Origin: a bacterium
GTDB taxonomy: Bacteria > UBP7 > UBA6624
Direction of reading: 5' to 3'
Assembly (NCBI GenBank): GCA_002716355.1
Contig: PBAU01000002.1
Span: 22,411 to 86,410 of the forward strand
DNA length: 64,000 nt
Made by a program: the position numbers and the translations under genes
The notes under the pieces: model-generated
Database searches by the model: none
Told to the model about the DNA's origin: nothing
Seen by the model: only the letters and a program-made list of their open reading frames with translations
Part shown: positions 1 to 64,000 of the stretch, piece after piece
How positions within the stretch are numbered: position 1 is the first letter of the stretch
Layout of the letters: each line of letters starts with the position of its first letter

Positions 1-485
1 TAATTGCCTTGAACGTGCACCAAGAAACAAATGAAGAAGCTCAGTTATTGATTAAATTAAATAAAATTTTTGAACCAAAACAAACAATAGCAGTTAGCCC
101 TTTGGAGGAAACAAAATCGGACCTTTTAAGCGAACAGGTTTTACTTTGCGGATGGGCCCCATTGATAGCTTTATTGACTTATAAAAAACTTATAAAATCT
201 GGAATATCAAAAGAACTTGCATGGGAGGAGTGCACCAGAGAGGCAAGTTACATTTTTGAAACTCTGGCCAATCTTGGTCCAGATGGATTTTCTAAAAAAA
301 TTAGCTCTTTGGCATTGCGAGGTGGATACAAGGCTATGAAAAAATTCCCCATACGCGAATGGGACAGAATGATTGATAAAATGTATTCCGAAATTGATAA
401 TGGAAATATTTTCAAATCAACGAACACAAGCCTTCCGTCCGAATCGGAAGCTCAAAAATTTTGGGAGGAATTAAACAATGAATGA
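1..485 (+). CDS. Ketol-acid reductoisomerase-like protein, C-terminal part (5' end outside the window)
   Basis: The reading frame is open to the left edge of the window. The segment EETKSDLLSEQVLLCGWAPLIALL...SKELAWEECTREASYIFETL is colinear with the C-terminal helical domain of class I IlvC (recalled consensus ETDLFGEQAVLCGG...PEMAYFECLHELKLIVDL), though diverged. It overlaps the next gene, a LeuA-family synthase, by 8 nt. Confidence 0.5.
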   Translation, partial: IALNVHQETNEEAQLLIKLNKIFEPKQTIAVSPLEETKSDLLSEQVLLCGWAPLIALLTYKKLIKSGISKELAWEECTREASYIFETLANLGPDGFSKKISSLALRGGYKAMKKFPIREWDRMIDKMYSEIDNGNIFKSTNTSLPSESEAQKFWEELNNE

Positions 486-1836
486 TCTTTACATTGATCC
501 AAAAAAATATACCAATAAAAATAGTTTTCCAAATCCAAAAACAATAAAAGTCTACGACACAACCTTGCGTGATGGTGAACAAACCCCTGGTGTGGCATAT
601 TCTCCAGAACAAAAATACGAAGTGACAAAAATGCTTTCTGATACAGGTGTGCATATTATTGATATAGGCTTTCCGTTTGTGGCCCCATCAGAACGTCAAG
701 CGTTACAAAAAATTATTGCTGGCAAAAGAAATGGCGAGATAAGAAAAGACCTCGAAATCTTGGTGATGTGCAGGGCAAATAAAAATGATGTTGATGCAAC
801 ATTAAAAACATTAGAAAAAGTAGGTGCAGAGCCATCAGAAATAACTTTTTTGACCTTCACTTCTGCAAGTGATCTTCACATTAAAGTCAAGCTTGGACCA
901 ACTCTACTTAAAAGAGAGGGTAAAACCAGGTTCATTGAAGATGTGCAATGGTACAGGGAAGCTAATTGTAAAATGATGGAAGAAATTTGCTCTTATATTA
1001 AGTCCCATGGTGTAAAAAAAATAGAACTTGGTACAGAAGATGCAAGCAGATCAGATATCTCTTATTTAAAGGAGCTGATAGATCGCTCTGTCTCCAAAGG
1101 TGCAAACAGATACATATTTCCGGACACGACCGGATCACTAACACCCGAGTCAACAAGGTACTATGCTAGGGAGTTGAGAAAGGCGTTTCCTAAGCTTGCA
1201 ATGGTGAGTCATTTCCATAACGACTTCGATCTAGCAGCAATTAACACTATAGTGGCACTGCAAGAAGGTATGGAGGGTTTTAGTGTTTCCGTCAATGGAA
1301 TAGGTGAAAGAGCCGGTAATGCAGCATTACACAATGTGGCTGTAACATTAAAAGTGTTATACGGGATTCAAATCCCAAATTTCCGTTATGACAAATTGAA
1401 GGAGCTTTCTGAATTGGTTGAATCTTATTCAGGAATGCCAATTAGACCTAATGAACCAGCTGTAGGTAGGAATGTTTTTGCTCACGAATCCGGAATCCAC
1501 ACACATGGCATGCTTAAAGATCCTCAAACATATGAACCTATACCGCATGATTTACTTGGTGTTAAAACAAGGTTTGTCTACGGCAAACACACGGGTATGG
1601 CTTTGGTTGAAGACTTGTTCAAGAAGTATGCAAAAGATATATCAGATAAAAATATTGAAGTTACCAAAAGGTTAAAAACCAACGTACTTCAAAAAATAAA
1701 AGAAAAACGTGAAAAAATGGCAGAAAGAGAGGTTGCGTCTAAAGCCATAAATAAATATAGAAAAATACTAACTGAAATTGAACTTGATGAAAATGAAGTT
1801 TTAGAAATAATATACTCCTTAGGAGATGGAAAATGA
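478..1836 (+). CDS. 2-isopropylmalate / citramalate / homocitrate synthase family protein (DRE-TIM, HMGL-like)
   Basis: 452-aa ORF with VYDTTLRDGEQTPGV near the N-terminus, HFHNDFDLA, GIGERAGNA and FAHESGIHTHG motifs. The subfamily (LeuA, CimA or NifV) cannot be resolved by eye. Confidence 0.8.
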   Translation: MNDLYIDPKKYTNKNSFPNPKTIKVYDTTLRDGEQTPGVAYSPEQKYEVTKMLSDTGVHIIDIGFPFVAPSERQALQKIIAGKRNGEIRKDLEILVMCRANKNDVDATLKTLEKVGAEPSEITFLTFTSASDLHIKVKLGPTLLKREGKTRFIEDVQWYREANCKMMEEICSYIKSHGVKKIELGTEDASRSDISYLKELIDRSVSKGANRYIFPDTTGSLTPESTRYYARELRKAFPKLAMVSHFHNDFDLAAINTIVALQEGMEGFSVSVNGIGERAGNAALHNVAVTLKVLYGIQIPNFRYDKLKELSELVESYSGMPIRPNEPAVGRNVFAHESGIHTHGMLKDPQTYEPIPHDLLGVKTRFVYGKHTGMALVEDLFKKYAKDISDKNIEVTKRLKTNVLQKIKEKREKMAEREVASKAINKYRKILTEIELDENEVLEIIYSLGDGK

Positions 1837-3011
1837 TACATAAACTGAATGAGCCAGTTGCAATTATTGGAGCGAAAAGAACGCCTGTGGGTAAATTTGG
1901 TGGAGGCCTGGCGTCCTTGGCAGCAACCGAATTAGGCTCTATAGCGGCAAAAGCAGCAATAAAACAATCTGGTGTTGCATTACAAGACATATCTTTATCA
2001 ATTTTTGGTCAAGTGCTACAAGCTGGCTGCGGACAAAATCCAGCACGACAAGTCGCACTTGGTGCTGGCCTTCAAGAAAGTAGCATTGCTTTTACATTAA
2101 ACATGGTGTGTGGTAGTGGGCTAAAAGCAATACATACAGCAGCTCAATCCATAAGGGGAGGGGAGCATGATTTTGCAGTGGCAGGTGGTATTGAATCAAT
2201 GTCAAGATCTCCCTATTATTCAAAAAAAAGTCGTTGGGGTGTTGGGTATGGAAACATGTCCCTTGAAGATGGCATGCTTGTTGATGGCTTGACAGATGCA
2301 TATAGTAAAAAACATATGGGCGAAGCTGCTGAGTGGGTTGCTGAAACATACAAAATTTCAAGATCAGCAATGGATGAATATGCCTTAAACAGTCATAAAA
2401 AATCATTATCTAGTCGAAAAAAACTAAGACGTGAAATCATTCACGTGCACACTAGGAAAAAAAGTATAAATGAAGATGAGGGCCCCCGTGATACATCTAT
2501 TGAAAAACTTGAATCGCTAAAAGCTGTTTTTAAAAGGGATGGATCAGTAACTGCTGGAAACTCATCATCAATAAATGATGGTGGAGCAGCTGTTGTTTTG
2601 GCATCTAAAAAAACTGTTGAAGAAAGAGGTTTAAAGCCGTTATGCTGGATCAGAGATTCTGTTGATGGTGGAGTGAAGCCAGAACAGGTTCTCATGAGTC
2701 CTGTTTCTGTTTTCAAAAGGATGAGACTTACTTTTGGTTTAGGTGTGAAAGATTTTGATGTCATTGAAATAAATGAAGCGTTTTCGTGCCAGATGGTTGC
2801 CCTTCAGAGAGAATTGAAAATTAATCAAAATCAATTAAACCCTTTGGGTGGCGCTGTTGCCCTTGGACATCCTATTGGTTGCTCAGGTGGGAGAATTGCT
2901 GTTTCCCTGCCGTATCAACTGGAAAACTCGGCAAATGGCATGGGTTTTGCTGCGTTATGTCTGGGTGGCGGTAATGGTACGGGTTTGATTTTTCAGAGGA
3001 GTTTGAATTAA
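1833..3011 (+). CDS. Acetyl-CoA acetyltransferase (thiolase)
   Basis: 392 aa with RTPVGKFGGGL, the nucleophile region NMVCGSGLKA, and C-terminal GHPIGCSGGR and CLGGGNG. There is a 4-nt overlap with the upstream gene. Confidence 0.9.
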   Translation: MIHKLNEPVAIIGAKRTPVGKFGGGLASLAATELGSIAAKAAIKQSGVALQDISLSIFGQVLQAGCGQNPARQVALGAGLQESSIAFTLNMVCGSGLKAIHTAAQSIRGGEHDFAVAGGIESMSRSPYYSKKSRWGVGYGNMSLEDGMLVDGLTDAYSKKHMGEAAEWVAETYKISRSAMDEYALNSHKKSLSSRKKLRREIIHVHTRKKSINEDEGPRDTSIEKLESLKAVFKRDGSVTAGNSSSINDGGAAVVLASKKTVEERGLKPLCWIRDSVDGGVKPEQVLMSPVSVFKRMRLTFGLGVKDFDVIEINEAFSCQMVALQRELKINQNQLNPLGGAVALGHPIGCSGGRIAVSLPYQLENSANGMGFAALCLGGGNGTGLIFQRSLN

Positions 3012-3035
3012 TCTGTTAGAATTGCTCATTACGTA

Positions 3036-3176
3036 ATGAGTACATTAAGAACATATCAGCCTAAAAAAAGGCACAGAAAGCGTGTACATGGATTCAGAAA
3101 GAGAATGCTGCGCCCAGGTGGAAGAGCTGTTGTTAGAGCAAGAAGGCGTAAGGGCAGAGCCAGACTCACTCATTAA
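3036..3176 (+). CDS. rpmH: 50S ribosomal protein L34
   Basis: This ORF is too short to appear in the ORF track. ATG at 3036 translates to [46 protein letters not shown] followed by TAA at 3174-3176, a textbook L34 sequence. It sits directly upstream of rnpA, as in most bacteria. Confidence 0.95.
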
Positions 3177-3177
3177 A

Positions 3178-3510
3178 TTGTCGAAAAGCTCTTTATGGAA
3201 CCACAGCCTTAAAGGATGGGCATACTTTAATCCTAGAAAAACTCGTAGAAAAACCATCAAGCTGCAAAAAAATGTGGATTTTTCATTATTGGAGCTAAAA
3301 ACTAAAGTACCAAAAATTGGTATTGTTCTGACGAAAAAATGTGGAAAAGCTGTTGTTAGAAACCGAACCAAGAGGCAGGTCAGAGCGTGGTTTTTAAAAA
3401 ACACAAGTCACCTCTCACCTAAAGCAAGAATATTGCGTTTCCATGGGGAGTCCGCAGGACCATTGACGGAAATTCTAAAATCCGTATCGAGACATTGGGA
3501 TGATAAGTAA
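3178..3510 (+). CDS. rnpA: Ribonuclease P protein component
   Basis: IGIVLTKKCGKAVVRNRTKRQVRAWF matches the RnpA RNR motif (KAVxRNRxKR). The track ORF begins at 3082 inside rpmH, so I trimmed it to the TTG at 3178 just after the rpmH stop. The exact start is uncertain. Confidence 0.8.
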   Translation: MSKSSLWNHSLKGWAYFNPRKTRRKTIKLQKNVDFSLLELKTKVPKIGIVLTKKCGKAVVRNRTKRQVRAWFLKNTSHLSPKARILRFHGESAGPLTEILKSVSRHWDDK

Positions 3511-3712
3511 AATTTTTATTTCTCTAATTAAGTGTTATAGAAAAAACATAAGTCACCTTTTTCCTCCATCGTGCCGTTTTTCTCCAACTTGTTCAAAATA
3601 TTGCCTTGAAGCATTTGAAAAATACAATCCAATAAAAGCTTTTGTTCTATCTTGTTCTAGAATTTTAAGATGTAACCCTTTGTGTAAGGGTGGGGATGAT
3701 CCTTTAACATGA
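3500..3712 (+). CDS. yidD: Membrane protein insertion efficiency factor YidD
   Basis: 70 aa with CRFSPTCSKYCLEA, the YidD signature CRFxPTCSxY. It lies between rnpA and yidC. Confidence 0.9.
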   Translation: MISKIFISLIKCYRKNISHLFPPSCRFSPTCSKYCLEAFEKYNPIKAFVLSCSRILRCNPLCKGGDDPLT

Positions 3713-4458
3713 CAGAGTCGTTAGCTAAAGCTTTTTTTGCATTAATTGAAATATTGCATTCATTCACAAATGCTTATGGCTTTGATTTAATAATATTGAC
3801 GATCATTGTAAAAACAGCTCTTTACCCATTAACAATGCAACAAATGCGTAATCAGAGGTTGATGCAGAAGATGGCACCAGAATTGAAGAAACTAGACCAT
3901 CTCAAAAACAAAAACCCTCAAGAGTATCAACAAAAAACAATGGATTTATACAAGAAATACAAGACAAACCCTTTGGCTGGGTGCTTGCCAATGTTTATCC
4001 AGTTTCCAATAATTATTGCATTGTTCAGAATGTTAAGAGATCACTCAATAAATAATGGGGTTTTTTTAACTGAAAATCTGTTTGGCGTAAACCTTGGGGC
4101 AACCCCAGTTGCAACAGTTGTGTCCCTTTCAGAGGCACAAAGGCTAACTGGCTCAACAGCTCTACCATCACCATGGGGGAATGACCCAACCTTTATTAGC
4201 TTTTATTGGCCAGCCTTAATTCTTTTAGCTTTCTACCTCGGGACAACAGTTCTTTATCAAAACCAAATGATGCCAGCAAAAAAGGAAGGTGAGGACAGCA
4301 TGCCTCAGCCTTTTAATCCAAAAATATTTACATTCATGATTTTAATTTGGGGATTATTTTTCCCAGCTGGTTTAATTTTTTACTTCATTGTTTTTAATGT
4401 TGTAAGCATTTTTCAAACAAAAATGATCTATAAAAAATTAGATGCAGAAAATGCTTAA
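3709..4458 (+). CDS. yidC: Membrane protein insertase YidC (short form, no large periplasmic domain)
   Basis: 249 aa with LYPLTMQQMRNQRLMQKMAPELKKL and LYKKYKTNPLAGCLPMFIQFPIIIALF, multiple TM segments, and conserved synteny after yidD. Confidence 0.85.
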   Translation: MTESLAKAFFALIEILHSFTNAYGFDLIILTIIVKTALYPLTMQQMRNQRLMQKMAPELKKLDHLKNKNPQEYQQKTMDLYKKYKTNPLAGCLPMFIQFPIIIALFRMLRDHSINNGVFLTENLFGVNLGATPVATVVSLSEAQRLTGSTALPSPWGNDPTFISFYWPALILLAFYLGTTVLYQNQMMPAKKEGEDSMPQPFNPKIFTFMILIWGLFFPAGLIFYFIVFNVVSIFQTKMIYKKLDAENA

Positions 4459-5326
4459 AAAAAACCAAAAAACTGACCAGGGCAAAAAAATTCATTATTT
4501 CTTCAGTGGTCCAACAGGTAGACTTGCTTGGATACTATTTGCATTATTTATCTTTCTGGCAATACCACAAAAAAACAAAACGGCCAAGTTAAGTATGGTT
4601 AAAAACGATTTAACTCTTTCTGAAAATTTTTACGAACTTCATATTTTTCCTGAAGAAAAAATGCTTGATCTTGATACTGGAAGTTTTGAAGAAGCTGTAA
4701 CAATGCTTGATTTTTTTCTTTCATATTCCGATTTATACAAAATAAAAATTGCATTGCCTGAAAATTATCAACTAATTGATGATTTAAGGTTGTTTTTAAT
4801 AAGTTTTGTTAACGAGGAAATTGAATTTGACTTCATTGAATACCCAGAAAAAGATTATGCTGCTGGGGGGTTTGTGCTGTGGACCGATTCAAAATCTACC
4901 TTTAACGAAAAGCTGTCTATCAAAAAATCCATGGAAAATCTTAAAGAAGAGGAGTACAGGTTGCTTGAATCAACCTGGTTAACCGCTGCACAAAAAACCA
5001 AAAGTCCCGTTTCGTCAATTCAAAATGGTTGGATTTTTATTGAGCACCCTTACAGAAATCCAAAAGAAGAATTTCTAATTATGGATAATGTTTCTTTTGT
5101 GGAGTTGGATATGGGTATTGATGCTGATTTTCTTAAAAAGAATAAACGAGTTTGGAAGGGCAGCATAAAGCCAAGTGCTTTAAGACTCATTATTGGTTCT
5201 TTCTGTTTTTCTTTTTGCAGTGATGGTGAGGTTATGCCTAATTTACCAATCGTGATTAAAATCACAAATGGCATGACAACTCATTGGTCTTCAGGGTACC
5301 CGCAACAAGGGTGGTTAAATCATTGA
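4442..5326 (+). CDS. Hypothetical membrane-anchored protein
   Basis: 294-aa ORF with one N-terminal TM segment (LAWILFALFIFLAI). It occupies the position after yidC where jag often sits, but I saw no KH or R3H motifs. Confidence 0.4.
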   Translation: MQKMLKKNQKTDQGKKIHYFFSGPTGRLAWILFALFIFLAIPQKNKTAKLSMVKNDLTLSENFYELHIFPEEKMLDLDTGSFEEAVTMLDFFLSYSDLYKIKIALPENYQLIDDLRLFLISFVNEEIEFDFIEYPEKDYAAGGFVLWTDSKSTFNEKLSIKKSMENLKEEEYRLLESTWLTAAQKTKSPVSSIQNGWIFIEHPYRNPKEEFLIMDNVSFVELDMGIDADFLKKNKRVWKGSIKPSALRLIIGSFCFSFCSDGEVMPNLPIVIKITNGMTTHWSSGYPQQGWLNH

Positions 5327-5979
5327 ACAGTCAAATTCTCTCTATAGATGGCCCTGCCGGTTCTGGAAAAACTACAGTTACAAAATGTTTGGCTGAAAAA
5401 ATTCAAGGCGCGTCCATAAGCAGTGGTCTTGTATATCGAGTTTTGGCTTTCATCTGCAATGAAGATTCGGAACTGGCTGAAACAATCCATAATGTAAATG
5501 ATTTTAAATCTGCCATCGAATGTTTAGGGTTTAAATTCCGGAACGGGTGCACGATTAAAAATTCAAAAAATCAAGACATTACTGAAATCTTCTATACAAA
5601 AACAATAGACCGAATCAGTAGCCGAATTGCAAAAAAGAAAGAGAATCGATTGATAGTGAGTGGTTTTCTTGCCTTTTTTGTTAAAGAATCATGGGCAAAA
5701 AATTTTGATACCATTATTATTGAGGGAAGGGACATAGGGTCTGTAGTTTTTCCCGACGCTAAATGGAAAATCTATCTTGATGCATCTGTAGAGGCAAGAG
5801 TGTTGAGGAGGAATCAAGAGCGTGATGGCGCTGGTGATGACATCTCAAAAAGAGACAGGTCTGACAAGGATCGAAAAAACAGTCCGCTTGTTGTCCCCTC
5901 TGGAGCATTAATTATTGATTCAACTAGCTTGAACCTTAAGGAAGTTATTGCGTTAATATTAGAACACATCCATGAATAA
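5284..5979 (+). CDS. cmk: Cytidylate kinase
   Basis: P-loop SIDGPAGSGKTT followed by a Cmk-like body (GRDIGSVVFPDA). The true start may lie a few codons downstream of 5284. Confidence 0.8.
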   Translation: MVFRVPATRVVKSLNSQILSIDGPAGSGKTTVTKCLAEKIQGASISSGLVYRVLAFICNEDSELAETIHNVNDFKSAIECLGFKFRNGCTIKNSKNQDITEIFYTKTIDRISSRIAKKKENRLIVSGFLAFFVKESWAKNFDTIIIEGRDIGSVVFPDAKWKIYLDASVEARVLRRNQERDGAGDDISKRDRSDKDRKNSPLVVPSGALIIDSTSLNLKEVIALILEHIHE

Positions 5980-6664
5980 AAACAAAAAATACCCGTTTAG
6001 CATTCCGTCATATTGGTTTGCTGTCAACATATGTAAATTTTTTTTATTTTGCTGCAATTCGTTTCGATTTACAAAAAAAGACAAATTCAAAAACAAAAAA
6101 CCTGTTATATTTGTTGCAAACCACACAAGTCATTTTGATCCACCACTAATAGTCAGTTCAAGAAAAAGGCCTGTAAGGTTTTTGGCGAAATCATCCTTAT
6201 TTAAGGGTTTGCTAGGAGCAGGTATGAAATCTTGGGGTCAAGTACCTGTTTATAGAACTGGAAAGATGGCAGGAATAAGCGTAATTAAAATTGCAATTGA
6301 TGTGGTATTAGCTGGATGGGATATTTGCCTGTTTGTAGAGGGTACGAGAAGCACAGACGGAATCTTTAAACCACATCGTGCTAAAACAGGAGCAGCGACC
6401 ATAGCACACAAATCAAAAGCTTTTGTTGTGCCTGTTGGAATCATTGGTTCACATAATGCCTTTCCAAAAGGAAGCAAATTGCCAAAAAGATGTCATTTAG
6501 ATATAGTTTTTGGTGATCCGATTGAAACTGAAGAATTCTTTAGCGGCAAGCTGAACTCTCAAACCGCCAAAGTGTTTACAGAAAAAATTGTCAGAAGCAT
6601 TGATGAGCTTTTGCCCGAAAATCAAAAAGCACTGTCAGAATCATGGAAAAGGTTTAAGGGTTAA
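5972..6664 (+). CDS. plsC: 1-acyl-sn-glycerol-3-phosphate acyltransferase
   Basis: Contains the HX4D acyltransferase motif (NHTSHFDP) and FVEGTRS. Confidence 0.8.
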   Translation: MNKNKKYPFSIPSYWFAVNICKFFLFCCNSFRFTKKDKFKNKKPVIFVANHTSHFDPPLIVSSRKRPVRFLAKSSLFKGLLGAGMKSWGQVPVYRTGKMAGISVIKIAIDVVLAGWDICLFVEGTRSTDGIFKPHRAKTGAATIAHKSKAFVVPVGIIGSHNAFPKGSKLPKRCHLDIVFGDPIETEEFFSGKLNSQTAKVFTEKIVRSIDELLPENQKALSESWKRFKG

Positions 6665-6675
6665 AATGCTCTTTT

Positions 6676-6748
6676 GCGCTCGTAGCTCAACTGGCAGAGC
6701 GTCGGCTTGCGGAGCCGAAGGTTGTAGGTTCAAGTCCTACCGGGCGTG
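6676..6748 (+). tRNA. tRNA-Arg, anticodon read as GCG
   Basis: Hand-folded cloverleaf of 73 nt. The acceptor stem is GCGCTCG/CGGGCGT (two G-U pairs), the D arm GCTC-AACTGGCA-GAGC, the anticodon stem TCGGC/GCCGA with loop TTGCGGA, and the T arm GTAGG-TTCAAGT-CCTAC. The discriminator is G and no CCA is encoded. Confidence 0.8.
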
Positions 6749-6765
6749 TATACACAACTGAACAA

Positions 6766-6838
6766 GCGCTCGTAGCTCAACAGGCAGAGCGAGGCCCTCC
6801 TAAGGCCTAGGCTAGAGGTTCGAGTCCTCTCGAGCGTG
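6766..6838 (+). tRNA. tRNA-Arg, anticodon CCT
   Basis: 73-nt cloverleaf. The acceptor stem is GCGCTCG/CGAGCGT, the anticodon stem AGGCC/GGCCT with loop CTCCTAA, and the T arm AGAGG-TTCGAGT-CCTCT. The first 26 nt differ from the neighbouring tRNA at a single position. Confidence 0.85.
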
Positions 6839-6839
6839 T

Positions 6840-7940
6840 TCAGTTAAGTATTTTTGATTCTGTTTTTGCAAAATGGAAACTTTTAGGCAAACCTAAAATT
6901 CCCAACATACGATTTCCACTTAAGGCATGTTGTAGTTGTTTGTAATTTTTATTTGATGGCTTTCTGTCAAACGCACCGTCAATTCTGGTGGGCTGACTTG
7001 GAATCTGATAGCCCTCTTCTCTAAATTCTGGAAACCACTCATTCGCTTTGTCCTTTAGAATTTTATGGATTCTTCTTTTAGCAAACATTGAACTGGCAAA
7101 CCATGCATCGTCAAACCAGGCACCCACAAAAACACGCCTACCTTCTTTTGCGGGTGAGTCTGAATCACCCATTCTCATACAGCCAACAATAAGGTTTTCA
7201 TCGATCGGAGCTGCTTCTGGTATTGCTTGAGATATATGAAACTCTCCTGAATGCTTTCCGTTAGCAGAACCGACAATTTGAACAAACCTTGATTGTGGCC
7301 AACCCATCTTTTTGCCTATCGCATCGGTAGAAATATTACAATTGCTGATATTGGCTTCATCAACTACAGATCCACCTGATGCCTTCCATAAACTTTCCAC
7401 TTCTGATCTCCATGTTTGAACATTAAGCATCATCCATGGTTTGATATCTTGCTTTAACAATTCAGCCACACCAGTTAATCTGTTTTCAGACGGTTGACTA
7501 GAGCCTGTTGCAACAAGCAATAATTGCATCCATTTTACCCAGTTTGAATTTTTATGTGTTTCAAACCTGTATTCCTTCATGGGTGGAAAAAAGGAAAAAC
7601 TTCTATCTAGTGGTATCCCGGCTTTTTGAGCCAGGTATTCAAGGGTGTGTTTATCCCAATCACGAGTTTGTGCAGCAACCAAAAGGTCAGAAATCTCTTC
7701 TGGAGAACCTTCAATCTCCTGAACTTTAGAGCAAAACTGAACCGGATCAGAACAGACATCAAGTGATTTGTCTCCAAGATGCAATTTTGTCTTGAGGTAT
7801 TGGTGTGCAATGCCAGTGGGTGGCGTTCCAAGAAAAACATAAGGCTCTTGTGGGTGCCTTGTTTTTTTTTCTTTGGTTTTTTTAAGCCAGAAGCCTGGCT
7901 TGTGTTTGGCAACGATGCTTTGAGCGGCATAAACCGCCAA
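6840..7940 (-). CDS. Hypothetical protein (366 aa), no family recognised
   Basis: Long uninterrupted ORF that begins 33 nt downstream of the SLH porin gene on the same strand. Its stop lies 1 nt from the 3' end of the convergent tRNA-Arg(CCT). I recognised no motifs. Confidence 0.5.
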   Translation of the reverse strand: MAVYAAQSIVAKHKPGFWLKKTKEKKTRHPQEPYVFLGTPPTGIAHQYLKTKLHLGDKSLDVCSDPVQFCSKVQEIEGSPEEISDLLVAAQTRDWDKHTLEYLAQKAGIPLDRSFSFFPPMKEYRFETHKNSNWVKWMQLLLVATGSSQPSENRLTGVAELLKQDIKPWMMLNVQTWRSEVESLWKASGGSVVDEANISNCNISTDAIGKKMGWPQSRFVQIVGSANGKHSGEFHISQAIPEAAPIDENLIVGCMRMGDSDSPAKEGRRVFVGAWFDDAWFASSMFAKRRIHKILKDKANEWFPEFREEGYQIPSQPTRIDGAFDRKPSNKNYKQLQHALSGNRMLGILGLPKSFHFAKTESKILN

Positions 7941-7973
7941 AGCATCATCACCCTGTATGTTTCTATTCAGGAA

Positions 7974-9311
7974 CTAAAAGCTGCCTTTTACATTCCATGA
8001 CAGTTGCCAATTGTTGTCATTGTTGCCCGATTCATTACCCCAGTCAAGCACCCAAGACATCTTTACATTATCAGCAGCCTGTCTGGATAAACCTAATGAT
8101 AGGTAGTCAACATTGTTTCGGAAAGAACCAAACATGTTTGATGTAACGCCTGTTTTCCTCCACGCAATGCTTCCATCCCAGCCGTCAAGCAAGTTTATAT
8201 TTGTCTTGATCTCATAGCTGCTGTCGCCACTGTTTTGTGATGCAGCATCCCAGAGATAAGTAATATTAAGATCTTTGTTTATAAGATTTAATGTAGACGC
8301 AATGCTTCCAACCTTACCACCTGCATTTTCAGTCCAACCAAAAGTGCCAGGAAGGCCGAAGACCAATGAATCTGATGTTGCTTGCAGGAATGTAATCTCA
8401 CTCATCGTGCTTGCATTGTTATCATCCATCCAACCTGTAACAAATCTATAATCCTTCAATTCACCGCCTATCACAGCACCCTCGAATGCCTGGTAAGGAT
8501 TCCATGAGAAATTGGACTGTGTCCAGAAAGGTTCAAACCTTCCAACTACATAATCCAAACCATTTGCAGATGATTTGCCGTTGTAAACCATGTATGTTTC
8601 ATGAAGGTCAAAAGCCCAATTCCTTGAATCACCGTTTACGTTTCCATCAAAATCATTTGATGTTACAGGTACCCATGGCCCCCCTCTCATAAACATGTTT
8701 CTTCCGCCGACAGCCATGTCGTCCATTTCGGTTTGCAAAGACATTCCGAACATGAAGTCACCTGATTCATGGGCCATATCCATTCTCATGTGACCCCATA
8801 GGTTTTCTGTATTGTTGCCCCCGCCTTGCTGTTCGCTCAATTCAAAACCATAAGTAAAAGCAAAACCTGGACCGCCACCTGGGCCAATCCTGCTGATTCT
8901 GTCATCAAGATTCTCAACCTCACTCCAGAGGTCCATAACCTCACCAGAAAGAGCATCGATTCTCAATTCATTAGCGGCAATTGCAGCCCTAACTTCATCA
9001 AGCTCAGCGTCAAATTCACTTCTCAACATGGCCATTAGGCCAGAAACGTCATCAGGGGTTCCACCCTCGCTTCCGCCAAATCGCATAGCCAGGTCTCTTT
9101 CAAGCCTTGCAAGCATAACTGCCCATTCGTATCTTGTCATTTTCTCATCGCCTTTAAACTCCTCATCAGGGTATCCAATCACATAGCCTTTTGCTGCAAG
9201 GTATTCAACAGCATCGTATGCCCAATGATCTACAGGAACATCATCAAAAGCTCCTGCCTTCAGGTTAAAAGAAAACACAAATGCTAGTGCTATCAATAAG
9301 ATATTTTTCAT
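7974..9311 (-). CDS. SLH-domain outer-membrane porin (OmpM / cyanobacterial Som-type)
   Basis: Signal peptide MKNILLIALAFVFSFNLKAGA, then an SLH motif (FDDVPVDHWAYDAVEYLAAKGYVIGYPDEEFKGDEKMTRYEWAVMLARL). A heptad-like coiled coil follows (ELDEVRAAIAANELRIDALSGEVMDLWSEVENL). The remainder is a Gly/aromatic-rich beta-strand region ending in NVKGSF with a terminal Phe, as in OM beta-barrels. Confidence 0.75.
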   Translation of the reverse strand: MKNILLIALAFVFSFNLKAGAFDDVPVDHWAYDAVEYLAAKGYVIGYPDEEFKGDEKMTRYEWAVMLARLERDLAMRFGGSEGGTPDDVSGLMAMLRSEFDAELDEVRAAIAANELRIDALSGEVMDLWSEVENLDDRISRIGPGGGPGFAFTYGFELSEQQGGGNNTENLWGHMRMDMAHESGDFMFGMSLQTEMDDMAVGGRNMFMRGGPWVPVTSNDFDGNVNGDSRNWAFDLHETYMVYNGKSSANGLDYVVGRFEPFWTQSNFSWNPYQAFEGAVIGGELKDYRFVTGWMDDNNASTMSEITFLQATSDSLVFGLPGTFGWTENAGGKVGSIASTLNLINKDLNITYLWDAASQNSGDSSYEIKTNINLLDGWDGSIAWRKTGVTSNMFGSFRNNVDYLSLGLSRQAADNVKMSWVLDWGNESGNNDNNWQLSWNVKGSF

Positions 9312-9374
9312 AGTTCACAAACCTCCAAAAAAATAGTTACTCTATTAGATTATAGGGATATATTTGTTTTCTGG

Positions 9375-9695
9375 TTATTTTTTAAAGGGAAACAAAAGAA
9401 AGATTGAGTTAAATATAGCGCAAAAGCTTCCCAAACCTAACAAATCGACTGAGTTGCGACTGATAACCAATGTTGATCCAATGTTGAGACAGACTGAGAA
9501 AAAAAGCAACCACGACATTAATGTAAGGTTTTTGTCTTCTTTGTAATTTTTAGCTATAGCCAGTACTACACAAGACACTATCAAAAGCACCTTAACTGCT
9601 GAAGTTTCATTTAGTGTTGTGCTGCTGTACCATGGAAGAAAACCGCCAAGCAAGCTAATTACAAGTGATGTGATTGTTTTTTTATTCACTTTCAC
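9375..9695 (-). CDS. Small hypothetical membrane protein
   Basis: 106 aa with three or four hydrophobic segments. It overlaps the end of the upstream pgeF-like gene by 14 nt. Confidence 0.35.
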   Translation of the reverse strand: MKVNKKTITSLVISLLGGFLPWYSSTTLNETSAVKVLLIVSCVVLAIAKNYKEDKNLTLMSWLLFFSVCLNIGSTLVISRNSVDLLGLGSFCAIFNSIFLLFPFKK

Positions 9696-10266
9696 TAATT
9701 TCCATTTTTATCCAATTAAAACCTTTCTTATAGCCTCTCTTGGAGGCAAAACCTGTTGAACAAATTGTACATTCCTGATTGAAGCTTATATTTTCACCTA
9801 GTTGACTCCTTAAAATTTTACCCATGTTGAGAAAAGATTTATTGTCTCGATTAATCAAGAAGGGTTTTCCAAAGTGTTCCATGCCTTGTTTTTTTCCAAA
9901 TTCATAACAGCACTCTTTAGCAAAAGGGAAAACATGTATATCAACCTCTCCGTTAAAAAAACCTTGCATCTTTTGGCATATTCCGGAAGCAATGCCCCTC
10001 CAGCCTGCGTGAACTATTCCTGCAGATTTTGCCCCAACAAATGCAACGCAAGTGCAATCTGCAGTTTTAATCCAATACCGTCCTGCCTTGGTTGCAAAAA
10101 TACCATCAGCAGCTAAATTGTTATGTTGCGGGTTTTTTAATATTTTAGTTTCATGTTTTTGCTGCAACCTTATACCTTCTTTTGGCATATATGGTGGCAA
10201 ATAGAGCGAAAAGGTAACCTTTTTATTCAGTTTGGAAAACCATTTCATCATTATGGATATTATCAT
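9682..10266 (-). CDS. pgeF: Peptidoglycan editing factor / YfiH (DUF152, laccase-domain) family protein
   Basis: Contains TADCTCVAF...IVHAGWRGIASGI, KECCYEFG and a C-terminal CTICSTGFASKRG, the YfiH family motif order (ADCxP...HAGWRG...C.YEV...CT...F.S.R). Confidence 0.7.
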   Translation of the reverse strand: MIISIMMKWFSKLNKKVTFSLYLPPYMPKEGIRLQQKHETKILKNPQHNNLAADGIFATKAGRYWIKTADCTCVAFVGAKSAGIVHAGWRGIASGICQKMQGFFNGEVDIHVFPFAKECCYEFGKKQGMEHFGKPFLINRDNKSFLNMGKILRSQLGENISFNQECTICSTGFASKRGYKKGFNWIKMEISESE

Positions 10267-10277
10267 TTAATATTGCT

Positions 10278-10360
10278 GCCGGTGTGGCGGAATGGTAGAC
10301 GCGACGGACTTAAAATCCGTTGTCCGCAAGGACGTGGGGGTTCGAGTCCCTTCGCCGGCA
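10278..10360 (+). tRNA. tRNA-Leu, anticodon TAA (class II, long variable arm)
   Basis: 83-nt cloverleaf. The acceptor stem is GCCGGTG/CGCCGGC, the anticodon stem ACGGA/TCCGT with loop CTTAAAA, the long variable arm TGTCCGCAAGGACGT, and the T loop TTCGAGT. The discriminator is A. The gene is contiguous, with no intron. Confidence 0.85.
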
Positions 10361-10371
10361 TGCTTAATATT

Positions 10372-10845
10372 ATGGATGTTTTAATTGGGCAAAAACTTGC
10401 AAAACTAAGGCAACAAAAGGGTCTTACCCTAAATGATGTTGCCAAAGAGGTGGGGATATCTGCTGTATACATCTCTCTATTGGAAAGAGGGTTAAGAAAA
10501 AACCCAAGCAAAGAAGTCTTGAAAAGATTGGTTAGCCTTTATGGTGTCTCTGAAACAAGCTTGCTTAAGCCAGGATCCTCGTCGCCACCTGTTGAGGATG
10601 ATTCTGGTGGTGTTGATTACACACAAACTCAAGTAACACCTGGAGCTATACCGAAAAATCCTCAGGGTATTCCTGTATCTGTTCGTCGTTTTTTAGAGAG
10701 TGAAGATGCTGATTTCCTAAGGCCAAGTGCCGGTGAAATACGAATCCTCGTTGCATGGGCGAGAAAAAACCACCATGCATCCCCTGAAGAAGTTATGTTT
10801 TATCTTATTGAGAAAGTGAGGCCATCACTACCAAAACAATTTTGA
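10372..10845 (+). CDS. XRE-family helix-turn-helix transcriptional regulator
   Basis: IGQKLAKLRQQKGLTLNDVAKEVGISAVYISLLERGLRKNPS is a classic Cro/C1 HTH. The track ORF (10153) reads through the tRNA-Leu, so I trimmed it to the ATG at 10372; an ATG at 10360 is an alternative. The C-terminal ~90 aa are uncharacterised. Confidence 0.7.
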   Translation: MDVLIGQKLAKLRQQKGLTLNDVAKEVGISAVYISLLERGLRKNPSKEVLKRLVSLYGVSETSLLKPGSSSPPVEDDSGGVDYTQTQVTPGAIPKNPQGIPVSVRRFLESEDADFLRPSAGEIRILVAWARKNHHASPEEVMFYLIEKVRPSLPKQF

Positions 10846-12011
10846 AATCTGTTTGGATTGTTTCTGCCCAGAGGACGCCGATTGGAAAATTTGGTGGTGG
10901 TTTTAAGGATTTTAATGCTGTTGACCTGGGTGTGCTGGCAACACAAAAAACCATTGCGCAAAGTGTTTTTGATGCAAAGGATGTTGATTTAACAATTTTT
11001 GGACATGGAAGACAGGGTGGAAGCGGACCAAATCCCTCAAGGCAAATTGCAATTCGATCTGGTTTGAATGAATCGACAACCTCATACACCGTAAATCAAG
11101 CTTGTGCATCTAGTCTTTTAGCAATAAAACATGCTTTTTATGAACTTCAAAATGGTAACTCTAAAGCAATAATTGCTGGCGGTATAGAGTCAATGAGCTC
11201 TCTTCCCCATTACCTATTTGAATCCAGATGGGGCAAGGGTTACGGAAACATCAAGGGTTGGGATGCCAACTATAAAGATGGATTCTTTTGCCCTTTAGCA
11301 AATCAACTAATGGGTTTAACGGCTGAAACACTTGCAAAAGAGGCTCAAATAGACAGGCGGATGCAAGAAGAATTTGCTATTCAAAGCCACAACAAAGCAC
11401 AAAACGCTTCCAATAATGGAATTTTTAAAAATGAAATGTTCGATGTAAAAACAAAAAAATCAACAATCACAAAAGACGAAACGATTCGAGAGAATCCAGA
11501 TCCCAAAAAATTAGCAAAATTACCCACTGTTTTCTTAAGTCAAGAAAAAGGTGGAACTGTCACTGCTGGAACCAGCTGTTCTATGGCAGATGGAGCTGCG
11601 TCAATGCTTCTTGTTGGCGACATATCTCCTCCACCTGGCGCTTTAGCTAAAATTGTTGGATTTTGTGACACTGGTGTGGCGCCAACACATATGGGAATTG
11701 GACCTGTGTCAACATGTCAAAAATTAGAAAAGATAACCAATTGGAAAACCTCTAGTTACCAACATGTTGAGCTTAATGAGGCGTTCGCTGCGCAGGTTTT
11801 AGCATGTCAACAACACCTTAACATAAAAAAGAACAGACTGAACCCTTATGGTGGCGCGATAGCTCTTGGACACCCTATTGGATGTACTGGTGCAAGAATT
11901 GCCACAACATTGTCACACTCAATAAAAAGAATGGGCAAGGGCACGCGTGGCTTGGCAACATTATGTGTAAGTGGCGGCATGGGTTTTGCTCTTGCCCTTG
12001 AAAGCTGCTAG
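10842..12011 (+). CDS. Acetyl-CoA acetyltransferase (thiolase), second copy
   Basis: 389 aa with RTPIGKFGGGF, NQACASSLLA, GHPIGCTGAR and CVSGGMG. TTG start overlapping the upstream stop. Confidence 0.9.
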   Translation: MKSVWIVSAQRTPIGKFGGGFKDFNAVDLGVLATQKTIAQSVFDAKDVDLTIFGHGRQGGSGPNPSRQIAIRSGLNESTTSYTVNQACASSLLAIKHAFYELQNGNSKAIIAGGIESMSSLPHYLFESRWGKGYGNIKGWDANYKDGFFCPLANQLMGLTAETLAKEAQIDRRMQEEFAIQSHNKAQNASNNGIFKNEMFDVKTKKSTITKDETIRENPDPKKLAKLPTVFLSQEKGGTVTAGTSCSMADGAASMLLVGDISPPPGALAKIVGFCDTGVAPTHMGIGPVSTCQKLEKITNWKTSSYQHVELNEAFAAQVLACQQHLNIKKNRLNPYGGAIALGHPIGCTGARIATTLSHSIKRMGKGTRGLATLCVSGGMGFALALESC

Positions 12012-12892
12012 GGTAAAACACTTAAGGCAAAACTTGTTGTTAACCATGTTATAAACATGAAAACAACCACCGTACCCATTTCACCATGTTTTTGTTTGAA
12101 GATATGGTGAATGTGTCTTTGATCAGGTTGGGATATTTTTTTAAATAATTTTAAAAGTGTTCTTTTTTCCCCTTTCCTGAAGGGGGCCCTTCTTATAATA
12201 GCCCAAAAAACATCCAGGAAAGGCAAAAAGAAAAACAAAATAAAAAATTGAAAATGAATATCTGGATCAAATAATTCAGGTCCTCCAATTTGTGTAATTG
12301 AAATCCAAAATGCTATTGATCCGAGCAACAATGATCCGGAATCACCAAGATAAATGTGTTTATTTTTCAAACTTGAATAACCAGCCCCCAAAACAATAAA
12401 AGAAATTGCGAAATGCTGTCCTGACTGAAGGAATAAAACAAAACACAAAAGGGGCAGTAAACCATTAACACCGTCTAGAAAGTTAAACCCGTTAATGACT
12501 AACAACCCTAAAAGCAACAAAAAAACTAACTGATTTAAATTTAAATCGAAATTAGACAAAAACCAACAAATAACAATGGCTTGTAAAAACAATTTTTTTA
12601 AAGCTTTCATGTCGTGCAAATCGTCAAAAAAACCTATCATGAAAAACCCAAGAAATAAAAATGGCACATAAGGTGTTAAGAGCTGTATATCGATGCTGAG
12701 ACTGTCATAAATGAAAAAACATGCAAATAAACCAAACACAATTGCCCAGCCTCCTACAAGTCTTCCGGGGTTGTTCTTGTTTCCTGTTTGTCTTTGTTTG
12801 AAAATGTCTGCATCCTTAGAGCTCTTAGAAAAATAAAAAGACAGACATGTTGTCAGGGTGAATGAGAAAATTGCGGTAAAAAAATCAGTCAT
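12008..12892 (-). CDS. Polyprenyl-phosphate N-acetylhexosamine-1-phosphate transferase (MraY/WecA, glycosyltransferase family 4)
   Basis: Polytopic membrane protein with GFFDDLHDM, FNFLDGVNGL and YLGDSGSLLLG motifs typical of the family. Confidence 0.7.
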   Translation of the reverse strand: MTDFFTAIFSFTLTTCLSFYFSKSSKDADIFKQRQTGNKNNPGRLVGGWAIVFGLFACFFIYDSLSIDIQLLTPYVPFLFLGFFMIGFFDDLHDMKALKKLFLQAIVICWFLSNFDLNLNQLVFLLLLGLLVINGFNFLDGVNGLLPLLCFVLFLQSGQHFAISFIVLGAGYSSLKNKHIYLGDSGSLLLGSIAFWISITQIGGPELFDPDIHFQFFILFFFLPFLDVFWAIIRRAPFRKGEKRTLLKLFKKISQPDQRHIHHIFKQKHGEMGTVVVFMFITWLTTSFALSVLP

Positions 12893-12916
12893 TATTTGGT
12901 TTTTGGCTGAAAAAAA

Positions 12917-14965
12917 TCAAATATCTATATTCATTACTTTTGTTGCATTTTTCTGAATGAAAATTTTTCTTTCTGAAACGTCTTTGCCCATCAGGGATGT
13001 AAATGTGTTTTCGGCATCCACAACATCTTCAACCTTTACTCTTTCTAAAATTCTTGTTTCCGGATCCATGGTGGTTTCCCAAAGTTCATCTGCATCCATC
13101 TCACCCAAACCTTTAAACCTCATAATGGTGGGGTTTCTTCCTTCCCACTTTTCCAAAAGAGCTTCCTTTTCCCTTTCATCTATAACATACTTTTCATCTT
13201 TGCCTGCTCTTATTTTGTACAACGGGGGTCGGGCTGCATATATATGTCCATTTTCAATCAATGACGGCATGTGTCTGTAAAAAAATGTTAGCAAAAGTGT
13301 TTTAATATGTGCACCATCAACATCCGCATCGGTCATAAATATAATCTTGTTGTATCTCAACTTTTGTGCGTTAACCCCTGTTTGTGCAATTGATGCTCGT
13401 TCGCTTAATGGGAAAATTCTTCGAACTGTTTTTGCTCCCTCTTGCATTTCAGCATCTGGGAACTCTTGTTCAAAATCCTCATCACTCATGTATTCAGTCC
13501 TTGGCGTAAACCCTATGCCTATTGCCTGGATGAGAGCTTTGATCTCTTCATTGTTAAGCCATCTCGATTCAGTGTTGGCTTTTTCAACATTTAAAATTTT
13601 ACCCCTGAGCGGTAAAACAGCTTGGAAATGGGGATCGCGAGCTTGTTTGGAGTTGCCGCCTGCGGAGTCACCCTCGACAATAAAGAGTTCTGTTCTTGTT
13701 CTATCTTTTGAAATGCAGTCTGTAAGTTTTCCTGGAAGAACCCCGCTTCCCAGGTTCTCCTTGCTTCTTTCCAGGTCAAAAGCCTTTTTGGCTCTTTGGC
13801 TGGCTTTAGCGATGGTCACAGCGAGTAAAACAATTTTTCTGGCCTCTTGCGGGTGTTGTTCCAACCATCTGTAAAAATCACCAGAGACAGTTGAGTGAAC
13901 AGCGCCTTTCGCAACAGTGCTACCGAGTTTACCTTTTGTCTGTCCTTCAAATTGTGGTTCATGCAAGCGTACAGTCACAATTGCTTGCATTCCATATCTA
14001 ATTGATTCACCGTCAACAGAAACATCCTTATCTTCCAATTTGTAATCTTTCATGTATTTCAATAAAGTTCTTGTTACACCTGTGTTTAAACCAGTAACAT
14101 GCGTTCCTCCACCTTGTGTTCGAATATTGTTAACAAAAGACAACGTTTCGCCTCTTTTTTGTGTTAAAAACTGAAGTGTTAGCTCCACGTGTACAACTGG
14201 TCCATTTTTAGTCTTAGCTTCTTTTGCACAAAAAAACGGTGTTGTTAATAGTGTGGTGTCGTTTTCTGTTAAGTCTTCTATGTATTCAGCTATGCCGCCC
14301 TCGTGGATGAATTCTTCAATGTAAACATCCACATCCCTTAGGTCCTCAAGGATGATCTTTAATCCAGGATTAAGGTAAGCCAGCTCTTTTAATCTTCTTT
14401 TTAAAGTTTTTACATTGAAGATAATTCCTTCTTTGAAAATTTGACTGTCTGGAAAAAATTGTATCTTTGTGCCTCTTGCTTTAGTTTTTCCTACCTCTTT
14501 TAAGGATGAGGTTAACTGTCCTCTTGAATAATCGATTTCATATTCCTTGCCATCCCTATAAACCCTTGCTTTCAGCCATTCCGAAAGAGCATTCACACAT
14601 GAAACACCAACACCATGCAAGCCACCTGAAACTTTATAGGTTTTATCATCAAACTTACCACCTGCATGTAGGGTTCCCAGAACCAGCTCTATTGCTGGAA
14701 CTTTTTTAATTTTGTGCATGTCAACAGGGATGCCTCGACCGTTATCCTCGACTTCACATGAACCATCTTCCATAAGCCTTACAGTAATTTGAGTACACTC
14801 GCCTGCCATTGCTTCGTCTATAGAGTTGTCAACAACCTCCCAAACCAAATGATGCAAACCGGCTTCTGCAGTGTCGCCTATGTACATAGCTGGACGCTTT
14901 CTTACTGCCTCCAAGCCCTCTAAAACTGTTATTTGATCGGAAGTGTATTTGTTATTTTTTGCCAT
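12917..14965 (-). CDS. gyrB: DNA gyrase subunit B
   Basis: 682 aa with YIGDT, LHHLVWEVVDNSIDEA, GGLHGVG, EGDSAGG, PLRGKILNVEKA, DADVDGAHI and GLGEM motifs. Confidence 0.97.
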   Translation of the reverse strand: MAKNNKYTSDQITVLEGLEAVRKRPAMYIGDTAEAGLHHLVWEVVDNSIDEAMAGECTQITVRLMEDGSCEVEDNGRGIPVDMHKIKKVPAIELVLGTLHAGGKFDDKTYKVSGGLHGVGVSCVNALSEWLKARVYRDGKEYEIDYSRGQLTSSLKEVGKTKARGTKIQFFPDSQIFKEGIIFNVKTLKRRLKELAYLNPGLKIILEDLRDVDVYIEEFIHEGGIAEYIEDLTENDTTLLTTPFFCAKEAKTKNGPVVHVELTLQFLTQKRGETLSFVNNIRTQGGGTHVTGLNTGVTRTLLKYMKDYKLEDKDVSVDGESIRYGMQAIVTVRLHEPQFEGQTKGKLGSTVAKGAVHSTVSGDFYRWLEQHPQEARKIVLLAVTIAKASQRAKKAFDLERSKENLGSGVLPGKLTDCISKDRTRTELFIVEGDSAGGNSKQARDPHFQAVLPLRGKILNVEKANTESRWLNNEEIKALIQAIGIGFTPRTEYMSDEDFEQEFPDAEMQEGAKTVRRIFPLSERASIAQTGVNAQKLRYNKIIFMTDADVDGAHIKTLLLTFFYRHMPSLIENGHIYAARPPLYKIRAGKDEKYVIDEREKEALLEKWEGRNPTIMRFKGLGEMDADELWETTMDPETRILERVKVEDVVDAENTFTSLMGKDVSERKIFIQKNATKVMNIDI

Positions 14966-14991
14966 TATTTTTATTGTACCGGTTTTTAAAT

Positions 14992-16269
14992 TTATTTTTT
15001 TATTTGTTCTAAGAGATCATGCTCCATTTGCTGTAGAGTGGATTTTTTTTCCGCCTCCATTGTTACCTCTATACGAGAATGTTCTTCTGTGTTTGCCCAA
15101 AACCAAGATCCATTTTCATAGTCTGTCCTGATCCCCTGAAGGTCTCTGACACTCACAAGAGGTGAACCTGCAAGGTTCATAACTGGTTCTTCTCGAAAAA
15201 AATTTTTCAATCTAACATGTTCTGATTTTTCCAACTGCAAGATCAAAGTTCTCTTGATGCCCTTTCCGTACTTGTCAGAAATTGAAATTCTTGTTTTTGA
15301 GAGAGGTTCTGATGTTTTTTGGAGATGATTCATTAGTGAAATTATGCAATAAAGTGCGTCTGGTACCGTATTATGCAAAAACGGTATAGTTATGTTTCCT
15401 CTCTTTACAGCCATCAAGCCATTTGTTTTTTTAAGAGCATTGTGCAAGTCCTTCTCACGAGTGGTTGTGAATACAATTTTTTGATTTAACTCTTTGGCGA
15501 TCTTCTGAAAAATATTGCTTGTGTTAACAGCGCAAACGATTGCACCATTTCTTTTTTCAAGCTCTGCTTTGTATAAGAAGGCTTGTATCCATTCGCCAGG
15601 CCACACAAAACCTTTATCGTCTATGATGAAAAATCTTTCGCCACTGTCATCCAAGACAAAACCCAAATCACAATTTTCACCTACAACATGCCTTGCAACA
15701 TCATCAACCCTGTGCTTGTATGGTTTGTTTTTATCAACTTGCAATGTAAAAACCGTGTGTGTATCAAATATTTTTTTAGCTATTTTTTCCACAACCGGAT
15801 TGGAGGTTTGAATTGTTATCTTTTTGGGCTTTTGTCGTTTTCGGATTGAAAGCAGTTCGTTTAGCTGTGTTGTTGGAATATTTTTTATTTTTACTTTTTT
15901 TTCATTGTCAAAACCATTTAACCCAACCTCGGGATGTGGGTTACCTTTTTCATCAAAAACCTTAAAACCCATCATTGCTTGCGGTGAAGATCCTGCAGTA
16001 ATGATTATCGAGCAAAAATCATTTTTAACAGCCTCCCTTACAGCAAATGGTGTTAATGTTTCTTGTTTGGTTTCACAAACATTTAAACCCCAAGAATTCA
16101 ACTCACCCAGGATTGCTTCTTTTACCCGTTTCCCCATAAACCTTGCCCCGTCCTCTGCAAGCAAATATTTCCTACTAGGATCAAGTGTTATTCGTAACTG
16201 TTTTAAAATTTTATTTAAGGTTAGGTCTCTACCCCATTTTCCATAAAAATAATTATCTTTAATTTTCAT
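14992..16269 (-). CDS. Alpha-D-phosphohexomutase (PGM/PMM)-like protein with substituted catalytic motifs
   Basis: 425 aa, colinear with the four-domain PGM/PMM fold. The signature motifs are altered: TASHNP reads IIITAGSSPQAMMGFKVF, DGDGDR reads LDDSGERFFIIDDKG, and the RxSGTEP loop reads ANTEEHSRIEV. Confidence 0.5.
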   Translation of the reverse strand: MKIKDNYFYGKWGRDLTLNKILKQLRITLDPSRKYLLAEDGARFMGKRVKEAILGELNSWGLNVCETKQETLTPFAVREAVKNDFCSIIITAGSSPQAMMGFKVFDEKGNPHPEVGLNGFDNEKKVKIKNIPTTQLNELLSIRKRQKPKKITIQTSNPVVEKIAKKIFDTHTVFTLQVDKNKPYKHRVDDVARHVVGENCDLGFVLDDSGERFFIIDDKGFVWPGEWIQAFLYKAELEKRNGAIVCAVNTSNIFQKIAKELNQKIVFTTTREKDLHNALKKTNGLMAVKRGNITIPFLHNTVPDALYCIISLMNHLQKTSEPLSKTRISISDKYGKGIKRTLILQLEKSEHVRLKNFFREEPVMNLAGSPLVSVRDLQGIRTDYENGSWFWANTEEHSRIEVTMEAEKKSTLQQMEHDLLEQIKK

Positions 16270-16272
16270 TTC

Positions 16273-16563
16273 TTACTGCAGTGTAATTTTATTTATTTTT
16301 ATCTTTTGATTTGAAAGTTTTTCGATTATCGATTTTTTATTTTTGTTAAGTGTTTTTTTAATAATTGGGTGACTTTTTTTAACACTAACAAACAACTCTT
16401 GGTTTTTAAGGTTTTTTACCTCTGATTTTTTATAGGTTGGTTCTATTTTTTTTTTCCACACACCCCTAACCAACAAGAGTTCATTTAAGCCTGGACTGAT
16501 CTTATTGATTATTTTTTGAATTTCTTTTTTGGGTTTTATACTTTGTTTAAAAATATTTTTCAC
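16273..16563 (-). CDS. DUF721 / DciA-family small basic protein
   Basis: 96 aa and Lys-rich. The pattern LLLVRGVWKKKIEPTYKKSEVKNLKNQELFVSVKKSHPIIKKTL resembles the DUF721 core (W..ivG......t.....dg.L.V.v.s). Its position between dnaN and gyrB is typical for this family. Confidence 0.45.
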   Translation of the reverse strand: MKNIFKQSIKPKKEIQKIINKISPGLNELLLVRGVWKKKIEPTYKKSEVKNLKNQELFVSVKKSHPIIKKTLNKNKKSIIEKLSNQKIKINKITLQ

Positions 16564-17690
16564 CCTTCTATTTTAGGGTGCTTCAAAGTCATTAAAAAAT
16601 ATTTGTAACTGCTATCCTCGGGGTCTGAAAAAAGACAAGAAGAATGCGGATCTTCAAAACTGAAATTCACCTTATCGCTTTTTACAATTTTCAAAAAATC
16701 CAACATGAAGGAACTGTTCAAACAAACCAAAAAATCACCATCTTCAAAATCTTCTGCTGACAAAGTTTCCTCACCTTGGCCCCTTGCTGTATCATCTGTT
16801 GTTATGAGTATCTCTCCTTTATCAATCTTGATCAACGATGCATTATTGAGTTCCTGGTACTTACCAAACTGCTGCAACCTTTCAAGAGCTTTTGTAAATT
16901 CTTTTTTATTTAAAGTAACCTTTTTAGTATGTTTCCTTTCTAGTATTTTTTCATAGTCTGGGTATGTTGGCGTCAATATTGTCGCAAAAAATTTCACACC
17001 CTCATGAACAAACATGACATGATCACCTCTAACCTTTCCTTCCAAGATTCCAGTCCTTCCTGACAAGCCTTTCAATATACTTTTCAATGAATTTGTATCA
17101 ACTTGAATCTTTCTTTCAATGCCACTGTGATCATCGATGCTTACTATAGCCATACGAAAACCATCAGTGTTCACAATTCTTAAAGAACTACCTCTAAAAT
17201 CCAATAAAGTACCGCCAGAATACCCTTGGGAAGAGCCACCTCTAGCAACAATTAAAACCTTTTCAAGAAGTGCTACAAGGTCTTCTGTTTTGATCTCAAA
17301 AACTTCATCAGAACCTTTATCGTTAAAGGGAAAGCTGGTATGAGTTTGTGGAACTATAGATTTAAGGGTGTACCTGGAGCCTGAATTCTTTAAATGCAGA
17401 GCTCCGTCTTGATCGATATCCATTAGAACATCTCCCTCCATTCTTCTGAAAAGCTCCCTCATTTCTGCAATAGGGTAAAAGGTGTTTTCGGTTTCTTCTG
17501 ATATGTTTTTATCCCTGATGGTTAGTGAACAGCCAGATACATTATTAAATGTTTCCAGGATCAAGCTTTTAGATTCATATCTTAGTCCTACATGGGATAT
17601 CCCCCTTAACCCCAACAAAGCATCTCCTGCACATGCAGAAACCGTTGTCAGGCTGTCATGCAACAATGTAGAGGATATTTTTATAGCCAT
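16560..17690 (-). CDS. dnaN: DNA polymerase III subunit beta (sliding clamp)
   Basis: 376 aa directly downstream of dnaA, with three-domain clamp-like length and pattern. There is a 4-nt overlap with the next gene. Confidence 0.85.
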   Translation of the reverse strand: MAIKISSTLLHDSLTTVSACAGDALLGLRGISHVGLRYESKSLILETFNNVSGCSLTIRDKNISEETENTFYPIAEMRELFRRMEGDVLMDIDQDGALHLKNSGSRYTLKSIVPQTHTSFPFNDKGSDEVFEIKTEDLVALLEKVLIVARGGSSQGYSGGTLLDFRGSSLRIVNTDGFRMAIVSIDDHSGIERKIQVDTNSLKSILKGLSGRTGILEGKVRGDHVMFVHEGVKFFATILTPTYPDYEKILERKHTKKVTLNKKEFTKALERLQQFGKYQELNNASLIKIDKGEILITTDDTARGQGEETLSAEDFEDGDFLVCLNSSFMLDFLKIVKSDKVNFSFEDPHSSCLFSDPEDSSYKYFLMTLKHPKIEG

Positions 17691-17775
17691 AAAAGTTATT
17701 TTAAAGAATAAATAGGATATTTGTTATTTGATTAATTAAATTAATTTTTATAAAAAACTACTTCTACTACTATTG

Positions 17776-19086
17776 TTAAAAAAGAGTTAAATTACCATTA
17801 TTTTCAGGGTTAACATCTTGGTTAGAAAAATCTAAAGATATACCATGATTAATAGCAATTGATTTAACCTGACTTTTGAAAAAAGAATCTTTTTTAAGCT
17901 TTTCTTTACCCTTTTTTAACGAATATGTTATTGCAGATTTTTTAACATTTAAAACACGTGATGATGAGGCCTTGCAACCATTCGGACGATTGCACAAAAG
18001 AACAGAAGCAGCCTGTCTAGCTAAAACAACCTCCCTGGATCTTGATCCAGAAAGTAGTGATGATTTTGAAACATTAAAAACATTGCAAATTTCGTCTAAT
18101 AGCGATGAACCAGGTAACGATGTGTCTGTAGACAATGCAAACGAAACAGAGTAGTCTTCAGGGTTTCCAATTGATTTTGACCAAAGAAACCTGGTTGCAA
18201 TCCCTTTTAGAGCCCTAACGTCAGCAGGTAGTTTTTGAAACAGGTTTGTAGGTATGGTGTCTGAATTTTTTTCTTTGATTATTTTTGAAAGCAATATTTC
18301 ACGTTCTTTTTCTAAAGGCGGTGACATTTTTATTACCAGGCCAGCAGTCAGCCTGCTTATTAATCTTGGACTGAATTCACGAATTGTTCTTGGGTGTCTA
18401 TCGGCAACTATAACAATAGGCCGTGATCTTGTTAAAAAGGAATCGAAAACATTAAAAAACTCTTGAAGTGTTCTTTTTCTCCCAATGAACTTTTGTATAT
18501 CGTCAACAAGCAAAGATGATTGGGAAAAAAAGTAAGATTTAAAACTGTTTAGATCTTTTTTTTCAACTGAATCAACCAACTTTTGTGTGAACTCGTCAGA
18601 CGTGAAAACCCTATCGTCAAGGTTTTTTGCTGCGATATTTAGAAGATGGGTTTTTCCAATACCGGGAGGTCCGTATAAAAATATTGGAAACAATTGATTT
18701 TCTAACTTGTTTGTTGTTGTCGAAGCGATTGCCCTAAATGCATTTTCAACCCCTCTGTAAGGGTGAAAATCGTTAAAAATCTCTTTTTTCGCACGAGGTT
18801 TTTTTTTGGTAATGATAGGAACATTTTTTGGTATTTTCTTTGAAGAGATCGATTCGATTAATTTGAAATCTTTGTAATTCAAATTGATAATAATTTTCTT
18901 CAACAGGCCGAAGTTTTTTTCTGCAACTTTAAAATTGTATCTACCTGAAGCAGCAAGAATAACAGTGTTTTCCTGAAAGGTGATTTTTGAAGTTCTCAAA
19001 AGCGATGTTAACAAAAAGAAATTGGGTTCTAGCTTGATTTTTTGGATTATTTTTTCTTTTAGTTTTTTGCTTTTTGAAATTTCCAT
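17776..19086 (-). CDS. dnaA: Chromosomal replication initiator protein DnaA
   Basis: AAA+ Walker A LYGPPGIGKTHL, Walker B LLVDDIQ, a sensor region IVIVADRHPR, and a C-terminal domain IV (REVVLARQAASVLL). Confidence 0.95.
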   Translation of the reverse strand: MEISKSKKLKEKIIQKIKLEPNFFLLTSLLRTSKITFQENTVILAASGRYNFKVAEKNFGLLKKIIINLNYKDFKLIESISSKKIPKNVPIITKKKPRAKKEIFNDFHPYRGVENAFRAIASTTTNKLENQLFPIFLYGPPGIGKTHLLNIAAKNLDDRVFTSDEFTQKLVDSVEKKDLNSFKSYFFSQSSLLVDDIQKFIGRKRTLQEFFNVFDSFLTRSRPIVIVADRHPRTIREFSPRLISRLTAGLVIKMSPPLEKEREILLSKIIKEKNSDTIPTNLFQKLPADVRALKGIATRFLWSKSIGNPEDYSVSFALSTDTSLPGSSLLDEICNVFNVSKSSLLSGSRSREVVLARQAASVLLCNRPNGCKASSSRVLNVKKSAITYSLKKGKEKLKKDSFFKSQVKSIAINHGISLDFSNQDVNPENNGNLTLF

Positions 19087-19203
19087 GAAGAGTGATTTTA
19101 AACATCAAAAAAATAATATATTTTTTTTAAAAAAGGTAACAAAAGAAAACCTAACCAACGTTATTCAACGATAAAAAAAAGATTTATCGTTTATTATTTT
19201 TTC

Positions 19204-20067
19204 ATGAAAAAAACAACAATGAAAAAACAAAAAATATTAGTCATAGGCTGTGGCCAAATGGGATCCGGGATTGCGCAAACAGCCGCAGAGCATAATCATT
19301 CTGTTTTTTTGGGAGATTTGAATAAAAGATACGTGAAACAGGCAATTGAAAAAATTCACCAAAGATGGAACATGGCTGCAGACAAGGGCAAAAGGCAAAA
19401 AGAAGAAATCAGCTGCTTCAAATCTGATTTGCATGTTTTTGAAGATGGGAATTACCAAGGTTTTGATTTCATAATTGAAGCTGTGTCCGAAGATGAAAAG
19501 GTAAAAAAACAAATATTTAAAAAAATAGGCCAAGAATCTTCAGAACACACCATCTTGGGATCCAACACGTCGTCAATATCCATAAACACCCTTGGAGCAG
19601 CAAGCGGCTTTGCGGAAAGGACGATAGGGATTCACTTCATGAATCCGGTACCGGTTATGGAGCTGGTTGAGGTGATAGAGGGGGACAAAACCAACATTGA
19701 CACAATTCAGAAAACTCTAGACTTCATCAAAAGCATAAAAAAGATTCCAGCAAAAAGCAAAGACAGACCGGGTTTTATAAGCAACAAGATTCTGATGCCA
19801 ATGATTAACGAAGCCATACTCACACTCGAATCAGGAACAGGGTCAAAAGAGGATATAGATACCGTAATGGAGTTAGGGATGAAACACCCCATGGGCCCTT
19901 TAAAACTTGCGGATCTCATAGGCCTTGATACATGCTTGGCTATTATGAATGTTTTGCATTCTGGCTTTAAAGAAGAAAAATATAAACCAGCAAAGTTATT
20001 GGTGGAAAAAGTTGACAATAATGAGCTTGGTAGAAAAACAGGAATCGGTTTCTACAAATACAATTAA
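19204..20067 (+). CDS. hbd: 3-hydroxybutyryl-CoA / 3-hydroxyacyl-CoA dehydrogenase
   Basis: Rossmann motif VIGCGQMGSGIAQ, FMNPVPVMELVEVI, and PGFISNKILMPMINEA. Confidence 0.85.
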   Translation: MKKTTMKKQKILVIGCGQMGSGIAQTAAEHNHSVFLGDLNKRYVKQAIEKIHQRWNMAADKGKRQKEEISCFKSDLHVFEDGNYQGFDFIIEAVSEDEKVKKQIFKKIGQESSEHTILGSNTSSISINTLGAASGFAERTIGIHFMNPVPVMELVEVIEGDKTNIDTIQKTLDFIKSIKKIPAKSKDRPGFISNKILMPMINEAILTLESGTGSKEDIDTVMELGMKHPMGPLKLADLIGLDTCLAIMNVLHSGFKEEKYKPAKLLVEKVDNNELGRKTGIGFYKYN

Positions 20068-20071
20068 ACTT

Positions 20072-21337
20072 ATGAGTCAAACATTGGTACAAAAAATAAT
20101 TGCTGAAAAATCTGAAAAAAATAATGTTAACGTCGGTGAGATCGTCATGGCTAAAGTTGATAGAGCAATGGGTCATGACATCACGGGTCCAGCTGCAGCA
20201 GCACTGCTAAGGGAGGCTGGCATCAACAAGGTTTGGAACAAAGACAAGGTTGTTCTTGTTGCCGATCATTTTGTGCCAGCTAAGGATTTGGCCGCTGCAA
20301 AGCTGGGAAAAGAGTTGAGAATTTTTGCAGAAGAGTATGAAGTGGGTCATTACTTTGGTGAAGGCAAAGGCGGAATTTGTCATGTTGTCATGCCGGAAGA
20401 GGGACTTGTTGCTCCTGGTGAGATTGTTATTGGTGCTGATAGCCACACATGCACAAATGGAGCTGTAGGCTGTCTTGCAACCGGTGTTGGACACACGGAT
20501 CTGGCTGCAGTTTTAGCAACAGGCAAAGTTTGGTTAAGGGTTCCTGAAACCATCAAGGTTGTTTTCAAGGGTTCACCACCACCAGAGGTAACACCTAAAG
20601 ATATGTCTTTGGCTCTTGGAAAGATATTGACTGTTAGCGGTGGCAACTATAAAGTTTTAGAGCTCCATGATAATACCGATACAGGTATAGATATGGAGGG
20701 TAGATTAACCATTTCAAACATGGCAATAGAGTGGGGTGCTAAAGCTGGAATATTTGTACCAGATGCTATTACCGAAACCTTCACACAAGAACGCGTTCAG
20801 CATTCTGACTGGAAAATGTTGCAACCTGATGAAAATGCTTCTTACTGCCAGAAAATCACCATAGACACAACCACATTGGAACCATTGGTTGCTATGCCTT
20901 TCAGCCCTGATAATGTAACAACCGTAAGGGAGGTTGAAAAACAAAAGGTAAAAATAGACCAAGTGTTTATTGGTTCATGCACCAATGCTCGAATCGGAGA
21001 TCTTAGAGAGGTTCATGGTGTTTTTAAGAACAATCCGAATAAACAAAAAAAAGTCCCTCGTGTTGTTGTTATACCCGGTGATCAAAAAACTTACTTAACA
21101 GCAATTAGCGAAGGCATAGCAACAGAATGCATATCAAGAGGCTGTGTTTTTTCCACCCCAACATGTGGACCCTGTCTAGGGGGCCATTCAGGAGTTATGG
21201 CTGCTGAGGAGGTGTGTTTGTCCACAAGTAATAGAAACTTTCATGGAAGAATGGGTCATCCAGATTCATTGGTTTATTTAAGTTCCCCCCTTGTTGCAGC
21301 GCATTCCGCTCTTAAAGGTTATATCTCTGCACCGTAA
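20072..21337 (+). CDS. Aconitase-family dehydratase large subunit (LeuC / homoaconitase type)
   Basis: Contains MSQTLVQKII...DRAMGHDITGP, GADSHTCTNGA, GSCTNARIGD and TCGPCLGGH (Fe-S ligand cysteines present). I trimmed the track ORF (19949) to the ATG at 20072 after the hbd stop. No small-subunit gene is adjacent. Confidence 0.85.
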   Translation: MSQTLVQKIIAEKSEKNNVNVGEIVMAKVDRAMGHDITGPAAAALLREAGINKVWNKDKVVLVADHFVPAKDLAAAKLGKELRIFAEEYEVGHYFGEGKGGICHVVMPEEGLVAPGEIVIGADSHTCTNGAVGCLATGVGHTDLAAVLATGKVWLRVPETIKVVFKGSPPPEVTPKDMSLALGKILTVSGGNYKVLELHDNTDTGIDMEGRLTISNMAIEWGAKAGIFVPDAITETFTQERVQHSDWKMLQPDENASYCQKITIDTTTLEPLVAMPFSPDNVTTVREVEKQKVKIDQVFIGSCTNARIGDLREVHGVFKNNPNKQKKVPRVVVIPGDQKTYLTAISEGIATECISRGCVFSTPTCGPCLGGHSGVMAAEEVCLSTSNRNFHGRMGHPDSLVYLSSPLVAAHSALKGYISAP

Positions 21338-21955
21338 TTGAAAACTATTTTTCACAATTTTCAACAAAAAAGCTGGATAGACAGTTACTACCTGCAGCTA
21401 CAAGCTACTGAGGATGCTAGAAGGAATGTCGAACATGTATTTTTTTTTGAACATAAAAATGTTATCACCTTAGGAACATCTTCAACCAAAAGTGATATAC
21501 CAAATACAGCCAATATTAGGCGTAAAAATATTAGTATTTTTAAAACAAACAGAGGTGGTGAAGCAACCTGGCATGGTGCCGGACAACTTGTTTTTTATCC
21601 AGTTTTAAACATAAAGAAAAGACGGATCAAAGCAACAGAGTTAGTGAAAATAGTGTTACAAGCAACACAAGATGCATTGTTAAAAAAACAAATTGAAACC
21701 TCTATAAACCTCAAGAAACCTGGCTTGTATATTCAAAATAAGAAAATCGTTTCTTTCGGCATGACGATTCAAAAAGGGATAACCATGCATGGCGTGTCAG
21801 TGAATGTGAACAACAATAATAAAGGATTTGCAGAAATCAAACCTTGTGGGATGCCGCCAAACACTGTTTCTTCCATCAAAGCTGAAACAGGTAGCAATGA
21901 AAGTATAGAATCAATTGCTCAAGAGGTTAAGCTTCATTTGAAAAAGATTTTATGA
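21338..21955 (+). CDS. lipB: Octanoyltransferase
   Basis: Contains FFFEHKNVITLGT and NRGGEATWHGAGQLVFYPV. TTG start immediately after the upstream stop. Confidence 0.85.
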   Translation: MKTIFHNFQQKSWIDSYYLQLQATEDARRNVEHVFFFEHKNVITLGTSSTKSDIPNTANIRRKNISIFKTNRGGEATWHGAGQLVFYPVLNIKKRRIKATELVKIVLQATQDALLKKQIETSINLKKPGLYIQNKKIVSFGMTIQKGITMHGVSVNVNNNNKGFAEIKPCGMPPNTVSSIKAETGSNESIESIAQEVKLHLKKIL

Positions 21956-22794
21956 CACAACATCCTAATTGGACAAAGATTCAAATCAAGCCTGGTTCTA
22001 CAAAATCTCTCATTGACCTTTTTGCTGAACCGGAAGAGTTTAAGATAACCACTGTTTGCGAAGAGGCATGTTGTCCCAATTTGCCAGAATGCTGGGGCAA
22101 GGGTACAGCCACATTTATGTTGCTTGGAGATACCTGCACAAGAGGTTGTCGTTACTGTTCGGTCAAAAAAGGAATACCTGAACCACCTGATCCCAATGAA
22201 CCCGGGGATTTAGCTGAAACCATTCAAAAAATGAATGCAAAATACATTGTTTTAACAATGGTTGATAGAGATGATCTGATCGATGCCGGTGTCAGTCACA
22301 TCATGGACACGGTAAACTCTATAAAGAGAATCAACCCCACAACAAAAATAGAATTACTTGTGGGTGATCTGAATGGTGAACCTGAGCTGATTAAAGAGGT
22401 TGCCCAATCAAACATAAATGTTTTTTCTCACAATATTGAAACTGTAGAAAGGTTGTATCCAAAACTAAGACCACAAGGCAGTTACCAACGCGCATTAAAA
22501 GTTTTAAGAGAGGCAAAAAAAACAGGTTGCCAAACAAAAACTAGCCTGATTGCCGGGATGGGGGAAACAACAGACGAGGTACTGTCTTTTTTGAAGGATA
22601 TTAAAACGATTGAAGTGGATATTTTTACATCAGGACAATACTTGAGACCGTCACAAAACCAAGCACCGGTTATAAAACATCGCAGTCCAGAATGGTTTGA
22701 ATTTATTGAACAGCAAGCAGAAATGTTAGGGATTAAATCCAAGTGCGGACCCCTGGTAAGATCCAGCTACATGGCTGAAACTCTATATAAATAA
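21952..22794 (+). CDS. lipA: Lipoyl synthase
   Basis: Auxiliary cluster motif CEEACCPNLPECW and radical-SAM motif CTRGCRYCSV. Confidence 0.95.
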   Translation: MTQHPNWTKIQIKPGSTKSLIDLFAEPEEFKITTVCEEACCPNLPECWGKGTATFMLLGDTCTRGCRYCSVKKGIPEPPDPNEPGDLAETIQKMNAKYIVLTMVDRDDLIDAGVSHIMDTVNSIKRINPTTKIELLVGDLNGEPELIKEVAQSNINVFSHNIETVERLYPKLRPQGSYQRALKVLREAKKTGCQTKTSLIAGMGETTDEVLSFLKDIKTIEVDIFTSGQYLRPSQNQAPVIKHRSPEWFEFIEQQAEMLGIKSKCGPLVRSSYMAETLYK

Positions 22795-22823
22795 TACCCC
22801 CCCAGGGTATAGTTATTTTTTTT
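22794..22823 (+). terminator. Possible rho-independent terminator after lipA
   Basis: A 6-bp stem ATACCC/GGGTAT (22794-22799 and 22805-22810) with a 5-nt loop CCCCA, followed by a T-run at 22816-22823. The stem is short, so this call is weak. Confidence 0.35.
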
Positions 22824-22849
22824 AAAAAAATAACATATAATTACCAGTT

Positions 22850-23989
22850 ATGAATTCGAAAAAAATAAATCAGAAACAAAAAAAATCATTTGGGGTCGAT
22901 CAACAAACAGCATTTGAAGTTCTGTATCATCCATTATTGAAAGCCAGGTTGCTTGACGAAAGAATGGTCAAGCTTTTTAATCAAGGTAGATTTGGTGGTA
23001 CATATTTTAGTGGTTGTGGTCAAGAGGCAACAAATGTTGGTGCAGGTGTTCACATGGTTGAAGGTGACATACTTGCTCCATCACATAGGCAACTAGGGGC
23101 CATGGTTGCTAGAGGTATAACCGCTAAAAGAGTGTTAGCACAAGTTTATTCAACAGCTGAATCGCCAGATGGAGCTCAGCAGCACCCATGTCACTTTGGA
23201 GACCCGGAACTTGATATTGTTAGTCCCACAGGACATGTGGCGATACAGGTTGTTTTAGCTGCAGGTTCAGCCTACGCATATCTTTTAGATGCGTACAGAA
23301 AAGGCGATGTGAAAATCAATTGGGACAAAGATGGAATCGTATGGGCTGGAAACTGGACGCTTAAAAAGGGATCCAAGCTCAATTGCGCTTTTGCATTTTT
23401 TGGAGATGGCGCAACAGCAAAAGGGGATTTTCATGAGTCTGTGAATTTTGCTGGAATACACAAATTACCAGTAATTTACATGGCTGAAAATAATATATGG
23501 GCAGAGTCTGTTCACGTTACCGAGAATGTGCCTGTTGAGAGGTTAAGCGATAGAGCAGCTGCATATGGAATGCCCGGAGTTACTGTTGATGGTCAGAATG
23601 TTTTTGAGGTTTATCACGCAGTGCAGGAGGCAGTTGAACGTGCTCGCTCTGGTGGCGGGCCAACCCTTGTTGAATGCTTGACTTATCGTTACCATGGACA
23701 TTCCATGATTGATCCAGCTGATTATCGAACAGATGAAGAGGTTGAAAAATGGAAAAAGAGAGATCCTTTAATTGTTTTTGAACAGGTAGCTAAAGAGGAT
23801 GGGATTTGGAGCGATAAACTCGCAAAGGAAACAGAAGACAGAATCAATAATGAGATTGAAGAGGCGATTGATTGGGTTGAAGATGAATCAACTAAACCCA
23901 AACCCGATCAATTCATTGATGTAACCTTTAGAGATCCAAAATTTAATGATGCAATTCGCAAGAGATGGGAGAAGAGAAAAAATGTCTAG
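22850..23989 (+). CDS. 2-oxoacid dehydrogenase E1 component, alpha subunit (TPP-dependent; pyruvate, branched-chain or acetoin type unresolved)
   Basis: TPP-binding region FFGDGATAKGDFHESVNFAGIHKLPVIYMAENNIWA and YRYHGHSMIDP. Confidence 0.85.
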   Translation: MNSKKINQKQKKSFGVDQQTAFEVLYHPLLKARLLDERMVKLFNQGRFGGTYFSGCGQEATNVGAGVHMVEGDILAPSHRQLGAMVARGITAKRVLAQVYSTAESPDGAQQHPCHFGDPELDIVSPTGHVAIQVVLAAGSAYAYLLDAYRKGDVKINWDKDGIVWAGNWTLKKGSKLNCAFAFFGDGATAKGDFHESVNFAGIHKLPVIYMAENNIWAESVHVTENVPVERLSDRAAAYGMPGVTVDGQNVFEVYHAVQEAVERARSGGGPTLVECLTYRYHGHSMIDPADYRTDEEVEKWKKRDPLIVFEQVAKEDGIWSDKLAKETEDRINNEIEEAIDWVEDESTKPKPDQFIDVTFRDPKFNDAIRKRWEKRKNV

Positions 23990-25013
23990 TAAAAATATTA
24001 GTTATATCCAGGCAATTACAGACACAATGTGGTCTGAAATGGAAATTGATGAAACGGTTTTTGTCTTAGGTCAAGATTGTGGAAGATATGGAGGCGTGTT
24101 TAAAGCCACAGCCTGGAGGTCGGAAAAAGACGGCAAACCTGATTTAAGTAAAAAAATGTATGATGAATTTGGACCATTGAGAGTTCTTGATGCACCTTTG
24201 GCAGAAAATGCAATCATCGGTGGTGCAATTGGTGCCGCTTTGTCTGGTTATAGGCCAATTGCTGAGATTCAATTTATGGATTTTATTGATTGTGCTATGG
24301 GCCATATCGTGAACCAAGCAGGCACTATCTCTTTTAAGACTAATGGTAGTTGGTGTTGCCCAATTACAATTCGCACCCCTTATGGTGGAGGTATTGGCGG
24401 TGGTATGACCCATAGCCAAAGCAATGAAGCTTGGTTTTGTCATGCTGGTGGTCTAGTTGTAACCGCACCCAGCACACCAAGAGATGCAGCAGGGCTTTTA
24501 AGATCCTGCATTAGGGCAGATGATCCTTGTGTGTATATTGAGCACAAAGGTTTATATCGAGCTATAACTGGTGATGTGCCTGATGATCCCAACTTCACTA
24601 TTGAATTAGGAAAAGGAAAAGTTGTTCGAGAGGGTAGTGATATTACATTGATTTCTTATGGCGCCATGTTGCACAAATGCTTAAGTGTTGCAGAAAAACT
24701 TGAATCTGAAGGCGCCAGTGTTGAGATTATTGATCCTCGAACATTATGGCCAATGGATGAAGATTTAATGATTAACTCTGCTTGTAAAACAGGCAGGTGT
24801 GTGGTTGTTGCTGAGTCACATGCGGCGTATGGTTTCACTAGCGAGGTTGCCGCAAGAGTGCAAGAGGGTGCCTTTTGGAACCTATTAACACCAATTCGTA
24901 CTATTGCAGGACCAGACACACCCTTCCCTTTTGAACCGGGAATGGAGGCTGCTTATCTGCCTTCAGATGATGAAATATACAACTCTTGTAAAAGAGCGTT
25001 GGGGGACGGATAA
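23982..25013 (+). CDS. 2-oxoacid dehydrogenase E1 component, beta subunit
   Basis: MSSKNISYIQAITDTMWSEMEIDETVFVLGQDCGRYGGVFKAT is a typical E1-beta N-terminus. I trimmed the track ORF (23946) to the ATG at 23982, which overlaps the E1-alpha stop by 8 nt. Confidence 0.85.
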   Translation: MSSKNISYIQAITDTMWSEMEIDETVFVLGQDCGRYGGVFKATAWRSEKDGKPDLSKKMYDEFGPLRVLDAPLAENAIIGGAIGAALSGYRPIAEIQFMDFIDCAMGHIVNQAGTISFKTNGSWCCPITIRTPYGGGIGGGMTHSQSNEAWFCHAGGLVVTAPSTPRDAAGLLRSCIRADDPCVYIEHKGLYRAITGDVPDDPNFTIELGKGKVVREGSDITLISYGAMLHKCLSVAEKLESEGASVEIIDPRTLWPMDEDLMINSACKTGRCVVVAESHAAYGFTSEVAARVQEGAFWNLLTPIRTIAGPDTPFPFEPGMEAAYLPSDDEIYNSCKRALGDG

Positions 25014-26251
25014 TGCCAATTAAAGTTCCAGTTCCCGATCTAGGTGTTTCTGTTGTTGAAGCCAAAGTGGCCGAATGGAAGAAAAAAATAGGTGATGATG
25101 TTGTTCGTGATGAAGAGATTGGTATATTGGAAACAGACAAGATAACAACCCCAATTACAGCATTCAAAGAAGGGAAACTTGTAGCACTTTTTGCAAAACC
25201 TGGGGATACCGTTCCCGTGGGACAAACTATAGCAATTATCCAAAAAGTTGGAGAAAATTTATCCCAAGAAGATATTGATAAGTTGAATCCACATGGTTCA
25301 AAACCGACACCGGAACCGACACCGGAACCGACACCGGAACCCATTAAAACAACTGTTGACACCAAACGTCAAGGCTCAAATCCCCAAACCCTTAAAACCA
25401 GTCCAGCTGTTAGAAGGTATGCGAGTGAGAATGACATTAACCTGGTTGATGTTCAAGGCACTGGCTCTAATGGAAGAATCCAAATGGCTGATGTTTTAGC
25501 GTTTAAAAAACCAATCAAATCTACGGGTTTAAATTTAGAACCTGATAATACTGAATCCAGAAGTCCTGTCAGCAGCTCCATGGCTGTTATGGCAAAACAT
25601 ATGGTTCACTCAGTGTCAACCAGCCCGCATTTTTTAATTGTTGATGAACTTGACATGACTGAAACATTGGCTGTATATAAGAATTTAAAACCAAAATTGC
25701 AAGAAAGCGGAATCAGGTTAACACTCATGAGCTTTTTTGTCAGAGCAGCAGCACAAGCGCTTAAGGATTTTCCAAGAATGAATGTTTCTCTTGAAAAAGA
25801 CACTTTGATAACCAAGAATTATAGAAATATAGGAATGGCAGCTAGTGTTGGGGAAAGTTTGATAGTGCCTGTTATCAAGAATGCTGATCTTTTAAATATT
25901 GAAAATCTTGCAGCTGAAATCAACAGATTGTCTATTGCCGCTCAGGAAAACAAATTAACAATGCAAGACATTACAGGTGGAACATTCACAATCACCAATG
26001 CAGGCATGTTTGGAGGCCCGTTATTTTCAGCACCTATTATCAATCAGCCTGAAGCGGCTATATTGGGTATTCACACAGTGAAAGAAAGAGCTGTTGTTGA
26101 GAATGGAAATATTGTTGTAAAACCAATGGTTTATGTATCCCTTTCAAGTGATCACAGAATGGTAGATGGCGTTTTAGCTGTTAGGTTTTTATGCAGGGTT
26201 AAAGAGTTGCTTCAGCATCCAGGCTTAATGGCAACTGGACCTCTTTTATGA
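25013..26251 (+). CDS. Dihydrolipoamide acyltransferase (E2)
   Basis: One lipoyl domain (LETDKITTPI), a PTPEPTPEPTPEP linker, a peripheral subunit-binding domain (SPAVRRYASENDINL), and a catalytic domain with SSDHRMVDG. Confidence 0.9.
   Translation: MPIKVPVPDLGVSVVEAKVAEWKKKIGDDVVRDEEIGILETDKITTPITAFKEGKLVALFAKPGDTVPVGQTIAIIQKVGENLSQEDIDKLNPHGSKPTPEPTPEPTPEPIKTTVDTKRQGSNPQTLKTSPAVRRYASENDINLVDVQGTGSNGRIQMADVLAFKKPIKSTGLNLEPDNTESRSPVSSSMAVMAKHMVHSVSTSPHFLIVDELDMTETLAVYKNLKPKLQESGIRLTLMSFFVRAAAQALKDFPRMNVSLEKDTLITKNYRNIGMAASVGESLIVPVIKNADLLNIENLAAEINRLSIAAQENKLTMQDITGGTFTITNAGMFGGPLFSAPIINQPEAAILGIHTVKERAVVENGNIVVKPMVYVSLSSDHRMVDGVLAVRFLCRVKELLQHPGLMATGPLL
25304..25342 (+). repeat. Three perfect tandem copies of a 12-bp unit (CCGACACCGGAA) inside the E2 gene
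   Basis: Read directly at 25304-25339, followed by CCC. It encodes the (PTPE)n interdomain linker. Confidence 0.9.
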
Positions 26252-27624
26252 AATATGACTTGGTTGTGATAGGTGCTGGCCCAGGTGGCTATGTGTGTGC
26301 TTTACGGGCAGCACAACTCGGCTTAAAGGTAGCTGTTGTTGAAAAGAAAAAAGCGGGTGGAACATGTTTGAATGTTGGTTGCATACCATCTAAAGCTTTA
26401 TTGGATTCAACAGAAATTTTTTCTGAAATTTCACCAGGGAACGAACATGGAATAGAGGTCAGCAAAGCTAACATTAACTGGTCGACCCTGCAATCCAGAA
26501 GGGAAAAAATTGTTACCCAATTAACAGGTGGTGTTGAATTTCTTTTAAAAAAGGCTAAGGTTGATTATTATCAAGGATTTGCAGATGTGAAATCTTGTTA
26601 TACGGTTGTTGTTGGCAGGAATAATCTTGCAACTAAAAATGTTGTTTTGGCCACCGGATCCACACCTGTAGAAATTCCATTTTTGCCATTTGATGGAGAA
26701 CATGTTATAAGTTCAACCGAAGCTCTTAATCAATTCAATATACCCAAAAGTCTTATTGTTGTTGGAGGAGGTTATATAGGGTTAGAAATGGCCAGTGTTT
26801 ACAGCCGAATCGGAACCCATGTCACAGTAATTGAGATGATGGATCGGATTGTTCCATTGATGGATACAGATATAAGCAAGCAGTTGCAAAAATCATTAAG
26901 AAAACAAGGCATCAAGTTTAAAACATCAACCAAGGTGACCGATTGCAAGAAAACAAAAAATAAAATTATTTTAAATTTAGAAAAAAACAAAAAAACAAGC
27001 ACACAGGAGGCTGATCAAGTTCTTGTTGCTGTAGGTCGTCGGCCTAATGCAGGGGGTATTAACCTCAATGCTTTAGGAGTCACAATGGATGAGAGGGGGT
27101 TTGTTTCTGTAAATCAAAACATGGAAACATCCATACCTGGTATTTATGCCATAGGCGATTTGGTTCCAGGTCCCATGCTTGCACATAAAGCCAGTGAGGA
27201 AGGGGTGGTTGTTGCCGAAAGAATTGCTGGCAAGCAAACAACACTTGACTATAGCTTGATTCCATCTGTAGTTTACACACACCCTGAAGGCGCTTCTATT
27301 GGTAGAACCGCAGATGAGCTTAAAAAAGCCAACGTAGAATTTAAAACAGGTATGTTTCCGTTTTCTGCATCCGGAAGAGCTATGGCTATAGGTTGTACTG
27401 AAGGTTTTGTTAAGGTGTTAGCAGATTCCAAAACCGATAAGGTTTTAGGGGTCCATATATTAGGGCCGAAAGCTTCAGAATTAATATCTGAAGCAGCAAT
27501 GGTGATGGGCTTCTGTGGCACTGCTGAAGACATAGGTGTGTTTATTCACGCGCACCCAACACTTTCGGAAGCATTAAAAGAAGCCGCTCTTGAAGCTTCT
27601 GGTCATGGTGCGATTCATACCTAA
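26248..27624 (+). CDS. lpd: Dihydrolipoyl dehydrogenase (E3)
   Basis: GAGPGGY, redox disulfide GGTCLNVGCIPSK, and a C-terminal HAHPTLSE. Confidence 0.95.
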   Translation: MKYDLVVIGAGPGGYVCALRAAQLGLKVAVVEKKKAGGTCLNVGCIPSKALLDSTEIFSEISPGNEHGIEVSKANINWSTLQSRREKIVTQLTGGVEFLLKKAKVDYYQGFADVKSCYTVVVGRNNLATKNVVLATGSTPVEIPFLPFDGEHVISSTEALNQFNIPKSLIVVGGGYIGLEMASVYSRIGTHVTVIEMMDRIVPLMDTDISKQLQKSLRKQGIKFKTSTKVTDCKKTKNKIILNLEKNKKTSTQEADQVLVAVGRRPNAGGINLNALGVTMDERGFVSVNQNMETSIPGIYAIGDLVPGPMLAHKASEEGVVVAERIAGKQTTLDYSLIPSVVYTHPEGASIGRTADELKKANVEFKTGMFPFSASGRAMAIGCTEGFVKVLADSKTDKVLGVHILGPKASELISEAAMVMGFCGTAEDIGVFIHAHPTLSEALKEAALEASGHGAIHT

Positions 27625-27634
27625 GGAGAAAACA

Positions 27635-27814
27635 ATGTTTGGATTTATTTTTGCTTTAGGACCAACAGAAATTGCTTTAATTGCAGTTGTTGTTTTGGTT
27701 CTTTTTGGACCCAAAAAAGTTACAGAATTCGCAAGATCTCTAGGAAGAACTAGTGGTGAATTCAAAAAAGGACTTGAAGAGGGTAAAAAGACAACAAAAG
27801 ATAAAGAGGAGTAA
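27635..27814 (+). CDS. tatA: Twin-arginine translocase subunit TatA/E
   Basis: MFGFIFALGPTEIALIAVVVLVLFGPKKV... (59 aa). An AAGGAG lies 6 nt upstream of the ATG at 27635. The track ORF starts earlier, inside lpd. Confidence 0.85.
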   Translation: MFGFIFALGPTEIALIAVVVLVLFGPKKVTEFARSLGRTSGEFKKGLEEGKKTTKDKEE

Positions 27815-27823
27815 AGCTGCTGT

Positions 27824-28534
27824 ATGCAAGACAAAAAAATGCCTCTGTCCGAGCATTTTGCTGATCTGCAAAAAACTTTATTAAACAGTCTTCTTTATTG
27901 TTTTTTTGCCTCTGTTTTGCTGTCCTTTTTTCATAAGGAATTATTAATTGCTTTTCAAAAACCACTAAACAATGTCGGAATTACTGCGTTAAATGTTTTA
28001 TCTCCACAAGAGGGGTTCCTCATCCCCATCAAGTTGGTTTTAATGTGTGGTTTAATTGTGGCAACACCTTTGATTGTTAGAGAGGTTACCTTATTTGCCT
28101 GGCCCGCATTAAGGCAAAATGAAAAACAAATACTTCAAACTTTTGTAATCCCAAGTTTTTTAATTGCACTTGTTGCAGCGTTTTTTGCTTGGCAGGTTTT
28201 AATACCAATATCAATTGAATTTCTGCTCAAGGCAACAACAAACAATAACCTACAAGCAACATGGACATTGCAATATTGGTTTGTTTTTGTTCAATCTATG
28301 TTGATTGCCTCTGTGGCTGCTTTTCAACTGCCAATAGTCATGGGGGTTTTAGCTAAATTCGGCTTAATTGACTCACATACGGTCCGGGAAAAAGGCCCAC
28401 ATGCAATTATTGGGCTATTGATATTATCTGGTTTTATAACCCCTCCAGATGTTGTCACGCAGATCATTATCGCCATACCATTAATCCTTCTGTTTTATTT
28501 CAGTATTTTCATAGTCAAGGCAAACGAGGATTAA
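27824..28534 (+). CDS. tatC: Twin-arginine translocase subunit TatC
   Basis: N-terminal MPLSEHFADLQKTLL and six hydrophobic segments, directly after tatA. Confidence 0.85.
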   Translation: MQDKKMPLSEHFADLQKTLLNSLLYCFFASVLLSFFHKELLIAFQKPLNNVGITALNVLSPQEGFLIPIKLVLMCGLIVATPLIVREVTLFAWPALRQNEKQILQTFVIPSFLIALVAAFFAWQVLIPISIEFLLKATTNNNLQATWTLQYWFVFVQSMLIASVAAFQLPIVMGVLAKFGLIDSHTVREKGPHAIIGLLILSGFITPPDVVTQIIIAIPLILLFYFSIFIVKANED

Positions 28535-28603
28535 ATCTAAAATTAATTCAGGTTTTTCAATAGAATTAAAAAGTTGTAGATTTGTACAAATGGAGGAAAA
28601 ATT

Positions 28604-30925
28604 ATGGCACGAATAGGTGTTTTTCTTAGCAAAGAGGGAAAAGGTTTAGATCCGCTTAACCTACAAACCATTGCTGACAGATTGGTTGAGGAAGTGCAGG
28701 AGATAAACCATGTTTTTATACATGAAGACCTCAACACAGTTCAAGGTTTGGAAGCAATATCACAAGAGATCAAAAATCAAGATATTGGCTATGTTGTTAT
28801 CGGTTGTGGCTCTATTGATCAAAGGGAAGAGAATATCAGAAAAACATTGAATACAGCTGGCATTAACGAATACCTTTTGGAGGTTGTTAATCTTAAAGAA
28901 ATGGTAGCTAACGTGCATTCAGAAGAGCCCGAGAAAGCCAATGAAAAAGCTTTTCAGCTATTGAAAACAGCAGTTATCAAGGTTGAGCAAAGTAAACCTT
29001 TAGAAAAAACACCAATGAGGGTGGAACAACAAGTTTTAGTTGTTGGCGGCGGTGTTGCAGGCATGACTGCTTCTTTGAGAATTGCAGATGCTGGCTACAG
29101 TGTTGTTTTAGTTGAAAAGTCACCTGCATTAGGTGGAAAAGTTGCCTCTCTCAAAAATCTTTGGCCAAAACTCGAAGAGGCAGATGACTTAATGAGGAAT
29201 CTTTCAATCAGTTGTCATCAACATGAAAATATAGTTATTTATGATTATTCAGAAGTTAAATCTATAGACGGAGTTCGTGGGGATTTTGATGTTGAAATAG
29301 TCAGAAAACCAAGATTTGTTCAAAGTCAAAAAATTGTAAATTTTGAAAAAATTACAGAATCATTAAAAACGGATTTTCCAAATAAGCACACCGGAGGCAG
29401 GACGGTGAACAAGGTTCTTTATCAACCATACGCAGGCTGTGTCCCACCATTGTTTTTGATAGACCCAGAAAATATAAATCATCCAGATGTCAAAAAGTTA
29501 ATCACACTTGTTCCTGATGGAACTGTGAATCAGAACGAAAAGGAAAAAATCGTTCATGAAAAAGCAGGTGCTGTGATTATGGCTTTTGGAGCTGGGATGA
29601 TGGATTGTTCTGGCTTAACAAATTTAACTGCTGCAAATAGTGAAAATGTACACAGTGCTAGTGATTTTGAATTTTTGAATTTCAAAAAAGACGAAGAAAT
29701 GTCGTTGTTATGGGTTGCAGATGCAGGAAGCAATGATCCCAAGAACGGTGTTGCTTACGCTTCCGAAGTGCCTTTGATGACCTGTGTCAAACAGGCTATT
29801 TTTGCTAAAAAAATGTCTAATGGAAAAATTCACACAACAGTTGTTTACTCAGATAGGAGATCCAGAACAAAAGGATATGAAGAATTTATCAAAACCGCTG
29901 AGGAAAAATACCAGGTACAGATGGTTAGAGGCGCTGTTTCAAATGTAACTTCAAAGTCAAACGGGTTGTCTGTCAGCTTGCACGATTTAATACAGGGCAA
30001 AGAGCAAAAGGTATCAGTTGACAAGGTTGTTTTGGCACAAGAGGTTGTTGCACACGATGATTCACAACATCTAGCAAGTATTGTTGATATAGGTCGTGAC
30101 GAAACAGGCTTTCTTGCTGAAACCCATCCTTCTCTGGAGCCATGTTCAACCAGTAATTCTGGAGTTTTTGTTTGTGGAGACTGTGCGTCTCCCGGTGATA
30201 TCAGAGCTGCTGTTTTGACAGCTGAATCAGCAGTTGCTAAAGCTATGGCCGTTTTGGCCCAAAAAACAAGTGAGCCCTACAGGTTAAAACAAAAAGATGA
30301 GCAACTTGCACGATTTGATGCTCCAGCAAAAGAGGTTTCTCCTGAGAGCTTTCAAACAAATGATGAAGGTGGCATGAATTACACAAGATTAAATAATGTT
30401 TTTGGTAAAACTGAAAGCGGTGTGTCCATACCAGCCTCACCAACCAGAAACATTGAACTTGCTGGTTGGGAGCTTTCTAAGTCAATTGCAGAAATTGAAA
30501 ATATTTGGACAGATGCAAAAAATGACAACTGGGAACCAAGAATAACAGGATTTGCATCACAGTATGGTGGTTATCCACTTTTGGAAACACTTGGAAGAGA
30601 GGAGGTTTCTTATTCATCTTGTTTTAGATTTCTGAGAGTGCGCTCAACAGCACATCTGGATCCACTCCTTGTCCTCAAAAGCTTCTTTAATGGTGCAGAT
30701 GGTGTGTTTATTATTGGTGGACCTTTAGGCAAAGGCAAGTTTCACAACGACAACTACCTTGCAAAAAGAAGATTTAAAGCATTAGAAGGGGTGCTTGATG
30801 CTGGTGGGATTGAGCCAGATAGAGTCAAGATTTTATTTGTAGATTCTCACCAAATTGATGAAGTTGCTGATCAGTTGCAAAAATTCCATAATGCTGTCTC
30901 TAGCTTAGGCCCTTTAGGTATTTGA
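28604..30925 (+). CDS. HdrA-like flavoprotein fused to an MvhD-like domain, lacking the Fe-S cysteine motifs
   Basis: 773 aa. The N-terminus RIGVFLSKEGKGL...VVIGCGSIDQREENIRK...AGINEYLLEVVNLKEMVANVH is colinear with the HdrA N-domain (recalled consensus KIGVxVCHCGxNI...VVVAACSPRxHE...AGLNPxLxExANIRExCSWVH). The FAD motif VLVVGGGVAGMTASLRIADAGYSVVLVEKSPALGGK is intact. WVADAGSNDPKNGVAYAS stands where CVGSRD...YCS is expected. The C-terminal 130 aa (30533-30922) are colinear with MvhD/FlpD but contain no conserved Cys. GGAGG lies 7 nt upstream of the ATG. Confidence 0.7.
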   Translation: MARIGVFLSKEGKGLDPLNLQTIADRLVEEVQEINHVFIHEDLNTVQGLEAISQEIKNQDIGYVVIGCGSIDQREENIRKTLNTAGINEYLLEVVNLKEMVANVHSEEPEKANEKAFQLLKTAVIKVEQSKPLEKTPMRVEQQVLVVGGGVAGMTASLRIADAGYSVVLVEKSPALGGKVASLKNLWPKLEEADDLMRNLSISCHQHENIVIYDYSEVKSIDGVRGDFDVEIVRKPRFVQSQKIVNFEKITESLKTDFPNKHTGGRTVNKVLYQPYAGCVPPLFLIDPENINHPDVKKLITLVPDGTVNQNEKEKIVHEKAGAVIMAFGAGMMDCSGLTNLTAANSENVHSASDFEFLNFKKDEEMSLLWVADAGSNDPKNGVAYASEVPLMTCVKQAIFAKKMSNGKIHTTVVYSDRRSRTKGYEEFIKTAEEKYQVQMVRGAVSNVTSKSNGLSVSLHDLIQGKEQKVSVDKVVLAQEVVAHDDSQHLASIVDIGRDETGFLAETHPSLEPCSTSNSGVFVCGDCASPGDIRAAVLTAESAVAKAMAVLAQKTSEPYRLKQKDEQLARFDAPAKEVSPESFQTNDEGGMNYTRLNNVFGKTESGVSIPASPTRNIELAGWELSKSIAEIENIWTDAKNDNWEPRITGFASQYGGYPLLETLGREEVSYSSCFRFLRVRSTAHLDPLLVLKSFFNGADGVFIIGGPLGKGKFHNDNYLAKRRFKALEGVLDAGGIEPDRVKILFVDSHQIDEVADQLQKFHNAVSSLGPLGI

Positions 30926-30928
30926 AAC

Positions 30929-31822
30929 ATGAATGAAATGAGAATAACAATCCAACGAGAAGCCAGAAGGCTTTTACAGCTGCAAAAAGTCAGCGTTGTT
31001 ATAGGTTATGAGGTTGGTCCATACCCTGGCACGACCGCTCCCTGTTTCGCTTTCACCCCAGATGACGCTCAAAGAATTGTTTTCAATAGCTTTTCGTCTA
31101 TCAATTTAGCCGTTTATCTTCCAGGCATTACTGGAAATGTTGGCATAGTGGCCACACCTGCAACTGTAAGATCCATCAAAGAGCTCGAAAAAGACGGCTT
31201 GGTGAATCGTAAAAATCTGCATATTATTGGTGTGAAATTTCCAGGAATATTAGATCCTCGACATTTAAATGTTGACAGAGAGAACGAAAATACGTTATCA
31301 GTCAATGAGCATCCAGAAGCTTTATGGGAGTGGGCACTTCATGATCTTTACGAGGAGCCAGAAGATTATGACATACTTGTTGAGCCCAGGTGGATGAATG
31401 ACCTCAGTAAAGCCGGCAAACTAAAAAAACCCACCCCAAACCGTACCAGCGTTGAAAGGTTAGAGCAGATGACTCATCACGAAAGAAGGCTATACTGGAT
31501 GAGTTATTTTGAAAAACATAGGCATTCAGACCATAATAAAAATTTATTTCCTTCCACTTATGCGGGAGGAGACCATTTAGAAAAGTTTAAATATATCAAA
31601 TCTGCATATAGCTCGAACGAGCTTTTTTACGAACATCTTTCATGGGTTTACCAATCGATGGGTCGAGCTTCTGGCTTCGATCTCTCAGACCTTACAGAGG
31701 ACATGAATCAAATACCCCTTTCAACAATTCGAGCTTGGGCTGCTAGAGAGTTTAGAAAAAATTTTAATTACAGGCCAGGTGGGGAAGAGCCAAATCCATT
31801 ACTGAAAAAGGAAAACATATAA
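30929..31822 (+). CDS. Hypothetical protein resembling the Fe-S subunit of FrhB/FlxC/HydB-type oxidoreductases, with a single Cys
   Basis: 297 aa. VSVVIGYEVGP...NLAVYLPGITGNVGIVATPATVRSIKELEK...NLHIIGVKFPGIL resembles the recalled (V/I)GxPCxxRA...(I/V)GxxCxG layout with the cysteines replaced. It starts 3 nt after the upstream stop. The family assignment needs an HMM search. Confidence 0.35.
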   Translation: MNEMRITIQREARRLLQLQKVSVVIGYEVGPYPGTTAPCFAFTPDDAQRIVFNSFSSINLAVYLPGITGNVGIVATPATVRSIKELEKDGLVNRKNLHIIGVKFPGILDPRHLNVDRENENTLSVNEHPEALWEWALHDLYEEPEDYDILVEPRWMNDLSKAGKLKKPTPNRTSVERLEQMTHHERRLYWMSYFEKHRHSDHNKNLFPSTYAGGDHLEKFKYIKSAYSSNELFYEHLSWVYQSMGRASGFDLSDLTEDMNQIPLSTIRAWAAREFRKNFNYRPGGEEPNPLLKKENI

Positions 31823-31823
31823 C

Positions 31824-32846
31824 ATGAGCGACTATATTTTGTCAAAAGCTAAATTGAAATATTGGTTAGAGGATGTCAGAAAACGAAATGAACTATGGGC
31901 ACCCGTTGGATCCAAAGGCGCTGTAAGTTATTTGAAAAATCCAAAAGGTGAAAATGTTGCAACAGATTTTACAAATAGTTTGGATTGTCCAAAGTATATA
32001 TTTTGCCCACAGCAAGATGCCATATGCAACTATGAGATACAAGGAAGAGGCAAGGTTGCTATTGAGGAAGTTGAGCTCGATGTGACTCCTAGAGTTGTAT
32101 TTGGCTTACGGCCACCAGACATTAGAGGCATCGAAATTCTCGATGCTTACCTGTTGAAAGATCAAATTGATCGGAGATACGAGGCAAGGCGAAAAAATAC
32201 AATAAATATTTGTCTTGGTTACCATAACCCACCTCCTTGCTGTTTCGCAGAGTCTGTAGGTGTCGATCTTTTTCCCAAGAGTGGCTCTGACATTTTGTTA
32301 ACTGATATTGGTAGGAGTTATTATGTTGAAACACTTTCTGAAAAAGGAGATAGCCTGATCTCGGAACATTTCAATGAAGCTGATGATATTGTTCGAAATG
32401 AAGCCTGGGATATACAGAAGGGAAGTGAAGGAAAAACAAATTTTGATTTAAATTTGAATCGTTGGCAGGATTTCACTGATACTGAAATTTACACTTTGCC
32501 GTATTGGGATGAAATTTATTTGGGCATTATTGCTGATTCTGTCGCAACCAGGTATTTTTACTCAGGAACTTATTTTAAGATTGTTGATGTTAACAGTGGA
32601 AACAAGGGCACAAGGTATAAAACCTGGACAACAATGTATTCTCCAGGCTTTTCAACATTGGCAAATGGTTATGACTACAAGCCAAGCCTCAAGGAAAAAT
32701 TTAAAGATTGGATATTAGAAATGTTTCATTTTTTTCCAAAAAGACATGGTTTTATTGGCTGTTCAGGTGCGCACAGGTGCATTGCAGGCATGACCACCAA
32801 GCATGACCTGAGAAAAATTATTTCTAATGTGGACTTTGGAATATGA
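31824..32846 (+). CDS. AsrA / sulfhydrogenase-beta (HydB, FlxB)-like protein with degenerate ferredoxin motifs
   Basis: 340 aa. ELWAPVG..., CPKYIFCPQQDAICNY, VVFGLRPPDIRGIEILD (expected GxRPCDxxAxxxLD), RRYEARRKNTINICLGYHNPPPCCFAES, and FIGCSGAHRCIAG (expected CVGCGRCxxxCP). There is no CxxCxxCxxxCP motif. Confidence 0.5.
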   Translation: MSDYILSKAKLKYWLEDVRKRNELWAPVGSKGAVSYLKNPKGENVATDFTNSLDCPKYIFCPQQDAICNYEIQGRGKVAIEEVELDVTPRVVFGLRPPDIRGIEILDAYLLKDQIDRRYEARRKNTINICLGYHNPPPCCFAESVGVDLFPKSGSDILLTDIGRSYYVETLSEKGDSLISEHFNEADDIVRNEAWDIQKGSEGKTNFDLNLNRWQDFTDTEIYTLPYWDEIYLGIIADSVATRYFYSGTYFKIVDVNSGNKGTRYKTWTTMYSPGFSTLANGYDYKPSLKEKFKDWILEMFHFFPKRHGFIGCSGAHRCIAGMTTKHDLRKIISNVDFGI

Positions 32847-33619
32847 ATTTAGTACCAAAGATAGCAAATATAAAAAATACAGAACGGGATGGTCGTTTAG
32901 GGTCAATATCATTTGATTTTGATGGGGACCTGAAGGCCGGACAGGTTTTCAAGATAGGGACCTTTGGAAAAGGAGAAACAACTGCTTGGGTCATAGATGC
33001 GGAAGATAAAACCGTAACCGTTTCGTTTCTGGATAACAACCCTGTCACACATAAAATCATGCTCCTTCCCACAGATGAATGCATTACTGTAAGAGGGCCA
33101 TTTGGCAATGGTTTTTCACTTTTAGATGAAAGAAATATTTTATTAATTAGTCAAGATGATGGAATATTAAGCCAAAAGAAACTTATTAATGATTTGCTCC
33201 AAAATGGTAATCAGGTCAGCTTGCTCCACTTCACCTCTTTTCCAAAAGATATATTTATGAGCTCTTCACTTAAAAAAGCTGTATCAGATGACTCTCCTAT
33301 CAATGGTGAAATTATCGATATGACAAAAAAAGGACCACAGGATTTAGATACGTTTATCAAATCTTGCATCAAGGCAAGTTACACCTCCGGAATAAACGCA
33401 GTGGCTCTATCAGGCAATGAGAATTTTCAGCAGTCTGTGTCGAGGGTTCTGGAGAAAACAATGATTAAAGATAAAAGCATACAAATTTTATTTAATCGTA
33501 ATTTTGTTTCAGGAATGGGTTGGTCTAACAAGGATCTTTACGGTACCACAAACATATGGAAAGAAGGGCCAGTATTTACATTAGATCAGGTTCGAAGATT
33601 CCCAGGTGTATTCATTTAA
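32843..33619 (+). CDS. PyrK / AsrB / HydG (FlxA)-like ferredoxin-reductase-fold protein lacking the 2Fe-2S and dinucleotide motifs
   Basis: 258 aa. VRGPFGNGF is the PyrK-family hallmark. The expected GGxGxxP reads ISQDDGILS. The C-terminal cluster site reads VSGMGWSNKDLYG where CGxGxCxxC is expected. There is a 4-nt overlap with the upstream gene. Confidence 0.55.
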   Translation: MNLVPKIANIKNTERDGRLGSISFDFDGDLKAGQVFKIGTFGKGETTAWVIDAEDKTVTVSFLDNNPVTHKIMLLPTDECITVRGPFGNGFSLLDERNILLISQDDGILSQKKLINDLLQNGNQVSLLHFTSFPKDIFMSSSLKKAVSDDSPINGEIIDMTKKGPQDLDTFIKSCIKASYTSGINAVALSGNENFQQSVSRVLEKTMIKDKSIQILFNRNFVSGMGWSNKDLYGTTNIWKEGPVFTLDQVRRFPGVFI

Positions 33620-34385
33620 TACTGCTATTTTTTGACAGCATCATTCCTAGTTCAGGATCAATGTCTTCGGCCCGAAAGCCATCAGGTATCCTTTCCAGCG
33701 TGCCATCAGGCACAAAACCCCTCAGTAGCTTTTTGGCATTCTTCCTTCTTTGAGAGAATATTTTTTTATTTAATTGCAAATATTGATATGAATATTGAAA
33801 ATCCTCCGTTTTTTCCTTATTCGTTAAGGTGATAATCGCACTGTCAATTTTTGGTTTTGGAAAGAATGCATTTTTTGAAATTTTTTTTTCAATCTTACAT
33901 GAATAAAAAAATTGCAATGGCCCAGAAAGAAGACCGTATGATTTAGAGCTGGTTTGAGAGCAGATGCGCTCGGCAACTTCTTTTTGAACGGTGAATATGG
34001 CGTTTTTTATCTTTTCTGGCCATCTTGCAACCAGCCATAAAATTCTCCCTGAAAGATAGTAAGGCAAATTGCCTACCAGCATGCCATTATTTTCAGCATT
34101 TTCAGGTTGCCATTTTCGAACATCCGTCTCGATGTTGATTGATGGAAATTTGTTTTTTAAAAAGGAATTGAGGTGTTCGTCAACCTCATAAACAGTTAGT
34201 CTATTTCTATAGGATATTTTTTCTGTTAGGAAGCCCAGGCCACCGCCAATTTCAATTGTCCAGTCACTTTCTTTTTCTTTAATTATGTTTGACAAAAAAT
34301 CAAGATTTGACTTATTTGTCATGAAGTTTTGACCACGATGTTTTTTGGGTGGATGATTACGGAAGTAATCAATCGCTAGCGACAT
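33612..34385 (-). CDS. rsmA: 16S rRNA (adenine1518/1519-N6)-dimethyltransferase
   Basis: Contains RGQNFMTNKSNLDFL and the SAM motif EIGGGLGFLTEKI. Its 3' end overlaps the convergent upstream gene by 8 nt. Confidence 0.85.
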   Translation of the reverse strand: MSLAIDYFRNHPPKKHRGQNFMTNKSNLDFLSNIIKEKESDWTIEIGGGLGFLTEKISYRNRLTVYEVDEHLNSFLKNKFPSINIETDVRKWQPENAENNGMLVGNLPYYLSGRILWLVARWPEKIKNAIFTVQKEVAERICSQTSSKSYGLLSGPLQFFYSCKIEKKISKNAFFPKPKIDSAIITLTNKEKTEDFQYSYQYLQLNKKIFSQRRKNAKKLLRGFVPDGTLERIPDGFRAEDIDPELGMMLSKNSSIK

Positions 34386-34409
34386 TAAACTTTTTTCAGA
34401 TTGGCTTAT

Positions 34410-34631
34410 TTAGACTTCCTCGTAGAGGATTAATGCACCCGATACAAACATTGGGGTCCTAACATCATCTTCTTTTGACGCATCCATGGTTACACTAGAG
34501 CCATATTTGATGTCAATAATTTTTACTTTAGATTTGTTTGCCTTTAACCACTCGTTGATTTCTCGATCAAGCGGGGGTGTTCTATAGCTCCCTAAGCTAG
34601 ATTCCATAAAATGTTTTACTTTCATAAGCAA
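34410..34631 (-). CDS. Small hypothetical protein, possibly Cse60-like
   Basis: 73 aa. The pattern MKVKHF...INEWLKAN..VKIIDIKYGSSV......FVSGALILYE resembles the recalled Cse60/YteV layout. The resemblance is weak. Confidence 0.3.
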   Translation of the reverse strand: MLMKVKHFMESSLGSYRTPPLDREINEWLKANKSKVKIIDIKYGSSVTMDASKEDDVRTPMFVSGALILYEEV

Positions 34632-34720
34632 ATCTTAATTCCAAAAACAAACAAACCTAACCCAAGAACAGCAGATTCAAAAATTAATATCTAATTATTC
34701 AGATATAAAATTAAAAATAT

Positions 34721-35644
34721 ATGAATCGTTTAAAAAGCATAAATCTACGTTTTTTGTTGATGCCCTTTGTTCTGGCTTTTATTTTTGCTTTTGAGGATAT
34801 TGACACTAAAGAGAAGTCAAGCGAGGAGTTATGGGTTGTAAATTTTTTAGCTGAAGGAGTGGTTTTACCACCCGGTCAGATAGATTTGCCAAAAATAACT
34901 ATCGATTACACAAAAACTGACCATGCCAAAATTGCTAAGAATCTTTTGGGTGCAGACATAGAGGCAGAAACCTCTGTCGGTTTAACCAGAGTTATCGATC
35001 AGGGTTTTCAAACATATGCAACCGAGGACGGCCGAGAATTATTGGTTTTTCCTCATGGTGGAATCACATTTAACCATCCTTTTGCCGGGGTGCATGAGTT
35101 GTTCCCATTAACCCGCACACAGGCAGAAAGTGTTCTGGATATTTTTAATAACAATTTTAATTATTTTCCAGAAGATGCCTCACTGGTCAATACAGGAGAA
35201 ATTAAACATCCAGAATATCAGTCTTTCAACAACAGTCAAGGATTACCGTTTGGTTACATTTATGAATATGGGCGTTATTTTAAAAATGTTCTCATTAAAA
35301 ATGATGTAGTCAGGGCTTTAGTGGTTGGCGGAAGAGTTTGGGAATTTTCATTTTCCTGGGGCGATCAGCCTGTTGAGATTGAAGACACTGAGGCAACAAT
35401 AATCCCAGCATGGTCTGCAGTTAAGGATGCCATCGAGTATGCGTATAGGAATTTTTACGCTGGAGAATATTACGCAGATGTATTTGTTACCAAGGTTCAA
35501 CTTGTTTATACTTTTGATGGCCTACAGGAGGCATGGAAAAAGGATGAACCAAAAAGATTAGTTCCGGCATGGGTGGTCCAGATAAATAAATCGAATGAAA
35601 TTATCTTAGAAGCTTTCACCGGTCAAGTTATTCCCATTTATTAA
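34721..35644 (+). CDS. Hypothetical exported or membrane-anchored protein
   Basis: 307 aa with an N-terminal hydrophobic segment (LRFLLMPFVLAFIFAF). No family recognised. Confidence 0.45.
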   Translation: MNRLKSINLRFLLMPFVLAFIFAFEDIDTKEKSSEELWVVNFLAEGVVLPPGQIDLPKITIDYTKTDHAKIAKNLLGADIEAETSVGLTRVIDQGFQTYATEDGRELLVFPHGGITFNHPFAGVHELFPLTRTQAESVLDIFNNNFNYFPEDASLVNTGEIKHPEYQSFNNSQGLPFGYIYEYGRYFKNVLIKNDVVRALVVGGRVWEFSFSWGDQPVEIEDTEATIIPAWSAVKDAIEYAYRNFYAGEYYADVFVTKVQLVYTFDGLQEAWKKDEPKRLVPAWVVQINKSNEIILEAFTGQVIPIY

Positions 35645-35690
35645 AAATACAAAGAATTTTTTAATTGCTTTAGATAGCTTTAAGGGAACC

Positions 35691-36803
35691 ATGAGTTCCA
35701 CCGAAGCAGGAGATGTTGTTGCCCAGGCTATACTTCAAAAATACCCTAAATCAAATGTATTTGTTAAGAATTTTGCAGATGGTGGTGAGGGAACGGCAGA
35801 TGTCCTGTTGGATTATTTCGATCATGAAGCTCACAAGGTTAAAACCCAAGGTGCCAACGGGAAGGATATTGATGCTTATTGGTATTTTTTGAAAAAAGAA
35901 AAAGTAGCCCTGCTAGAAATGGCTTCAATTGTCGGGATTTCAATGATTCCCAAGTCCGAATTAGATCCAGAGGCTTTAAGCACTTGCGGTCTTGCTCCAG
36001 TTATTATTGACATTCTTGAAAAAGGTATTAGAAAAATCTGGTTTACTGTTGGCGGAACCTCAACGGTTGATGCTGGACTTGGCTTGCTGAAAGGGATGGG
36101 CGTTTCCACACGGGAAGGGACATTTCCTAATTCATTATTAGCAGTAAAGAAAGATATTTTTTTTGATTTTAAAAATTTAGATTCGATGATTTCAGATCTT
36201 AAAATACACCCAGCAAAAGGCAGCTGTTTGTTTCCTGATGTTTTTTTTGATATAATAGCTGATGTTCGCGCTCCTCTTTTAGGTAAGCGAGGTGCTGTTT
36301 TGGCTTTTGGCAAGCAAAAGGGTGCTACCCCTAAAAATATTCCTATTTTGGAACAAGGGATGGCTGATTTTGCTTGTATGGTTGAAGCCAAAGTCGAGGA
36401 CTCGACCTTTTTGCAAACAAAAGGTTTGGGTGCTGCTGGCGGCATCGCTCTTGGGCTGGCCTTGCTTTTTAACGTGAATATTAAAAATGGAGCTGATTTT
36501 GTTATTGACAAAATGGGGCTCAGGGACGAGATGAGTAATTTTGATTTTGTGATAACAGGAGAGGGACAGTTTAACTCTCAAACCAAACAAGGGAAAGGGC
36601 CATGGTCTATTGCATCACTAGCTGTAAGTAATAGCACCCCAGTTTTGATTATTAGTGGTTTGAAAATTAAAGAAAGAAACAAAACAAAAGATTTTTCTTT
36701 CTTGGAGGTTTCTCAGACAGTCCCAAGAAACAAAAAAGAGGCACAATTAAATCTTTTCCAAGCTATGAGTGGATGGCTTGATGATAATGAGGTGAAAAAA
36801 TGA
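35691..36803 (+). CDS. Glycerate kinase (start codon problematic, see findings)
   Basis: FADGGEGTADVLL and FVITGEGQFNSQTKQGKGP match glycerate kinase signatures. The conserved N-terminal DSFKG motif is encoded in frame upstream of the first ATG (35691). Confidence 0.8.
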   Translation: MSSTEAGDVVAQAILQKYPKSNVFVKNFADGGEGTADVLLDYFDHEAHKVKTQGANGKDIDAYWYFLKKEKVALLEMASIVGISMIPKSELDPEALSTCGLAPVIIDILEKGIRKIWFTVGGTSTVDAGLGLLKGMGVSTREGTFPNSLLAVKKDIFFDFKNLDSMISDLKIHPAKGSCLFPDVFFDIIADVRAPLLGKRGAVLAFGKQKGATPKNIPILEQGMADFACMVEAKVEDSTFLQTKGLGAAGGIALGLALLFNVNIKNGADFVIDKMGLRDEMSNFDFVITGEGQFNSQTKQGKGPWSIASLAVSNSTPVLIISGLKIKERNKTKDFSFLEVSQTVPRNKKEAQLNLFQAMSGWLDDNEVKK

Positions 36804-39664
36804 AACAAAACAAAGTAATTGATATGGGTTTGATTATTACTGAAACCTTTGCAGGTATTATGCAGAAAAATATTGCAAAAGCAGGAACTTTAAAAGATCT
36901 AGAAGCCAGTTTTTTAGAATATGAGGATGCTATTGGTTTAGATGCAAAAATATTTGTTAAAAGATATGCTATGAAGTTTTTATCAAATTGTGCTTTTATA
37001 AAAAAATGGGATGATGGTTGGGTTTTAGTTCCTCATAAGCTAAAAGCACACAAGCTAGCAAGAGAAATACTAGAAGAAAGCGGATCTTTTATGTTGGAAT
37101 CCAAAATAAGAAGCCAAGTTGCTAAGCGACTCGGACAGAAAGTTAGTGAGACAAAGTTATATCTAGATATAGATGATGATTTTTCATTGGCGGAAGGCTT
37201 AAGGCAGGAAGATCAAATAGGCAGAGGTGCCATTTGGGGTTTGTGTGAATGGGTTTTGATTAATAATTTAGCAAAAACCCTTATTGAATCCCGAGGTCCA
37301 ATGAAAGAAAAAAGAATCATCAGCACATTGATCGAGAATGATTTAGTTACACAGGAAAAACAACCTGTTTTTTGCCCGCAGATAGACAAGAGATTTATAG
37401 CTGAATCAGGTAATTCATGGGATGTAGGAAAGGCAAAAAAGCAACCCCTTCAGACACCTAAAACCGGAGCTTTGGAGACCAAGATAAGAGAGGAGATAAC
37501 AAGCAAGGTAGAAAGATTGCTGGAGAATCAGGCATCAGACAAGAGTTTTTCAAAACAGGAGATTACAACTGCCCTGATTGGTAGTGCAAAAAGTTCTAAA
37601 GGTTCTCATTACCAGGACATGCTGGACGAGATCCTTTCTGTTTTTGAGAAATCTAAAAAGATAACCAAGGTTCGATTCGAACTTAAAAACCCATATTGGA
37701 TTAAGTCTGAAAGCCTGCCAAAGATAGATGTAAAAAAATTAGATCTAATTTTTCCACTCCCATATTCCGAACATCAGCTTTTGGGAGACGATATATTTAA
37801 TGAAAATCTTTTTGCAAATCTCTCTGATCCAGCTTTGTATTGGTTGGACGGGGATTTTTCCGAACAGGGTTTTCCTGAGGTGGAGCCATTGTTTATTTTA
37901 ACTTTCAATGACTTTGTAAATGACGAGTTAAACTACATATCACAACCATTGGTTAATGCTATTCAGGCTTCATTGCTTGCATCTAATGAGTGGGGTGAAT
38001 TTGTTTTACAAACACCCGACAAGCAAGAGCTTTCTATTTTGATTAATTTTAAGCATCAAATAATTTCAGGTATGGCATCCTGGGTTAATGGCTATGCCCA
38101 ACCTGGTGATGTTTACAATTTCGAATATCTCGGATCATCTACTTTCAGGCTTGTAAAAAATAAAGAGATTAAAAATCCATCACTAGATGACGATGAACTA
38201 GAAAGATTACTCTCCTTACAGGCAGAGAGCAAACTAACACTCAAAAAACTTGTAATTGAAGTTTTAAAACATCACCCAGGTGGTTTAACCTTCAGCGGTA
38301 TATTTAATCGCTTAATGTTTATAAGAAGAATTTCAAGAAGATCTTTAATGAGTGAGTTGACAAAATTCTTTTGTTTTGATTGTAAAGATGATAAATGGAA
38401 ATATTATGAAAAAAGATCTGACCTAGGAGAAAAGTTTTCTGCTAGCTCTTTTCCAATTGCTGGTTTAAATACCAATTGTTGGATATTGCGTGAGGAAATG
38501 CAGCCCGAAGTTGGGGATTCATTGAATATGGTTTATGGGAAAGCAGCACATAATGATTTGTTTTGCATTGTTAATCCAAAAAATCAACTTACCAGTGTGT
38601 TTCGATTAGCCGTTAAAGGTAAAAAATGCACAATTCAAGATATTACAAGCTGTGAGCCAATGCCTTTAGATAATTTTGATATCCCAAAAGCAGGTCTGAA
38701 TCAGATTGAGAATTCAGTTTTTTGTGACATTAACGAAGAGCTTGAAAGGGAGGTTTTGGATTCCGAAGTTTACGCAGGAATTAAGCAGGCCTTCACGACA
38801 TTTGAACCTAATCCAAGTGTAAACCAGGAGGTTACAAGAAGCTTAGAGGAGCTAGAGAGTCTTTTGGAGGATTCTGGTTCCGTTAGTCCATTCGGTGGCT
38901 TGGCATGGCAACTTCAGCAAAAATTTACCTGGCAGGAATTTCAAAAAGTTTTAGACTCAAAGATTTATTCTCAAGAGCATGAGGACCGTTTGGATGCAGG
39001 CAAGTTTGCAAGCTGGATGGCGAAAAGACCAATAGCATGGGACTCCGAATCGATTGTTTATCCAGCTGGACATGGGGAATTGTCAATCTGCATTCTGGAA
39101 GCATTGATTTCCATAATGCAAAATGCTGATTACACCATAGAGGAAGATTCACTTAACATTAGAACAGCCCTTAATAGCGATTTTGTTTTTAACTGGAGCA
39201 AACTGTTGTCAGACCAAAGAAGAATCAAGAAGATTGTTGACATGGAAGATAGTTTTGAATTAGTTGAATTTTTATCTGGCTGGTTTAGACGAGTAGCCAA
39301 GATTATTGAACCTAGAAAATTAGAAAGTGTAATTAACAGGTTAAGTTTTCACCTGAAAGGTATCGGATCTGTCGATATTAGCGATAAGGATTTGCCAGAA
39401 TATTTAAAATCAGAAAAATCTTCCCTGACAGGTCTAAGTCTTTCTGGAGACAAGCAAGAAAAATCTGCAACTTTGTTTGCAGATTTTAGAGGATTTTCAA
39501 AAGCCAAGATTAAGAAAACATTAAGCCTAGCACCTTCAGTTCTTGTTGATGGGGGACTGCTTGTTTTTGTTTCATTTGAAAATCAAAAAGTAAACTTTAA
39601 AAATGGAAAGCTAGAGGACCAGATCTCAATGGGTTCAATAGTTGCTAAATCTTATATCGTTTAA
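36800..39664 (+). CDS. Large hypothetical cytoplasmic protein (954 aa)
   Basis: Uninterrupted ORF with a 4-nt overlap with the glycerate kinase gene. I saw no P-loop, nuclease or methyltransferase motifs. Several segments look like winged-helix/HARE-HTH modules (for example LAKTLIESRGPMKEKRIISTLIEN and LVIEVLKHHPGGLTFSGIFNRL). Confidence 0.5.
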   Translation: MKQNKVIDMGLIITETFAGIMQKNIAKAGTLKDLEASFLEYEDAIGLDAKIFVKRYAMKFLSNCAFIKKWDDGWVLVPHKLKAHKLAREILEESGSFMLESKIRSQVAKRLGQKVSETKLYLDIDDDFSLAEGLRQEDQIGRGAIWGLCEWVLINNLAKTLIESRGPMKEKRIISTLIENDLVTQEKQPVFCPQIDKRFIAESGNSWDVGKAKKQPLQTPKTGALETKIREEITSKVERLLENQASDKSFSKQEITTALIGSAKSSKGSHYQDMLDEILSVFEKSKKITKVRFELKNPYWIKSESLPKIDVKKLDLIFPLPYSEHQLLGDDIFNENLFANLSDPALYWLDGDFSEQGFPEVEPLFILTFNDFVNDELNYISQPLVNAIQASLLASNEWGEFVLQTPDKQELSILINFKHQIISGMASWVNGYAQPGDVYNFEYLGSSTFRLVKNKEIKNPSLDDDELERLLSLQAESKLTLKKLVIEVLKHHPGGLTFSGIFNRLMFIRRISRRSLMSELTKFFCFDCKDDKWKYYEKRSDLGEKFSASSFPIAGLNTNCWILREEMQPEVGDSLNMVYGKAAHNDLFCIVNPKNQLTSVFRLAVKGKKCTIQDITSCEPMPLDNFDIPKAGLNQIENSVFCDINEELEREVLDSEVYAGIKQAFTTFEPNPSVNQEVTRSLEELESLLEDSGSVSPFGGLAWQLQQKFTWQEFQKVLDSKIYSQEHEDRLDAGKFASWMAKRPIAWDSESIVYPAGHGELSICILEALISIMQNADYTIEEDSLNIRTALNSDFVFNWSKLLSDQRRIKKIVDMEDSFELVEFLSGWFRRVAKIIEPRKLESVINRLSFHLKGIGSVDISDKDLPEYLKSEKSSLTGLSLSGDKQEKSATLFADFRGFSKAKIKKTLSLAPSVLVDGGLLVFVSFENQKVNFKNGKLEDQISMGSIVAKSYIV

Positions 39665-40238
39665 TTTTAGACCATGGAAATAATGGTCCAGGGTCCATTT
39701 TTCTTCCTGGAGCAATTTCGTTATGGCCTACAACATGCTTACATTGAGGATGTTGGCTGCGGATCCACAATAAAAGGGTATTAAGTGAATTTAATTGTTG
39801 GCGAGGCCAGTTGCCCCATTTTCTTCCCGCTTGCACACTCCAGCCATATCGCCAAAAAGATTTTTTTTTATAAAAGCCAGGATTTATCAATTCAATACCT
39901 ATTGAAAAATCATTAACATTATCACGATCTTGAAAGCAAGAGGCCCCTGCGTGCCAGGCTTTCTTCTCGGTATCTAGCAACTGAAAAATTTTTCCATTAT
40001 GGCTTAAAACAAAATGAACTGAAAGCCTTCTTGCATTAAGGATGTGTAATGTTTGAGCCATTGAAGTTGTTGCTGTGTAATGCAAAACAACTAACTCAGG
40101 TTTAATTTCCATGTTTGGATGATGCGCTGTTGGTTTTTGGTGAGCGTTCTTGTAAATCATCTTAGTGTCAATTTTATTCAGATTGTCTTGAATAAAATAG
40201 AATAAGCAACAATGAGCAACCCCCAAAAAGGCCAACAT
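39645..40238 (-). CDS. N-acetylmuramoyl-L-alanine amidase (Amidase_2 / AmpD-PGRP type)
   Basis: Contains VVLHYTA, WHAGAS, SIGIELINPG and VVGHNEIAPGRKMDPGPLFPW. The start is probably the internal Met (MIYKNAH, about 40160) rather than 40238, which overlaps the divergent permease gene. Confidence 0.8.
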   Translation of the reverse strand: MLAFLGVAHCCLFYFIQDNLNKIDTKMIYKNAHQKPTAHHPNMEIKPELVVLHYTATTSMAQTLHILNARRLSVHFVLSHNGKIFQLLDTEKKAWHAGASCFQDRDNVNDFSIGIELINPGFYKKKSFWRYGWSVQAGRKWGNWPRQQLNSLNTLLLWIRSQHPQCKHVVGHNEIAPGRKMDPGPLFPWSKIKRYKI

Positions 40239-42626
40239 GAAGAACTAGCAAGAACATTAGGACTTTATGACGTTACCATGATTGGCGTTGCTGCCATGAT
40301 TGGTGCTGGCATTTTTGTTTTAACAGGAAAGGCCGCAGGCATTGCGGGTCCAGCTTTTCTATTGGCATTTTTTTTAAATGGCATTGTTGCAATGCTTACT
40401 GCTGGCGCATATGCAGAACTAGGAGCATCCTTTCCAGAAGCGGGAGGTGCTTTTATGTGGGTCGCCCAGGGTTACCGGAAAGTGGTTTCCTTTATTGCTG
40501 GGTGGATAGGATGGTTTAGTCATGTTGTAGCTGTTGCTGTTTATTCATTGGGCTTCGGTGTCTATATCTTAGAACTATTTAATTTTTTTGGATTGGTGGA
40601 TCATCCAGAGGAAATGGGGTCCAGCTATCAGCTCTATGTCAAGCTTGGAGCAATAGCAATTTGTGTAATTTTATCTTGGGTCAATTTTGTTGGAGTGTCC
40701 GAAACTGGAAAATTTGGATCAATAATGAGCACAGCAAAAGTTGTCATCTTGCTTTTGTTTGCAGTTTTTGGATTCATGCGTATTTTTCAAACTGATGGTT
40801 TTGTTCATTATGAACCTTTCTTTTTATCCACAGAAGAACACGCAAGTGCAATATTGGTTTTATTTGCAATGGGTATTACATATATGGCATTTGAGGGTTA
40901 TGAGGTAATTGTCCAAGCAAGCGAGGAAGTAAAAAATCCTGAAAAAAATATACCTAAAGCTATATTTCTGTCTATTTTAGTTGTACTGCCAGTTTATTTA
41001 TTGGTCGGTGGAGCTTCGCTTGGAGCATTAAACATTGATGAGATTTCACCTTCTTTAAGTGCAGGTTTTTATGGCCTGGTTGAATCTTCTCAACAACCTG
41101 CAACCAATTACAATTTAATGGCATTTTTGGGCGAAAGGGCAGTCGTTGAATCTGCTAATCAATTTGTTCTGCCTTTCCCTTTTCCTGGCTCTAACTACAC
41201 TGTGGGCATGTTTCTTGTTATATTAGCAGGCATAGCTTCAACAACATCAGCACTTAACGGAACACTGTTTTCTTCCAGCAGGGTTGCATTTGCAATGGGC
41301 AGGGAGGGTTTATTGCCTTCGATTCTTGGAAAAATTCATCATGTTAAACGAACGCCATATATGGGTTTATTTTTTACTGCATTAATTGTTCTTGTGATCG
41401 TGGTTGCATTACCGCTTTCAGCAGTGTCTGCAGCGGCAAATGTTATGTTTCTTTTATTGTTTACATTAGTGAACATGACTTTAATCAAGCTTAGAAAAAC
41501 CAAACCAAAAGTGGCAAGGCCATTCAGGATGCCATTGGTTCCTCTGTTGCCATTTTTAGCCATAGTTTTACAGATAGTTATAGCTATTGGTGTATTCTTT
41601 ATTCCAAATTCACCTTTTGATGCGCATGGTGGCCATTCTGCAGGTGCCATTGCCTGGGGTGTGACGTTAGCTTGGATTATCTTGGGTTTATTGTTATATG
41701 TCGGCCCATTTAGAAAGCTTCAACCAATGTCTAGATCCAGGATTGCAAGTCAAGATACCATTCATACGCCGCAAGGAAATAGCATATTGCTTGCATTGCC
41801 AAATTCTAAAAATCAAAAACCTTTAACACATCTAGCTGCAAGCATTGCAAAAGCACAGGACAGTTTAATCCATATTGTTTCGATTGCAACCATACCAGAA
41901 ACTACACCTTTAACTTTCGCTCCAAAAAAAGATATTCAAAAAAGACATGACTTAATCTCTTCCGCAAAGCAGGAGTTAGAGAAAAGTAAGGTGAAAATTA
42001 ACAGCAGTGTTGTGGTTGGAAGGCACCCTGCTGCAGTGATATGCAATGTCGCAGATTTAAGAGGTTCTGATTTGGTTTTAATGGGCTGGAGAGGCGGTAA
42101 AAAGAAAAAAGGGTTGTTTCTTGGAGACACCCTTGACAGGGTTTTGGCTGATTCCTCTAAAACTCTTGCAATATTAAAACAAGGTAAAGAAACTGAATAT
42201 AAGAATGTTACTGTGGCTGTAGGTTATGGACCAAATACACAAAAATCAATTGAAATTGGGGCAAGAATCGTTTCGTCTAATCAAGGCTGCCTTACACTGT
42301 TAGCCGTTGCAAAAAATGCCGATGAAAAAGATTTTGCTAAAAAAAGGTTGCAGGCATCAGCAATAGAAATTCAGTCAGTGTATAAGGACTTAAAGGTGGT
42401 TCAGAGCATAATTAAATCATCCTCGATTAAGAAATCAATTATTAAATCATCCAAAGAAAGCGATCTTTTGATCTTAGGGGCAAGTGTAAATGGTGTTTTG
42501 GATAAAGCCAGACTTGGAAATATCCAAGAAAGCATTGCAAGAGAGTCCAAAGGCAGTGTTTTAACTATTAGAGCGCCTGAGGGAAGGGTGAAAAGATGGT
42601 TACATAGGTTATTAAACGATGAATAA
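40212..42626 (+). CDS. APC-family amino acid permease fused to tandem universal stress protein (Usp) domains
   Basis: The N-terminal ~500 aa are polytopic with MIGVAAMIGAGIFVLTGKAAG...AYAELGASFPEAGGAF. The C-terminal ~290 aa contain two Usp-like repeats (GSDLVLMGWRG; ESDLLILGAS). Confidence 0.8.
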   Translation: MSNPQKGQHEELARTLGLYDVTMIGVAAMIGAGIFVLTGKAAGIAGPAFLLAFFLNGIVAMLTAGAYAELGASFPEAGGAFMWVAQGYRKVVSFIAGWIGWFSHVVAVAVYSLGFGVYILELFNFFGLVDHPEEMGSSYQLYVKLGAIAICVILSWVNFVGVSETGKFGSIMSTAKVVILLLFAVFGFMRIFQTDGFVHYEPFFLSTEEHASAILVLFAMGITYMAFEGYEVIVQASEEVKNPEKNIPKAIFLSILVVLPVYLLVGGASLGALNIDEISPSLSAGFYGLVESSQQPATNYNLMAFLGERAVVESANQFVLPFPFPGSNYTVGMFLVILAGIASTTSALNGTLFSSSRVAFAMGREGLLPSILGKIHHVKRTPYMGLFFTALIVLVIVVALPLSAVSAAANVMFLLLFTLVNMTLIKLRKTKPKVARPFRMPLVPLLPFLAIVLQIVIAIGVFFIPNSPFDAHGGHSAGAIAWGVTLAWIILGLLLYVGPFRKLQPMSRSRIASQDTIHTPQGNSILLALPNSKNQKPLTHLAASIAKAQDSLIHIVSIATIPETTPLTFAPKKDIQKRHDLISSAKQELEKSKVKINSSVVVGRHPAAVICNVADLRGSDLVLMGWRGGKKKKGLFLGDTLDRVLADSSKTLAILKQGKETEYKNVTVAVGYGPNTQKSIEIGARIVSSNQGCLTLLAVAKNADEKDFAKKRLQASAIEIQSVYKDLKVVQSIIKSSSIKKSIIKSSKESDLLILGASVNGVLDKARLGNIQESIARESKGSVLTIRAPEGRVKRWLHRLLNDE

Positions 42627-43668
42627 AAAAATATTATTTTTGCTGATTGGGTTTTTTGGTTTTTTTGGCTGCTACAAACCAACAATACCATGGCAGATAA
42701 CAGCCTCATCCATTGTTGACACAGGCCAACATGTAAGGGCAGCTGTTAACTGGAAAGGCGGGCCTGATGGAACACCAATCAATATCACTGTTATTTATGA
42801 GTTAAATATTGATGATAATCAAACAAATTGGCAGCCTATAGCTAGACACGATAATTGGAAAAATGTACAAAGTATTGATTTTTCAGAAGACGGAAGCTTT
42901 GTCGTTTTGGCAGCTGATTCTAAAAATCGAGATATTTGGATTTGGGAAATAGGGAAACTACCGGTAGAGTTCACATCCAATAAAGATATAGAGGGTGATG
43001 TTACCTTGATTCAGGATTCGATTGCTTTTAGAAAAAAAGAAGGCAAGGCCCATAATTTATTTGTCAAATCGTTAAATGGCCTTGATAACAAAAGGTTAAC
43101 CAATGGTAGCTCAACACGTTGGAATCTGAAAGCTTCAGAAAGAGAAGAGGGTGTTGTTCTTTTGCATAATGTTAGATCGAGAATGAATATAGGTTTGTCT
43201 ACTGTAGGAATTGATGGTTCTAAGCCACAACGTGTTTTTGATGAGGATGGACCTGAGGTTTCTTTTGATATTGCGGGAAACTATGTTGTTTTTTCCAATG
43301 AAAATAATTGGTTTTTGTGCTCTCCTGAAGCGGGAATGGATTTTTCAAACCCCGTATGTATCAAAAATGACGCCCCATCTGCTTTCGGTTGGATTGGGGA
43401 TGTTTTCATAATTAATCAGGATCTTTATGGTGGGATAGTGGCAGATGAATCTTCGCCTAATGGTAATATTTTGTTATATGTTTTTAATAATCAGATTTAT
43501 GAATTTGCTTATGAGAATAATGTAATTAAACATGTGAAATCAGAAGGAGACAAGCTAAGTTTAAGCATCAACAACCCTATGTTTGGTGATTTTTTTGCCA
43601 TCCTTAAAATGGGTGAATTTGAACTTGAAGAACTTCCAGTTATTTACGCACCTGAATCTGATAGTTGA
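42619..43668 (+). CDS. Hypothetical lipoprotein
   Basis: Lipobox LLIGFFGFFGC. The body is rich in short beta-strand repeats and may be a propeller. No family recognised. Confidence 0.45.
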   Translation: MNKKILFLLIGFFGFFGCYKPTIPWQITASSIVDTGQHVRAAVNWKGGPDGTPINITVIYELNIDDNQTNWQPIARHDNWKNVQSIDFSEDGSFVVLAADSKNRDIWIWEIGKLPVEFTSNKDIEGDVTLIQDSIAFRKKEGKAHNLFVKSLNGLDNKRLTNGSSTRWNLKASEREEGVVLLHNVRSRMNIGLSTVGIDGSKPQRVFDEDGPEVSFDIAGNYVVFSNENNWFLCSPEAGMDFSNPVCIKNDAPSAFGWIGDVFIINQDLYGGIVADESSPNGNILLYVFNNQIYEFAYENNVIKHVKSEGDKLSLSINNPMFGDFFAILKMGEFELEELPVIYAPESDS

Positions 43669-44594
43669 TTTTTCAACGCCAACGTCTTAAGGTGCTGCCT
43701 AAGTATTGGCTTGGGGTAATTAGATAATATTTTTAAACTCCATCCGTCTGTTATCTCCGGTAAATCCATAAGCCATCCATCCAAATCAAGATCAAAAGAT
43801 TTTTTAATTATTTTAAAATTTTCACTTTTTAAACCATGTTGAAAGTAAACCATATAAATATAAGCATCTTTCTCTTTTGAAAGGTAACTCACGAAGGCGC
43901 CTTTTGTTTCTTCCTCTTCGAGTTTGTGGGTGTTTAAATAAAATGTCCTTTGCCTTGTCGTCCCCAGTATTTCCTCAGGAAGAAAAAAATCCTTTTTTGT
44001 GGTTTTCGTGGTAATTTTATAATTATTATTATTTTCAGGAGCCACAAATAAATCATCGTTTAACTCTTCTTCATTGATGCTGATCTCAATAACATCAGTC
44101 AACGAATAACCTTCATTCAGCGTAACCCTCTCCCTTTTCATTGGCAGCTTGTATTCTTTATGTAGCCAGTAGGTTGTCTTGAAGCCTTGCTCTTCAAAAT
44201 ATGTATTGGAGTTTGAAATTGTCACAATCTCAACATCATTAAAAATGTCCTCTTTTTTTATCCATTGGTCATCATCTGGAGATATTTCTGCCACTTTGCC
44301 CCACACATGCCCAGGCTTTAAAAGGTTAAAGATTTCTTTGTTTCCCGGGAATAGAGCTTTTTCGAAAAAGATGTTTGTATTTATGTCTTGCAAAACATAG
44401 ACATTGCCATCTTCCCTAAGTAGAAAAAATTCATTTTTTTTCTCTTCTAAACGAATGGAATTATTTTTTGCAAAGTAACGAAGTTCATTTTTCTCAATTG
44501 TTGTTTTTTGATTTTTTTTGTAAAAGTTTATTTCACCATAAAAGGAATTTTCAACCTGGAACACACTCAGCAGAATCAGGAGAAGCCCAATCAT
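43644..44594 (-). CDS. Hypothetical exported protein, last gene of the ECF sigma operon
   Basis: 316 aa with an N-terminal hydrophobic segment. It starts immediately after the anti-sigma gene stop. Confidence 0.45.
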   Translation of the reverse strand: MIGLLLILLSVFQVENSFYGEINFYKKNQKTTIEKNELRYFAKNNSIRLEEKKNEFFLLREDGNVYVLQDINTNIFFEKALFPGNKEIFNLLKPGHVWGKVAEISPDDDQWIKKEDIFNDVEIVTISNSNTYFEEQGFKTTYWLHKEYKLPMKRERVTLNEGYSLTDVIEISINEEELNDDLFVAPENNNNYKITTKTTKKDFFLPEEILGTTRQRTFYLNTHKLEEEETKGAFVSYLSKEKDAYIYMVYFQHGLKSENFKIIKKSFDLDLDGWLMDLPEITDGWSLKILSNYPKPILRQHLKTLALKNQLSDSGA

Positions 44595-45026
44595 CTATGT
44601 TAAAAAGGGATCTTCAAGTAGTAATGTATTGAAGTCGGAAACGCCACCGCTCAGGCCTGTTTGCGAAGCTTGCTCAACTTTGTTTAGACTGTTGGCCATG
44701 TCAGTGTTATTTCGAAAAGTATCACGCACATAACCCCATCCAAAATAGGAAATCGACATTAGGCATATTGCCAATGTGGAAAAAGACACGCCGGCAAATG
44801 AGTTAATGGCCAATTTTCTTTGTTGAATTTTTATTTTTTGATCAACTATACCAAAAATGTCAATTTTGGAATTTTTTGTCATGCCGGACAATTCTGGAAC
44901 TTTTGGCTTCTCGTTTTCAATCAAATCACACAAGATGTCTTTGACCCTTTTGGGCTTTTTCTGGCCCTGGAGACCCTTTCTGACCTCAGCCAGGAAAGCT
45001 TTATTTCTATTTTCTGAAAAAAACAT
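44595..45026 (-). CDS. Putative anti-sigma factor (single-pass membrane protein)
   Basis: 143 aa, located 3 nt downstream of the ECF sigma gene, with one TM segment (FAGVSFSTLAICLMSISYFGWGYV). The assignment rests on position only. Confidence 0.4.
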   Translation of the reverse strand: MFFSENRNKAFLAEVRKGLQGQKKPKRVKDILCDLIENEKPKVPELSGMTKNSKIDIFGIVDQKIKIQQRKLAINSFAGVSFSTLAICLMSISYFGWGYVRDTFRNNTDMANSLNKVEQASQTGLSGGVSDFNTLLLEDPFLT

Positions 45027-45029
45027 TAT

Positions 45030-45620
45030 TTATTTATTATCCATATATTGTTTAAATTTTAATCTCGCTTTATGTATTCGCATCTTTACAGCAACAACAG
45101 AGCAGCCCAATATTTCGGCCACATCCAAGTAGCTTAATTCCGCCTGAACGGCAAGCATTAAGGCCTCTCGCAAATGAACAGGTAGCTTCATGAGTACGAT
45201 TCCAATTTTTTCAGCTTGATCCTGTTGGTTCAGCACTTGTTCGGGATTGAATTCTCGAGGGTCGCTTGGGTCAAAGGCGTTGTTTTCCGAATCATTGGTG
45301 TTAAATAGACCTTCAATAGATCCCGGTCTTTTGTTTTGGGAGGTCAGTAACGTGTTGCCCTGGTTTCTGGCTATTGTGAAAAGCCATGTTTTGAATTTTT
45401 GTTTTGTGTTAAATTTTTTAGCATATTTCCACACTCTAAAAAACGACTCCGCCGCAGCTCCTTCCGCTGTGGCTGGGTCTTTGATGTATATGCTCAAAAA
45501 GTTAAAGAGTGGCCCCTGGTATCTTTCGACAAGCTCATTCAAGGCATCATGATTGTTCTTTGCAACTAGCTCCATCAGTTTTTCATCCGTATATCCATTT
45601 AAAGCCATACTAGGCTCCAT
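45030..45620 (-). CDS. RNA polymerase sigma-70 factor, ECF subfamily
   Basis: Region 2 (ALNELVERYQGPLFNFL...AEGAAAESFFRVWKY...FKTWLFTIARN) and region 4 HTH (LSYLDVAEILGCSVVAVKMRIHKAR). Confidence 0.85.
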   Translation of the reverse strand: MEPSMALNGYTDEKLMELVAKNNHDALNELVERYQGPLFNFLSIYIKDPATAEGAAAESFFRVWKYAKKFNTKQKFKTWLFTIARNQGNTLLTSQNKRPGSIEGLFNTNDSENNAFDPSDPREFNPEQVLNQQDQAEKIGIVLMKLPVHLREALMLAVQAELSYLDVAEILGCSVVAVKMRIHKARLKFKQYMDNK

Positions 45621-45690
45621 CTTATACTCATTCAGGCCGGGGTTTGTTTCTTGGAAATGTAGGTTTGATGAACTTGATTAAAAATTTCTA

Positions 45691-47052
45691 TCAATTATAT
45701 TCTGGCTCTCTTATTGAAACTACAAATTCTTGTGTTGTCGTGGTGACTAATCTTGAATAGCCAATACGGAACCCATAATCTCCATGTTGTGAAAGGTTGC
45801 CATCAAATGACGGTTGCATGTTGATTGGCATGTCATCCATGCCAGAACCTGTAAAACTGATAAGCATGTCGCCACTCCAAAGGCTATTTATTGAAAATCT
45901 GTGATGCAGCTTGAATGTGTTTGTTGCATTATGCTCCCCATGCTCCCACCAAAAAATATGCTTTCTGCCACTTGTCTCAATTGCGAGGGATATTTGTGCT
46001 GATCTCAAGTTTATGGGAGCGTAAGCCATACCGATCCCCTCTCTCTCTGGTCCAGCTGTCCATGGGTTTGCGGGTGACCATTCTTTGTAAACGATTTGCT
46101 CAGTAGAGTCATTTTGGTAAACCAGTGTCAGTTTAGATGTGAAGGGATTGATCTCAAAGCCAAAAGACTCAGTGACATCTTCAGCAATGGGAGAATAAAT
46201 AGCATCTGCACCACTCCATTGTGAGATTTGACCGCAAGCACTTACACAATGGTAAAGTTTTATTTTCTTTTTTCCGCTAGCTAGATCCAGATATCTGGCT
46301 GTTATATAGATTTTTGCACCGTTGGTTTTTAAAATTGGCGAACTGCCGACATATGACTGCAATGTGCCACCGCCATCAATAGACACTGGAGCATTCCAAT
46401 CTGTAAAATCATAGGGGTTTGCTTGTAAATTTGCTAGCGGGTAGTCCATAAAGTTTAATCCCATATTAATTGGGTTGCCTAAATCGTCAAAACTTTCTTG
46501 CCAGGCCAGAAGAAGAGTGTTGTTTGTTGTGTCAATCGCAGCAGTTGGGGCCCCACCACCTACTGTGTTTGACAAACTAGACCCACAACCTTGCAAGCTA
46601 CCTCCTGTTGACCAAGTTCCATCCCAGCACCAATACGTTACATAAGTGTCAGCAGTTGGAATATCCTCAGTTGCAAAAATATGCAGTACTCCACTATTTA
46701 CTGAGTTATAAACTGAATTGTTATTATCGATAATTGCAGTCACCCCACTACATCCAATACCACCTCCAATTGTCATTTTTTCGGTTGTGCTAAAGCTCCC
46801 TGAGATGTCTTTGTAGATTTCAAGCTGACCGACACTCAGGCCACTTGAGTTGCACGCTAAAAGATAATTATTACCCTGAAAATCATAAATATAATGAGTT
46901 TCAGAATAGACTGCAGGAGTTTGGGAAGTTGGTGCAACTGAAAGATCTTGACCGTTATATGCTATTGGGTGTGTTGCGTTTGAATTGTTGTTACCGCCAC
47001 ATGCGGATATTGCGATAATTAAAATTGGTAAAAGTTTAATAATTTTTTTCAT
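45691..47052 (-). CDS. Hypothetical lipoprotein (453 aa)
   Basis: Lipobox LIIAISACGG. The body is Gly/Ser/Thr/aromatic-rich, suggesting a beta-rich fold. No family recognised. Confidence 0.45.
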   Translation of the reverse strand: MKKIIKLLPILIIAISACGGNNNSNATHPIAYNGQDLSVAPTSQTPAVYSETHYIYDFQGNNYLLACNSSGLSVGQLEIYKDISGSFSTTEKMTIGGGIGCSGVTAIIDNNNSVYNSVNSGVLHIFATEDIPTADTYVTYWCWDGTWSTGGSLQGCGSSLSNTVGGGAPTAAIDTTNNTLLLAWQESFDDLGNPINMGLNFMDYPLANLQANPYDFTDWNAPVSIDGGGTLQSYVGSSPILKTNGAKIYITARYLDLASGKKKIKLYHCVSACGQISQWSGADAIYSPIAEDVTESFGFEINPFTSKLTLVYQNDSTEQIVYKEWSPANPWTAGPEREGIGMAYAPINLRSAQISLAIETSGRKHIFWWEHGEHNATNTFKLHHRFSINSLWSGDMLISFTGSGMDDMPINMQPSFDGNLSQHGDYGFRIGYSRLVTTTTQEFVVSIREPEYN

Positions 47053-47057
47053 AATAT

Positions 47058-48311
47058 TTAGTTTACCACTTTCTTGCCTTCAACAAACAGCATCTTCAGT
47101 TTGTTATTTTTTTCAAAAAATTTATCAATATTGTTTTTCCACACACCCAAATCGGCAATATAGCCTTTTTTGATTTTTCCAATTTTGGTCAAACCTATAG
47201 TTTTGGCAGGAATAGATGTGATTGATTTCAAAATTTCTTCATTTGTCATATTCAAGTCTCGCAAGGCCAGCCTTCCAATGTCTAATAAGGATGTGCAAAA
47301 AGACGAACCTGCATTCAGGTCTGTTGCCAAAAACACTTCAACACCAGAGTCAATTAAAAATCTTGCATTTGGCTGGATGTTGGTGTCAAGTTCAATATTG
47401 CACATGGGTAAAATCCCAACCACAATTCCACTTTCAGATAGCTTTTCTACATCACCAGTTTTTAAATGTTCAGCATGATCAATTGATGATGCTCCATATC
47501 TGACCGCAATGTCAACTCCATTCATTTCTGAAAATTGACCTGCATGCAATGTTATCTGATAGCCAAGTGAGCAAGCATGAGAGAGAAGGAATTCAGTTTC
47601 CTCTTGGGAGAATGCGCCACTCTCTAAAAAGACATCAAATCTATTTGTTAGATTTTCTTGTCGTGCGATTTTAGCAGTATCTACCACTTCTTCAAGATAT
47701 TCCTTTCTGTTTTTTTCATCTGGAACTGTATGTGCCATTAGCAATGTTGGGACTATTCGTGTTTTGTTCTCTTTTGACCATTCCGCATATAGCCTTAAAT
47801 GGTTTAATTCATCTTTTTTAGATAAACCATAACCAGTTTTTACCTCTATTGTTGTTGTGCCAGTCGCTTGCATTTTTAAAAATCTTGTATCCATGAGTTT
47901 CTTAAGTTGTCTATTTGATGATTCACAAGTTTTTTGAACTGTATACTTGATCCCGCCACCTGCCTTCAGGATATCAATATAAGAGGCACCCTGTTTGCGC
48001 ATTTCTTTTTCAAAATGTCGATTGCCTGCATGGAGAATATGGGTGTGTGCATCCACCAAGCCAGGCGTAATGAAGGATGCTCCAAGGTCGATATGTTCCA
48101 TATTTGCACCTTGCAACAATGACTGTCTGGCTTTCTCACCAGAACCGTGATTGTGAATAAGGCCATTTTTGACATGTATGGAATTAGGGCCTGGCACAAT
48201 CCTTTCGCCATCCCATACATTGCCGCTTGTTGTTAGAAGGTATTCCACATAAGAATCATATTGTCGCATTGTAGAATTTTTCATTATGAATCCAAAAAAA
48301 GCTTTTTCCAA
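47058..48311 (-). CDS. hutI: Imidazolonepropionase
   Basis: PGLVDAHTHILHAGNRHFEKEMRKQGASYIDILKAGGGIKYTV matches the HutI amidohydrolase signature. The start is probably an internal Met (about 48284 or 48269) because 48311 overlaps the divergent gene. Confidence 0.8.
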   Translation of the reverse strand: MEKAFFGFIMKNSTMRQYDSYVEYLLTTSGNVWDGERIVPGPNSIHVKNGLIHNHGSGEKARQSLLQGANMEHIDLGASFITPGLVDAHTHILHAGNRHFEKEMRKQGASYIDILKAGGGIKYTVQKTCESSNRQLKKLMDTRFLKMQATGTTTIEVKTGYGLSKKDELNHLRLYAEWSKENKTRIVPTLLMAHTVPDEKNRKEYLEEVVDTAKIARQENLTNRFDVFLESGAFSQEETEFLLSHACSLGYQITLHAGQFSEMNGVDIAVRYGASSIDHAEHLKTGDVEKLSESGIVVGILPMCNIELDTNIQPNARFLIDSGVEVFLATDLNAGSSFCTSLLDIGRLALRDLNMTNEEILKSITSIPAKTIGLTKIGKIKKGYIADLGVWKNNIDKFFEKNNKLKMLFVEGKKVVN

Positions 48312-49788
48312 ATTAAAAAAAATATCAGAAGACTCTCATGCAATTAGCGACGTAAGTGCAATTGTGAGCTGGGACCAGGAGGTAAACATGCCTCCAAAAG
48401 GTTTAGAGAACAGGGGCAGAATGATGTCCTGGCTTGCACAGCAAAGACACAAAAATGCAACTAATCCAGAGATTGGAGAGGCCTTGGAAACAACCCGTTC
48501 TGGTGACTGGAACGAAAAGGAAAAAGCTTGCTTGAGGGAATGGCAAAGAGGTTGGGACCTTTCAACCAAGATACCGGCTGACTTGGTTCAAAGAGCAGCA
48601 CTGGCTTCAGTCAAGGGGCATGAATCATGGAAGTCTGCCAGGGAGAAGAATGATTTTTCCATTTTTAGAGATGATCTAAAAGAGCTTATTGACCTCAGCA
48701 AAGAACGAGCCGAATGTATTGGTTATACAACTGAATCCTATGATGCGCTTTTGGACATGTACCAAGCTGGCATGAATGTTCAAGGTATTGATGCATTATT
48801 TACAAATTTAAAAAACAAATTAACCCCTTTATTGGAGGAAATTCTTGATTGGCAGGGAGAGATTGAGGATGATCCTGTTGCAGGTCATTACTCACAAGAA
48901 GAGCAGAAAAAATTCTGTGAGTGGGGTGCAAAGCATATCGGTTTTGATTTTGATGCAGGCAGGATTGACACTGCAGTACATCCATTTTGCTCTGGTGCTG
49001 GACCAGGTGACATAAGGCTTACAACAAGATACAATCTTGAAAATCCTTTTGACTCTTTCTTTGGTTCATTGCATGAAACTGGTCATGGACTTTACGAACA
49101 GGGCTTACCTTCAGGAAAGGATGAGTATGGAACACCATTGAGTGAATCTGTTTCATTAGGCATTCATGAAAGTCAATCTTTATTCTGGGAATCAATTGTT
49201 GGCCAAAGTCCCGAATTTTGGGAATACGTGCTTCCTTTTTTCAAAGAGCACTTCCCCGGCAGGGCTGATTCGGTCACACATGCACAAATCGTCAGGAGGA
49301 CAAACAAGGTTTCAAGATCACTCATTAGGGTTGAAGCAGACGAGGTTACATATCCGCTTCATGTTATTTTGCGATTCGAAATCGAGAGGGATATTTTTAG
49401 AGGTAATTTATCTGTAGACGATTTGCCTGACGCTTGGAACCAAAAGATGCAAGAGCTTATTGGTGTAACTCCACCCAACAACACTTTGGGCGTGCTGCAG
49501 GATGTGCATTGGTCAATGGGTGGTTTTGGGTACTTCCCAACTTATGCTCTCGGCAGGCTGTATTCAGCTCAATTCACAGAAACACTTTCCAAGGATGTTC
49601 CAAGCTGGAAAGATGATATGGCTAAAGGTGATTGTTCTCCAGCTTTGGAATGGTCACGAAAAAATATTCATTCAAGAGGTTCAATTTACAGAACTGAACA
49701 ATTGATTGAAAAAGTGACAGGCACACCACCAAGTGAAGAGCCATTCTTGAATTATTTAAGAAAGAAATATAAGTCGATTTTTAGTTAG
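48286..49788 (+). CDS. Carboxypeptidase Taq-type metallopeptidase (M32)
   Basis: Contains [17 protein letters not shown] ([11 protein letters not shown]), HESQSLFWE and [13 protein letters not shown]. Confidence 0.85.
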
Positions 49789-51514
49789 CTAAGTCGATAT
49801 TCATGTCAGAAGCATTTTGTATAGCGTCTTCATAACCTGCATCTGCATGTCTTGCAACACCGATTCCAGGATCATTGGTTAAGACCCTGTCCAGTCTTTT
49901 TTCTTTAGATTTGGTCCCATCAGCAACAACCACCATTCCTGCATGCATAGACATGCCCGTTCCAACTCCGCCTCCACTGTGAAAAGACACCCAGGAAGCC
50001 CCAGATGCTGCATTTAGCGCAAAATTCAATAATGGCCAATCTGCAACAGCATCCGACCCATCAGCCATTGCTTCTGTCTCCCTGCTAGGGCTTGCAACCG
50101 AACCAGTATCCAAATGATCTCTACCTATAACAATAGGGGCATCAAGGGTTTTGTTTTTGACCATGTCATTCATCGCTAAACCCGCTTTAGCGCGGTCTCC
50201 ATATTTAAGCCAGCAAATCCTTGTAGGCATACCTTCAAAAGGCACTCTAGTTTGGGCTAATTTAATCCATTGTGCTAAAAATTTATCATCCGGAAACAAC
50301 TCCAGCATCCTTTTATCGGTTTTTTCTATATCTTTTTTGTTTCCAGATAATGCTGCCCACCTAAAAGGACCCATACCTTTTGAAAAAAGAGGCCTGATAT
50401 AGGCCGGCAAAAAACCAGGATAAATATACTCATTCCCTTTTTTAACCTTTTTAAACCCAGCAAAATAAGCTTGATCCCTAAGGGCATTGCCATAATCAAA
50501 AGCAATTGATCCTCTTTTCTGCATGCCTAAAATTGCATCTACATGTTTCACTATGGTTTCTTGTGATTTTTTTGCATACTCTTTTGGATCAGATGTTCTA
50601 AGTCTATTTAGATCACCAAGATCTCCTTCCGGCCAGTATGACAAAAGGTTATGAGCCGATGTTTGATCTGTAACTATATCGGGAATCTCATCTCGTTTAA
50701 GCAATTCTGTGGCAACTGTAGCTATATTGCCAACAAGCCCAACAGATAAACCTTTACCCTGAAGCACAGCTTCATCTTTCCACTTCAAGGCCTCTTCAAG
50801 GCTGTCTGTTATTTTGTCACAGAAACCTTGCTTGACCTTTTTTTCAATTCGTTCTTTTAAAACCTCAACACATATGATGCATGCTCCAGCCATTGCGCCT
50901 GCAAGAGGTTGTGCGCCACTCATCCCACCAACCCCTCCTGTTAATATCCATCTATTTGTTAGGTCAGTGGTTCCATATTCTTTTTCTGCAAGGGCAACAA
51001 ATGTTTGGTATGTTCCCTGCAGTATGCCCTGTGTGCCTATGTATATCCATGATCCAGCAGTCATTTGGCCATACATAAACAAACCTTTTCTATCCAACTC
51101 ATTAAAGTGTTCGTCATTAGCCCAGTTCGGAACCAAATTGCTATTTGCAATAATTACCCTGGGTGCATCTTCATGTGTTTTCCCTACGTAAACTGCTTTA
51201 CCACTTTGAACACAGAGTGTTTCGTCAGGCTGTAATCTTTTAAGAGTATCGAGTATCCGAGCATATTCCTTCCAATTTCTTGCTGCTCTTCCTGACCCTC
51301 CGTATACTATTAATTTTTCCCAATCTATAGCCACTCTTGGATCAAGATTATTTTGAAGCATCCTGTAAGCAGCTTCAATATCCCAATTTTTACATGTTTT
51401 AGATCTTCCAACCGGAGCGCTGGGTGGTTTGTTAGGCTTGGCATCCATAAACATAGGCCTGCCGTAAAGAGATTTTTCGTTAAATTTGTCTGCTTGAAAA
51501 AAGTTCATTCCCAA
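49781..51514 (-). CDS. hutU: Urocanate hydratase
   Basis: 577 aa with [16 protein letters not shown]..., and [19 protein letters not shown] typical of urocanase. Confidence 0.9.
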
Positions 51515-52011
51515 CTATCTTCTTTGATGTTTGGGGGTGTTATTTCATATTTTGAAGAAAGTGTTTTTTGCAAATAGAGTGAAGTTGTTGTGATTCTTTG
51601 TACTGATTCAATAATGCATTGCAATGTCAATTCACTCGCTTCTTTATTTTCACATGAATAGAGCCATCCATCGCCAGGAGCAGAAACATTTGAAAAACTT
51701 GAATGCGCAATTGATAAAGAATCTTTTAGAAATGCAATTCTTTTTTCTTGAGGGAATGGTAGGCATTGAGCTTCACTTTTAAAAACAACAGCTCCATTTT
51801 CATCTTTGTGAATTCCAAGAACCACAGGAACCGTTCGACGTGGCCAGAAGCCGATAGAAACACTGTCATCGTCATCTTCCATCGTGTGCTCCATGAAGTT
51901 TATTTTGAGTTTTTTGCAAACCTCCACGAGCAGCTCTCTTCCAAGCCCCAATTCATCTTTTAGAGGTTTTAAGTTGTCAAAAATATTTTCTGAACCCACT
52001 GGATTTATCAT
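51505..52011 (-). CDS. Hypothetical protein (168 aa)
   Basis: ORF overlapping the hutU start by 10 nt. No family recognised. Confidence 0.4.
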
Positions 52012-52029
52012 AACAATTTAAATAAAAAA

Positions 52030-53196
52030 TTAAACTAAAAACCAATCTTTTTGTGGCTCTGTTGTGACAATTGGAAGAGGATTGATTACTAGGTTGATCT
52101 CACTTCGTATGCCCCATTCTGGATAATAAACACCAGGTTCAATCGTTCCTGCCCATCCTGGAAGCAGCGATCTTGTGTCTTTTGCCTCATAGCTGTCTAG
52201 TTGAGCAGCATCACCATGGGCGCTTGTAAGTCCCAGATTATGGCCTGTCCTATGAATGAACCCCTCTCCAAATCCATGATTTTCAATTACATTTCTAACA
52301 GCCTGGTCAACCTCATAACCGGCAATCGATCTTTTCTCCAAAAAAGCTCTCTTTATTACCTGAACCCCCGCATCTCTGGCTTCTAAAACAGCATAAAAAC
52401 CCTTGTCGATAACCTTGTCAACTTTTCCTCGTTTTGCCATCCATGTTATATCGGCATATGCAGGTTTGTCAGATTTTTTTGTTGCCCATAAATCTATAAG
52501 AAGCACAAAATTTTCTCCCAATCTTGCACTTCCCTCTTTTGGTGTTGCGTAATGGGGATCGCCAGCATTTCCATTAACTGCAACTACAGGTGGATGGTCA
52601 GTTGTCATGCCCATTTCTTCAAAACTTTCTAGTATCCAATTTTGAACCATTGATTCATCCAGTTCAAAAGGTTTTGCCTTAGACACTCGATCAAAAACAC
52701 CTTGGACTATTGATGTTAAATTTATTGCTGATTCACAATGGGATTCAATTGTTTTTTCGGACCATAGTAAAAGATGTTCCTGCGAGATGTTTTCACTACT
52801 TTTTAAACTGCAATCCATTGATCTTAGTAGGTCAATCAACCCCCCATCAAGATAAGAGAGATAGGGAATCTTGCCATCTTCACACCATTCCACATAAATG
52901 GTTTTTCCTGCAATCATTGATGTCAATGTTCTTTTCCAATCTTCAAAATTTTGATATTTTCTAATTTGCACATCAGTGAATGCCAGACTTTTTGATTCAA
53001 TTCCATTGACAATCATTTCTGCTTTTCCTTTTTTTGGAATCCAGAGCGCCCATCGCCTGCTTAAAAACACATTATCTGGTAAAAATTTTCTAGCAATTGG
53101 ATTATGTGAATGGAAATCTGCAACAAACCATCCATCAACTGCATGGCTGGAAAGGTTGTTTTGAATTTCTTTAATCAATAAATCGAGTTGTTTCAT
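52030..53196 (-). CDS. M24-family metallopeptidase (Xaa-Pro aminopeptidase / prolidase-like)
   Basis: C-terminal pita-bread motifs (DLWATK..., HRTGHNLG, GTIEPGVY). Confidence 0.7.
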   Translation of the reverse strand: MKQLDLLIKEIQNNLSSHAVDGWFVADFHSHNPIARKFLPDNVFLSRRWALWIPKKGKAEMIVNGIESKSLAFTDVQIRKYQNFEDWKRTLTSMIAGKTIYVEWCEDGKIPYLSYLDGGLIDLLRSMDCSLKSSENISQEHLLLWSEKTIESHCESAINLTSIVQGVFDRVSKAKPFELDESMVQNWILESFEEMGMTTDHPPVVAVNGNAGDPHYATPKEGSARLGENFVLLIDLWATKKSDKPAYADITWMAKRGKVDKVIDKGFYAVLEARDAGVQVIKRAFLEKRSIAGYEVDQAVRNVIENHGFGEGFIHRTGHNLGLTSAHGDAAQLDSYEAKDTRSLLPGWAGTIEPGVYYPEWGIRSEINLVINPLPIVTTEPQKDWFLV

Positions 53197-53224
53197 TGTG
53201 GAAAATTTTATACTATGCTAAGTT

Positions 53225-54025
53225 ATGTTTTTTCTAATGATGTTGTTAATGAAACCATGCCTCGGGCATGATCAGCATTGTGACAAAAGATACGACGAGC
53301 TTTCTTACCTTGTTACGCATAATGCGATGTCGACATCAGAAGATAGATGGCTTTTCCCCAACCAGGATCGAGGTCTCATTGCTCAGCTGAACGATGGCGT
53401 TAGAGGCTTGTCGTGGGACATCTACGAGCATAATCAGGAGGTTTATCTTTGCCATGGTTATTGCTGGCTTGGAAAAAGGAAATTAATGCATGACCTTGTT
53501 GAACTCAAAGGTTGGCTAGATGATAACCCCAGAGAGATAGTCTCGATTTTTTTTGAAAGCTATGTCGGGAAGAAGCCGGTTGTCGAGCTTTTTGAGCAGT
53601 CTGGAATGATTAGCTATGTTCACCATCAAGCCCTTGAGCAAGATTGGCCATCCATAATTGATATGATCGACAGCGGAAAAAGGGTTGTTGTTTTCACAAG
53701 TCGGGAAGGCGGTATTGACGACTGGTACCATGATGCCTGGAGGTATGTTTGGGATACAGATTTTTCATACAAAAGCATCGATGACTTTTCATGCTCAAGG
53801 CTCAGGGGCCCAAAAGACCTTTCAGGTCTTTACAGCATAAATCATTTTTTGACAAACCCACTTGCCTCAAAAACACTTGCCTCAAAAGCAAACCCGTCTG
53901 TTTACAAAAGAGCTGAGAGCTGTTGGGTAAAGACTGGGCAAAGGCCCAATTTTATTTTTGTTGATTTTTATTCGGTCGGAAACACCTTGGAGGCGGTAAG
54001 AAAATTAAACTTGTTACATTTTTAA
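53225..54025 (+). CDS. PLC-like phosphodiesterase (PI-PLC X-domain-like) protein
   Basis: LSYLVTHNAMS...GVRGLSWDIY...LCHG resembles the PI-PLC-like catalytic TIM barrel. It lies 7 nt upstream of the PhoU-fusion regulator gene. Confidence 0.4.
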   Translation: MFFLMMLLMKPCLGHDQHCDKRYDELSYLVTHNAMSTSEDRWLFPNQDRGLIAQLNDGVRGLSWDIYEHNQEVYLCHGYCWLGKRKLMHDLVELKGWLDDNPREIVSIFFESYVGKKPVVELFEQSGMISYVHHQALEQDWPSIIDMIDSGKRVVVFTSREGGIDDWYHDAWRYVWDTDFSYKSIDDFSCSRLRGPKDLSGLYSINHFLTNPLASKTLASKANPSVYKRAESCWVKTGQRPNFIFVDFYSVGNTLEAVRKLNLLHF

Positions 54026-54032
54026 AACAAGT

Positions 54033-55001
54033 TTGAATGCACATAACAAATATACAATTGAGAAGATGATGACAGAGGATCGTACAAACAAGGTTCATTT
54101 AAACGTTATCAGGTTAGGCAAGCTGGTTGTTTTTGCGTTAAAAAAAGCTCTTAAGGGTAGCACCTTTAACATAGATGCTTTTCTTGCAAAATGCAGAGCA
54201 AGAGAGACTGAAATCAACCTGTTAGAGATGGAAATTGAACAGGATCTCCAGACTTTAATGAGACCAGAGCTGGAAGATAAAGATTGTCGTCACTTTACAG
54301 CGTTGTTGAAAATCAATAATGACCTTGAGAGGATTGGCGATTATGCCATGGCGATAGCTAAATATCTTGTTGATGTTGACATGTCAGAAACGGTGAAAAT
54401 TGAATCCAAATTTAAAAAATTATCAAAAGCATCTATAGAGATGCTTGAAAGATCCGTTAAGGCAATAGAGCTTGAAGATATCAACCTAGCCAAGCAGGTT
54501 ATTCGTGATGACGATTATGTTGATAAATTGAACAAGGCAATAATCAAGATTCTTTTAAGCAGTAAAAATCCAGATATGGCTTCGGTTGTTTCGTTGGTTA
54601 ATTTGTGTAGAAGATTGGAGAGGACAGCAGATCATGCAACCAACATAGCAGAAGATTTGGTTTTTTGGATAGAGGGTGATGTTTTGAGGCATCCCACAAA
54701 AAAAAGATCCTTTATGTTTAATGAGATTGAAATATATCCAAACAGCAGAGAGATTAAGATTTCAGAAAAGGTCCATCTTTCTAAAAGTGAATGGGAGATA
54801 TTCATACACCTTATAGAAAGATCTCCAGACGGTGTTTCTAGAGAGGATCTTATGAAAAATGCTTTAGGCTACGACTCTTCTGTTGAAACTCGAACTATCG
54901 ATCAACACGTGGTTAGATTGCGAAAAAAACTAGGCCACAAAAAAACACTTTTGAAATCTATAGCTGGATTCGGTTACAAAGTGGTTAATTCAAAGAATTA
55001 A
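54033..55001 (+). CDS. PhoU domain fused to an OmpR/PhoB-type winged-helix DNA-binding domain (no receiver domain)
   Basis: Residues 1-220 hold two PhoU repeats (NNDLERIGDYAMAIAK; CRRLERTADHATNIAEDLVFWIEGD). Residues ~227-318 read LSKSEWEIFIHLIERSPDGVSREDLMKNALGYDSSVETRTIDQHVVRLRKKLG...IAGFGYKV, which is the trans_reg_C pattern (Lt.kEf.lL..L....G.v.sRe.L......vetRtvDvhi.rLRkKl...tvrG.GY). Confidence 0.8.
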   Translation: MNAHNKYTIEKMMTEDRTNKVHLNVIRLGKLVVFALKKALKGSTFNIDAFLAKCRARETEINLLEMEIEQDLQTLMRPELEDKDCRHFTALLKINNDLERIGDYAMAIAKYLVDVDMSETVKIESKFKKLSKASIEMLERSVKAIELEDINLAKQVIRDDDYVDKLNKAIIKILLSSKNPDMASVVSLVNLCRRLERTADHATNIAEDLVFWIEGDVLRHPTKKRSFMFNEIEIYPNSREIKISEKVHLSKSEWEIFIHLIERSPDGVSREDLMKNALGYDSSVETRTIDQHVVRLRKKLGHKKTLLKSIAGFGYKVVNSKN

Positions 55002-55089
55002 AACAAATTTGTTACAAGTTTTTAAAAAATCACAAAGAATACTATTTAAGATTTCAACTTAAATCCAAAAAGGAGGATTTTATATAAAA

Positions 55090-55974
55090 ATGAAATTTAA
55101 ATTTTCAAGCTTTTTTATATTGTTAGTTTTAGTAGTTACCAGTTGTGCAAGGCCGCAGGATTCTGAAGGAAATGCCGCAGGAAGTAGTTCCTCGGGAAGC
55201 GAGCAAAGCATACAGGTGACAGGCTCTGACACCATGGTTAACTTAGGTCAAGCATGGGCTGAAGAATATACAAAAACGAACCCCAACGCATATATTGCTG
55301 TTGGTGGCGGAGGCTCTGGTGTTGGGATCGCTGCCTTGATGAATGGAACTGCTGATCTCGCAAATTCATCCAGAGCAATTAAGGACAAAGAGATCTCAAA
55401 GGCAAACGAACTTGGCTTCGGTATCAAGGAGTATATTGTTGGTTGGGATGGGCTTGCTGTTGTCGTTCACCCAGATAATCCAGTTAACCAATTGTCAATT
55501 TTGCAAATCGCAGAAATTTTTACTGCCAAAATTACAAACTGGAAAGAGGTTGGTGGTGATGATTTAGAGATTGTTTTGTTGTCACGAGAGGTAAATAGTG
55601 GAACACATGTTTACTTCAAAGAAAATGTCGTTGGATCTTTAGGTAAGGGTACTGAATTCAGCGAAGAGGCGTTATTGATGCCAAGTAGCCAAGCACTTGC
55701 TGATGAGGTAACAAATAATATTGGCGCAATTGGCTATTATGGCATGGGTTATTTGTCACCATCACAAAAGCCAATTGATGTATCTGTTGATGGGGTTGTT
55801 TTTGTTCCACCAACTATAGAAAATGTTCTTAATAAAACATATCCAATTGCGAGACCCCTACACATGTTTTCAAGAGATAACATTTCTGCAGCAGCAAAAG
55901 CTTATATTGAGTGGATAATGGGAGAGGGGGGCCAGGCTGTTGTTGCAGCACAGGATTTTGTCCCCTTGAGCTGA
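55090..55974 (+). CDS. pstS: Phosphate ABC transporter substrate-binding lipoprotein
   Basis: Lipobox VVTSC, then GSDTMVNLGQAWAEEY, GGGSGVG and SREVNSGTH. AGGAGGA lies upstream of the ATG. Confidence 0.9.
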   Translation: MKFKFSSFFILLVLVVTSCARPQDSEGNAAGSSSSGSEQSIQVTGSDTMVNLGQAWAEEYTKTNPNAYIAVGGGGSGVGIAALMNGTADLANSSRAIKDKEISKANELGFGIKEYIVGWDGLAVVVHPDNPVNQLSILQIAEIFTAKITNWKEVGGDDLEIVLLSREVNSGTHVYFKENVVGSLGKGTEFSEEALLMPSSQALADEVTNNIGAIGYYGMGYLSPSQKPIDVSVDGVVFVPPTIENVLNKTYPIARPLHMFSRDNISAAAKAYIEWIMGEGGQAVVAAQDFVPLS

Positions 55975-56005
55975 CTTTAGCCTGATTTGATTAAGATTTG
56001 AACTT

Positions 56006-56917
56006 GTGAAAAATATAAAATTAAAAAAGCATAAAACAGAGACTTTCAAACAGCCTCTGTCTGAAAAAATAACAGAGGCATGCTTGCGTTTTGCAGCATG
56101 GCTATGCATCTTTTTTATTGCCTGCATTCTTTATTTTTTAGTAAAAGAAAGTGGCGGGGTTTTTTTTAGTGACATTTTTACTATTACAGGTAAATTTTGG
56201 AGACCAATCAGTGAACCTCCAGATTTTGGTGTTTGGGTATTGCTTGCAGGCAGTTTGGCAGTAACGTTAACAGCATCTCTAATCGCAGTGCCCCTAGGGA
56301 TTTGTGCAGCTATTTTTATCGGCGAACTGCTGCCACAGAAATTTAGAGAATTTTTGAAAGTTATAGTTGAATTTCTAGCAGCAATACCAAGTGTTGTTAT
56401 TGGGTTCTTGGGCATGATTATTCTTGCACCATACATCAAGGAAGCTTTTGACCTAAAAACAGGCTTAACGGCTTTTTCGGCAGCATTGATGCTTGCATGG
56501 ATGGCAATGCCGACAATAGTCAGTTTAACTGAGGATGCTCTCAGAAGTGTACCTGATACTTTAAGAGATGGGGCTCTTGCTCTTGGTGCTACCAAATGGC
56601 AAATGATCACAAGGGTGCTTTTGCCAACAGCAAAACCAGGCATACTTGCTGCAGCAATGCTTGGTGTTGGAAGGGTGATAGGTGAAACAATGGCGGTTTT
56701 AATGATTAGTGGTAATTCTGCCAGGATACCAAGTAGCATCATGGAGCCAGTCAGAACTCTCACTGCAACAATTGCTGCAGAAATGGGAGAAACAGTCAAG
56801 GGCGATGAGCATTATCAAGCCCTTTTTGGCTTGGGTGTTGTTTTATTTATTATCACATTGCTAATTAATACTGCAGCAGATAGGTTTATTAATAAAAAAT
56901 ACACAGAAGAATCATGA
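56006..56917 (+). CDS. pstC: Phosphate ABC transporter permease PstC
   Basis: Polytopic permease with the EAA-type loop (DALRSVPDTLRDGALALGATKWQ). Confidence 0.9.
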   Translation: MKNIKLKKHKTETFKQPLSEKITEACLRFAAWLCIFFIACILYFLVKESGGVFFSDIFTITGKFWRPISEPPDFGVWVLLAGSLAVTLTASLIAVPLGICAAIFIGELLPQKFREFLKVIVEFLAAIPSVVIGFLGMIILAPYIKEAFDLKTGLTAFSAALMLAWMAMPTIVSLTEDALRSVPDTLRDGALALGATKWQMITRVLLPTAKPGILAAAMLGVGRVIGETMAVLMISGNSARIPSSIMEPVRTLTATIAAEMGETVKGDEHYQALFGLGVVLFIITLLINTAADRFINKKYTEES

Positions 56918-57774
56918 ACTTTAAAAAACAAAATCCAATCAACCAGCAAAAAAGGGCCACTTTTGGCTTGGGGCTTATAACAGCCATTGTGGTTATTCCG
57001 GTTTTATTGATACTAGGTGTTGTTTTTGTTAAGGGTATTTCAGTTATAGATTGGAACTTCCTGACCACTGAACCCACCAATGGTTTAAGAGAGGGCGGGG
57101 TTTTCCCGGCCATAGTTGGAACATTGATCCTGGTTGTTGGGGCCGTGGTTTGGAGTGTCCCTTTTGGTGTGGCTACTGCAATTTATCTTGTTGAATATTC
57201 TCCAAGAAGCCGAGCAGCTAACTTGGTTAGGTTAGCAATCTTAAATTTAGCAGGAGTCCCCAGTGTTGTTTACGGGTTGTTTGGCTTGGGGGTGTTTGTC
57301 ATAGCTTTAAAATTTGGCGCAAGCATTTTAGCGGGAACTTTAACCCTTGCTCTGATGGGTTTGCCAGTAATAGTCACATCAACTGCAGAAGCGTTAAAAG
57401 CTGTTCCTGATAGATTCAGAGAAGCAAGCTTGGCATTGGGTGCTAGCAAATGGCAAACAACTAGGCATGTTGTTCTTCCAAACTCCATACAGGGAATTTT
57501 GACCGGAATAATTTTAGAAATTAGTCGTGCTGGCGGAGAGACTGCACCAATTTTGTTCACTGTAGCAGCTTTTTATTTACCAAGATTGCCACAAAGTATC
57601 TTTGATCAGGTCATGGCGCTTCCAATGCATCTTTTTGCAATCTCAACACAGGTGCCTAACATAGGCTTGGATGTGAGATATGCAGTTGCCTTAACGTTGT
57701 TGTTTTTAGTTTTAGGCATCAATGCAGTTGCAATTTCCATAAGAGCAAAAATTAGGAAAAACAGAATATGGTAA
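56914..57774 (+). CDS. pstA: Phosphate ABC transporter permease PstA
   Basis: Polytopic permease with EALKAVPDRFREASLALGASKWQ. There is a 4-nt overlap with pstC. Confidence 0.9.
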   Translation: MNFKKQNPINQQKRATFGLGLITAIVVIPVLLILGVVFVKGISVIDWNFLTTEPTNGLREGGVFPAIVGTLILVVGAVVWSVPFGVATAIYLVEYSPRSRAANLVRLAILNLAGVPSVVYGLFGLGVFVIALKFGASILAGTLTLALMGLPVIVTSTAEALKAVPDRFREASLALGASKWQTTRHVVLPNSIQGILTGIILEISRAGGETAPILFTVAAFYLPRLPQSIFDQVMALPMHLFAISTQVPNIGLDVRYAVALTLLFLVLGINAVAISIRAKIRKNRIW

Positions 57775-58517
57775 AAGAAATCATTATTAAATCTTTGTCG
57801 GTTTCATATGGAAACAAACAGGCAATAAGAAATTTGTCTTTATCGGTTGAAAAAAATGAAATATTAGGAATCATTGGTCCTACTACTTCAGGAAAAACAA
57901 CCTTACTTACAGTTTTAAACAGAATGATCGACACAATACCGTCAGTTGCGATTTCCGGCAATGTTTCCATGGGTGATATTGATGTTTTGACAACACCAAA
58001 CATCCATAGTCTCAGGAGGTCTGTTGGGATGATTTTTGCCCTTCCGGTCGCTTTGCCCATGACTATTAGGGAAAATGTTGAATATGGCCCAAAGATGGCT
58101 GGAGAGGCAAAAGGAGAGTTGGAGACAAGGGTTAAAGAAAGTCTTGTGCAGGCTGGATTATGGGATGAGGTGCACGACAGGTTGGACACCCCGGCATTAA
58201 AGCTTTCAGGCGGCCAGCAACAAAGGCTTTGCATCGCAAGGGCTTTAGCATTAAAGCCAAAGGTTTTATTGCTTGATGAGCCTTGTTCGGGGCTTGATCC
58301 AATCTCAACATCCAGAATAGAGGATACACTGAGTCAATTAAAAAATGACATGACTATCATCTTGGTCACAAACAACCCCCATCAAGCTGCTCGTGTTGCT
58401 CATCGAACAGCTTTTATGCTTAAGGGCGAGCTTATCGAGCTTGCTGACACAGACACACTGTTCACAAATCCTGCAGACAATAGAACAAAAGAATACATTG
58501 AGGGTAAATTTGGATAA
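57768..58517 (+). CDS. PstB-like ATPase with substituted Q-loop and H-loop
   Basis: Walker A GPTTSGKTT, signature LSGGQQQRL and Walker B LLLDEP are all present. The Q-loop reads VGMIFALP (Gln to Ala) and the H-loop reads ILVTNNPHQAARV (TH to TN). Confidence 0.85.
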   Translation: MVKEIIIKSLSVSYGNKQAIRNLSLSVEKNEILGIIGPTTSGKTTLLTVLNRMIDTIPSVAISGNVSMGDIDVLTTPNIHSLRRSVGMIFALPVALPMTIRENVEYGPKMAGEAKGELETRVKESLVQAGLWDEVHDRLDTPALKLSGGQQQRLCIARALALKPKVLLLDEPCSGLDPISTSRIEDTLSQLKNDMTIILVTNNPHQAARVAHRTAFMLKGELIELADTDTLFTNPADNRTKEYIEGKFG

Positions 58518-59281
58518 TGGCAAAAACTCTAATTAAATCTGAAAAATTCAATTTGTGGTATGGTGACTTTCAAGCTTTAATTGATATAGATCTCGACATA
58601 CCAGAAAATCAAGTTACAGCTGTTGTGGGTCCTTCAGGATGCGGAAAAAGCACTTTTGTTCGTTGTATCAACAGGCTAAACGATCAAATAAACACAGTTA
58701 GCACCAAGGGTTCTATTTTTATTGATGGGACAGACATTTACCAATATACGGCTGATGAGGTTGTTGGGCTTAGGCGATCTGTCGGGATGGTTTTTCAGAG
58801 ACCCAACCCCTTTCCGCTTTCTGTTTTTGAAAACGTTGCTTTTGGCTTAAAGACAAACCCCATGGTTCCTGATCATCAAACCATAAAAAAGGAAGTCAAT
58901 AAAGCGCTGCAAGCGGTAGGTTTGCTTGAGGACCTAGACGGTAACCTTGCGAGACCAGGAACCAGTCTTTCCCTGGAACAGCAGCAAAGATTATGTATTG
59001 CAAGATGCCTGCCAACAAGGCCCAAAATATTGCTTATGGACGAACCTTGTTCAGCATTGGATCCAAGCGATACCGATAAGGTAGAGGAGCTCATAAGGGA
59101 ATTAAGGAAAGACTATACCGTTGTGATAGTGACCCACAACCTACAACAAGCTGGCAGAATTTCTGATCAATCTGTATTATTCCATTTGGGCAAAATTATT
59201 GAAGCAGCACCAACAGCAGATTTCTTCCAGAACCCGAAAGAAAAAAGAACAAGAGACTTTATTACAGGTCGTTATGGTTAG
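58517..59281 (+). CDS. pstB: Phosphate ABC transporter ATP-binding protein PstB (canonical catalytic motifs, altered signature motif)
   Basis: Walker A GPSGCGKST, Q-loop VGMVFQRPNPFP, Walker B LLMDEP and H-loop VIVTHNLQQAGR are canonical. The signature motif reads LSLEQQQRL instead of LSGGQ. Confidence 0.9.
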   Translation: MAKTLIKSEKFNLWYGDFQALIDIDLDIPENQVTAVVGPSGCGKSTFVRCINRLNDQINTVSTKGSIFIDGTDIYQYTADEVVGLRRSVGMVFQRPNPFPLSVFENVAFGLKTNPMVPDHQTIKKEVNKALQAVGLLEDLDGNLARPGTSLSLEQQQRLCIARCLPTRPKILLMDEPCSALDPSDTDKVEELIRELRKDYTVVIVTHNLQQAGRISDQSVLFHLGKIIEAAPTADFFQNPKEKRTRDFITGRYG

Positions 59282-59290
59282 GAGTTAAAT

Positions 59291-59938
59291 ATGACTAAAA
59301 GATTAACAAAACTTATTGATAAAATCAAAGTAAAAACCTTGGCAATGGCTCAAGATGTTTGCAAATCAATGGATGATGCAATGGAGGCAATTTTAAATTC
59401 TAGCGATGATAAATATCAAGCAATGAAACAACGAGAAGATAATATTGATTCGCTAGAAGTTGAGATCGAAGAATCCATACTTGGCACCATTGCTGTCCAT
59501 CAACCTGTTGCAGATGATTTAAGAATTCTTGCAGCAATGTTGAAGATTACAAATGACTTAGAAAGAATTGGTGATTATGCGATCAAAATTGCTCAAAGGG
59601 GCAAGGATATTGACGCCAACTTGATCAAGAGCATCAAAGCTCCTTTGTCTAAATTGGGAACATCTTCAATCCAGATGATTAAAGATGCAGTACAGGCTTT
59701 AGACGCAGGAGATGCAGATTTAGCCCAGAAGGTTAGAGATGCTGATGACCAGGTGGATGAGCTTAACAAATCCCTCATAAAGGAATTATCCAAAATCGAT
59801 GATGATGACTTTGAGTCCTTGGTCGCACTGGTTTCAATATCCAGAAGATTCGAAAGAGCTGCTGATCATGCAACAAACATAGCAGAAGATGTTTTGTTCT
59901 GGCTTGAAGGCAGGATATTCAGACACGGTGAAACCTAA
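59291..59938 (+). CDS. phoU: Phosphate signalling complex protein PhoU
   Basis: 215 aa with two PhoU repeats (TNDLERIGDYAIKIAQ; SRRFERAADHATNIAEDVLFWLEG). Confidence 0.9.
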   Translation: MTKRLTKLIDKIKVKTLAMAQDVCKSMDDAMEAILNSSDDKYQAMKQREDNIDSLEVEIEESILGTIAVHQPVADDLRILAAMLKITNDLERIGDYAIKIAQRGKDIDANLIKSIKAPLSKLGTSSIQMIKDAVQALDAGDADLAQKVRDADDQVDELNKSLIKELSKIDDDDFESLVALVSISRRFERAADHATNIAEDVLFWLEGRIFRHGET

Positions 59939-59966
59939 ACCAGCACTTGGGCATAAAATTGCCTAA

Positions 59967-60854
59967 GTGAAAAAAGTTCGTTATTTTCAAAGACCATCAG
60001 AGTATTGGAAGGATCATGTTTTCCCAATGCGAAAAATGGATTTGTTGAAAAAACGTATCGAAGAATCGTTTTCAATTGATTTTGTTGAGCCTGACAGTTT
60101 GCCAGAAGGTTCAATTGCACTCACGCATCACCGCAATTTTATAAATCGTATACATTCATATTTTGATAACCCCGAAGCTTCTTATGGTGAGTTTGAAGCA
60201 AGATGTGACAGTTGGGTTTTTGAGAACGAATGCAAGGCGGTTGCCGGCACTTTGTCTGCATGCAGGGATGCCTTGCTGCAGGGTTGGGGTTTTAATATTG
60301 GCGGCGGATTGCACCATTCTTTCCCTGATCATGGAGAGGGTTTCTGTATCATTAACGATATTGCAATTTCAATTAACCAACTTATCAAAGAGGGCAATAT
60401 CCATAATGCAGCTGTAGTCGATCTTGACGTGCATCAAGGCAATGGTACTGCTGTTTGTTTCCAAAATAGCCCAAATGTAAAAACAATCTCATTGCATCAA
60501 CAGCATAATTATCCATCCTGGAAACCTAAATCAGATTTAGACATTGGTTTAGACGACGGAACAGGTGATAGCGCTTATTTGCAGCATCTATCAACTGCAC
60601 TTGATTGGCTTTCAACACAAGATAAACCTGACTTGGTTTTATTTTTGGCAGGTGCTGACCCTTATCGAAAAGACCAGCTTGGAGGGCTTGCGCTCACAAA
60701 AGCGGGCTTAAGCTCAAGAGATAGGCTTGTAATAGAGTGGTGCAAAAATAAAAATTGCCCAGTAGCGATTGTTTTGGCTGGTGGCTACGCTAAGGATGTA
60801 AATGACGTTGTTGATATACACTTTAATACATTCAAATGTTTAATGGAGGTTTAA
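59967..60854 (+). CDS. Histone deacetylase-family (arginase-fold) deacetylase
   Basis: Contains GGGLHHSFPDHGEGFCIINDIAI and DLDVHQGNGT. Confidence 0.8.
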   Translation: MKKVRYFQRPSEYWKDHVFPMRKMDLLKKRIEESFSIDFVEPDSLPEGSIALTHHRNFINRIHSYFDNPEASYGEFEARCDSWVFENECKAVAGTLSACRDALLQGWGFNIGGGLHHSFPDHGEGFCIINDIAISINQLIKEGNIHNAAVVDLDVHQGNGTAVCFQNSPNVKTISLHQQHNYPSWKPKSDLDIGLDDGTGDSAYLQHLSTALDWLSTQDKPDLVLFLAGADPYRKDQLGGLALTKAGLSSRDRLVIEWCKNKNCPVAIVLAGGYAKDVNDVVDIHFNTFKCLMEV

Positions 60855-60855
60855 G

Positions 60856-61683
60856 GTGATGTTGTTAGGTTTGTTATTTATATCTAATCTTTTTAATTCA
60901 GACTGCACAGATGCAGAAAAATCCTTTAGGGGTTATTTAGCACATGAGTCAAAAAGCGAAATCACGATAGATGGAAAGTTGGATGATCTCTCATGGAGAA
61001 AAGCACTATGGTCGGATTGTTTTGTAGACATAGAGGGATCACTTCAGCCTAATCCAAAATATAAAACGAGATTAAAAATGTTATGGGATGAGAATTACTT
61101 TTACATCGCTGCACTAATGGAGGATCCTCATATTTGGGCCGTAAGCACAGAACGAGATTCTTATATTTGGCAAAATGAAGGGGATTTTGAGGTTTTTATA
61201 GATCCCGACAGTAATTCTTTGGACTATATTGAAATTGAAATTAACGCCATGGGAACAGAATGGGATCTTCTTATGGATAAACCGTATAGCGAAGGTGGCG
61301 TTAATGATGATAGTTGGGATATTCAAGGCCTTAAATCAGCAGTTACTATTGATGGAACCTTAAACAACCCTGAAGATATAGATAAAAAATGGATAGTTGA
61401 AATTGCAATTCCCTGGAAAGGTATAAACCAAACCGCAAATGTTTCTATGCCGCCAAAAAATAATGATTCTTGGAGAATTAATTTTTCTAGAGTATGGTGG
61501 GATCACGAAGTGATTGATGGCCGTTATGTCAAGATTGGAGAGGCTTTTGAAGGCCTGGAGTCAAATTGGGTTTGGTCTGCACAGGGTGTGATCAATATGC
61601 ATGATCCTAGCCTTTGGGGCTTTGTAACTTTTAAAAAATTTGAAAAATCTCAAAATCGCATACTTGATTTTTTGTCTAGGTGA
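60856..61683 (+). CDS. Carbohydrate-binding family 9-like exported protein
   Basis: ITIDGKLDDLSWRKA...MLWDENYFYIAALMEDPHIWA...DFEVFIDPD...YIEIEINAMGTEWDL is typical of the CBM9-like fold. There is an N-terminal hydrophobic leader. Confidence 0.55.
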   Translation: MMLLGLLFISNLFNSDCTDAEKSFRGYLAHESKSEITIDGKLDDLSWRKALWSDCFVDIEGSLQPNPKYKTRLKMLWDENYFYIAALMEDPHIWAVSTERDSYIWQNEGDFEVFIDPDSNSLDYIEIEINAMGTEWDLLMDKPYSEGGVNDDSWDIQGLKSAVTIDGTLNNPEDIDKKWIVEIAIPWKGINQTANVSMPPKNNDSWRINFSRVWWDHEVIDGRYVKIGEAFEGLESNWVWSAQGVINMHDPSLWGFVTFKKFEKSQNRILDFLSR

Positions 61684-61688
61684 ATTGA

Positions 61689-63626
61689 ATGAATGCTGGT
61701 CCTCTTGATTGGTTGATCATATTTGTCACTTGGGGTATTTTGGTTTTATCGGTTCCAATTGCCAAAAAATACATGAGGAGCGTTGCTGACTACCTTTCTG
61801 CAGGAAGATCGGCAGGCAGATATATTTTATCTGTTGCTCAAGGTATAGCTGCGCTTGGTGCAATTTCTGTTGTAGCGATGATGGAACAGAATTATGTTGC
61901 CGGTTTTTCAATGTCTTGGTGGGGGCTAACTATGAATCTTGTTGTTCTCGCTGTCACCGCTTCAGGTTGGGTCATTTATCGTTTTAGGGAAACCAGGTGT
62001 TTAACATTAGCAGAATTTTTTGAACGAAGATACAGTAAAAAATTTCGTATTTTTTCAGGGCTTATAGCTTTCATTTCCGGAATTGTTAATTTCGGAATCT
62101 TCCCCGCAGTTGGAGCAAGGTTCTTTTTGAATTATCTTGGATTGCCAGGGCATCTCAGCCTGCTTGGCTTTGATATCCCCACTTTTGCAATCCTGATGCT
62201 TTTTCTTCTTGGGACATCTTTGTATTTTGTTTTTTCTGGAGGGCATGTTGCAGTCACAATTGCAGATTTCATCCAAGGGGTCTTCAGCAACGTGGTTTTC
62301 ATTTGGATGATTTTGTTTTTCTTATTTAATGTTTCCTGGGATCAGATTTTTTATTCATTAAATCAGGCACCAGAAAATGCATCATTGATCAACCCATTTA
62401 AAACAAGCCAGGTCGAGGATTTTAACCTAGGCTTCTTTTTGATTGGTATATTGATTTACATTTATGGAACCATGTCTTGGCAAGGTACGCAAGCGTATAA
62501 CGCCTCGGCCAAAAACGCACATGAAGCTAAAATGGGCAGCCTGTTAGGAAATTGGCGAAATATCCCCCAAAATCTTTTCATGCTTTTCATACCAATAATT
62601 GCATATACCGTTTTGCATCATCCGGACTTTAGCCTTCAGGCCGATTTTGTAAATTCAACCTTATCTAATGAGGAAAACAATGCAGTTGTGAATCAATTAA
62701 GAGTTCCTGCTGTATTGATATCAATGCTACCTCCTGGTCTAATGGGGGCTTTTGCCGCAGTGATGTTGGCTGCTTTTATTAGCACTCATGACACTTACCT
62801 TCACTCATGGGGTAGCATCTTTGTTCAAGATGTATACATGCCCTTTCAAAAGAAACCTTTAACCCAAGAAAAACATTTAAAGATTTTAAAGTGGTCCACG
62901 ATCGGTGTCGCTATTTTCATATTCATCTTTTCACTAATCTTTCAACAGAGTGAATACATCCTTTTGTTTTTTGCAATTACTGGTGCTATCTTCTTTGGTG
63001 GGTCCGGAGCTGTTCTGATAGGTGGTCTTTATTGGAACAAAGGCACAACCAAGGGAGCATGGTGGGCAATGTCATTAGGTGCGTCGCTATCAGTTTTCGG
63101 CATCTTCGGTGAAAGGTACATTGAGGCTTGGCCTGACTGGTTGAATGGGCAGGTTATGACGGGTATTGTTATTTTGTGCTGTATTGTCACATATGTGCTT
63201 GTGTCTTTAAACTCAAAACAAGCCGGTATAGATTTAAATAAACTTCTTTATAGAGGAAAACATGAAACAGAAAAAGAAAAAAAATTAATACAATTGCAAG
63301 TTCCGAGAGGGCTAAAAGCAATAGGCATCACTGAAGAGTTTACAAAATCTGATCGACGACTTTACTATATTACTTATACCTGGGTTATTGGTTGGTTCCT
63401 GACATTTCTAATTGGAACAATATATAACTTAAACAAGACTGTAGTCGATGATAGCTGGATTGCCTTTTGGAAGACTTATATGTGGATAAATGTTGTTGTA
63501 GCTATATTGGTTACGATTTGGTTTACATACAATGGTTTTAATGATCTAAAAGGCATGTTGAAGGAATTGAAAAGAAAAAAGATAGACATTAAGGATAACG
63601 GTTTTATTTCAGATGACAACATTTAA
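61689..63626 (+). CDS. Sodium:solute symporter family transporter
   Basis: 645 aa with 13 or more hydrophobic segments and an SSF-like region (GGSGAVLIGGLYWNKGTTKGAWWAM). Confidence 0.6.
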   Translation: MNAGPLDWLIIFVTWGILVLSVPIAKKYMRSVADYLSAGRSAGRYILSVAQGIAALGAISVVAMMEQNYVAGFSMSWWGLTMNLVVLAVTASGWVIYRFRETRCLTLAEFFERRYSKKFRIFSGLIAFISGIVNFGIFPAVGARFFLNYLGLPGHLSLLGFDIPTFAILMLFLLGTSLYFVFSGGHVAVTIADFIQGVFSNVVFIWMILFFLFNVSWDQIFYSLNQAPENASLINPFKTSQVEDFNLGFFLIGILIYIYGTMSWQGTQAYNASAKNAHEAKMGSLLGNWRNIPQNLFMLFIPIIAYTVLHHPDFSLQADFVNSTLSNEENNAVVNQLRVPAVLISMLPPGLMGAFAAVMLAAFISTHDTYLHSWGSIFVQDVYMPFQKKPLTQEKHLKILKWSTIGVAIFIFIFSLIFQQSEYILLFFAITGAIFFGGSGAVLIGGLYWNKGTTKGAWWAMSLGASLSVFGIFGERYIEAWPDWLNGQVMTGIVILCCIVTYVLVSLNSKQAGIDLNKLLYRGKHETEKEKKLIQLQVPRGLKAIGITEEFTKSDRRLYYITYTWVIGWFLTFLIGTIYNLNKTVVDDSWIAFWKTYMWINVVVAILVTIWFTYNGFNDLKGMLKELKRKKIDIKDNGFISDDNI

Positions 63627-64000
63627 CAGATATTCAAAAAATCCAATCATTACAAGGAAAGATATACCTTTAAGTTGCACAAATGGAATTGAATCAAGTT
63701 CGGTTTTCAACCCAGGTGCAATTCTTGACAATGGTGTTTTTCATTTGTTGTTAAGGGTGCAAAGCAGGCAAAGAAAAACTTTCTTAACCCACTGCTCAAG
63801 CACAAATGGGCATGACTTTACTGTTGATGCTCAGTCTGTGAAAATCAACGGGATTAATGAATTGGGCTTCGAGATTTTCCACGTTTACGACCCTAGGATT
63901 GTCAAAATTGAGGATGTTTTTTTGGTTTCAGCCGCAGTTGATGTTGAAGAGGGGTGCAGAACAGCAATTTTTTCAACTAAAGATTTCAAAGAGATGGATT
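63613..64000 (+). CDS. Glycoside hydrolase family 130-like protein (3' end outside the window)
   Basis: Open-ended frame from the ATG at 63613, so it is absent from the ORF track. MTTFNRYSKNPIITRKDIP...SVFNPGAILDNGVFHLLLRVQ matches the GH130 N-terminal pattern (NPil...d.p...vfNpga...g.f.ll.Rv). Confidence 0.6.
   Translation, partial: MTTFNRYSKNPIITRKDIPLSCTNGIESSSVFNPGAILDNGVFHLLLRVQSRQRKTFLTHCSSTNGHDFTVDAQSVKINGINELGFEIFHVYDPRIVKIEDVFLVSAAVDVEEGCRTAIFSTKDFKEMD

Follow-up and report, generated by a model that had tools for sequence, protein, structure and literature searches.

A selectively maintained Flx–Hdr-like operon that has lost nearly all of its iron–sulfur ligands in a rare marine bacterial lineage

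The window analysed here, the whole of a 64,000-nucleotide stretch of bacterial DNA, contains a four-gene operon directly preceded by tatC. This operon derives from the hdrA–flxD–flxC–flxB–flxA portion of the hdrCBA–flxDCBA cluster, and the features discussed below are located as follows.

~27630-27810, tatA ORF, just before tatC
27824..28534, + strand, tatC, directly upstream of the operon (Pfam TatC in orthologous loci)
28592..28596, + strand, GGAGG ribosome-binding site, read directly from the sequence 7 nt 5' of the gene 1 ATG
28604..30925, + strand, gene 1, HdrA–MvhD/FlxD fusion, 773 aa, 9 Cys
29312..29542, + strand, gene 1 residues 237-313, relic of an inserted ferredoxin domain, both CxxCxxCxxxC motifs lost
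29720..29776, + strand, gene 1 residues 373-391, former HA4 cluster site beside the flavin
29789-29791, + strand, gene 1 K396, downstream of the former HA4 site
30263..30523, + strand, gene 1 residues 554-640, relic of the C-terminal ferredoxin domain
30524..30922, + strand, gene 1 residues 641-773, MvhD/FlxD-like domain without [2Fe-2S] ligands
30929..31822, + strand, gene 2, FlxC-like subunit, 297 aa, 1 Cys
31824..32846, + strand, gene 3, FlxB/HydB/AsrA-like subunit, 340 aa, 8 Cys
32843..33619, + strand, gene 4, FlxA/PyrK/AsrB/HydG-like subunit, 258 aa, 2 Cys

Genes 1 and 2 are separated by 3 nt and genes 2 and 3 by 1 nt, and genes 3 and 4 overlap by 4 nt. None of the four products contains a CxxCxxCxxxC motif, the sole CxxC among them being CGDC at residues 524-527 of gene 1. 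Their cysteine content is 0.3-2.4%, compared with 1.16% for neighbouring genes and a median of 3.6% for canonical HdrA relatives. The GC content of the operon equals that of the rest of the window and so gives no hint of recent transfer. A sequence-only reading had described these frames, junctions, the GGAGG, the cysteine counts (9/1/8/2) and the missing motif, all of which held when the sequence was re-checked.

Unlike the canonical cluster, whose gene order is known from the literature (PMC12125255, citing Ramos 2015), the operon has HdrA and FlxD (MvhD) joined into one protein, and neither HdrB nor HdrC was found in the window or in lineages L001 and L019. Cysteine-bearing relatives of gene 2 sit in hdrC–hdrB–hdrA–(DUF3108)–mvhD–flxC–flxB–flxA clusters, and the window shows the same order from hdrA on. 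Family-model scores indicate genuine homology yet lie far under curated cut-offs: the alignment of gene 1 with NCBIfam HdrA2 runs the full length (positions 1-774 of 777; E 4e-116) and reaches 389 bits where the cut-off is 1100. Against Pfam FlpD/MvhD gene 1 scores 85 bits (cut-off 22.3), and it also matches the structure sequences 5ODC_A and 5ODC_D. With the gene 1 model, Foldseek returned 5ODC_A at E 3e-52 and 8RWN_A at TM 0.89, and the modelled flavin core superposes on solved HdrA with a TM of 0.89 and an RMSD of 2.6 Å; the architecture is that of type Ia HdrA. Neither Pfam nor NCBIfam has a model that recognises gene 2. Canonical FlxC proteins (283-335 aa) are nevertheless its homologues along the entire sequence (E 1e-19); its N-terminal domain is of the FrhB/FdhB type and is accompanied by the relic of a 2x[4Fe-4S] ferredoxin, and Foldseek finds ElpB 8RVU_E (1e-7) and FdhB 7BKB_E. 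Gene 3 matches NCBIfam ShyB/HydB/AsrA (E 7e-19), Pfam Fer4_22 and 9NEZ_B (3e-13), and gene 4 matches NCBIfam PyrK/AsrB/HydG (E 1e-13) and 9NEZ_C (5e-6).

These comparisons could have denied kinship to the Hdr, Mvh and AsrAB families and instead confirmed it. Of the earlier assignments, the HdrA–MvhD fusion and the PyrK/AsrB/HydG/FlxA-like identity of gene 4 held in profile searches, as did the Flx–Hdr architecture, on the gene order of the cysteine-bearing relatives. The label HydB/AsrA/FlxBC for genes 2 and 3 held only in part, being right for gene 3; gene 2 is of the FlxC or FrhB–FdhB type and not HydB/AsrA.

Cluster ligands were scored column by column against canonical Flx–Hdr operons. Of 65 conserved cysteine columns in the four genes, 63 have lost their cysteine, the replacing residues are themselves conserved, and the loss is consistent across seven lineages. 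All 27 columns of the HdrA part are substituted, the inserted ferredoxin relic carrying I, F, I, L, I, a gap, L and V in its eight, and the C, C and CC of the HA4 site having become D373, A386, P390 and L391. The eight columns of the C-terminal relic read L, F, A, S, gap, S, S, S, and model confidence is low there (pLDDT < 50 at residues 557-564 and 584-607). The five columns of the MvhD part are likewise all replaced (S, G, S, G, G). Gene 2 has lost 16 of 16, with C39 as its only invariant cysteine, and gene 3 has lost 10 of 12, keeping C313 and C319, which together with C139 and C140 are its four invariant cysteines. In gene 4 all four [2Fe-2S] ligands (now S223, S228, D231 and W239) and one more conserved cysteine are substituted, leaving no conserved cysteine, and the NAD-binding loop GGGIGMAP has become SQDDGILS, which gives this subunit a pseudoenzyme-like appearance.

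The near-total loss is specific to this locus, as the sequence-only reading had proposed; beyond the column counts, this rests on the cysteine content and motifs of the neighbours. The controls it named hold: LipA keeps CEEACCPNLPECW at residue 36 and CTRGCRYCSV at 62, and an aconitase/LeuC-like protein keeps GSCTNAR at 342 and TCGPCLG at 405.

The carriers belong to a deep-branching marine bacterial lineage, and the Fe-S-free clade is tiny, with two clusters among 1.84 billion representatives; its operon was found in independent assemblies from Tara, bioGEOTRACES, JGI, Logan and NCBI MAGs. In L019, a sister lineage, the operon is intermediate: of the HdrA clusters only the flavin-proximal HA3 and HA4 are lost and HA1 and HA2 are kept, and the cysteine columns that remain are 3/5 in MvhD, 13/16 in FlxC, 8/12 in FlxB and 4/4 in FlxA. 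Both C-terminal ferredoxin motifs are intact in L019 and in a further intermediate, P0312. Derived motifs are shared by L019 and the clade, including (S/T)E(V/I)PLM at the former HA4 site, and a neighbour-joining tree groups them with 99% bootstrap support, a figure that long-branch attraction could inflate. The partial loss in L019 shows that the clusters were lost stepwise.

All four proteins are under strong purifying selection. Their dN/dS values are 0.02-0.09 (gene 2 ~0.02), where the adjacent E3 (LpdA) and TatC genes give 0.04-0.10 and glycerate kinase gives 0.14-0.20; these values are approximate because dS exceeded 1, and was thus saturated, in all pairs. No internal stop or frameshift occurs in any of 16 independent loci, which include three deep lineages at ~50% identity, and gene lengths and junctions are conserved. 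At the deepest split, genes 1-3 still share 51-60% of their amino acids and gene 4 shares 36%, where E3 and TatC share 54% and 34%. Within gene 1, invariant columns are most frequent in the MvhD/FlxD-like domain (52%) and least frequent in the inserted ferredoxin relic (18%); they make up 52% of the gene 2 N-domain, 48% of the former ferredoxin of gene 3, and 47% of the former [2Fe-2S] tail of gene 4 against 14% of its NAD-like domain. Former cluster domains thus belong to the most conserved parts of the complex. The earlier suggestion that the operon is maintained and not decaying is borne out by the dN/dS values, the intact loci and the cross-lineage identity, and the search for orthologues in metagenomes recovered intact operons without neutral evolution or disruption.

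In every lineage tatC lies directly 5' of the HdrA-like gene, and its stop overlaps the start of that gene in L001, L022 and the intermediate L019, the last having different flanking genes apart from tatC. This adjacency has outlasted a divergence of the TatC proteins down to 30% identity. A promoter scan gave nothing above chance and was itself uninformative.

One functional site of HdrA is specifically kept. G148, G150, G153, E171, G177, G178, E356, K396 and D532 of gene 1 are the same residues throughout the clade, in the intermediates and in canonical sequences, and D417 and R419 are also invariant in gene 1; the flavin-site set GxGxxG…E, GG, E356, K396 and D532 is therefore retained. K396 corresponds to K409 of M. 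thermolithotrophicus HdrA, and K409 and E356 contact and tune the flavin in HdrA (PMC12054007). C514, gained only in the Fe-S-free clade, and the invariant C527 flank the FAD 'GD' motif; CGDC as a whole is not conserved, being AGDC in deep lineages. Binding of FAD by gene 1 is inferred from motifs only, and no cofactor was measured.

With nearly all its ligands gone and its conservation like that of housekeeping genes, the complex must now serve another role. The four proteins would still assemble, an inference from the high conservation of the domains that form the canonical inter-subunit path, and the complex could presumably neither carry electrons from NAD(P)H nor bifurcate. The only remaining catalytic element would be the HdrA FAD, with its N5-contacting lysine and the glutamate positioning it invariant, and for this reason we consider a flavin-only two-electron (hydride or dithiol) oxidoreductase most likely, the three cofactor-less subunits acting as scaffold. 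The sequence-only reading had listed a flavin-only complex among its options, and the retained site favours this for gene 1, the function being inferred. C514 and C527 may provide a thiol partner for the flavin. Donation of hydride straight to the HdrA flavin has precedent in type Ia HdrA2 with F420H2 and in a Moorella HdrA homologue with NADH (PMC5296606); however, the canonical HdrA flavin is buried and served by clusters, and substrate access in the operon HdrA lacks supporting evidence. A domesticated scaffold around a flavin-only HdrA, vertically inherited from the NADH-dependent flavin-based electron-bifurcating FlxABCD–HdrABC of anaerobes, is our best reading, though as a whole it could as easily prove wrong as right, its function, substrate and activity all being inferred.

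Genes 2 and 3 are better conserved than gene 1, which is unexpected for a mere scaffold, and a key function could sit there. FrhB-family proteins bind flavin (PMC12350162), and the fold of gene 2 is FrhB-like by Foldseek.

The strongest alternative, which we hold to be possible and lean against, is a non-catalytic pseudoenzyme with a structural, regulatory or chaperone-like role in which FAD, if present, would serve structure alone. In three of the four subunits a cofactor site can no longer be recognised, conservation is highest in former inter-subunit or cluster domains and not in a catalytic pocket, and cofactor-less relic subunits have precedent in Hdr complexes (ElpA, PMC12350162; the Cys-less Molybdop clade, PMC12054007). 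Since tatC is directly upstream everywhere, outlasting change in all other flanking genes, and overlaps the first gene in three lineages, the role could be linked to Tat export, for example in handling folded cofactor-bearing substrates. Against this, neither K396 and E356 nor any part of the dinucleotide motif set varies, a constancy that a structural flavin or an empty site would not need; reliance on the tatC promoter could explain the adjacency; and neither a Tat signal nor a known Tat-chaperone family was detected.

An electron-transfer chain using clusters or other redox cofactors held by His, Asp, Ser, Glu or the remaining cysteines is very unlikely. In its favour are C139, C140, C313 and C319 and an invariant GCSGAHRC motif in gene 3, serine at three former cysteine positions of the gene 1 C-terminal relic, and aspartate at one in gene 4. 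However, most replacements are gaps or residues that do not ligate iron (I, F, L, V, A, G, P, M, W), the four gene 3 cysteines come from two different canonical cluster sites, of which L019 lost one as a unit and kept the other, and invariant cysteines number one in gene 2 and zero in gene 4; so few sites are left that the subunits could not be joined by an unbroken chain.

Slow decay, or relaxed selection that has not yet led to disruption, would fit the loss of all known functional sites but the flavin site, the low family scores and the fast-evolving NAD-like domain of gene 4, but is virtually ruled out by dN/dS values at or below those of neighbouring essential genes, by the intact frames, and by conserved lengths, junctions and ligand-replacing residues. 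An artefact of assembly, binning or genetic code, conceivable since every sequence is metagenome-derived, can be dismissed with near certainty, as the operon recurs in independent assemblies, neighbouring Fe-S enzymes show normal cysteine motifs under table 11, and the replacement residues are too chemically diverse for any single codon reassignment to restore cysteines.

The full-text literature searched, including the most relevant HdrA-diversity papers, contains no description of an Fe-S-free Flx–HdrA module, as the sequence-only reading had supposed; the intermediate operon of L019 and the placement of tatC directly upstream in every lineage are new here. An Fe-S-rich, electron-splitting enzyme of anaerobes has thus been stripped of nearly all its cluster-binding sites and yet is kept as tightly as housekeeping genes in a rare group of ocean bacteria.

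The operon lies at 28604-33619 of the window and comprises four genes in the order given here.

28604-30925 (+): gene 1, 773 aa, HdrA-MvhD (FlxD) fusion
30929-31822 (+): gene 2, 297 aa, FlxC, FrhB/FdhB-type
31824-32846 (+): gene 3, 340 aa, FlxB/HydB/AsrA-like
32843-33619 (+): gene 4, 258 aa, FlxA/PyrK/AsrB/HydG-like

Between successive genes there are gaps of 3 nt and 1 nt and then an overlap of 4 nt, and a GGAGG is found 7 nt upstream of the gene 1 ATG. The sequence-only reading, which had proposed an HdrA/MvhD and Flx operon stripped of nearly all its iron-sulfur ligands, was exactly right in its ORF positions and strand, and the gaps, overlap and GGAGG that it described were also confirmed. 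Its assignment of the genes to families held with the exception of gene 2, which it had taken for a HydB/AsrA-type subunit and which is FlxC, of the FrhB/FdhB type.

Gene 1 matches the NCBIfam model for HdrA-MvhD fusions (HdrA2) end to end, covering positions 1-774 of 777 with an E-value of 4e-116, and falls below the curated HdrA2/HdrA cut-offs (389 bits vs 1100, 276 vs 1300 and 255 vs 1400). Residues 647-769 pass the Pfam entry for FlpD/MvhD (PF02662; 85.1 bits vs a gathering threshold of 22.3), the HdrA and MvhD chains of the solved structure 5ODC are both matched (5ODC_D at 2e-18), and a structure model of the protein finds 5ODC_A with a Foldseek E-value of 3e-52, the flavin core superimposing on HdrA at TM 0.89 and an RMSD of 2.6 Å over 428 residues. 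Gene 2 has no match among the curated Pfam and NCBIfam models, PF04432 included; it has full-length homology (around 28% identity, E 1e-19) to proteins of 283-335 aa which carry an FrhB_FdhB_C domain (PF04432) and two ferredoxin motifs (Fer4). The best Foldseek matches of its model are ElpB (8RVU_E, 1e-7) and FdhB (7BKB_E), with FrhB also found, at TM scores of just 0.3-0.5, and in solved supercomplexes ElpB and FdhB are docked on MvhD/HdrA (PMC12350162). Gene 3 passes Pfam Fer4_22 (33.1 bits vs 27) and aligns over nearly its full length with NCBIfam ShyB and HydB (E 7e-19 and 2e-17, far under the equivalog cut-offs of 690 and 750) and with the beta subunit of Pyrococcus furiosus sulfhydrogenase I (9NEZ_B, 3e-13). 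Gene 4 has no Pfam match, FAD_binding_6, NAD_binding_1 and DHODB_Fe-S_bind included; it is recognised by NCBIfam PyrK (E 1e-13, 50.7 bits vs a cut-off of 224) and by the AsrB/HydG family, and aligns nearly full length with 9NEZ_C (5e-6).

The cysteine-bearing relatives of gene 2 are located in hdrC-hdrB-hdrA-(DUF3108)-mvhD-flxC-flxB-flxA clusters, which were found in Armatimonadota, Latescibacteria and other metagenomic contigs (three such canonical loci, L011, L013 and L014, were fetched), and the hdrCBA-flxDCBA order is that of the NADH dehydrogenase/heterodisulfide reductase complex (PMC12125255, citing Ramos et al. 2015). Given this cluster order and the pairwise homology, the window operon is therefore [HdrA+FlxD]-FlxC-FlxB-FlxA, every gene being homologous to its canonical counterpart, most weakly so in the case of FlxA, which was detected by NCBIfam. 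HdrB and HdrC were sought by tblastn with the proteins of L011 and L014, and neither was found in the 64-kb window, in L001 (an orthologous stripped locus) or in L019 (a sister-lineage operon), a search which covers these loci only.

The cysteine counts of the sequence-only reading (9, 1, 8 and 2 in genes 1, 2, 3 and 4) and the lack of cluster motifs that it reported both held: the CxxCxxCxxxC motif is absent from all four proteins, and the sole CxxC is the CGDC at 524-527 of gene 1. The controls that it had chosen held as well, with LipA and the aconitase/LeuC-like protein of the window retaining their cluster motifs. Cysteine content is 0.3-2.4% in the four genes vs 1.16% in neighbouring genes, and is thus ordinary for the genome; the median in canonical HdrA relatives is 3.6%. 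For ligand scoring, the seven lineages of the clade, by which we mean the window operon and its orthologous cysteine-stripped loci, were aligned with canonical operon proteins, and a column was counted when it held cysteine in all or all but one of the canonical sequences. By this measure 63 of 65 canonical cysteine columns are substituted in the window, and the result is consistent over the seven lineages.

Canonical cysteine columns substituted in the window operon
HdrA part of gene 1: 27 of 27
MvhD part of gene 1: 5 of 5, to S, G, S, G and G
FlxC, gene 2: 16 of 16
FlxB, gene 3: 10 of 12, only C313 and C319 being retained
FlxA, gene 4: all four [2Fe-2S] ligands and one more conserved cysteine

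At HA4, the flavin-proximal [4Fe-4S] site of HdrA, the C, C and CC ligands (C386, C399, C403 and C404 by our own count on the 5ODC alignment) correspond to D373, A386, P390 and L391 in gene 1. The residues that replace ligands are mostly I, F, L, V, A, G, P, M or W, or gaps, and are themselves conserved between lineages. In gene 3 neither the pair of CxxCxxCxxxC motifs nor the third cluster site is intact, two of twelve ligand columns being left, and the NAD loop of FlxA, GGGIGMAP, reads SQDDGILS in gene 4 and SMDMGLAA in L001. Judged at this locus and from sequence alone, the complex fails the hallmarks of Flx-Hdr, namely the Fe-S wire, the NADH site and HdrBC.

The flavin site was assessed in an alignment of 24 sequences that comprised the clade, intermediates and canonical forms. 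Invariant throughout are G148, G150, G153 and E171 of the dinucleotide motif, the GG pair G177/G178, E356, K396 and D532 of the GD motif. K396 of gene 1 aligns with K409, and E356 with E356, of the HdrA of Methanothermococcus thermolithotrophicus, in which K409 contacts the flavin N5 and E356 positions that lysine (PMC12054007). With these residues invariant, the flavin site is therefore preserved in detail where the surrounding clusters are all gone. The key residues and the fold of a TrxR-like FAD domain are thus directly supported in gene 1, and binding of FAD itself is inferred.

The only cysteines invariant over the seven lineages are C514 and C527 of gene 1, C39 of gene 2 and C139, C140, C313 and C319 of gene 3; gene 4 has none, and one of its orthologues is wholly cysteine-free. 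C514 and C527 flank the GD motif of gene 1, and the position of C514 is valine in 18 of 18 canonical sequences and cysteine in every clade member examined (all seven). The CGDC at 524-527 was considered as a new redox-active disulfide and rejected, the first of its cysteines being alanine in both deep lineages. In gene 3 (window 31824-32846), PPCCFAE (139-140) and GCSGAHRC (313-319) are invariant in 7/7 lineages. That these four cysteines form a single [4Fe-4S] site was judged unlikely, as they align to two different canonical sites, of which L019 has lost one as a unit (S, S, N, S) and retained the other; they may serve metal binding, a disulfide or something else.

The pattern of constraint speaks against decay of the locus. 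Values of dN/dS (Nei-Gojobori, five pairs) are 0.045-0.083 for gene 1, around 0.02 for gene 2, 0.023-0.044 for gene 3 and 0.057-0.092 for gene 4, to be compared with 0.043-0.064 for LpdA, 0.05-0.10 for TatC and 0.14-0.20 for glycerate kinase of the same genomes; as dS is saturated (>1), all are approximate. Across the deepest split genes 1-3 are 51-60% identical, vs 54% for LpdA, 64% for GyrB and 33-34% for TatC and glycerate kinase. There are no internal stops in 16 loci from independent assemblies, and the genes are full length unless cut by a contig end. The share of invariant columns is highest in the MvhD-like domain (52%), the N-domain of gene 2 (52%), the former ferredoxin of gene 3 (48%) and the former [2Fe-2S] tail of gene 4 (47%), and lowest in the NAD-like domain of gene 4 (14%) and the inserted former ferredoxin of gene 1 (18%). 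All four genes are under strong purifying selection, with the reservation on dN/dS just made, and the former cluster domains are not decaying. The distribution of conserved columns would fit a complex that still assembles along the old inter-subunit path and for which NADH input is dispensable, which is an inference.

Among the closest outgroup HdrA proteins, two have lost part of their cysteines, one of them (P0280) belonging to a sister-lineage operon present on a bioGEOTRACES contig and in GCA_027058205.1 (L019/L020). A word-indexed search of the nearest HdrA relatives returned no intermediates; they were found by an exhaustive phmmer search. The sister-lineage operon (8001-13126 in L019) has the order tatC-hdrA-mvhD-flxC-flxB-flxA-like, and its ligands are in the state listed here.

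Ligand state of the intermediate operon L019
HdrA: HA3 (N-terminal) and HA4 ligands gone, along with half of the inserted ferredoxin; both C-terminal ferredoxin motifs intact
MvhD, a separate gene: 3 of 5 cysteine columns kept
FlxC: 13 of 16 cysteine columns kept
FlxB: 8 of 12 cysteine columns kept, with both ferredoxin motifs
FlxA: 4 of 4 [2Fe-2S] ligands kept; NAD loop already degenerate

The FlxA-like protein of L019 has no Pfam domain above threshold. L019 and the clade have derived motifs in common, L[WY]PxLExA in place of TFPTLDCxxC and (S/T)E(V/I)PLM in place of CSKxCCMY, and in a comparison with 20 canonical FlxC sequences the FlxC of L019 falls with the clade (99% bootstrap). This was a custom neighbour-joining (NJ) tree on Kimura distances, in which long-branch attraction is possible. 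From the state of L019, the shared derived motifs and the tree, ligand loss therefore proceeded in steps, starting at the flavin: the bifurcating connection was the first to go and the distal wire followed, with the NJ grouping subject to the long-branch caveat.

Another partly depleted locus, L021, encodes at 1679-5703 an HdrA-MvhD fusion (P0312, 8 cysteines) without the inserted ferredoxin domain, together with an NfnB/GltD-like gene, a FlxC-like gene and then an ORF in which a FlxB-like N-domain is followed by the C-terminal half of MsrA. This FlxB-MsrA fusion was rejected as a clue to function, since the ORF covers no more of MsrA than model positions 69-152 (the C-terminal half), is known from one 6-kb contig, and is likely to be a chimera or truncation.

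The clade is very small. A word-indexed search of 5.8 billion proteins gave five clusters and an exhaustive phmmer search of 1.84 billion representatives gave two, all else being at or below 34% identity; three GTDB species representatives carry it, and every source is a marine metagenome or MAG. Outside the clade, GyrB relatives reach no more than 52% identity and belong to mixed phyla, which puts the lineage well away from any named phylum. Rfam recognises only three tRNA genes in the window (6676-6748, 6766-6838 and 10278-10360), so that this search found no rRNA for placement. A 445-aa protein encoded at 7974-9311 (-) has a single N-terminal SLH domain and an OmpM-like look; it possibly hints at the diderm Terrabacteria and is insufficient for placement. 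The window is the replication-origin region (dnaA, dnaN, gyrB) of a heterotroph; among its products are thiolases, urocanase, peptidases and a lipoate-dependent 2-oxoacid dehydrogenase. Within the gene for the E2 (dihydrolipoamide acyltransferase), at 25013-26251, the linker holds a perfect PTPEPTPEPTPEP repeat, and in a close relative (L010) E2 is called in two pieces, of 117 and 255 aa, perhaps because the repeat upset assembly or gene calling. Recent horizontal transfer of the operon was rejected, as its GC is unremarkable, there is no compositional anomaly and the neighbourhood is syntenic across lineages.

Every clade lineage, and L019 too, has a tatC gene immediately ahead of the HdrA-like gene; the canonical Flx-Hdr clusters L011, L013 and L014 have none beside them. 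The tatC stop overlaps the hdrA start in three deep lineages, represented by L001 (9327-10004/10001), the clade locus L022 (4000-4530/4527) and L019 (7286-8008/8001); in the subclade of the window (tatC at 27824-28534, gene 1 from 28604) a spacer of around 70 nt intervenes and gene 1 has its own GGAGG. The TatC proteins of the window and L019 are 30% identical, and the remaining flanking genes are all different. This adjacency may mean a functional link and may equally mean dependence on the tatC promoter, and the two are not distinguished; promoter and terminator scans for the transcription unit gave chance-level matches and were uninformative.

On the downstream side, the final 8 nt of gene 4 (33612-33619) are shared with a convergent rsmA/ksgA-type methyltransferase gene (33612-34385, -), so that there is no space for a terminator between the two; the tail-to-tail arrangement is conserved in relatives. 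Further on are genes for proteins of 307 aa (34721-35644, +) and 954 aa (36800-39664, +), neither with a Pfam family, whose orthologues of 302-311 and 954-964 aa occupy the same positions in all related loci that are long enough (the larger in L001, L002 and L005-L008). Several further ORFs of the window lack a Pfam match, and the lineage is rich in conserved proteins of unknown family.

Among known systems, the FlxABCD-HdrABC complex of anaerobic bacteria shares with the operon its subunit set and order (HdrA, FlxD (MvhD), FlxC, FlxB, FlxA). It differs in that the window has no HdrB or HdrC at the locus, has HdrA and FlxD fused, and has lost 63 of 65 cysteine columns and the FlxA NAD loop; the window lineage is, moreover, marine and also encodes a lipoate-dependent 2-oxoacid dehydrogenase. 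With the ligands and NAD loop lost and HdrB and HdrC missing from the locus, the window complex is therefore inferred to be incapable of canonical-style NADH oxidation or bifurcation as proposed for FlxABCD-HdrABC. Bifurcating enzymes need a flavin and two one-electron paths, whereas here the flavin site is present with no cluster path on either side. The type Ia HdrA of Methanosarcina acetivorans HdrA2B2C2 (PMC5296606; class, PMC12054007) resembles gene 1 in its fused architecture, FAD motifs and K409/E356 equivalents. HdrA2 has four [4Fe-4S] clusters, one [2Fe-2S] cluster and FAD (PMC5296606), while gene 1 has no ligand set at all, scores 389 bits vs 1100 and has no HdrB2C2 partner at its locus.

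The sister-lineage operon L019/L020 is like the window in its upstream tatC, gene order, loss of HA3 and HA4, derived motifs and lack of HdrB/HdrC, and unlike it in having a separate MvhD and most distal cysteines, its proteins being just 20-33% identical to those of the window. Genes 3 and 4 align nearly full length with the beta and gamma subunits of P. furiosus sulfhydrogenase I (9NEZ_B and 9NEZ_C), AsrA/AsrB and PyrK; the solved proteins, however, have the cysteine motifs of their cluster sites, of which gene 3 keeps 2/12 and gene 4 none, gene 4 also lacking the NAD loop, and no hydrogenase subunits accompany the window operon. A reduced HdrA-like flavoprotein that has shed most cluster domains is known outside the methanogens as sHdrA of aerobic sulfur oxidisers, and that of Hyphomicrobium denitrificans (6TJR) shares the TrxR-like FAD core of gene 1 (phmmer 1e-11; Foldseek 1e-21, TM 0.85) but, at 349 aa, is without MvhD or Flx partners. 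One [4Fe-4S] cluster is still bound by sHdrA, which acts together with homologues of HdrB and HdrC. Finally, in ElpA (PMC12350162) and the Cys-less Molybdop clade (PMC12054007) a cofactor site has likewise been lost from a subunit that is retained in its complex, although there the loss is confined to one subunit and leaves the Fe-S wire and bifurcating core intact, whereas the window complex is wholly stripped.

On present evidence we infer that the four proteins would still assemble as a complex, one predicted to be unable to move electrons from NAD(P)H or to bifurcate. The only plausible chemistry left would be two-electron chemistry at the HdrA flavin, whose site may have been opened by the loss of HA4 and for which C514 and C527 are candidate thiol partners. 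Direct hydride donors at HdrA flavins are documented, F420H2 with HdrA2 and NADH with a Moorella homologue (PMC5296606). The main rival is a wholly non-catalytic complex, perhaps linked to Tat, which remains possible; it is supported by the greater conservation of genes 2 and 3 relative to gene 1, and by the precedents of ElpA (PMC12350162) and the Cys-less Molybdop clade (PMC12054007) for cofactor-less subunits kept in Hdr complexes.

A bolder reading takes in more: a whole Fe-S redox machine, of around a dozen or more cluster sites in four proteins, would have been made iron-free stepwise under housekeeping-level constraint and given a new job, either as a flavin-thiol oxidoreductase (HdrA flavin, C514 and C527) or as a TatC-coupled non-redox assembly. 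We regard it as less likely than not. Its steps are recorded in living lineages, from canonical through L019-type to the clade. If true, this would be the first case in which a bifurcating complex has undergone wholesale 'de-ironing' and been put to another use, and may represent the adaptation of a formerly anaerobic lineage to an oxic, iron-poor ocean. Full-text searches returned no account of an Hdr or Flx module without cysteines; surveys of HdrA diversity describe cluster-bearing domains as gained and lost, and do not mention a cluster-less HdrA in the passages searched.

The window operon is clearly a descendant of Flx-Hdr, yet stands outside the functional features that define the family. 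Flx-Hdr complexes are treated as Fe-S-wire-defined markers of anaerobic, bifurcation-based energy metabolism, and here the framework has outlived all of its clusters under strong selection. In NCBI the cysteine-free HdrA-like protein P0005 is labelled 'hydrogenase iron-sulfur subunit' (and P0123, a gene 2 orthologue, 'hypothetical protein'), and by the former label Fe-S/hydrogenase metabolism would therefore be mis-assigned to these MAGs. The canonical, intermediate and stripped forms provide an ordered natural series of folds without clusters, in which the flavin-proximal clusters were lost first. If the function proves to be flavin-only or Tat-linked, the operon would add a new enzyme or chaperone class, and would bear on the fate of anaerobic enzymes in lineages entering oxic, iron-limited habitats, a question raised in PMC6085437.

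Follow-up and report, generated by a model that had tools for sequence, protein, structure and literature searches.

Four consecutive genes in the stretch of bacterial DNA that we analyzed (64,000 nt, called the window below), hdrA*-o297-o340-o258, encode homologues of subunits of an electron-bifurcating complex, and about 59 of the 67 conserved cofactor cysteines in the four proteins together have been replaced. With moderate confidence, we read them as encoding a complex that has been exapted: its subunits would still assemble, FAD would be its one clear cofactor, and it would no longer bifurcate electrons. HdrA-based complexes are considered to belong to the ancient anaerobic core, and their function depends centrally on many Fe-S clusters. 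In this operon essentially all of the clusters have been lost from four subunits together, yet the constraint on the genes is like that on a central metabolic enzyme. This makes the operon a natural experiment on three questions: what the scaffold of a bifurcating complex does without its wires, how anaerobic Fe-S machinery is remodeled in open-ocean lineages, and what role a bifurcating flavin site has once it is electronically isolated. Our search of the literature found no earlier description of an HdrA pseudoenzyme or of an HdrA or MvhD protein with lost cysteine ligands.

The HdrA* protein and its cysteine positions

The gene hdrA* (28604..30925, + strand, 773 aa) starts with ATG and has a GGAGG site 8 nt upstream. 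Sequence matches support its protein as a full-length homologue of HdrA-MvhD fusions of the HdrA2 type. The NCBIfam HdrA2 model NF040770 aligns from position 1 to 774 of 777 with residues 3–771 (E 3.7e-116) and PDB 5odc_A (HdrA) matches in the HMMER alignment with E 3.3e-68, so the colinearity with HdrA from the first residue, proposed in an earlier note on this DNA, holds. The same is true of its reading of the last 130 aa as MvhD/FlpD along their whole length: 5odc_D (MvhD) aligns with the C-terminal part over 130 residues without a gap (E 1.3e-19), and Pfam FlpD (PF02662) matches residues 647–769 over positions 1–123 of 123 (E 5e-24, 85.1 bits against a gathering threshold of 22.3). The protein is nevertheless an outlier, scoring 389 bits against a curated cut-off of 1100 for HdrA2, and 276 against 1300 and 255 against 1400 for two further family cut-offs.

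The domains lie in order along the + strand. The N-terminal domain relic (aa 1–135; 28604..29008) is the position of HA3, described as a 'shuttle' cluster (PMC13580544), and its ligand columns now hold S9, E11, N44, G69 and V101. FAD-binding Rossmann part 1 (aa 141–237; 29024..29314) has GGGVAG, E171 and GG, with E192 and D195 at the position of a Cys pair. Next is the relic of the inserted ferredoxin domain (aa 238–312; 29315..29539; AF2 pLDDT about 80–95), in which all 8 Cys columns have become hydrophobic (I244, F247, I250, L254, I291, V296, L299, V303), as expected from the earlier remark that this region has no Cys pairs. The thioredoxin-reductase-like part 2 (aa 313–553; 29540..30262) contains the HA4 columns (D373, A386, P390 and L391), K396 and the GD motif at 516–533. 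In the C-terminal ferredoxin-domain relic (aa 554–635; 30263..30508; pLDDT low at 584–606) the motifs read AxxDxxAxxxSP and KxxSxxSxxxSP, and KTESGVSIPASP occupies the place of CxxCxxCxxxCP; all 8 of its Cys are replaced, by A569, D572, A575, S579, K602, S605, S608 and S612. Finally, the MvhD/FlpD-like domain (aa 642–771; 30527..30916) has A651, S652, G655, S681, P707 and G711 in place of all six Cys of 5odc_D. The earlier note missed the C-terminal ferredoxin relic, as well as the stripping of the three genes downstream.

We compared the canonical columns by aligning HdrA* to 19 canonical HdrA proteins with MAFFT, and in HMMER alignments. HdrA* has a cysteine at none of the 27 canonical HdrA Cys columns, and the count is the same (0/27) in 5 clade members. 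Every substitution listed in the earlier note was checked in these alignments and confirmed, and the consensus strings it gave agree with the computed consensus. What did not stand is its treatment of CSxC (E192/D195 here) as a cluster site: these two conserved Cys lie between FAD and the MvhD cluster and are described as binding an unknown ligand, not a cluster (PMC13580544).

It could be argued that misalignment, sequencing error or an alternative genetic code produced the apparent substitutions. We found no support for this and consider it refuted: the NCBIfam, Pfam and PDB alignments are ungapped or nearly so, with E-values from 1e-19 to 1e-116, there are just 9 Cys among the 773 residues, the identical protein is present on 9 independent contigs and its relatives come from independent projects, and the neighboring genes have normal Cys usage. 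Only C514 and C527 are kept across three deep lineages of the clade, which excludes a misalignment that hides the ligand cysteines. C68, one residue ahead of a canonical Cys column, is variable (G in P0005), and C394 is variable as well.

The partner subunits and the flavin site

Three genes follow on the + strand. The junctions from hdrA* through o297 and o340 to o258 are 3 nt, 1 nt and a 4-nt overlap, which indicates translational coupling. The first, o297 (30929..31822), encodes an FdhB/ElpB/FlxC-like subunit with FrhB_FdhB_C and a ferredoxin relic. All 16 of its conserved Cys columns have been replaced; across the clade, C39 does not vary. The window protein alone had no Pfam match, but its family profile (PF04432, FdhB/FrhB kin) matches 9t1s_M (E 9e-39), 7bkb_E (E 7e-36) and 8rvu_E (E 6e-29), and its structural model finds FdhB/ElpB with Foldseek (E 1e-7). 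The second, o340 (31824..32846), is a Fer4_22/HydB-like protein resembling FlxB or the sulfhydrogenase beta subunit (HydB), in which 10 of 12 canonical Cys are lost and 2 are kept. Its invariant Cys are C139, C140, C313 and C319; two of these four are new, and C313 and C319 sit in an original ferredoxin motif. The third, o258 (32843..33619), is an FNR/PyrK-like protein resembling FlxA, the sulfhydrogenase gamma subunit (HydG) or PyrK, again with no Pfam match. None of its 5 conserved Cys is kept, its 2Fe-2S ligands have become S223, S228, D231 and W239, and the NAD loop GGGxGxxP reads SQDDGILS. The individual Flx names are putative assignments from Pfam architecture.

The flavin site of HdrA* is a different case. 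The dinucleotide fold that the earlier note described as preserved is indeed intact: the FAD fingerprint consists of G148xGxxG153, E171, G177G178 and the GD motif T516...G525D526, and K396 aligns with K409 of M. thermolithotrophicus HdrA, the flavin-N5 lysine (PMC12054007). Neither these FAD motifs nor K396 vary within the clade or among the half-stripped relatives, from which we infer that HdrA* still binds FAD. E356, which is said to position that lysine (PMC12054007), aligns with E347, and this position is variable among relatives (E/E/E/K/K/E). We did not find GxGxxG in the second Rossmann domain, which has 'VADAGSND' instead, so there is no obvious NAD(P)H site for reduction of the flavin.

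The AlphaFold2 model of HdrA* superposes on solved HdrA structures with a TM of 0.72–0.79 for full chains and 0.90 for the core (rmsd 2.4 Å), and Foldseek matches it to 5odc_A with E 2e-52. The pLDDT is low for two of the relic ferredoxin domains, and the fold of such relics may be over-predicted because the alignments used for modeling included canonical homologues.

With no Fe-S wire leading away from the HdrA* flavin, the complex would neither bifurcate electrons nor reduce heterodisulfide or ferredoxin. We considered whether electron transfer might persist, either through clusters held by Ser, Asp, Glu or His ligands or between the bound flavins and a four-Cys site in o340. One ferredoxin motif does have three Ser for Cys (S605, S608, S612), the Cys pair has become E192 and D195, and the four invariant Cys of o340 include two in their original motif. 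However, most of the residues now in place of Cys (Gly, Val, Ala, Pro, Leu, Ile, Phe) are unable to act as metal ligands, no site but that of o340 has more than two possible ligands, any cluster in o340 would be isolated from the flavin, and the FlxA-like subunit no longer has an NAD loop. We think that persisting electron transfer is very improbable.

For the exapted complex that we favor, the four proteins would assemble on a core formed by a HdrA* dimer, with the N-terminal, C-terminal and MvhD parts making an 'arm' on which the FdhB-like subunit may dock, by analogy with Fdh-Hdr and Elp-Hdr. The FAD would either sense redox state or catalyze a reaction with a diffusible substrate that reaches it directly; for HdrA2-type proteins, it has been proposed that a diffusible hydride donor reacts with the flavin directly (PMC12054007). 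The products of o297, o340 and o258 would then be structural partners, possibly with one metal or thiol site left over where o340 has its four invariant Cys. A simple flavoenzyme role would not account for the stronger conservation of the three dead partner subunits than of the flavoprotein, which weighs against this reading.

Selection, distribution and the tatC neighborhood

The four genes are under purifying selection as strong as that on a core enzyme. Where dS was unsaturated, dN/dS was 0.03–0.06 for hdrA*, 0.02–0.035 for o297 and o340, and 0.04–0.09 for o258, values equal to or below those of TatC and of the neighboring E3 gene (0.04–0.08). At least 8 genomes (the window, L005–L010 and L023) have all four ORFs uninterrupted, and GyrB identity among these 8 is only 64%. 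The massive loss of catalytic residues and the accelerated divergence (30% identity to canonical HdrA, where canonical proteins average 62% to one another) are what one would expect of a decaying remnant from an anaerobic ancestor. A pseudogene is effectively refuted by the dN/dS values, by the intact ORFs in such distant genomes, and by the replacement residues themselves, many of which are invariant among the clade members we compared, as the earlier note had suggested checking. The stripped partner genes, the C-terminal ferredoxin relic and the purifying selection together point to a repurposed complex and not to a single odd protein.

The carrier of the stripped operon is a deep, uncultured marine bacterial lineage. 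An SLH protein and the marine habitat had suggested an affiliation with Margulisbacteria, for which we found no evidence. Outside the clade, its GyrB is about 50% identical to that of diverse phyla (Marinimicrobia, Rhodothermales, Kiritimatiellae, Omnitrophica). A metagenome scan found only four further loci, from the same lineages. Lineages with the stripped operon are found in open-ocean (Tara Oceans) metagenomes.

Canonical loci have hdrB and hdrC, and we found neither hdrB (CCG domains) nor hdrC in the 64-kb window or in the fetched flanks of all clade loci. Operons of the form hdrCBA-mvhD-flxCBA with intact cluster sites are present in Armatimonadota and Latescibacteria MAGs (L013, L015, L016). 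We propose that hdrA*-o297-o340-o258 derives from a Flx-Hdr-type operon (hdrCBA-mvhD-flxC-flxB-flxA). In the marine lineage HdrA and MvhD are fused, and the FlxA-like subunit has lost its NAD(P)H loop. Partly stripped forms also exist. A half-stripped intermediate from a hydrothermal-vent MAG (L020) shares derived motifs, and P0278 is a canonical HdrA with a Cys-less MvhD domain; these two give an ordered series for stepwise cofactor loss. There is also a third degenerate form (L022).

Upstream of hdrA* in the window are tatA (27635..27814, + strand, 59 aa; PF02416, found on the called gene of the same scaffold, L011 9032-9211, offset 18603) and then tatC (27824..28534, + strand, 236 aa; Pfam TatC E 4e-46, TIGR00945). 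The tatC gene directly precedes hdrA* at every stripped locus, with a 69-nt gap in the window and a 4–8 nt overlap in L010, L023 and the half-stripped L020. The other genes around hdrA* in L020 are wholly unlike its neighbors in the window; the two loci have only the tatC-hdrA*...flxA* block in common. We found no tatC at the canonical loci L013, L015 and L016.

A rival reading sees the complex as a purely non-redox scaffold or chaperone partnered with Tat export, which would hold or proofread Tat substrates or bind TatC, with FAD structural or absent. The tatC adjacency, its presence in L020 and its absence from the canonical loci are in its favor. On the other hand, the adjacency may just be inherited if the lineages are related, and L022 adjoins nfnAB-like genes and msrA instead of tatC, although its contig is short. 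In addition, we found no twin-arginine signal in any subunit and no homology to a known Tat chaperone family, and a scaffold that does not use flavin would have no need to keep the FAD fingerprint and the N5 lysine so strictly. We therefore consider a pure Tat scaffold unlikely. A broader version of our preferred reading, an exapted FAD-binding complex, is possible but tentative: a whole bifurcating complex may have become a metal-cluster-free machine with a new function by way of an intermediate that is still extant, and it may couple to the Tat translocase; tatC is co-operonic in every stripped lineage.

We rejected several other ideas. LipA (both Cys motifs) and an aconitase-family protein encoded in the window retain their Fe-S motifs, so the Cys loss is specific to the hdrA*-o258 operon and an organism-wide loss of Fe-S proteins is ruled out. 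A functional tie to the neighboring lipB-lipA-PDH genes, modeled on that of sHdr and lipoate-binding proteins, is not supported: they adjoin the operon only within the clade of close synteny, and not in L020. An apparent twin-arginine signal in o297 ('EARRLLQL') is the same helix in canonical homologues and is modeled as a confident helix. Scans for promoters and terminators gave counts at chance level.

Automatic annotation labels the stripped proteins 'hydrogenase iron-sulfur subunit' or heterodisulfide reductase. Such labels wrongly imply an anaerobic, hydrogen-linked or bifurcating metabolism for the MAGs that carry them.

Comparison with known systems

A close match in architecture is HdrA2 ('type Ia' HdrA) from HdrA2B2C2 of Methanosarcina acetivorans, likewise an HdrA-MvhD fusion, together with its bacterial and archaeal homologues. 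HdrA* has the same full domain order, a similar length (773 residues against 777 model positions), and the same FAD fingerprint and N5 lysine. HdrA2 binds one FAD, four [4Fe-4S] and one [2Fe-2S] (PMC5296606), whereas in HdrA* every ligand Cys is replaced and there is no hdrB2C2 in the fetched flanks.

The gene set and order of the window are homologous to those of Flx-Hdr operons of the D. vulgaris type (L013, L015, L016): hdrA, mvhD/flxD, FdhB-like, Fer4_22/HydB-like and FNR/PyrK-like. Where PMC5296606 and PMC5861303 cite Ramos et al. 2015, FlxABCD-HdrABC of Desulfovibrio vulgaris is described as an NADH dehydrogenase/heterodisulfide reductase. The window differs in having no adjacent hdrB or hdrC and in the fusion of mvhD to hdrA; its operon has also lost the 2Fe-2S site and the NAD(P)H loop, and a single possible Fe-S site is left.

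In methanogens, the HdrA of Fdh-Hdr-Fmd (PDB 7BKB) and Elp-Hdr (PDB 8RVU; PMC12350162) superposes on the HdrA* model with a TM of 0.76–0.79, the o297 model and profile match FdhB/ElpB, and the MvhD domain matches MvhD/ElpC. These structures display an FdhB-type subunit docking on the HdrA 'mobile arm'. They are fully loaded with cofactors, bifurcate electrons, and use F420, formate or H2, whereas the window has no catalytic donor subunit and no clusters.

The minimal HdrA-like flavoprotein sHdrA of the sulfur oxidizers (Hyphomicrobium denitrificans, PDB 6TJR) shares the FAD domain (Foldseek E 1e-22, TM 0.86 on target). Like HdrA*, it is a reduced HdrA derivative in a non-methanogen. It retains one [4Fe-4S] cluster and works with sHdrB/C. 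The two differ in that sHdrA deleted its ferredoxin domains, while HdrA* keeps all of its domains with no cluster and no HdrBC nearby.

Dead subunits are known to persist in redox complexes, such as the cofactor-less molybdopterin-like protein in hdrABC-mvhD-fdhB clusters and FhcB (PMC12054007). In these precedents the cofactor ligands have been lost and a structural role kept, as we propose here. The difference is one of extent, since each of them is one dead subunit within an active complex, while in the window essentially the whole complex has been stripped.

HdrA* and its cofactor sites

The ORF at 28604-30925 on the forward strand (hdrA*) encodes 773 residues from an ATG start, with GGAGG upstream. 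The earlier note had read the protein as colinear with HdrA from its first residue, and its last 130 residues as matching MvhD along their whole length; both readings held up. The HdrA2 model NF040770 (NCBIfam) matches residues 3-771 at model positions 1-774 of 777 (E 3.7e-116), residues 46-553 match 5odc_A, the HdrA of the Methanothermococcus thermolithotrophicus Mvh-Hdr complex (E 3e-68), and residues 642-771 match 5odc_D, the MvhD of the same complex, without a gap (E 1e-19). With 389 bits, the NF040770 match falls well short of the family's 1100-bit cut-off; hdrA* fails the curated HdrA score cut-offs. Pfam finds a FlpD/MvhD domain at 647-769 (E 5e-24), only FAD-type Rossmann signatures in the rest, and no Fer4 family match.

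We counted a column as an HdrA cysteine column if at least 95% of 19 canonical HdrA sequences (624-667 aa) have Cys there. There are 27 such columns, and in the alignment all 27 are non-Cys in hdrA* and its five closest relatives. Aligned to 5odc_D, the six MvhD cysteines have become A651, S652, G655, S681, P707 and G711, and every substitution listed in the earlier note is confirmed. Its description of these as rewritten cluster sites needs one refinement: recent cryo-EM work treats the CSxC pair (E192/D195 here) not as a cluster ligand but as two conserved cysteines, located between flavin and MvhD cluster, that hold an unknown ligand (PMC13580544). The losses it described in the inserted domain and in MvhD stand, but it left out residues 554-635, where the C-terminal 2x[4Fe-4S] ferredoxin domain survives as a relic with motifs that now read AxxDxxAxxxSP and KxxSxxSxxxSP. 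C68 and C394 lie beside former ligand columns and are not conserved among relatives. No conserved HdrA Cys that ligates an Fe-S cluster or adjoins the flavin is left. By descent hdrA* is a member of the HdrA2/MvhD lineage, yet without its defining cofactor features.

The flavin-site fingerprint is retained: within the clade (the marine lineage with the stripped operon), and equally in a joint alignment with canonical HdrA, there is no variation in the dinucleotide fold (G148-G-G-V-A-G153), in E171, in G177-G178 or in the GD motif (T516...G525-D526...P530-G-D-I). K396 is also invariant and aligns to K409 of M. thermolithotrophicus HdrA, which touches flavin N5 and serves as a mark by which bifurcating HdrA is distinguished from other proteins of the thioredoxin-reductase fold (PMC12054007). 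E347, equivalent to that lysine's partner glutamate (E356), is variable. The AlphaFold2 model (mean pLDDT 78) has TM 0.72-0.79 against solved HdrA chains, and on the core resolved in 8rwn_A it reaches TM 0.90 (rmsd 2.4 A); pLDDT drops at 185-192 (the old Cys-pair loop), 584-606 (in the ferredoxin relic) and 666-670. FAD binding, judged plausible earlier, is a prediction well supported by sequence, as the fingerprint and K396 are retained.

Partner genes, selection and genomic setting

Three genes follow hdrA* on the same strand, with spacings of 3 nt, 1 nt and then a 4-nt overlap. The FlxC-like o297 (30929-31822) has no Pfam match by itself; a database search ties its full length to proteins of ~315 aa that carry FrhB_FdhB_C and a pair of ferredoxin motifs (best E 2e-19). 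Its family profile finds FdhB/ElpB of Hdr supercomplexes (9t1s_M 9e-39, 7bkb_E 7e-36, 8rvu_E 6e-29), and its AlphaFold2 model retrieves these chains too. Of the 16 columns in which 19 canonical members all have Cys, none is Cys in the window protein or its six genome orthologues, and the more distant clade members P0124 and P0125 retain one of the 16. The FlxB-like o340 (31824-32846) matches sulfhydrogenase I beta (9nez_B, E 3e-13) and Fer4_22. It has two of the 12 Cys that never vary in three canonical FlxB-like proteins, C313 and C319, inside the old ferredoxin motif, and a clade-specific adjacent pair, C139 and C140. Every clade member has these four, in a protein otherwise stripped of Cys, and they could make up one remaining metal site or else a thiol site. 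The FlxA-like o258 (32843-33619) has sulfhydrogenase gamma/PyrK-type matches; its 2Fe-2S cysteines are replaced by S223, S228, D231 and W239, and the nucleotide loop GGGxGxxP has become SQDDGILS.

None of the four ORFs is disrupted in the window, in any of six GTDB species representatives (L005-L010) or in clade locus L023, and GyrB identity among genomes with the intact operon goes down to 64%. Nei-Gojobori dN/dS, taken only where dS was unsaturated, was 0.03-0.06 for hdrA*, 0.02-0.03 for o297, 0.03-0.035 for o340 and 0.04-0.09 for o258, in the range of the controls E3 (0.04-0.08) and tatC (0.02-0.13). With intact frames and constraint of this order, decay is very improbable, and the stripped operon is a functional gene set and not debris. 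An artefact is very improbable too. The branch to the clade was fast: identity to canonical HdrA is 30% versus 62% on average among canonical sequences. A fast branch followed by constraint fits a change of function with renewed constraint. Cluster loss is specific to this operon, because elsewhere in the window the CX4CX5C and CX3CX2C motifs of LipA persist, as do the Cys of an aconitase-family protein.

The window scaffold is TARA_SAMEA2622823_METAG-scaffold_118 (Tara Oceans), and its clade relatives were recovered from Tara Oceans data, from further marine co-assemblies and as the NIOZ-UU106 MAG. The lineage is deep, since outside the clade GyrB is only ~50% identical, to proteins from many phyla. 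The origin region (rnpA, yidC, gyrB, dnaN, dnaA) is at 12917-19086 and 3709-4458, an SLH-domain protein at 7974-9311, and three tRNAs at 6676-6838 and 10278-10360. Two conserved ORFs with no recorded Pfam family, 36800-39664 (954 aa) and 34721-35644 (307 aa), are syntenic in L001, a relative at 50% identity (964 and 302 aa). A phosphate-uptake cluster (53225-59938: PhoU-domain regulator, pstS, pstC, pstA, two genes for pstB-like ATPases, phoU) and genes of histidine utilisation (urocanase 49781-51514, amidohydrolase 47058-48311) are in keeping with a phosphate-limited heterotroph.

Upstream of hdrA* are lipB, lipA, the genes for PDH E1 alpha, E1 beta, E2 and E3, tatA and tatC; a convergent ksgA follows the operon. 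PDH E2 is a single 412-aa ORF here (25013-26251). In several related contigs (L006:4262-5647, L007, L009) and in the gene call published for the window scaffold (L011:6881-7648), it shows up as two ORFs (~153-169 and 255-286 aa) or only as its C-terminal 255 aa, which may be an assembly or gene-calling problem in the linker region.

The gene directly upstream of the stripped hdrA is always tatC (window 27824-28604, L010, L023, and L020 from outside the clade), and in three lineages the two overlap by 4-8 nt (L010 8001-8004, L023 6527-6530, L020 8001-8008). We found no tatC near the canonical Flx-Hdr loci L013, L015 and L016. The adjacency may reflect a functional link to Tat, and one could picture the complex as a non-flavin scaffold tied to Tat, as tatC is the sole neighbour common to the window and L020, whose other flanks differ. 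It may also be merely inherited gene order, and we think the scaffold unlikely.

Graded loss from a canonical operon

Canonical homologues of o297 occur in the order hdrC-hdrB-hdrA-(DUF3108)-mvhD-[FdhB-like]-[Fer4_22]-[FNR/PyrK-like], in Armatimonadota, Latescibacteria and other MAGs. As cited in PMC5296606, the same gene set makes up the FlxABCD-HdrABC NADH dehydrogenase/heterodisulfide reductase (Ramos et al. 2015). The window operon differs from that set in two ways: hdrA and mvhD are fused, and it has neither hdrB nor hdrC.

Searching 1.84 billion representative proteins with a profile gave 974 matches at E < 1e-30, and 8,816 with the E limit at 0.001. Clade members aside, the best 150 listed matches are HdrA-type in appearance; we inspected ligand columns in 32 of these 150, those of 830 aa or less. 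In P0295 (L020/L021; hydrothermal-vent MAG REYS20-1 / GCA_027058205.1) the N-terminal, Cys-pair and thioredoxin-reductase-domain Cys are gone and the inserted-ferredoxin Cys mostly so, and the C-terminal ferredoxin motifs are retained. Its half-stripped operon, tatC-hdrA'-mvhD'-flxC'-flxB'-flxA' (L020:7286-13126, also L021), mostly retains Fe-S motifs in the partner subunits. P0295 and the clade have derived motifs in common (E[VI]PLM..KQA, LPYW[DE]E[VI]YL, FPxRH), and the half-stripped L020 operon looks like an evolutionary intermediate. A third degenerate form is P0329 (L022:1679-5703), an HdrA-MvhD fusion from which the inserted ferredoxin domain is absent, with only the C-terminal ferredoxin intact and a Cys-less MvhD part; nfnA/nfnB-like genes lie upstream, and downstream are a flxC-like gene and the methionine sulfoxide reductase gene msrA (PF01625). 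P0278 (797 aa) has all HdrA cluster Cys fused to a Cys-less MvhD-like domain, so the MvhD 2Fe-2S site has also been lost independently in otherwise canonical HdrA2-type proteins. Cofactor loss in the family is therefore graded, with the window clade as the end point.

How the complex may work

In HdrA, electrons enter through the MvhD 2Fe-2S cluster and the Cys pair, and leave by a high-potential branch (HA4 to HdrBC) or a low-potential branch (HA3, HA5, HA6) (PMC13580544). Judged by sequence, electron bifurcation, heterodisulfide reduction and ferredoxin reduction are excluded for this complex, because the cluster Cys are gone, the NADH-entry module is destroyed and there is no hdrBC near the window operon. 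We regard residual electron transfer through unconventional ligands as quite improbable.

We lean towards an assembled, FAD-only, exapted complex. The four subunits probably still assemble, as the genes are translationally coupled, the "dead" partners are constrained as much as or more than HdrA*, and FdhB-like subunits dock onto MvhD in 7BKB and 8RVU. The L023 HdrA* (L023:6527-9004; 825 aa) also has a Pro/Glu/Ala-rich insert of ~40 residues, placed after the ferredoxin relic and before the MvhD domain; the insert suggests a flexible tether, and such a linker fits a mobile arm. The flavin would be the only clear cofactor, and would need either to react directly with a diffusible partner, as proposed for F420H2 at HdrA2 (PMC12054007), or to serve as a sensor.

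Single dead subunits within active Hdr-type complexes are known (PMC12054007); we found no earlier description in the literature of a wholesale cluster-free complex of this type. HdrA* should not carry the annotation "heterodisulfide reductase" or "hydrogenase iron-sulfur subunit". The window operon belongs to the Flx lineage by descent, but the defining Flx cofactor features are missing from it, and HdrA* works like none of its characterised relatives.

Follow-up and report, generated by a model that had tools for sequence, protein, structure and literature searches.

An Hdr-Flx-type operon of an uncultured marine bacterium encodes FlxC- and FlxB-like subunits that lack canonical [4Fe-4S] cluster motifs

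Introduction

Iron-sulfur "wire" subunits without clusters are normally regarded as useless, and the arm formed by HdrA, MvhD, FlxC, FlxB and FlxA normally carries roughly a dozen clusters. In subunits of the FlxC/FdhB/ElpB type, ∼16 cysteines ligate four [4Fe-4S] clusters, and subunits of the HydB/FlxB/AsrA type have two CxxCxxCxxxCP motifs for two [4Fe-4S] clusters, to which those of the HydB type add an N-terminal Cys cluster. The closest described systems are FlxABCD-HdrABC of Desulfovibrio vulgaris Hildenborough and the hdrCBA-mvhD-flxCBA gene sets of anaerobes, in which FlxC is an FrhB-like Fe-S protein, FlxB a Fer4_22 protein, and FlxA an FAD/NAD/2Fe-2S protein; the Flx subunits were named by Ramos et al. 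2015, as cited in PMC5861303. Structures are available for relatives of two of these subunits, namely, FdhB and ElpB of the Fdh-Hdr-Fmd and Elp-Hdr complexes (7bkb_E, 8rvu_E, 9t1s_M), which dock beside MvhD and HdrA, and HydB of Pyrococcus furiosus sulfhydrogenase I (SHI; 9nez_B/9nf0_B). ElpB and FdhB contain FAD and four [4Fe-4S] clusters and function in F420H2 oxidation (PMC12350162). That a subunit devoid of catalytic activity can be kept for the architecture of an Hdr-associated arm has a precedent in ElpA, the FdhA homologue of the Elp-Hdr complex, which is truncated and has no molybdopterin domain (PMC12350162).

The operon described here matches the Flx-Hdr systems in protein set and gene order, with full-length homology for every subunit and with counterparts of FlxC, FlxB and FlxA. 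It differs from them in that only 4 of 81 canonical cysteines are kept, the genus has no HdrB or HdrC, the NAD(P) glycine motif of the FlxA-like protein is lost, HdrA and MvhD are fused, and the host is aerobic. The parallel with ElpA is likewise partial, since ElpA still sits inside a working Fe-S wire, whereas every arm subunit here is cluster-less. A literature search for an Fe-S-free Flx/Hdr complex found no usable description. We propose, with a probability of about 0.6, that two consecutive gene products, p297 and p340, form a non-conducting scaffold around an FAD-binding HdrA-like core. In this reading, they descend from an Hdr-Flx electron-transfer complex in which p297 was the FlxC-type (FdhB/ElpB-like) and p340 the FlxB-type (HydB-like) subunit, and their [4Fe-4S] ligands were shed in a single ancient episode in one small bacterial lineage. 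No longer an electron wire, they would have been retained, with their folds and under strong purifying selection, as structural subunits.

Results

The window (the whole 64,000-nucleotide stretch of DNA that was analysed) contains both reading frames that a sequence-only reading had picked out as homologues of Fe-S subunits: p297 (30929-31822, + strand, 297 amino acids, a single Cys, C39) and p340 (31824-32846, + strand, 340 amino acids, 8 Cys). All strings quoted in that reading were located at the expected residues, namely, ELWAPVG (aa 23-29), VVFGLRPPDIRGIEILD (91-107), CLGYHNPPPCCFAE (130-143), WDEIYLGIIADSVATRYFYSG (228-248) and FIGCSGAHRCIAGMT (310-324) in p340, and ATPATVRS, GVKFPGIL and HHERR...HRHSDH in p297. 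The two genes lie inside a translationally coupled four-gene operon that encodes an HdrA-MvhD fusion, p297, p340 and the HydG/FlxA-like p258, with spacings of 3 nt, 1 nt and a 4-nt overlap, respectively. Its features are as follows.

27824-28534, + strand: tatC, a conserved neighbour 5′ of the operon
28604-30925, + strand: HdrA-MvhD (FlxD) fusion, 773 aa; FAD dinucleotide motifs retained, Fe-S ligands lost
30929-31822, + strand: p297, cluster-less FlxC/FdhB/ElpB-type subunit with an FrhB-like N-terminal half and an ex-ferredoxin C-terminal half
30929-31273, + strand: FrhB-like N-terminal domain of p297, aa 1-115, its best-conserved portion
31469-31714, + strand: former 2x[4Fe-4S] ferredoxin region of p297, aa 181-262; Cys columns replaced in alignments
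31475-31534, + strand: His-rich patch of p297, inside the former ferredoxin region
31550-31579, + strand: conserved PSTYxGGDHL segment of p297, inside the former ferredoxin region
31824-32846, + strand: p340, HydB/FlxB/AsrA-type subunit without ferredoxin clusters, by profile and fold homology
32109-32120, + strand: RPPD of p340 (canonical RPCD), by alignment
32211-32252, + strand: CLGYHNPPPCCFAE segment of p340, former N-terminal cluster region; H134, C139 and C140 invariant in the cluster-less clade
32505-32567, + strand: remnant of ferredoxin motif 1 of p340, WDEIYLGIIADSVATRYFYSG; all 4 Cys lost
32733-32807, + strand: remnant of ferredoxin motif 2 of p340, FPKRHGFIGCSGAHRCIAGMTTKHD; possible remodelled Cys/His site, most conserved p340 stretch
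32843-33619, + strand: p258, HydG/FlxA/AsrB/PyrK-type subunit; [2Fe-2S] Cys motif lost, NAD(P)-binding glycine motif lost

The canonical order hdrC-hdrB-hdrA-mvhD-flxC-flxB-flxA was found in an Armatimonadota metagenome-assembled genome (MAG) and in a Latescibacteria-like contig. As in these relatives, p297 adjoins the HdrA-MvhD gene, an order that also matches the docking of FdhB and ElpB beside MvhD and HdrA; the HydG-like gene follows p340 as it does in SHI. Scanning for promoters and terminators gave signals at chance level only. The source of the operon is an uncultured marine bacterium of a small phylum. A metagenome scan added just 6 further loci, every one of which belongs to the same cluster-less clade.

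With regard to partners, all 6 genomes of the genus lack a CCG-domain/HdrB protein, HdrC is absent from the genus, and its PF00374 matches resemble NuoD and are below the cut-off; G007, a distant family member, is the only genome with a true [NiFe] hydrogenase. The operon itself contains no AsrC, hydrogenase or HdrBC gene. Sulfhydrogenase, Asr or Hdr catalysis was rejected as a function because the genus offers neither a hydrogenase nor AsrC nor HdrB as a partner. SufBD is encoded in 8/8 genomes of the phylum and ferredoxin-type and radical-SAM motifs are retained in other reading frames of the genome, which shows that the organism still makes Fe-S proteins; together with a genome-wide Cys fraction of 1.1%, this contradicts a global loss of Fe-S proteins or a general depletion of Cys.

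p340 is a homologue of the HydB/FlxB/AsrA-type subunit that lacks the ferredoxin clusters. It matched the NCBIfam models ShyB (NF040829; 6.8e-19, 68 bits), HydB (NF040833; 2e-17, 63 bits) and AsrA (TIGR02910; 2e-9, 37 bits) over its full length, at scores far below the curated equivalog cut-offs of 690, 750 and 323 bits, respectively, and exceeded the Pfam cut-off for Fer4_22 (33.1 bits versus 27). Its family profile matched 9nez_B at 4.7e-69, and the sole significant Foldseek matches of its predicted model were the P. furiosus SHI beta chains 9nez_B/9nf0_B (E 3e-20, TM 0.79, full length), which makes HydB its nearest solved relative. Because pLDDT is <50 in the former ferredoxin half of the model, we infer fold retention in that half mainly from the full-length Foldseek alignment. 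The layout of AsrA and sulfhydrogenase beta subunits that had been read from the sequence thus held for HydB-type homology, but "FlxB/HydB" is a better label than "AsrA" given the weaker AsrA score, the missing AsrC and the HdrA-MvhD context.

Compared with P. furiosus HydB, p340 has lost both CxxCxxCxxxCP motifs and the RPCD/CFC ligands, and it is accompanied by neither hydrogenase subunits nor AsrC. Only 2 of the 17 Cys columns of the canonical Armatimonadota operon are retained. At motif 1, the C..C..C...CP columns are now I235, D238, A241 and F245, where the G007 counterpart still carries CIECGACTFACP; RPCD has become RPPD. Erasure of the ferredoxin motifs, as originally claimed, is complete for motif 1 but only partial for motif 2, where C316 and C323 are replaced by A and M but C313 and C319 remain.

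Since an invariant set of Cys and His residues is kept, one or two sites of p340 may have been remodelled, not erased. A metal centre (structural Zn, mononuclear Fe or [2Fe-2S]) held by H308, C313, H317, C319 and H327, possibly also by H134, C139 and C140, would leave the complex a short redox or sensing path beside the HdrA FAD. All eight residues are invariant across the cluster-less clade (13/13 members), two of them, H317 and H327, are found in that clade only (canonical and G007 sequences have G and I there), and residues 301-340 are the most conserved part of the protein (67 to 77% identity between genera, compared to about 50 to 55% elsewhere). If this set does bind metal, the term "non-redox scaffold" would be wrong for p340. 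Each former cluster has nevertheless lost 2 of its 4 ligands, the model is unreliable at the site, and the conservation is equally compatible with a subunit interface. Moreover, with no similar set of Cys and His in the three remaining subunits, such a centre would lack an electrical connection to the HdrA FAD. On balance, we find a remodelled metal centre doubtful.

The HdrA-MvhD fusion matched NCBIfam HdrA2 over its full length (3.7e-116), Pfam FlpD at aa 647-769 (5e-24), and the PDB chains 5odc_A (3e-68) and 5odc_D (2e-18). It retains 2/30 Cys columns in the HdrA part and 0/5 in the MvhD part. The HdrA-like FAD motifs, GGGVAG...LVEK...GG and the GD motif, are conserved and, judged from these motifs, mark a candidate for the only clearly preserved cofactor site of the complex. 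p258, whose gene lies directly 3′ of that for p340, is a homologue of the HydG/FlxA/AsrB partner (NCBIfam PyrK 1.4e-13, AsrB 3e-11) with 0/10 Cys columns retained; in its alignment with 9nez_C (4.9e-6), CGIGKCGHC corresponds to SGMGWSNKD and LLIAAGLGTAP to LLISQDDGILS, so that neither the Cys motif for [2Fe-2S] nor the glycine motif for NAD(P) is left.

These features could also be read as those of a pseudoenzyme throughout, with a non-catalytic HdrA FAD and a structural, regulatory or chaperone-like role for the complex, possibly linked to the Tat export system. With the NAD(P)H glycine motif gone from p258, there is no obvious electron donor, HdrB is absent, and tatC lies directly 5′ of the HdrA-like gene in the window and in G006 (4-nt overlap with hdrA) and likewise in G007 (Pfam TatC 4.6e-65), despite only ∼35% identity between the operon proteins of the two families of the phylum. 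However, strict retention of the HdrA-like dinucleotide-binding motifs would be unexpected if the flavin were useless, and no signal peptide or transmembrane segment was predicted in any of the four proteins. The adjacency of tatC may also be inherited synteny only, as pyruvate dehydrogenase (PDH) genes are close to the operon in both lineages. TatC is probably not part of the complex, a functional link being a candidate only, and we consider a wholly non-catalytic complex unlikely.

p297 is a full-length homologue of the FlxC/FdhB/ElpB-type subunit, far beyond chance resemblance. Searches with the protein against Pfam and NCBIfam returned no family at E≤1 besides a noise-level MarR match, and the protein stayed below the gathering thresholds of PF04432 and Fer4. 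It has 302 homologues at E≤1e-3, of which those that extend over the full length have FrhB_FdhB_C (PF04432) and Fer4 domains, and its family profile matched the FdhB/ElpB chains 9t1s_M, 7bkb_E and 8rvu_E at 3.6e-43 to 1.5e-36. Foldseek ranked FdhB/ElpB first (8rvu_E, 7bkb_E), followed by FrhB, HCAR and Fsr, so that these chains are the nearest solved relatives by both profile and fold. The best HMM and structural matches of p297 and p340 thus bear out the proposed kinship with AsrA/FrhB-type subunits instead of pointing to unrelated families.

In contrast to FdhB and ElpB, p297 has no Cys ligands, is ∼80 to 115 residues shorter, and stays below all Pfam thresholds. Whereas 95 of 109 full-length homologues have 15 to 22 Cys, its sole Cys, C39, is at a non-ligand position, and 0/19 Cys columns of the canonical Armatimonadota operon are retained, in agreement with the claimed erasure. 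Alignments with homologues showed what has replaced them: KPCD has become ATPATV and CPG has become KFPG, and the columns of CxxCxxCxxxCP, CxCxxC and the second CxxCxxCxxxCP are now H/S/N/F, T/A/D and A/F/S/E, respectively. Identity between genera is 70 to 76% over aa 1-115 and 38 to 55% over the remainder, and the N-terminal domain was modelled with a pLDDT of 83 to 97. A putative Tat signal in p297 ("ARRLLQL") was rejected, as it forms part of a confidently modelled N-terminal helix that is also present in canonical homologues and is not followed by an h-region.

The His-rich patch of p297 (HHERR...HRHSDH, 183-202) had been posed as an open question, as a possible alternative metal site, and could have taken the place of the first ferredoxin cluster. 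Seven His are packed into residues 183-216 of the window protein, but H184 (K/P) and H197 (N/A) differ between members of the genus, and the other genera of the cluster-less clade have different residues (P, E/D/P) in place of H183, H199 and H202. H216 and H236 alone are invariant, the latter in cluster-containing homologues as well. With no conservation beyond the genus, we ruled out the patch as a metal site, and a new metal centre there is highly improbable.

Loss of Cys is not limited to the two consecutive genes in which it had been noticed; both are affected, but so is the whole operon. Counted against the canonical operon of the Armatimonadota MAG, G006 retains nearly the same 4/81 Cys as the window, and the G007 operon is intermediate (40/81). 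The cluster-less clade is monophyletic (SH-aLRT 100) and sister to the intermediate G007/P0011, with a long stem (1.08 substitutions per site) and short internal branches, and the loss has a single origin. A second cluster-less lineage was considered and rejected: the other low-Cys matches are a deletion variant (P0026) and two gene calls that appear to be frameshifted (P0143 and P0105).

The operon is under strong purifying selection. Between the window and G005, the only usable comparison because dS is near saturation in all but the closest genome pair, dN/dS was 0.021 for p297, 0.032 for p340, 0.040 for HdrA-MvhD and 0.036 for p258. These values are as low as those of the neighbouring pyruvate dehydrogenase genes; among the flanking genes, E2, Lpd and TatC gave 0.03 to 0.05, and RsmA and glycerate kinase gave 0.07 to 0.18. 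Although all genomes encode a haem-copper oxidase and the genus lacks the canonical partners HdrBC and hydrogenase, as might be expected of relics decaying after an aerobic shift, such decay, or an assembly or binning artefact, has a negligible probability in view of dN/dS values at or below those of housekeeping neighbours, reading frames intact in 8/8 species genomes of the phylum that are streamlined to 1.0 to 2.1 Mb (host, ∼1.3 Mb) and thus purging useless genes, the same sequences in independent assemblies (Tara, NIOZ, JGI, ENA), and replacement residues that are themselves conserved between genera.

Discussion

Taken together, cluster loss across the whole operon in genes that are nevertheless well conserved suggests that a former electron-transfer complex has been kept for some other job. 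The four proteins may still assemble, with FAD still bound, into a soluble complex of ∼187 kDa in which HdrA-MvhD, p297, p340 and p258 are arranged around the FAD-binding HdrA-like core, and this complex would have a new role, probably a flavin-only or a non-redox role. Going beyond the scaffold reading, it is possible, if tentative, that the whole Fe-S bifurcation arm HdrA-MvhD-FlxC-FlxB-FlxA became an iron-free machine with a new function essential to the lineage, with conserved Phe/Ala filling the former cluster pockets or, in p340, with Cys/His sites built in their place. If true, Hdr/Flx proteins would have given rise to a new functional class, e.g., a flavin-based sensor or enzyme of aerobic bacteria in iron-poor ocean water.

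One public record labels a gene of this kind "4Fe-4S dicluster domain-containing protein." It would be a mistake to conclude from such genes that an organism carries out electron bifurcation, reduces heterodisulfides or sulfite/sulfur, or metabolises hydrogen. Four subunits that presumably interact, encoded in a very small genome, are nearly free of cluster ligands but evolve at the slow pace of core metabolic genes. They provide a natural experiment on what iron-free scaffolds of the Hdr/Flx/sulfhydrogenase type can do, with G007 as an intermediate for comparison, and bear on how anaerobic redox machinery may be reused when a lineage enters oxic, iron-poor water.

Two subunits of a packed operon belong to Fe-S protein families

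In the window, the HdrA-MvhD, p297, p340 and p258 genes form a tightly packed unit, and none of the four encoded proteins contains membrane segments. The sequence-only reading had singled out the two middle ORFs; both, with the strings quoted from them, are present in the translated sequences where it had placed them. The FlxABCD subunit names, which reportedly go back to Ramos et al. in 2015, are applied here from gene order and domain content only.

27824-28534, + strand: tatC, directly upstream of the HdrA-like gene
28604-30925, + strand: HdrA-MvhD fusion, 773 aa, first gene of the four-gene unit
30929-31822, + strand: p297, FlxC/FdhB/ElpB-type, 297 aa, after a 3-nt gap; one Cys (C39)
31824-32846, + strand: p340, HydB/FlxB/AsrA-type, 340 aa, after a 1-nt gap; eight Cys
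32843-33619, + strand: p258, HydG/FlxA-like, 258 aa, overlapping p340 by 4 nt

No Pfam or NCBIfam model matched p297. An exhaustive phmmer search returned 302 homologues, of which the full-length ones (about 280-330 aa) bear PF04432 (FrhB_FdhB_C) and 4Fe-4S dicluster domains, and the family profile matched FdhB/ElpB of Fdh-Hdr and Elp-Hdr complexes (9t1s_M, 3.6e-43; 7bkb_E, 6e-39; 8rvu_E, 1.5e-36). Structural matches to the AlphaFold model (mean pLDDT 77, pTM 0.75) were led by FdhB/ElpB chains, followed by FrhB, HCAR and Fsr; the FrhB-like N-terminal domain is the conserved part of p297 (70-76% between genera). p340 scored above threshold for Pfam Fer4_22 and aligned over its full length to the NCBIfam models ShyB (6.8e-19), HydB (2e-17) and AsrA (2e-9), far below their equivalog cut-offs. 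Its family profile matched P. furiosus sulfhydrogenase I beta (9nez_B, 4.7e-69), which was also the sole significant structural match (E 3e-20, TM 0.79, 356 aligned columns) of a model confident over residues 1-200 and poor (pLDDT <50) over most of 205-340. Because these matches fall in FdhB/ElpB and sulfhydrogenase beta rather than in unrelated families, p297 and p340 are members of those families by descent, as had been proposed.

Cysteine ligands are lost across the operon

Alignment with cluster-bearing homologues bore out the claim that the ferredoxin motifs of p297 are erased, every canonical Cys column being replaced: KPCD by ATPA, CPG by FPG and C..C by A..D, with the positions of CxxCxxCxxxCP, CxCxxC and CxxCxxCxxxCP now occupied by H/S/N/F, T/A/D and A/F/S/E, respectively. 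Of the 109 full-length p297 homologues, 95 carry 15-22 Cys. For p340, in which RPCD has become RPPD, the claim held for the first ferredoxin motif (now I235, D238, A241, F245) and only in part for the second, which keeps C313 and C319. Measured against the hdrC-hdrB-hdrA-mvhD-flxC-flxB-flxA cluster of one Armatimonadota MAG, only 4 of 81 Cys columns remain, and the erasure is therefore operon-wide and extends beyond p297 and p340.

Cys columns kept in the window relative to the Armatimonadota cluster
HdrA: 2/30
MvhD: 0/5
p297: 0/19
p340: 2/17
p258: 0/10
Total: 4/81

In p258 the NAD(P) glycine loop is gone as well, with LLISQDDGILS in place of LLIAAGLGTAP or FIGGGIGMAP. The HdrA-like part retains its FAD dinucleotide motifs (GGGVAG, LVEK-P-LGG and a C-terminal G-D motif), from which it probably binds flavin. 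Since other ORFs of the genome have intact ferredoxin and radical-SAM motifs and its Cys content is ordinary (1.1%), the loss is specific to the four-gene operon. Haem-copper oxidase subunit I and SufB/D are encoded in all eight phylum genomes.

The canonical partners are absent as well: the six genomes of the window's genus encode no CCG-domain (HdrB-type) protein, and among the eight phylum genomes a genuine [NiFe]-hydrogenase large subunit occurs only in G007, which represents a second family. There it lies beside several CCG-domain (HdrB-like) genes (G007:C1:67325-74279), in what may be a canonical Mvh/Hdr-type cluster, which the window's genus has lost.

The best-supported reading is that p297 and p340 would no longer conduct electrons and would be retained as structural parts of a soluble complex around an FAD-binding HdrA-MvhD protein. 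We infer that the four proteins assemble in this way, and the complex may have acquired some new activity.

Possible metal sites and the Tat neighbourhood

Conservation speaks against the suggestion that the His-rich patch of p297 might be an alternative metal site: H184 and H197 differ between members of the genus, other genera carry substitutions at H183, H199 and H202, and H216 and H236 alone are invariant. A different set, in p340, is invariant in 13/13 members of the cluster-less clade (H134, C139, C140, H308, C313, H317, C319, H327).

32211-32252: p340 Cys/His set, aa 130-143
32733-32807: p340 Cys/His set, aa 304-328

H317 and H327 are novelties of this clade (G and I in cluster-bearing sequences), and residues 301-340 are the best conserved part of p340 between genera (67-77% vs about 50-55% elsewhere). 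Because of this invariance, clade specificity and conservation, one or two former cluster sites may have been rebuilt as Cys/His sites. That p340 houses a remodelled metal site is the strongest of the alternatives, although we think it rather unlikely.

Less likely still is a pseudoenzyme complex with no redox role at all and perhaps a link to Tat. Members of both families have tatC directly 5′ of the gene for the HdrA-like protein (L001, a relative's locus, 6095-6772; L012, the G007 locus, 12817-13539, - strand), with a 4-nt overlap in G006, from another genus of the window's family. This adjacency, kept although the operon proteins are only ~35% identical between families, may be inherited synteny. 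A complete 2-oxoacid (pyruvate) dehydrogenase operon (E1 alpha/beta, E2, E3) occupies window 23946-27624 and upstream, followed by tatA-tatC and the operon; L001 has the same placement (1-5796), and G007 likewise has an E2 gene near its operon. Further upstream of the dehydrogenase genes, G006 carries genes for a lipoate ligase and a radical-SAM protein (likely LipA). Two downstream ORFs are conserved in G006: one of 307 aa (34721-35644, +), for which the G006 counterpart indicates that there is no Pfam match, and one of 954 aa after glycerate kinase (36800-39664, +), with no Pfam match in G006.

The operon is under selection

Decay or artefact is highly improbable, since the operon is intact in 8/8 species genomes of the phylum in the collection (six in the genus, plus G006, the NCBI 'bacterium' MAG NIOZ-UU106, and G007), dN/dS is 0.021-0.040, and many of the replacement residues are fixed between genera (p297 S56, A78, F104, D139, F207, F250, S253; p340 P98, F245, A316, M323). 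The operon genes are thus under selection; dN/dS was usable only for the pair with G005, the closest genome, because dS reaches saturation in pairs further apart. Identities of p297 and p340 (94-95% to G005, 55-60% to G006) are among the highest in the neighbourhood.

dN/dS against G005
p297: 0.021
p340: 0.032
HdrA-MvhD: 0.040
p258: 0.036
Neighbouring E2, Lpd, TatC: 0.03-0.05
RsmA, glycerate kinase: 0.07-0.18

The collection has only eight species genomes of the GTDB-level phylum, each of them a MAG of marine origin, from Tara Oceans, the NIOZ-UU isolate series and other sources; that of the window measures about 1.26 Mb at 87% completeness, and its GC content is about 38%. In metagenomes the lineage is rare, a pattern scan yielding six loci in Tara, JGI and NCBI records.

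A single origin and an intermediate family

In a maximum-likelihood tree of 103 p297 homologues, the cluster-less proteins have a single origin, forming one clade (SH-aLRT 100) whose stem is long (1.08 substitutions per site) and whose internal branches are short. Its sister is G007/P0011 (14 Cys), followed by P0012 (13 Cys), and this larger group (support 99) lies within canonical proteins with 15-19 Cys. P0133, a Cys-poor protein of 302 aa (3 Cys) that looks unrelated, carries, after a basic N-terminal extension, a p297-homologous FrhB-like N-domain (KGCD to KYFD), but its C-terminus is different and non-ferredoxin; the protein may represent another, independently degenerated branch of the family.

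G007, sole representative of its family in the phylum, is a true intermediate with 40 of 81 Cys.

L012 (G007:C13:26000-44000) 7525-12728, - strand: G007 operon, with unfused HdrA and MvhD genes and about half of its Fe-S Cys retained

It keeps the HdrA C-terminal ferredoxin domain, both FlxB ferredoxin motifs, most of FlxC and the FlxA [2Fe-2S] motif; an 814-aa PKD/fn3/AhpC-TSA protein gene follows the operon. Loss of the HdrA N-terminal cluster, of the FlxC CxCxxC (now a shared YxGGD) and of the FlxA glycine loop is common to both families and so predates their split. Independent losses occurred at the p340 N-terminal site, where G007 keeps KPCD and has lost CFC, whereas the window's family has lost the PC Cys and kept CC.

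A literature search found no paper on an Fe-S-free Flx/Hdr-type complex. The nearest precedent is ElpA, a dead FdhA homologue retained in the Elp-Hdr arm (PMC12350162). Taken together, the shared and independent losses suggest that the wire function was already dispensable in the common ancestor of the two families, while the proteins themselves stayed useful.
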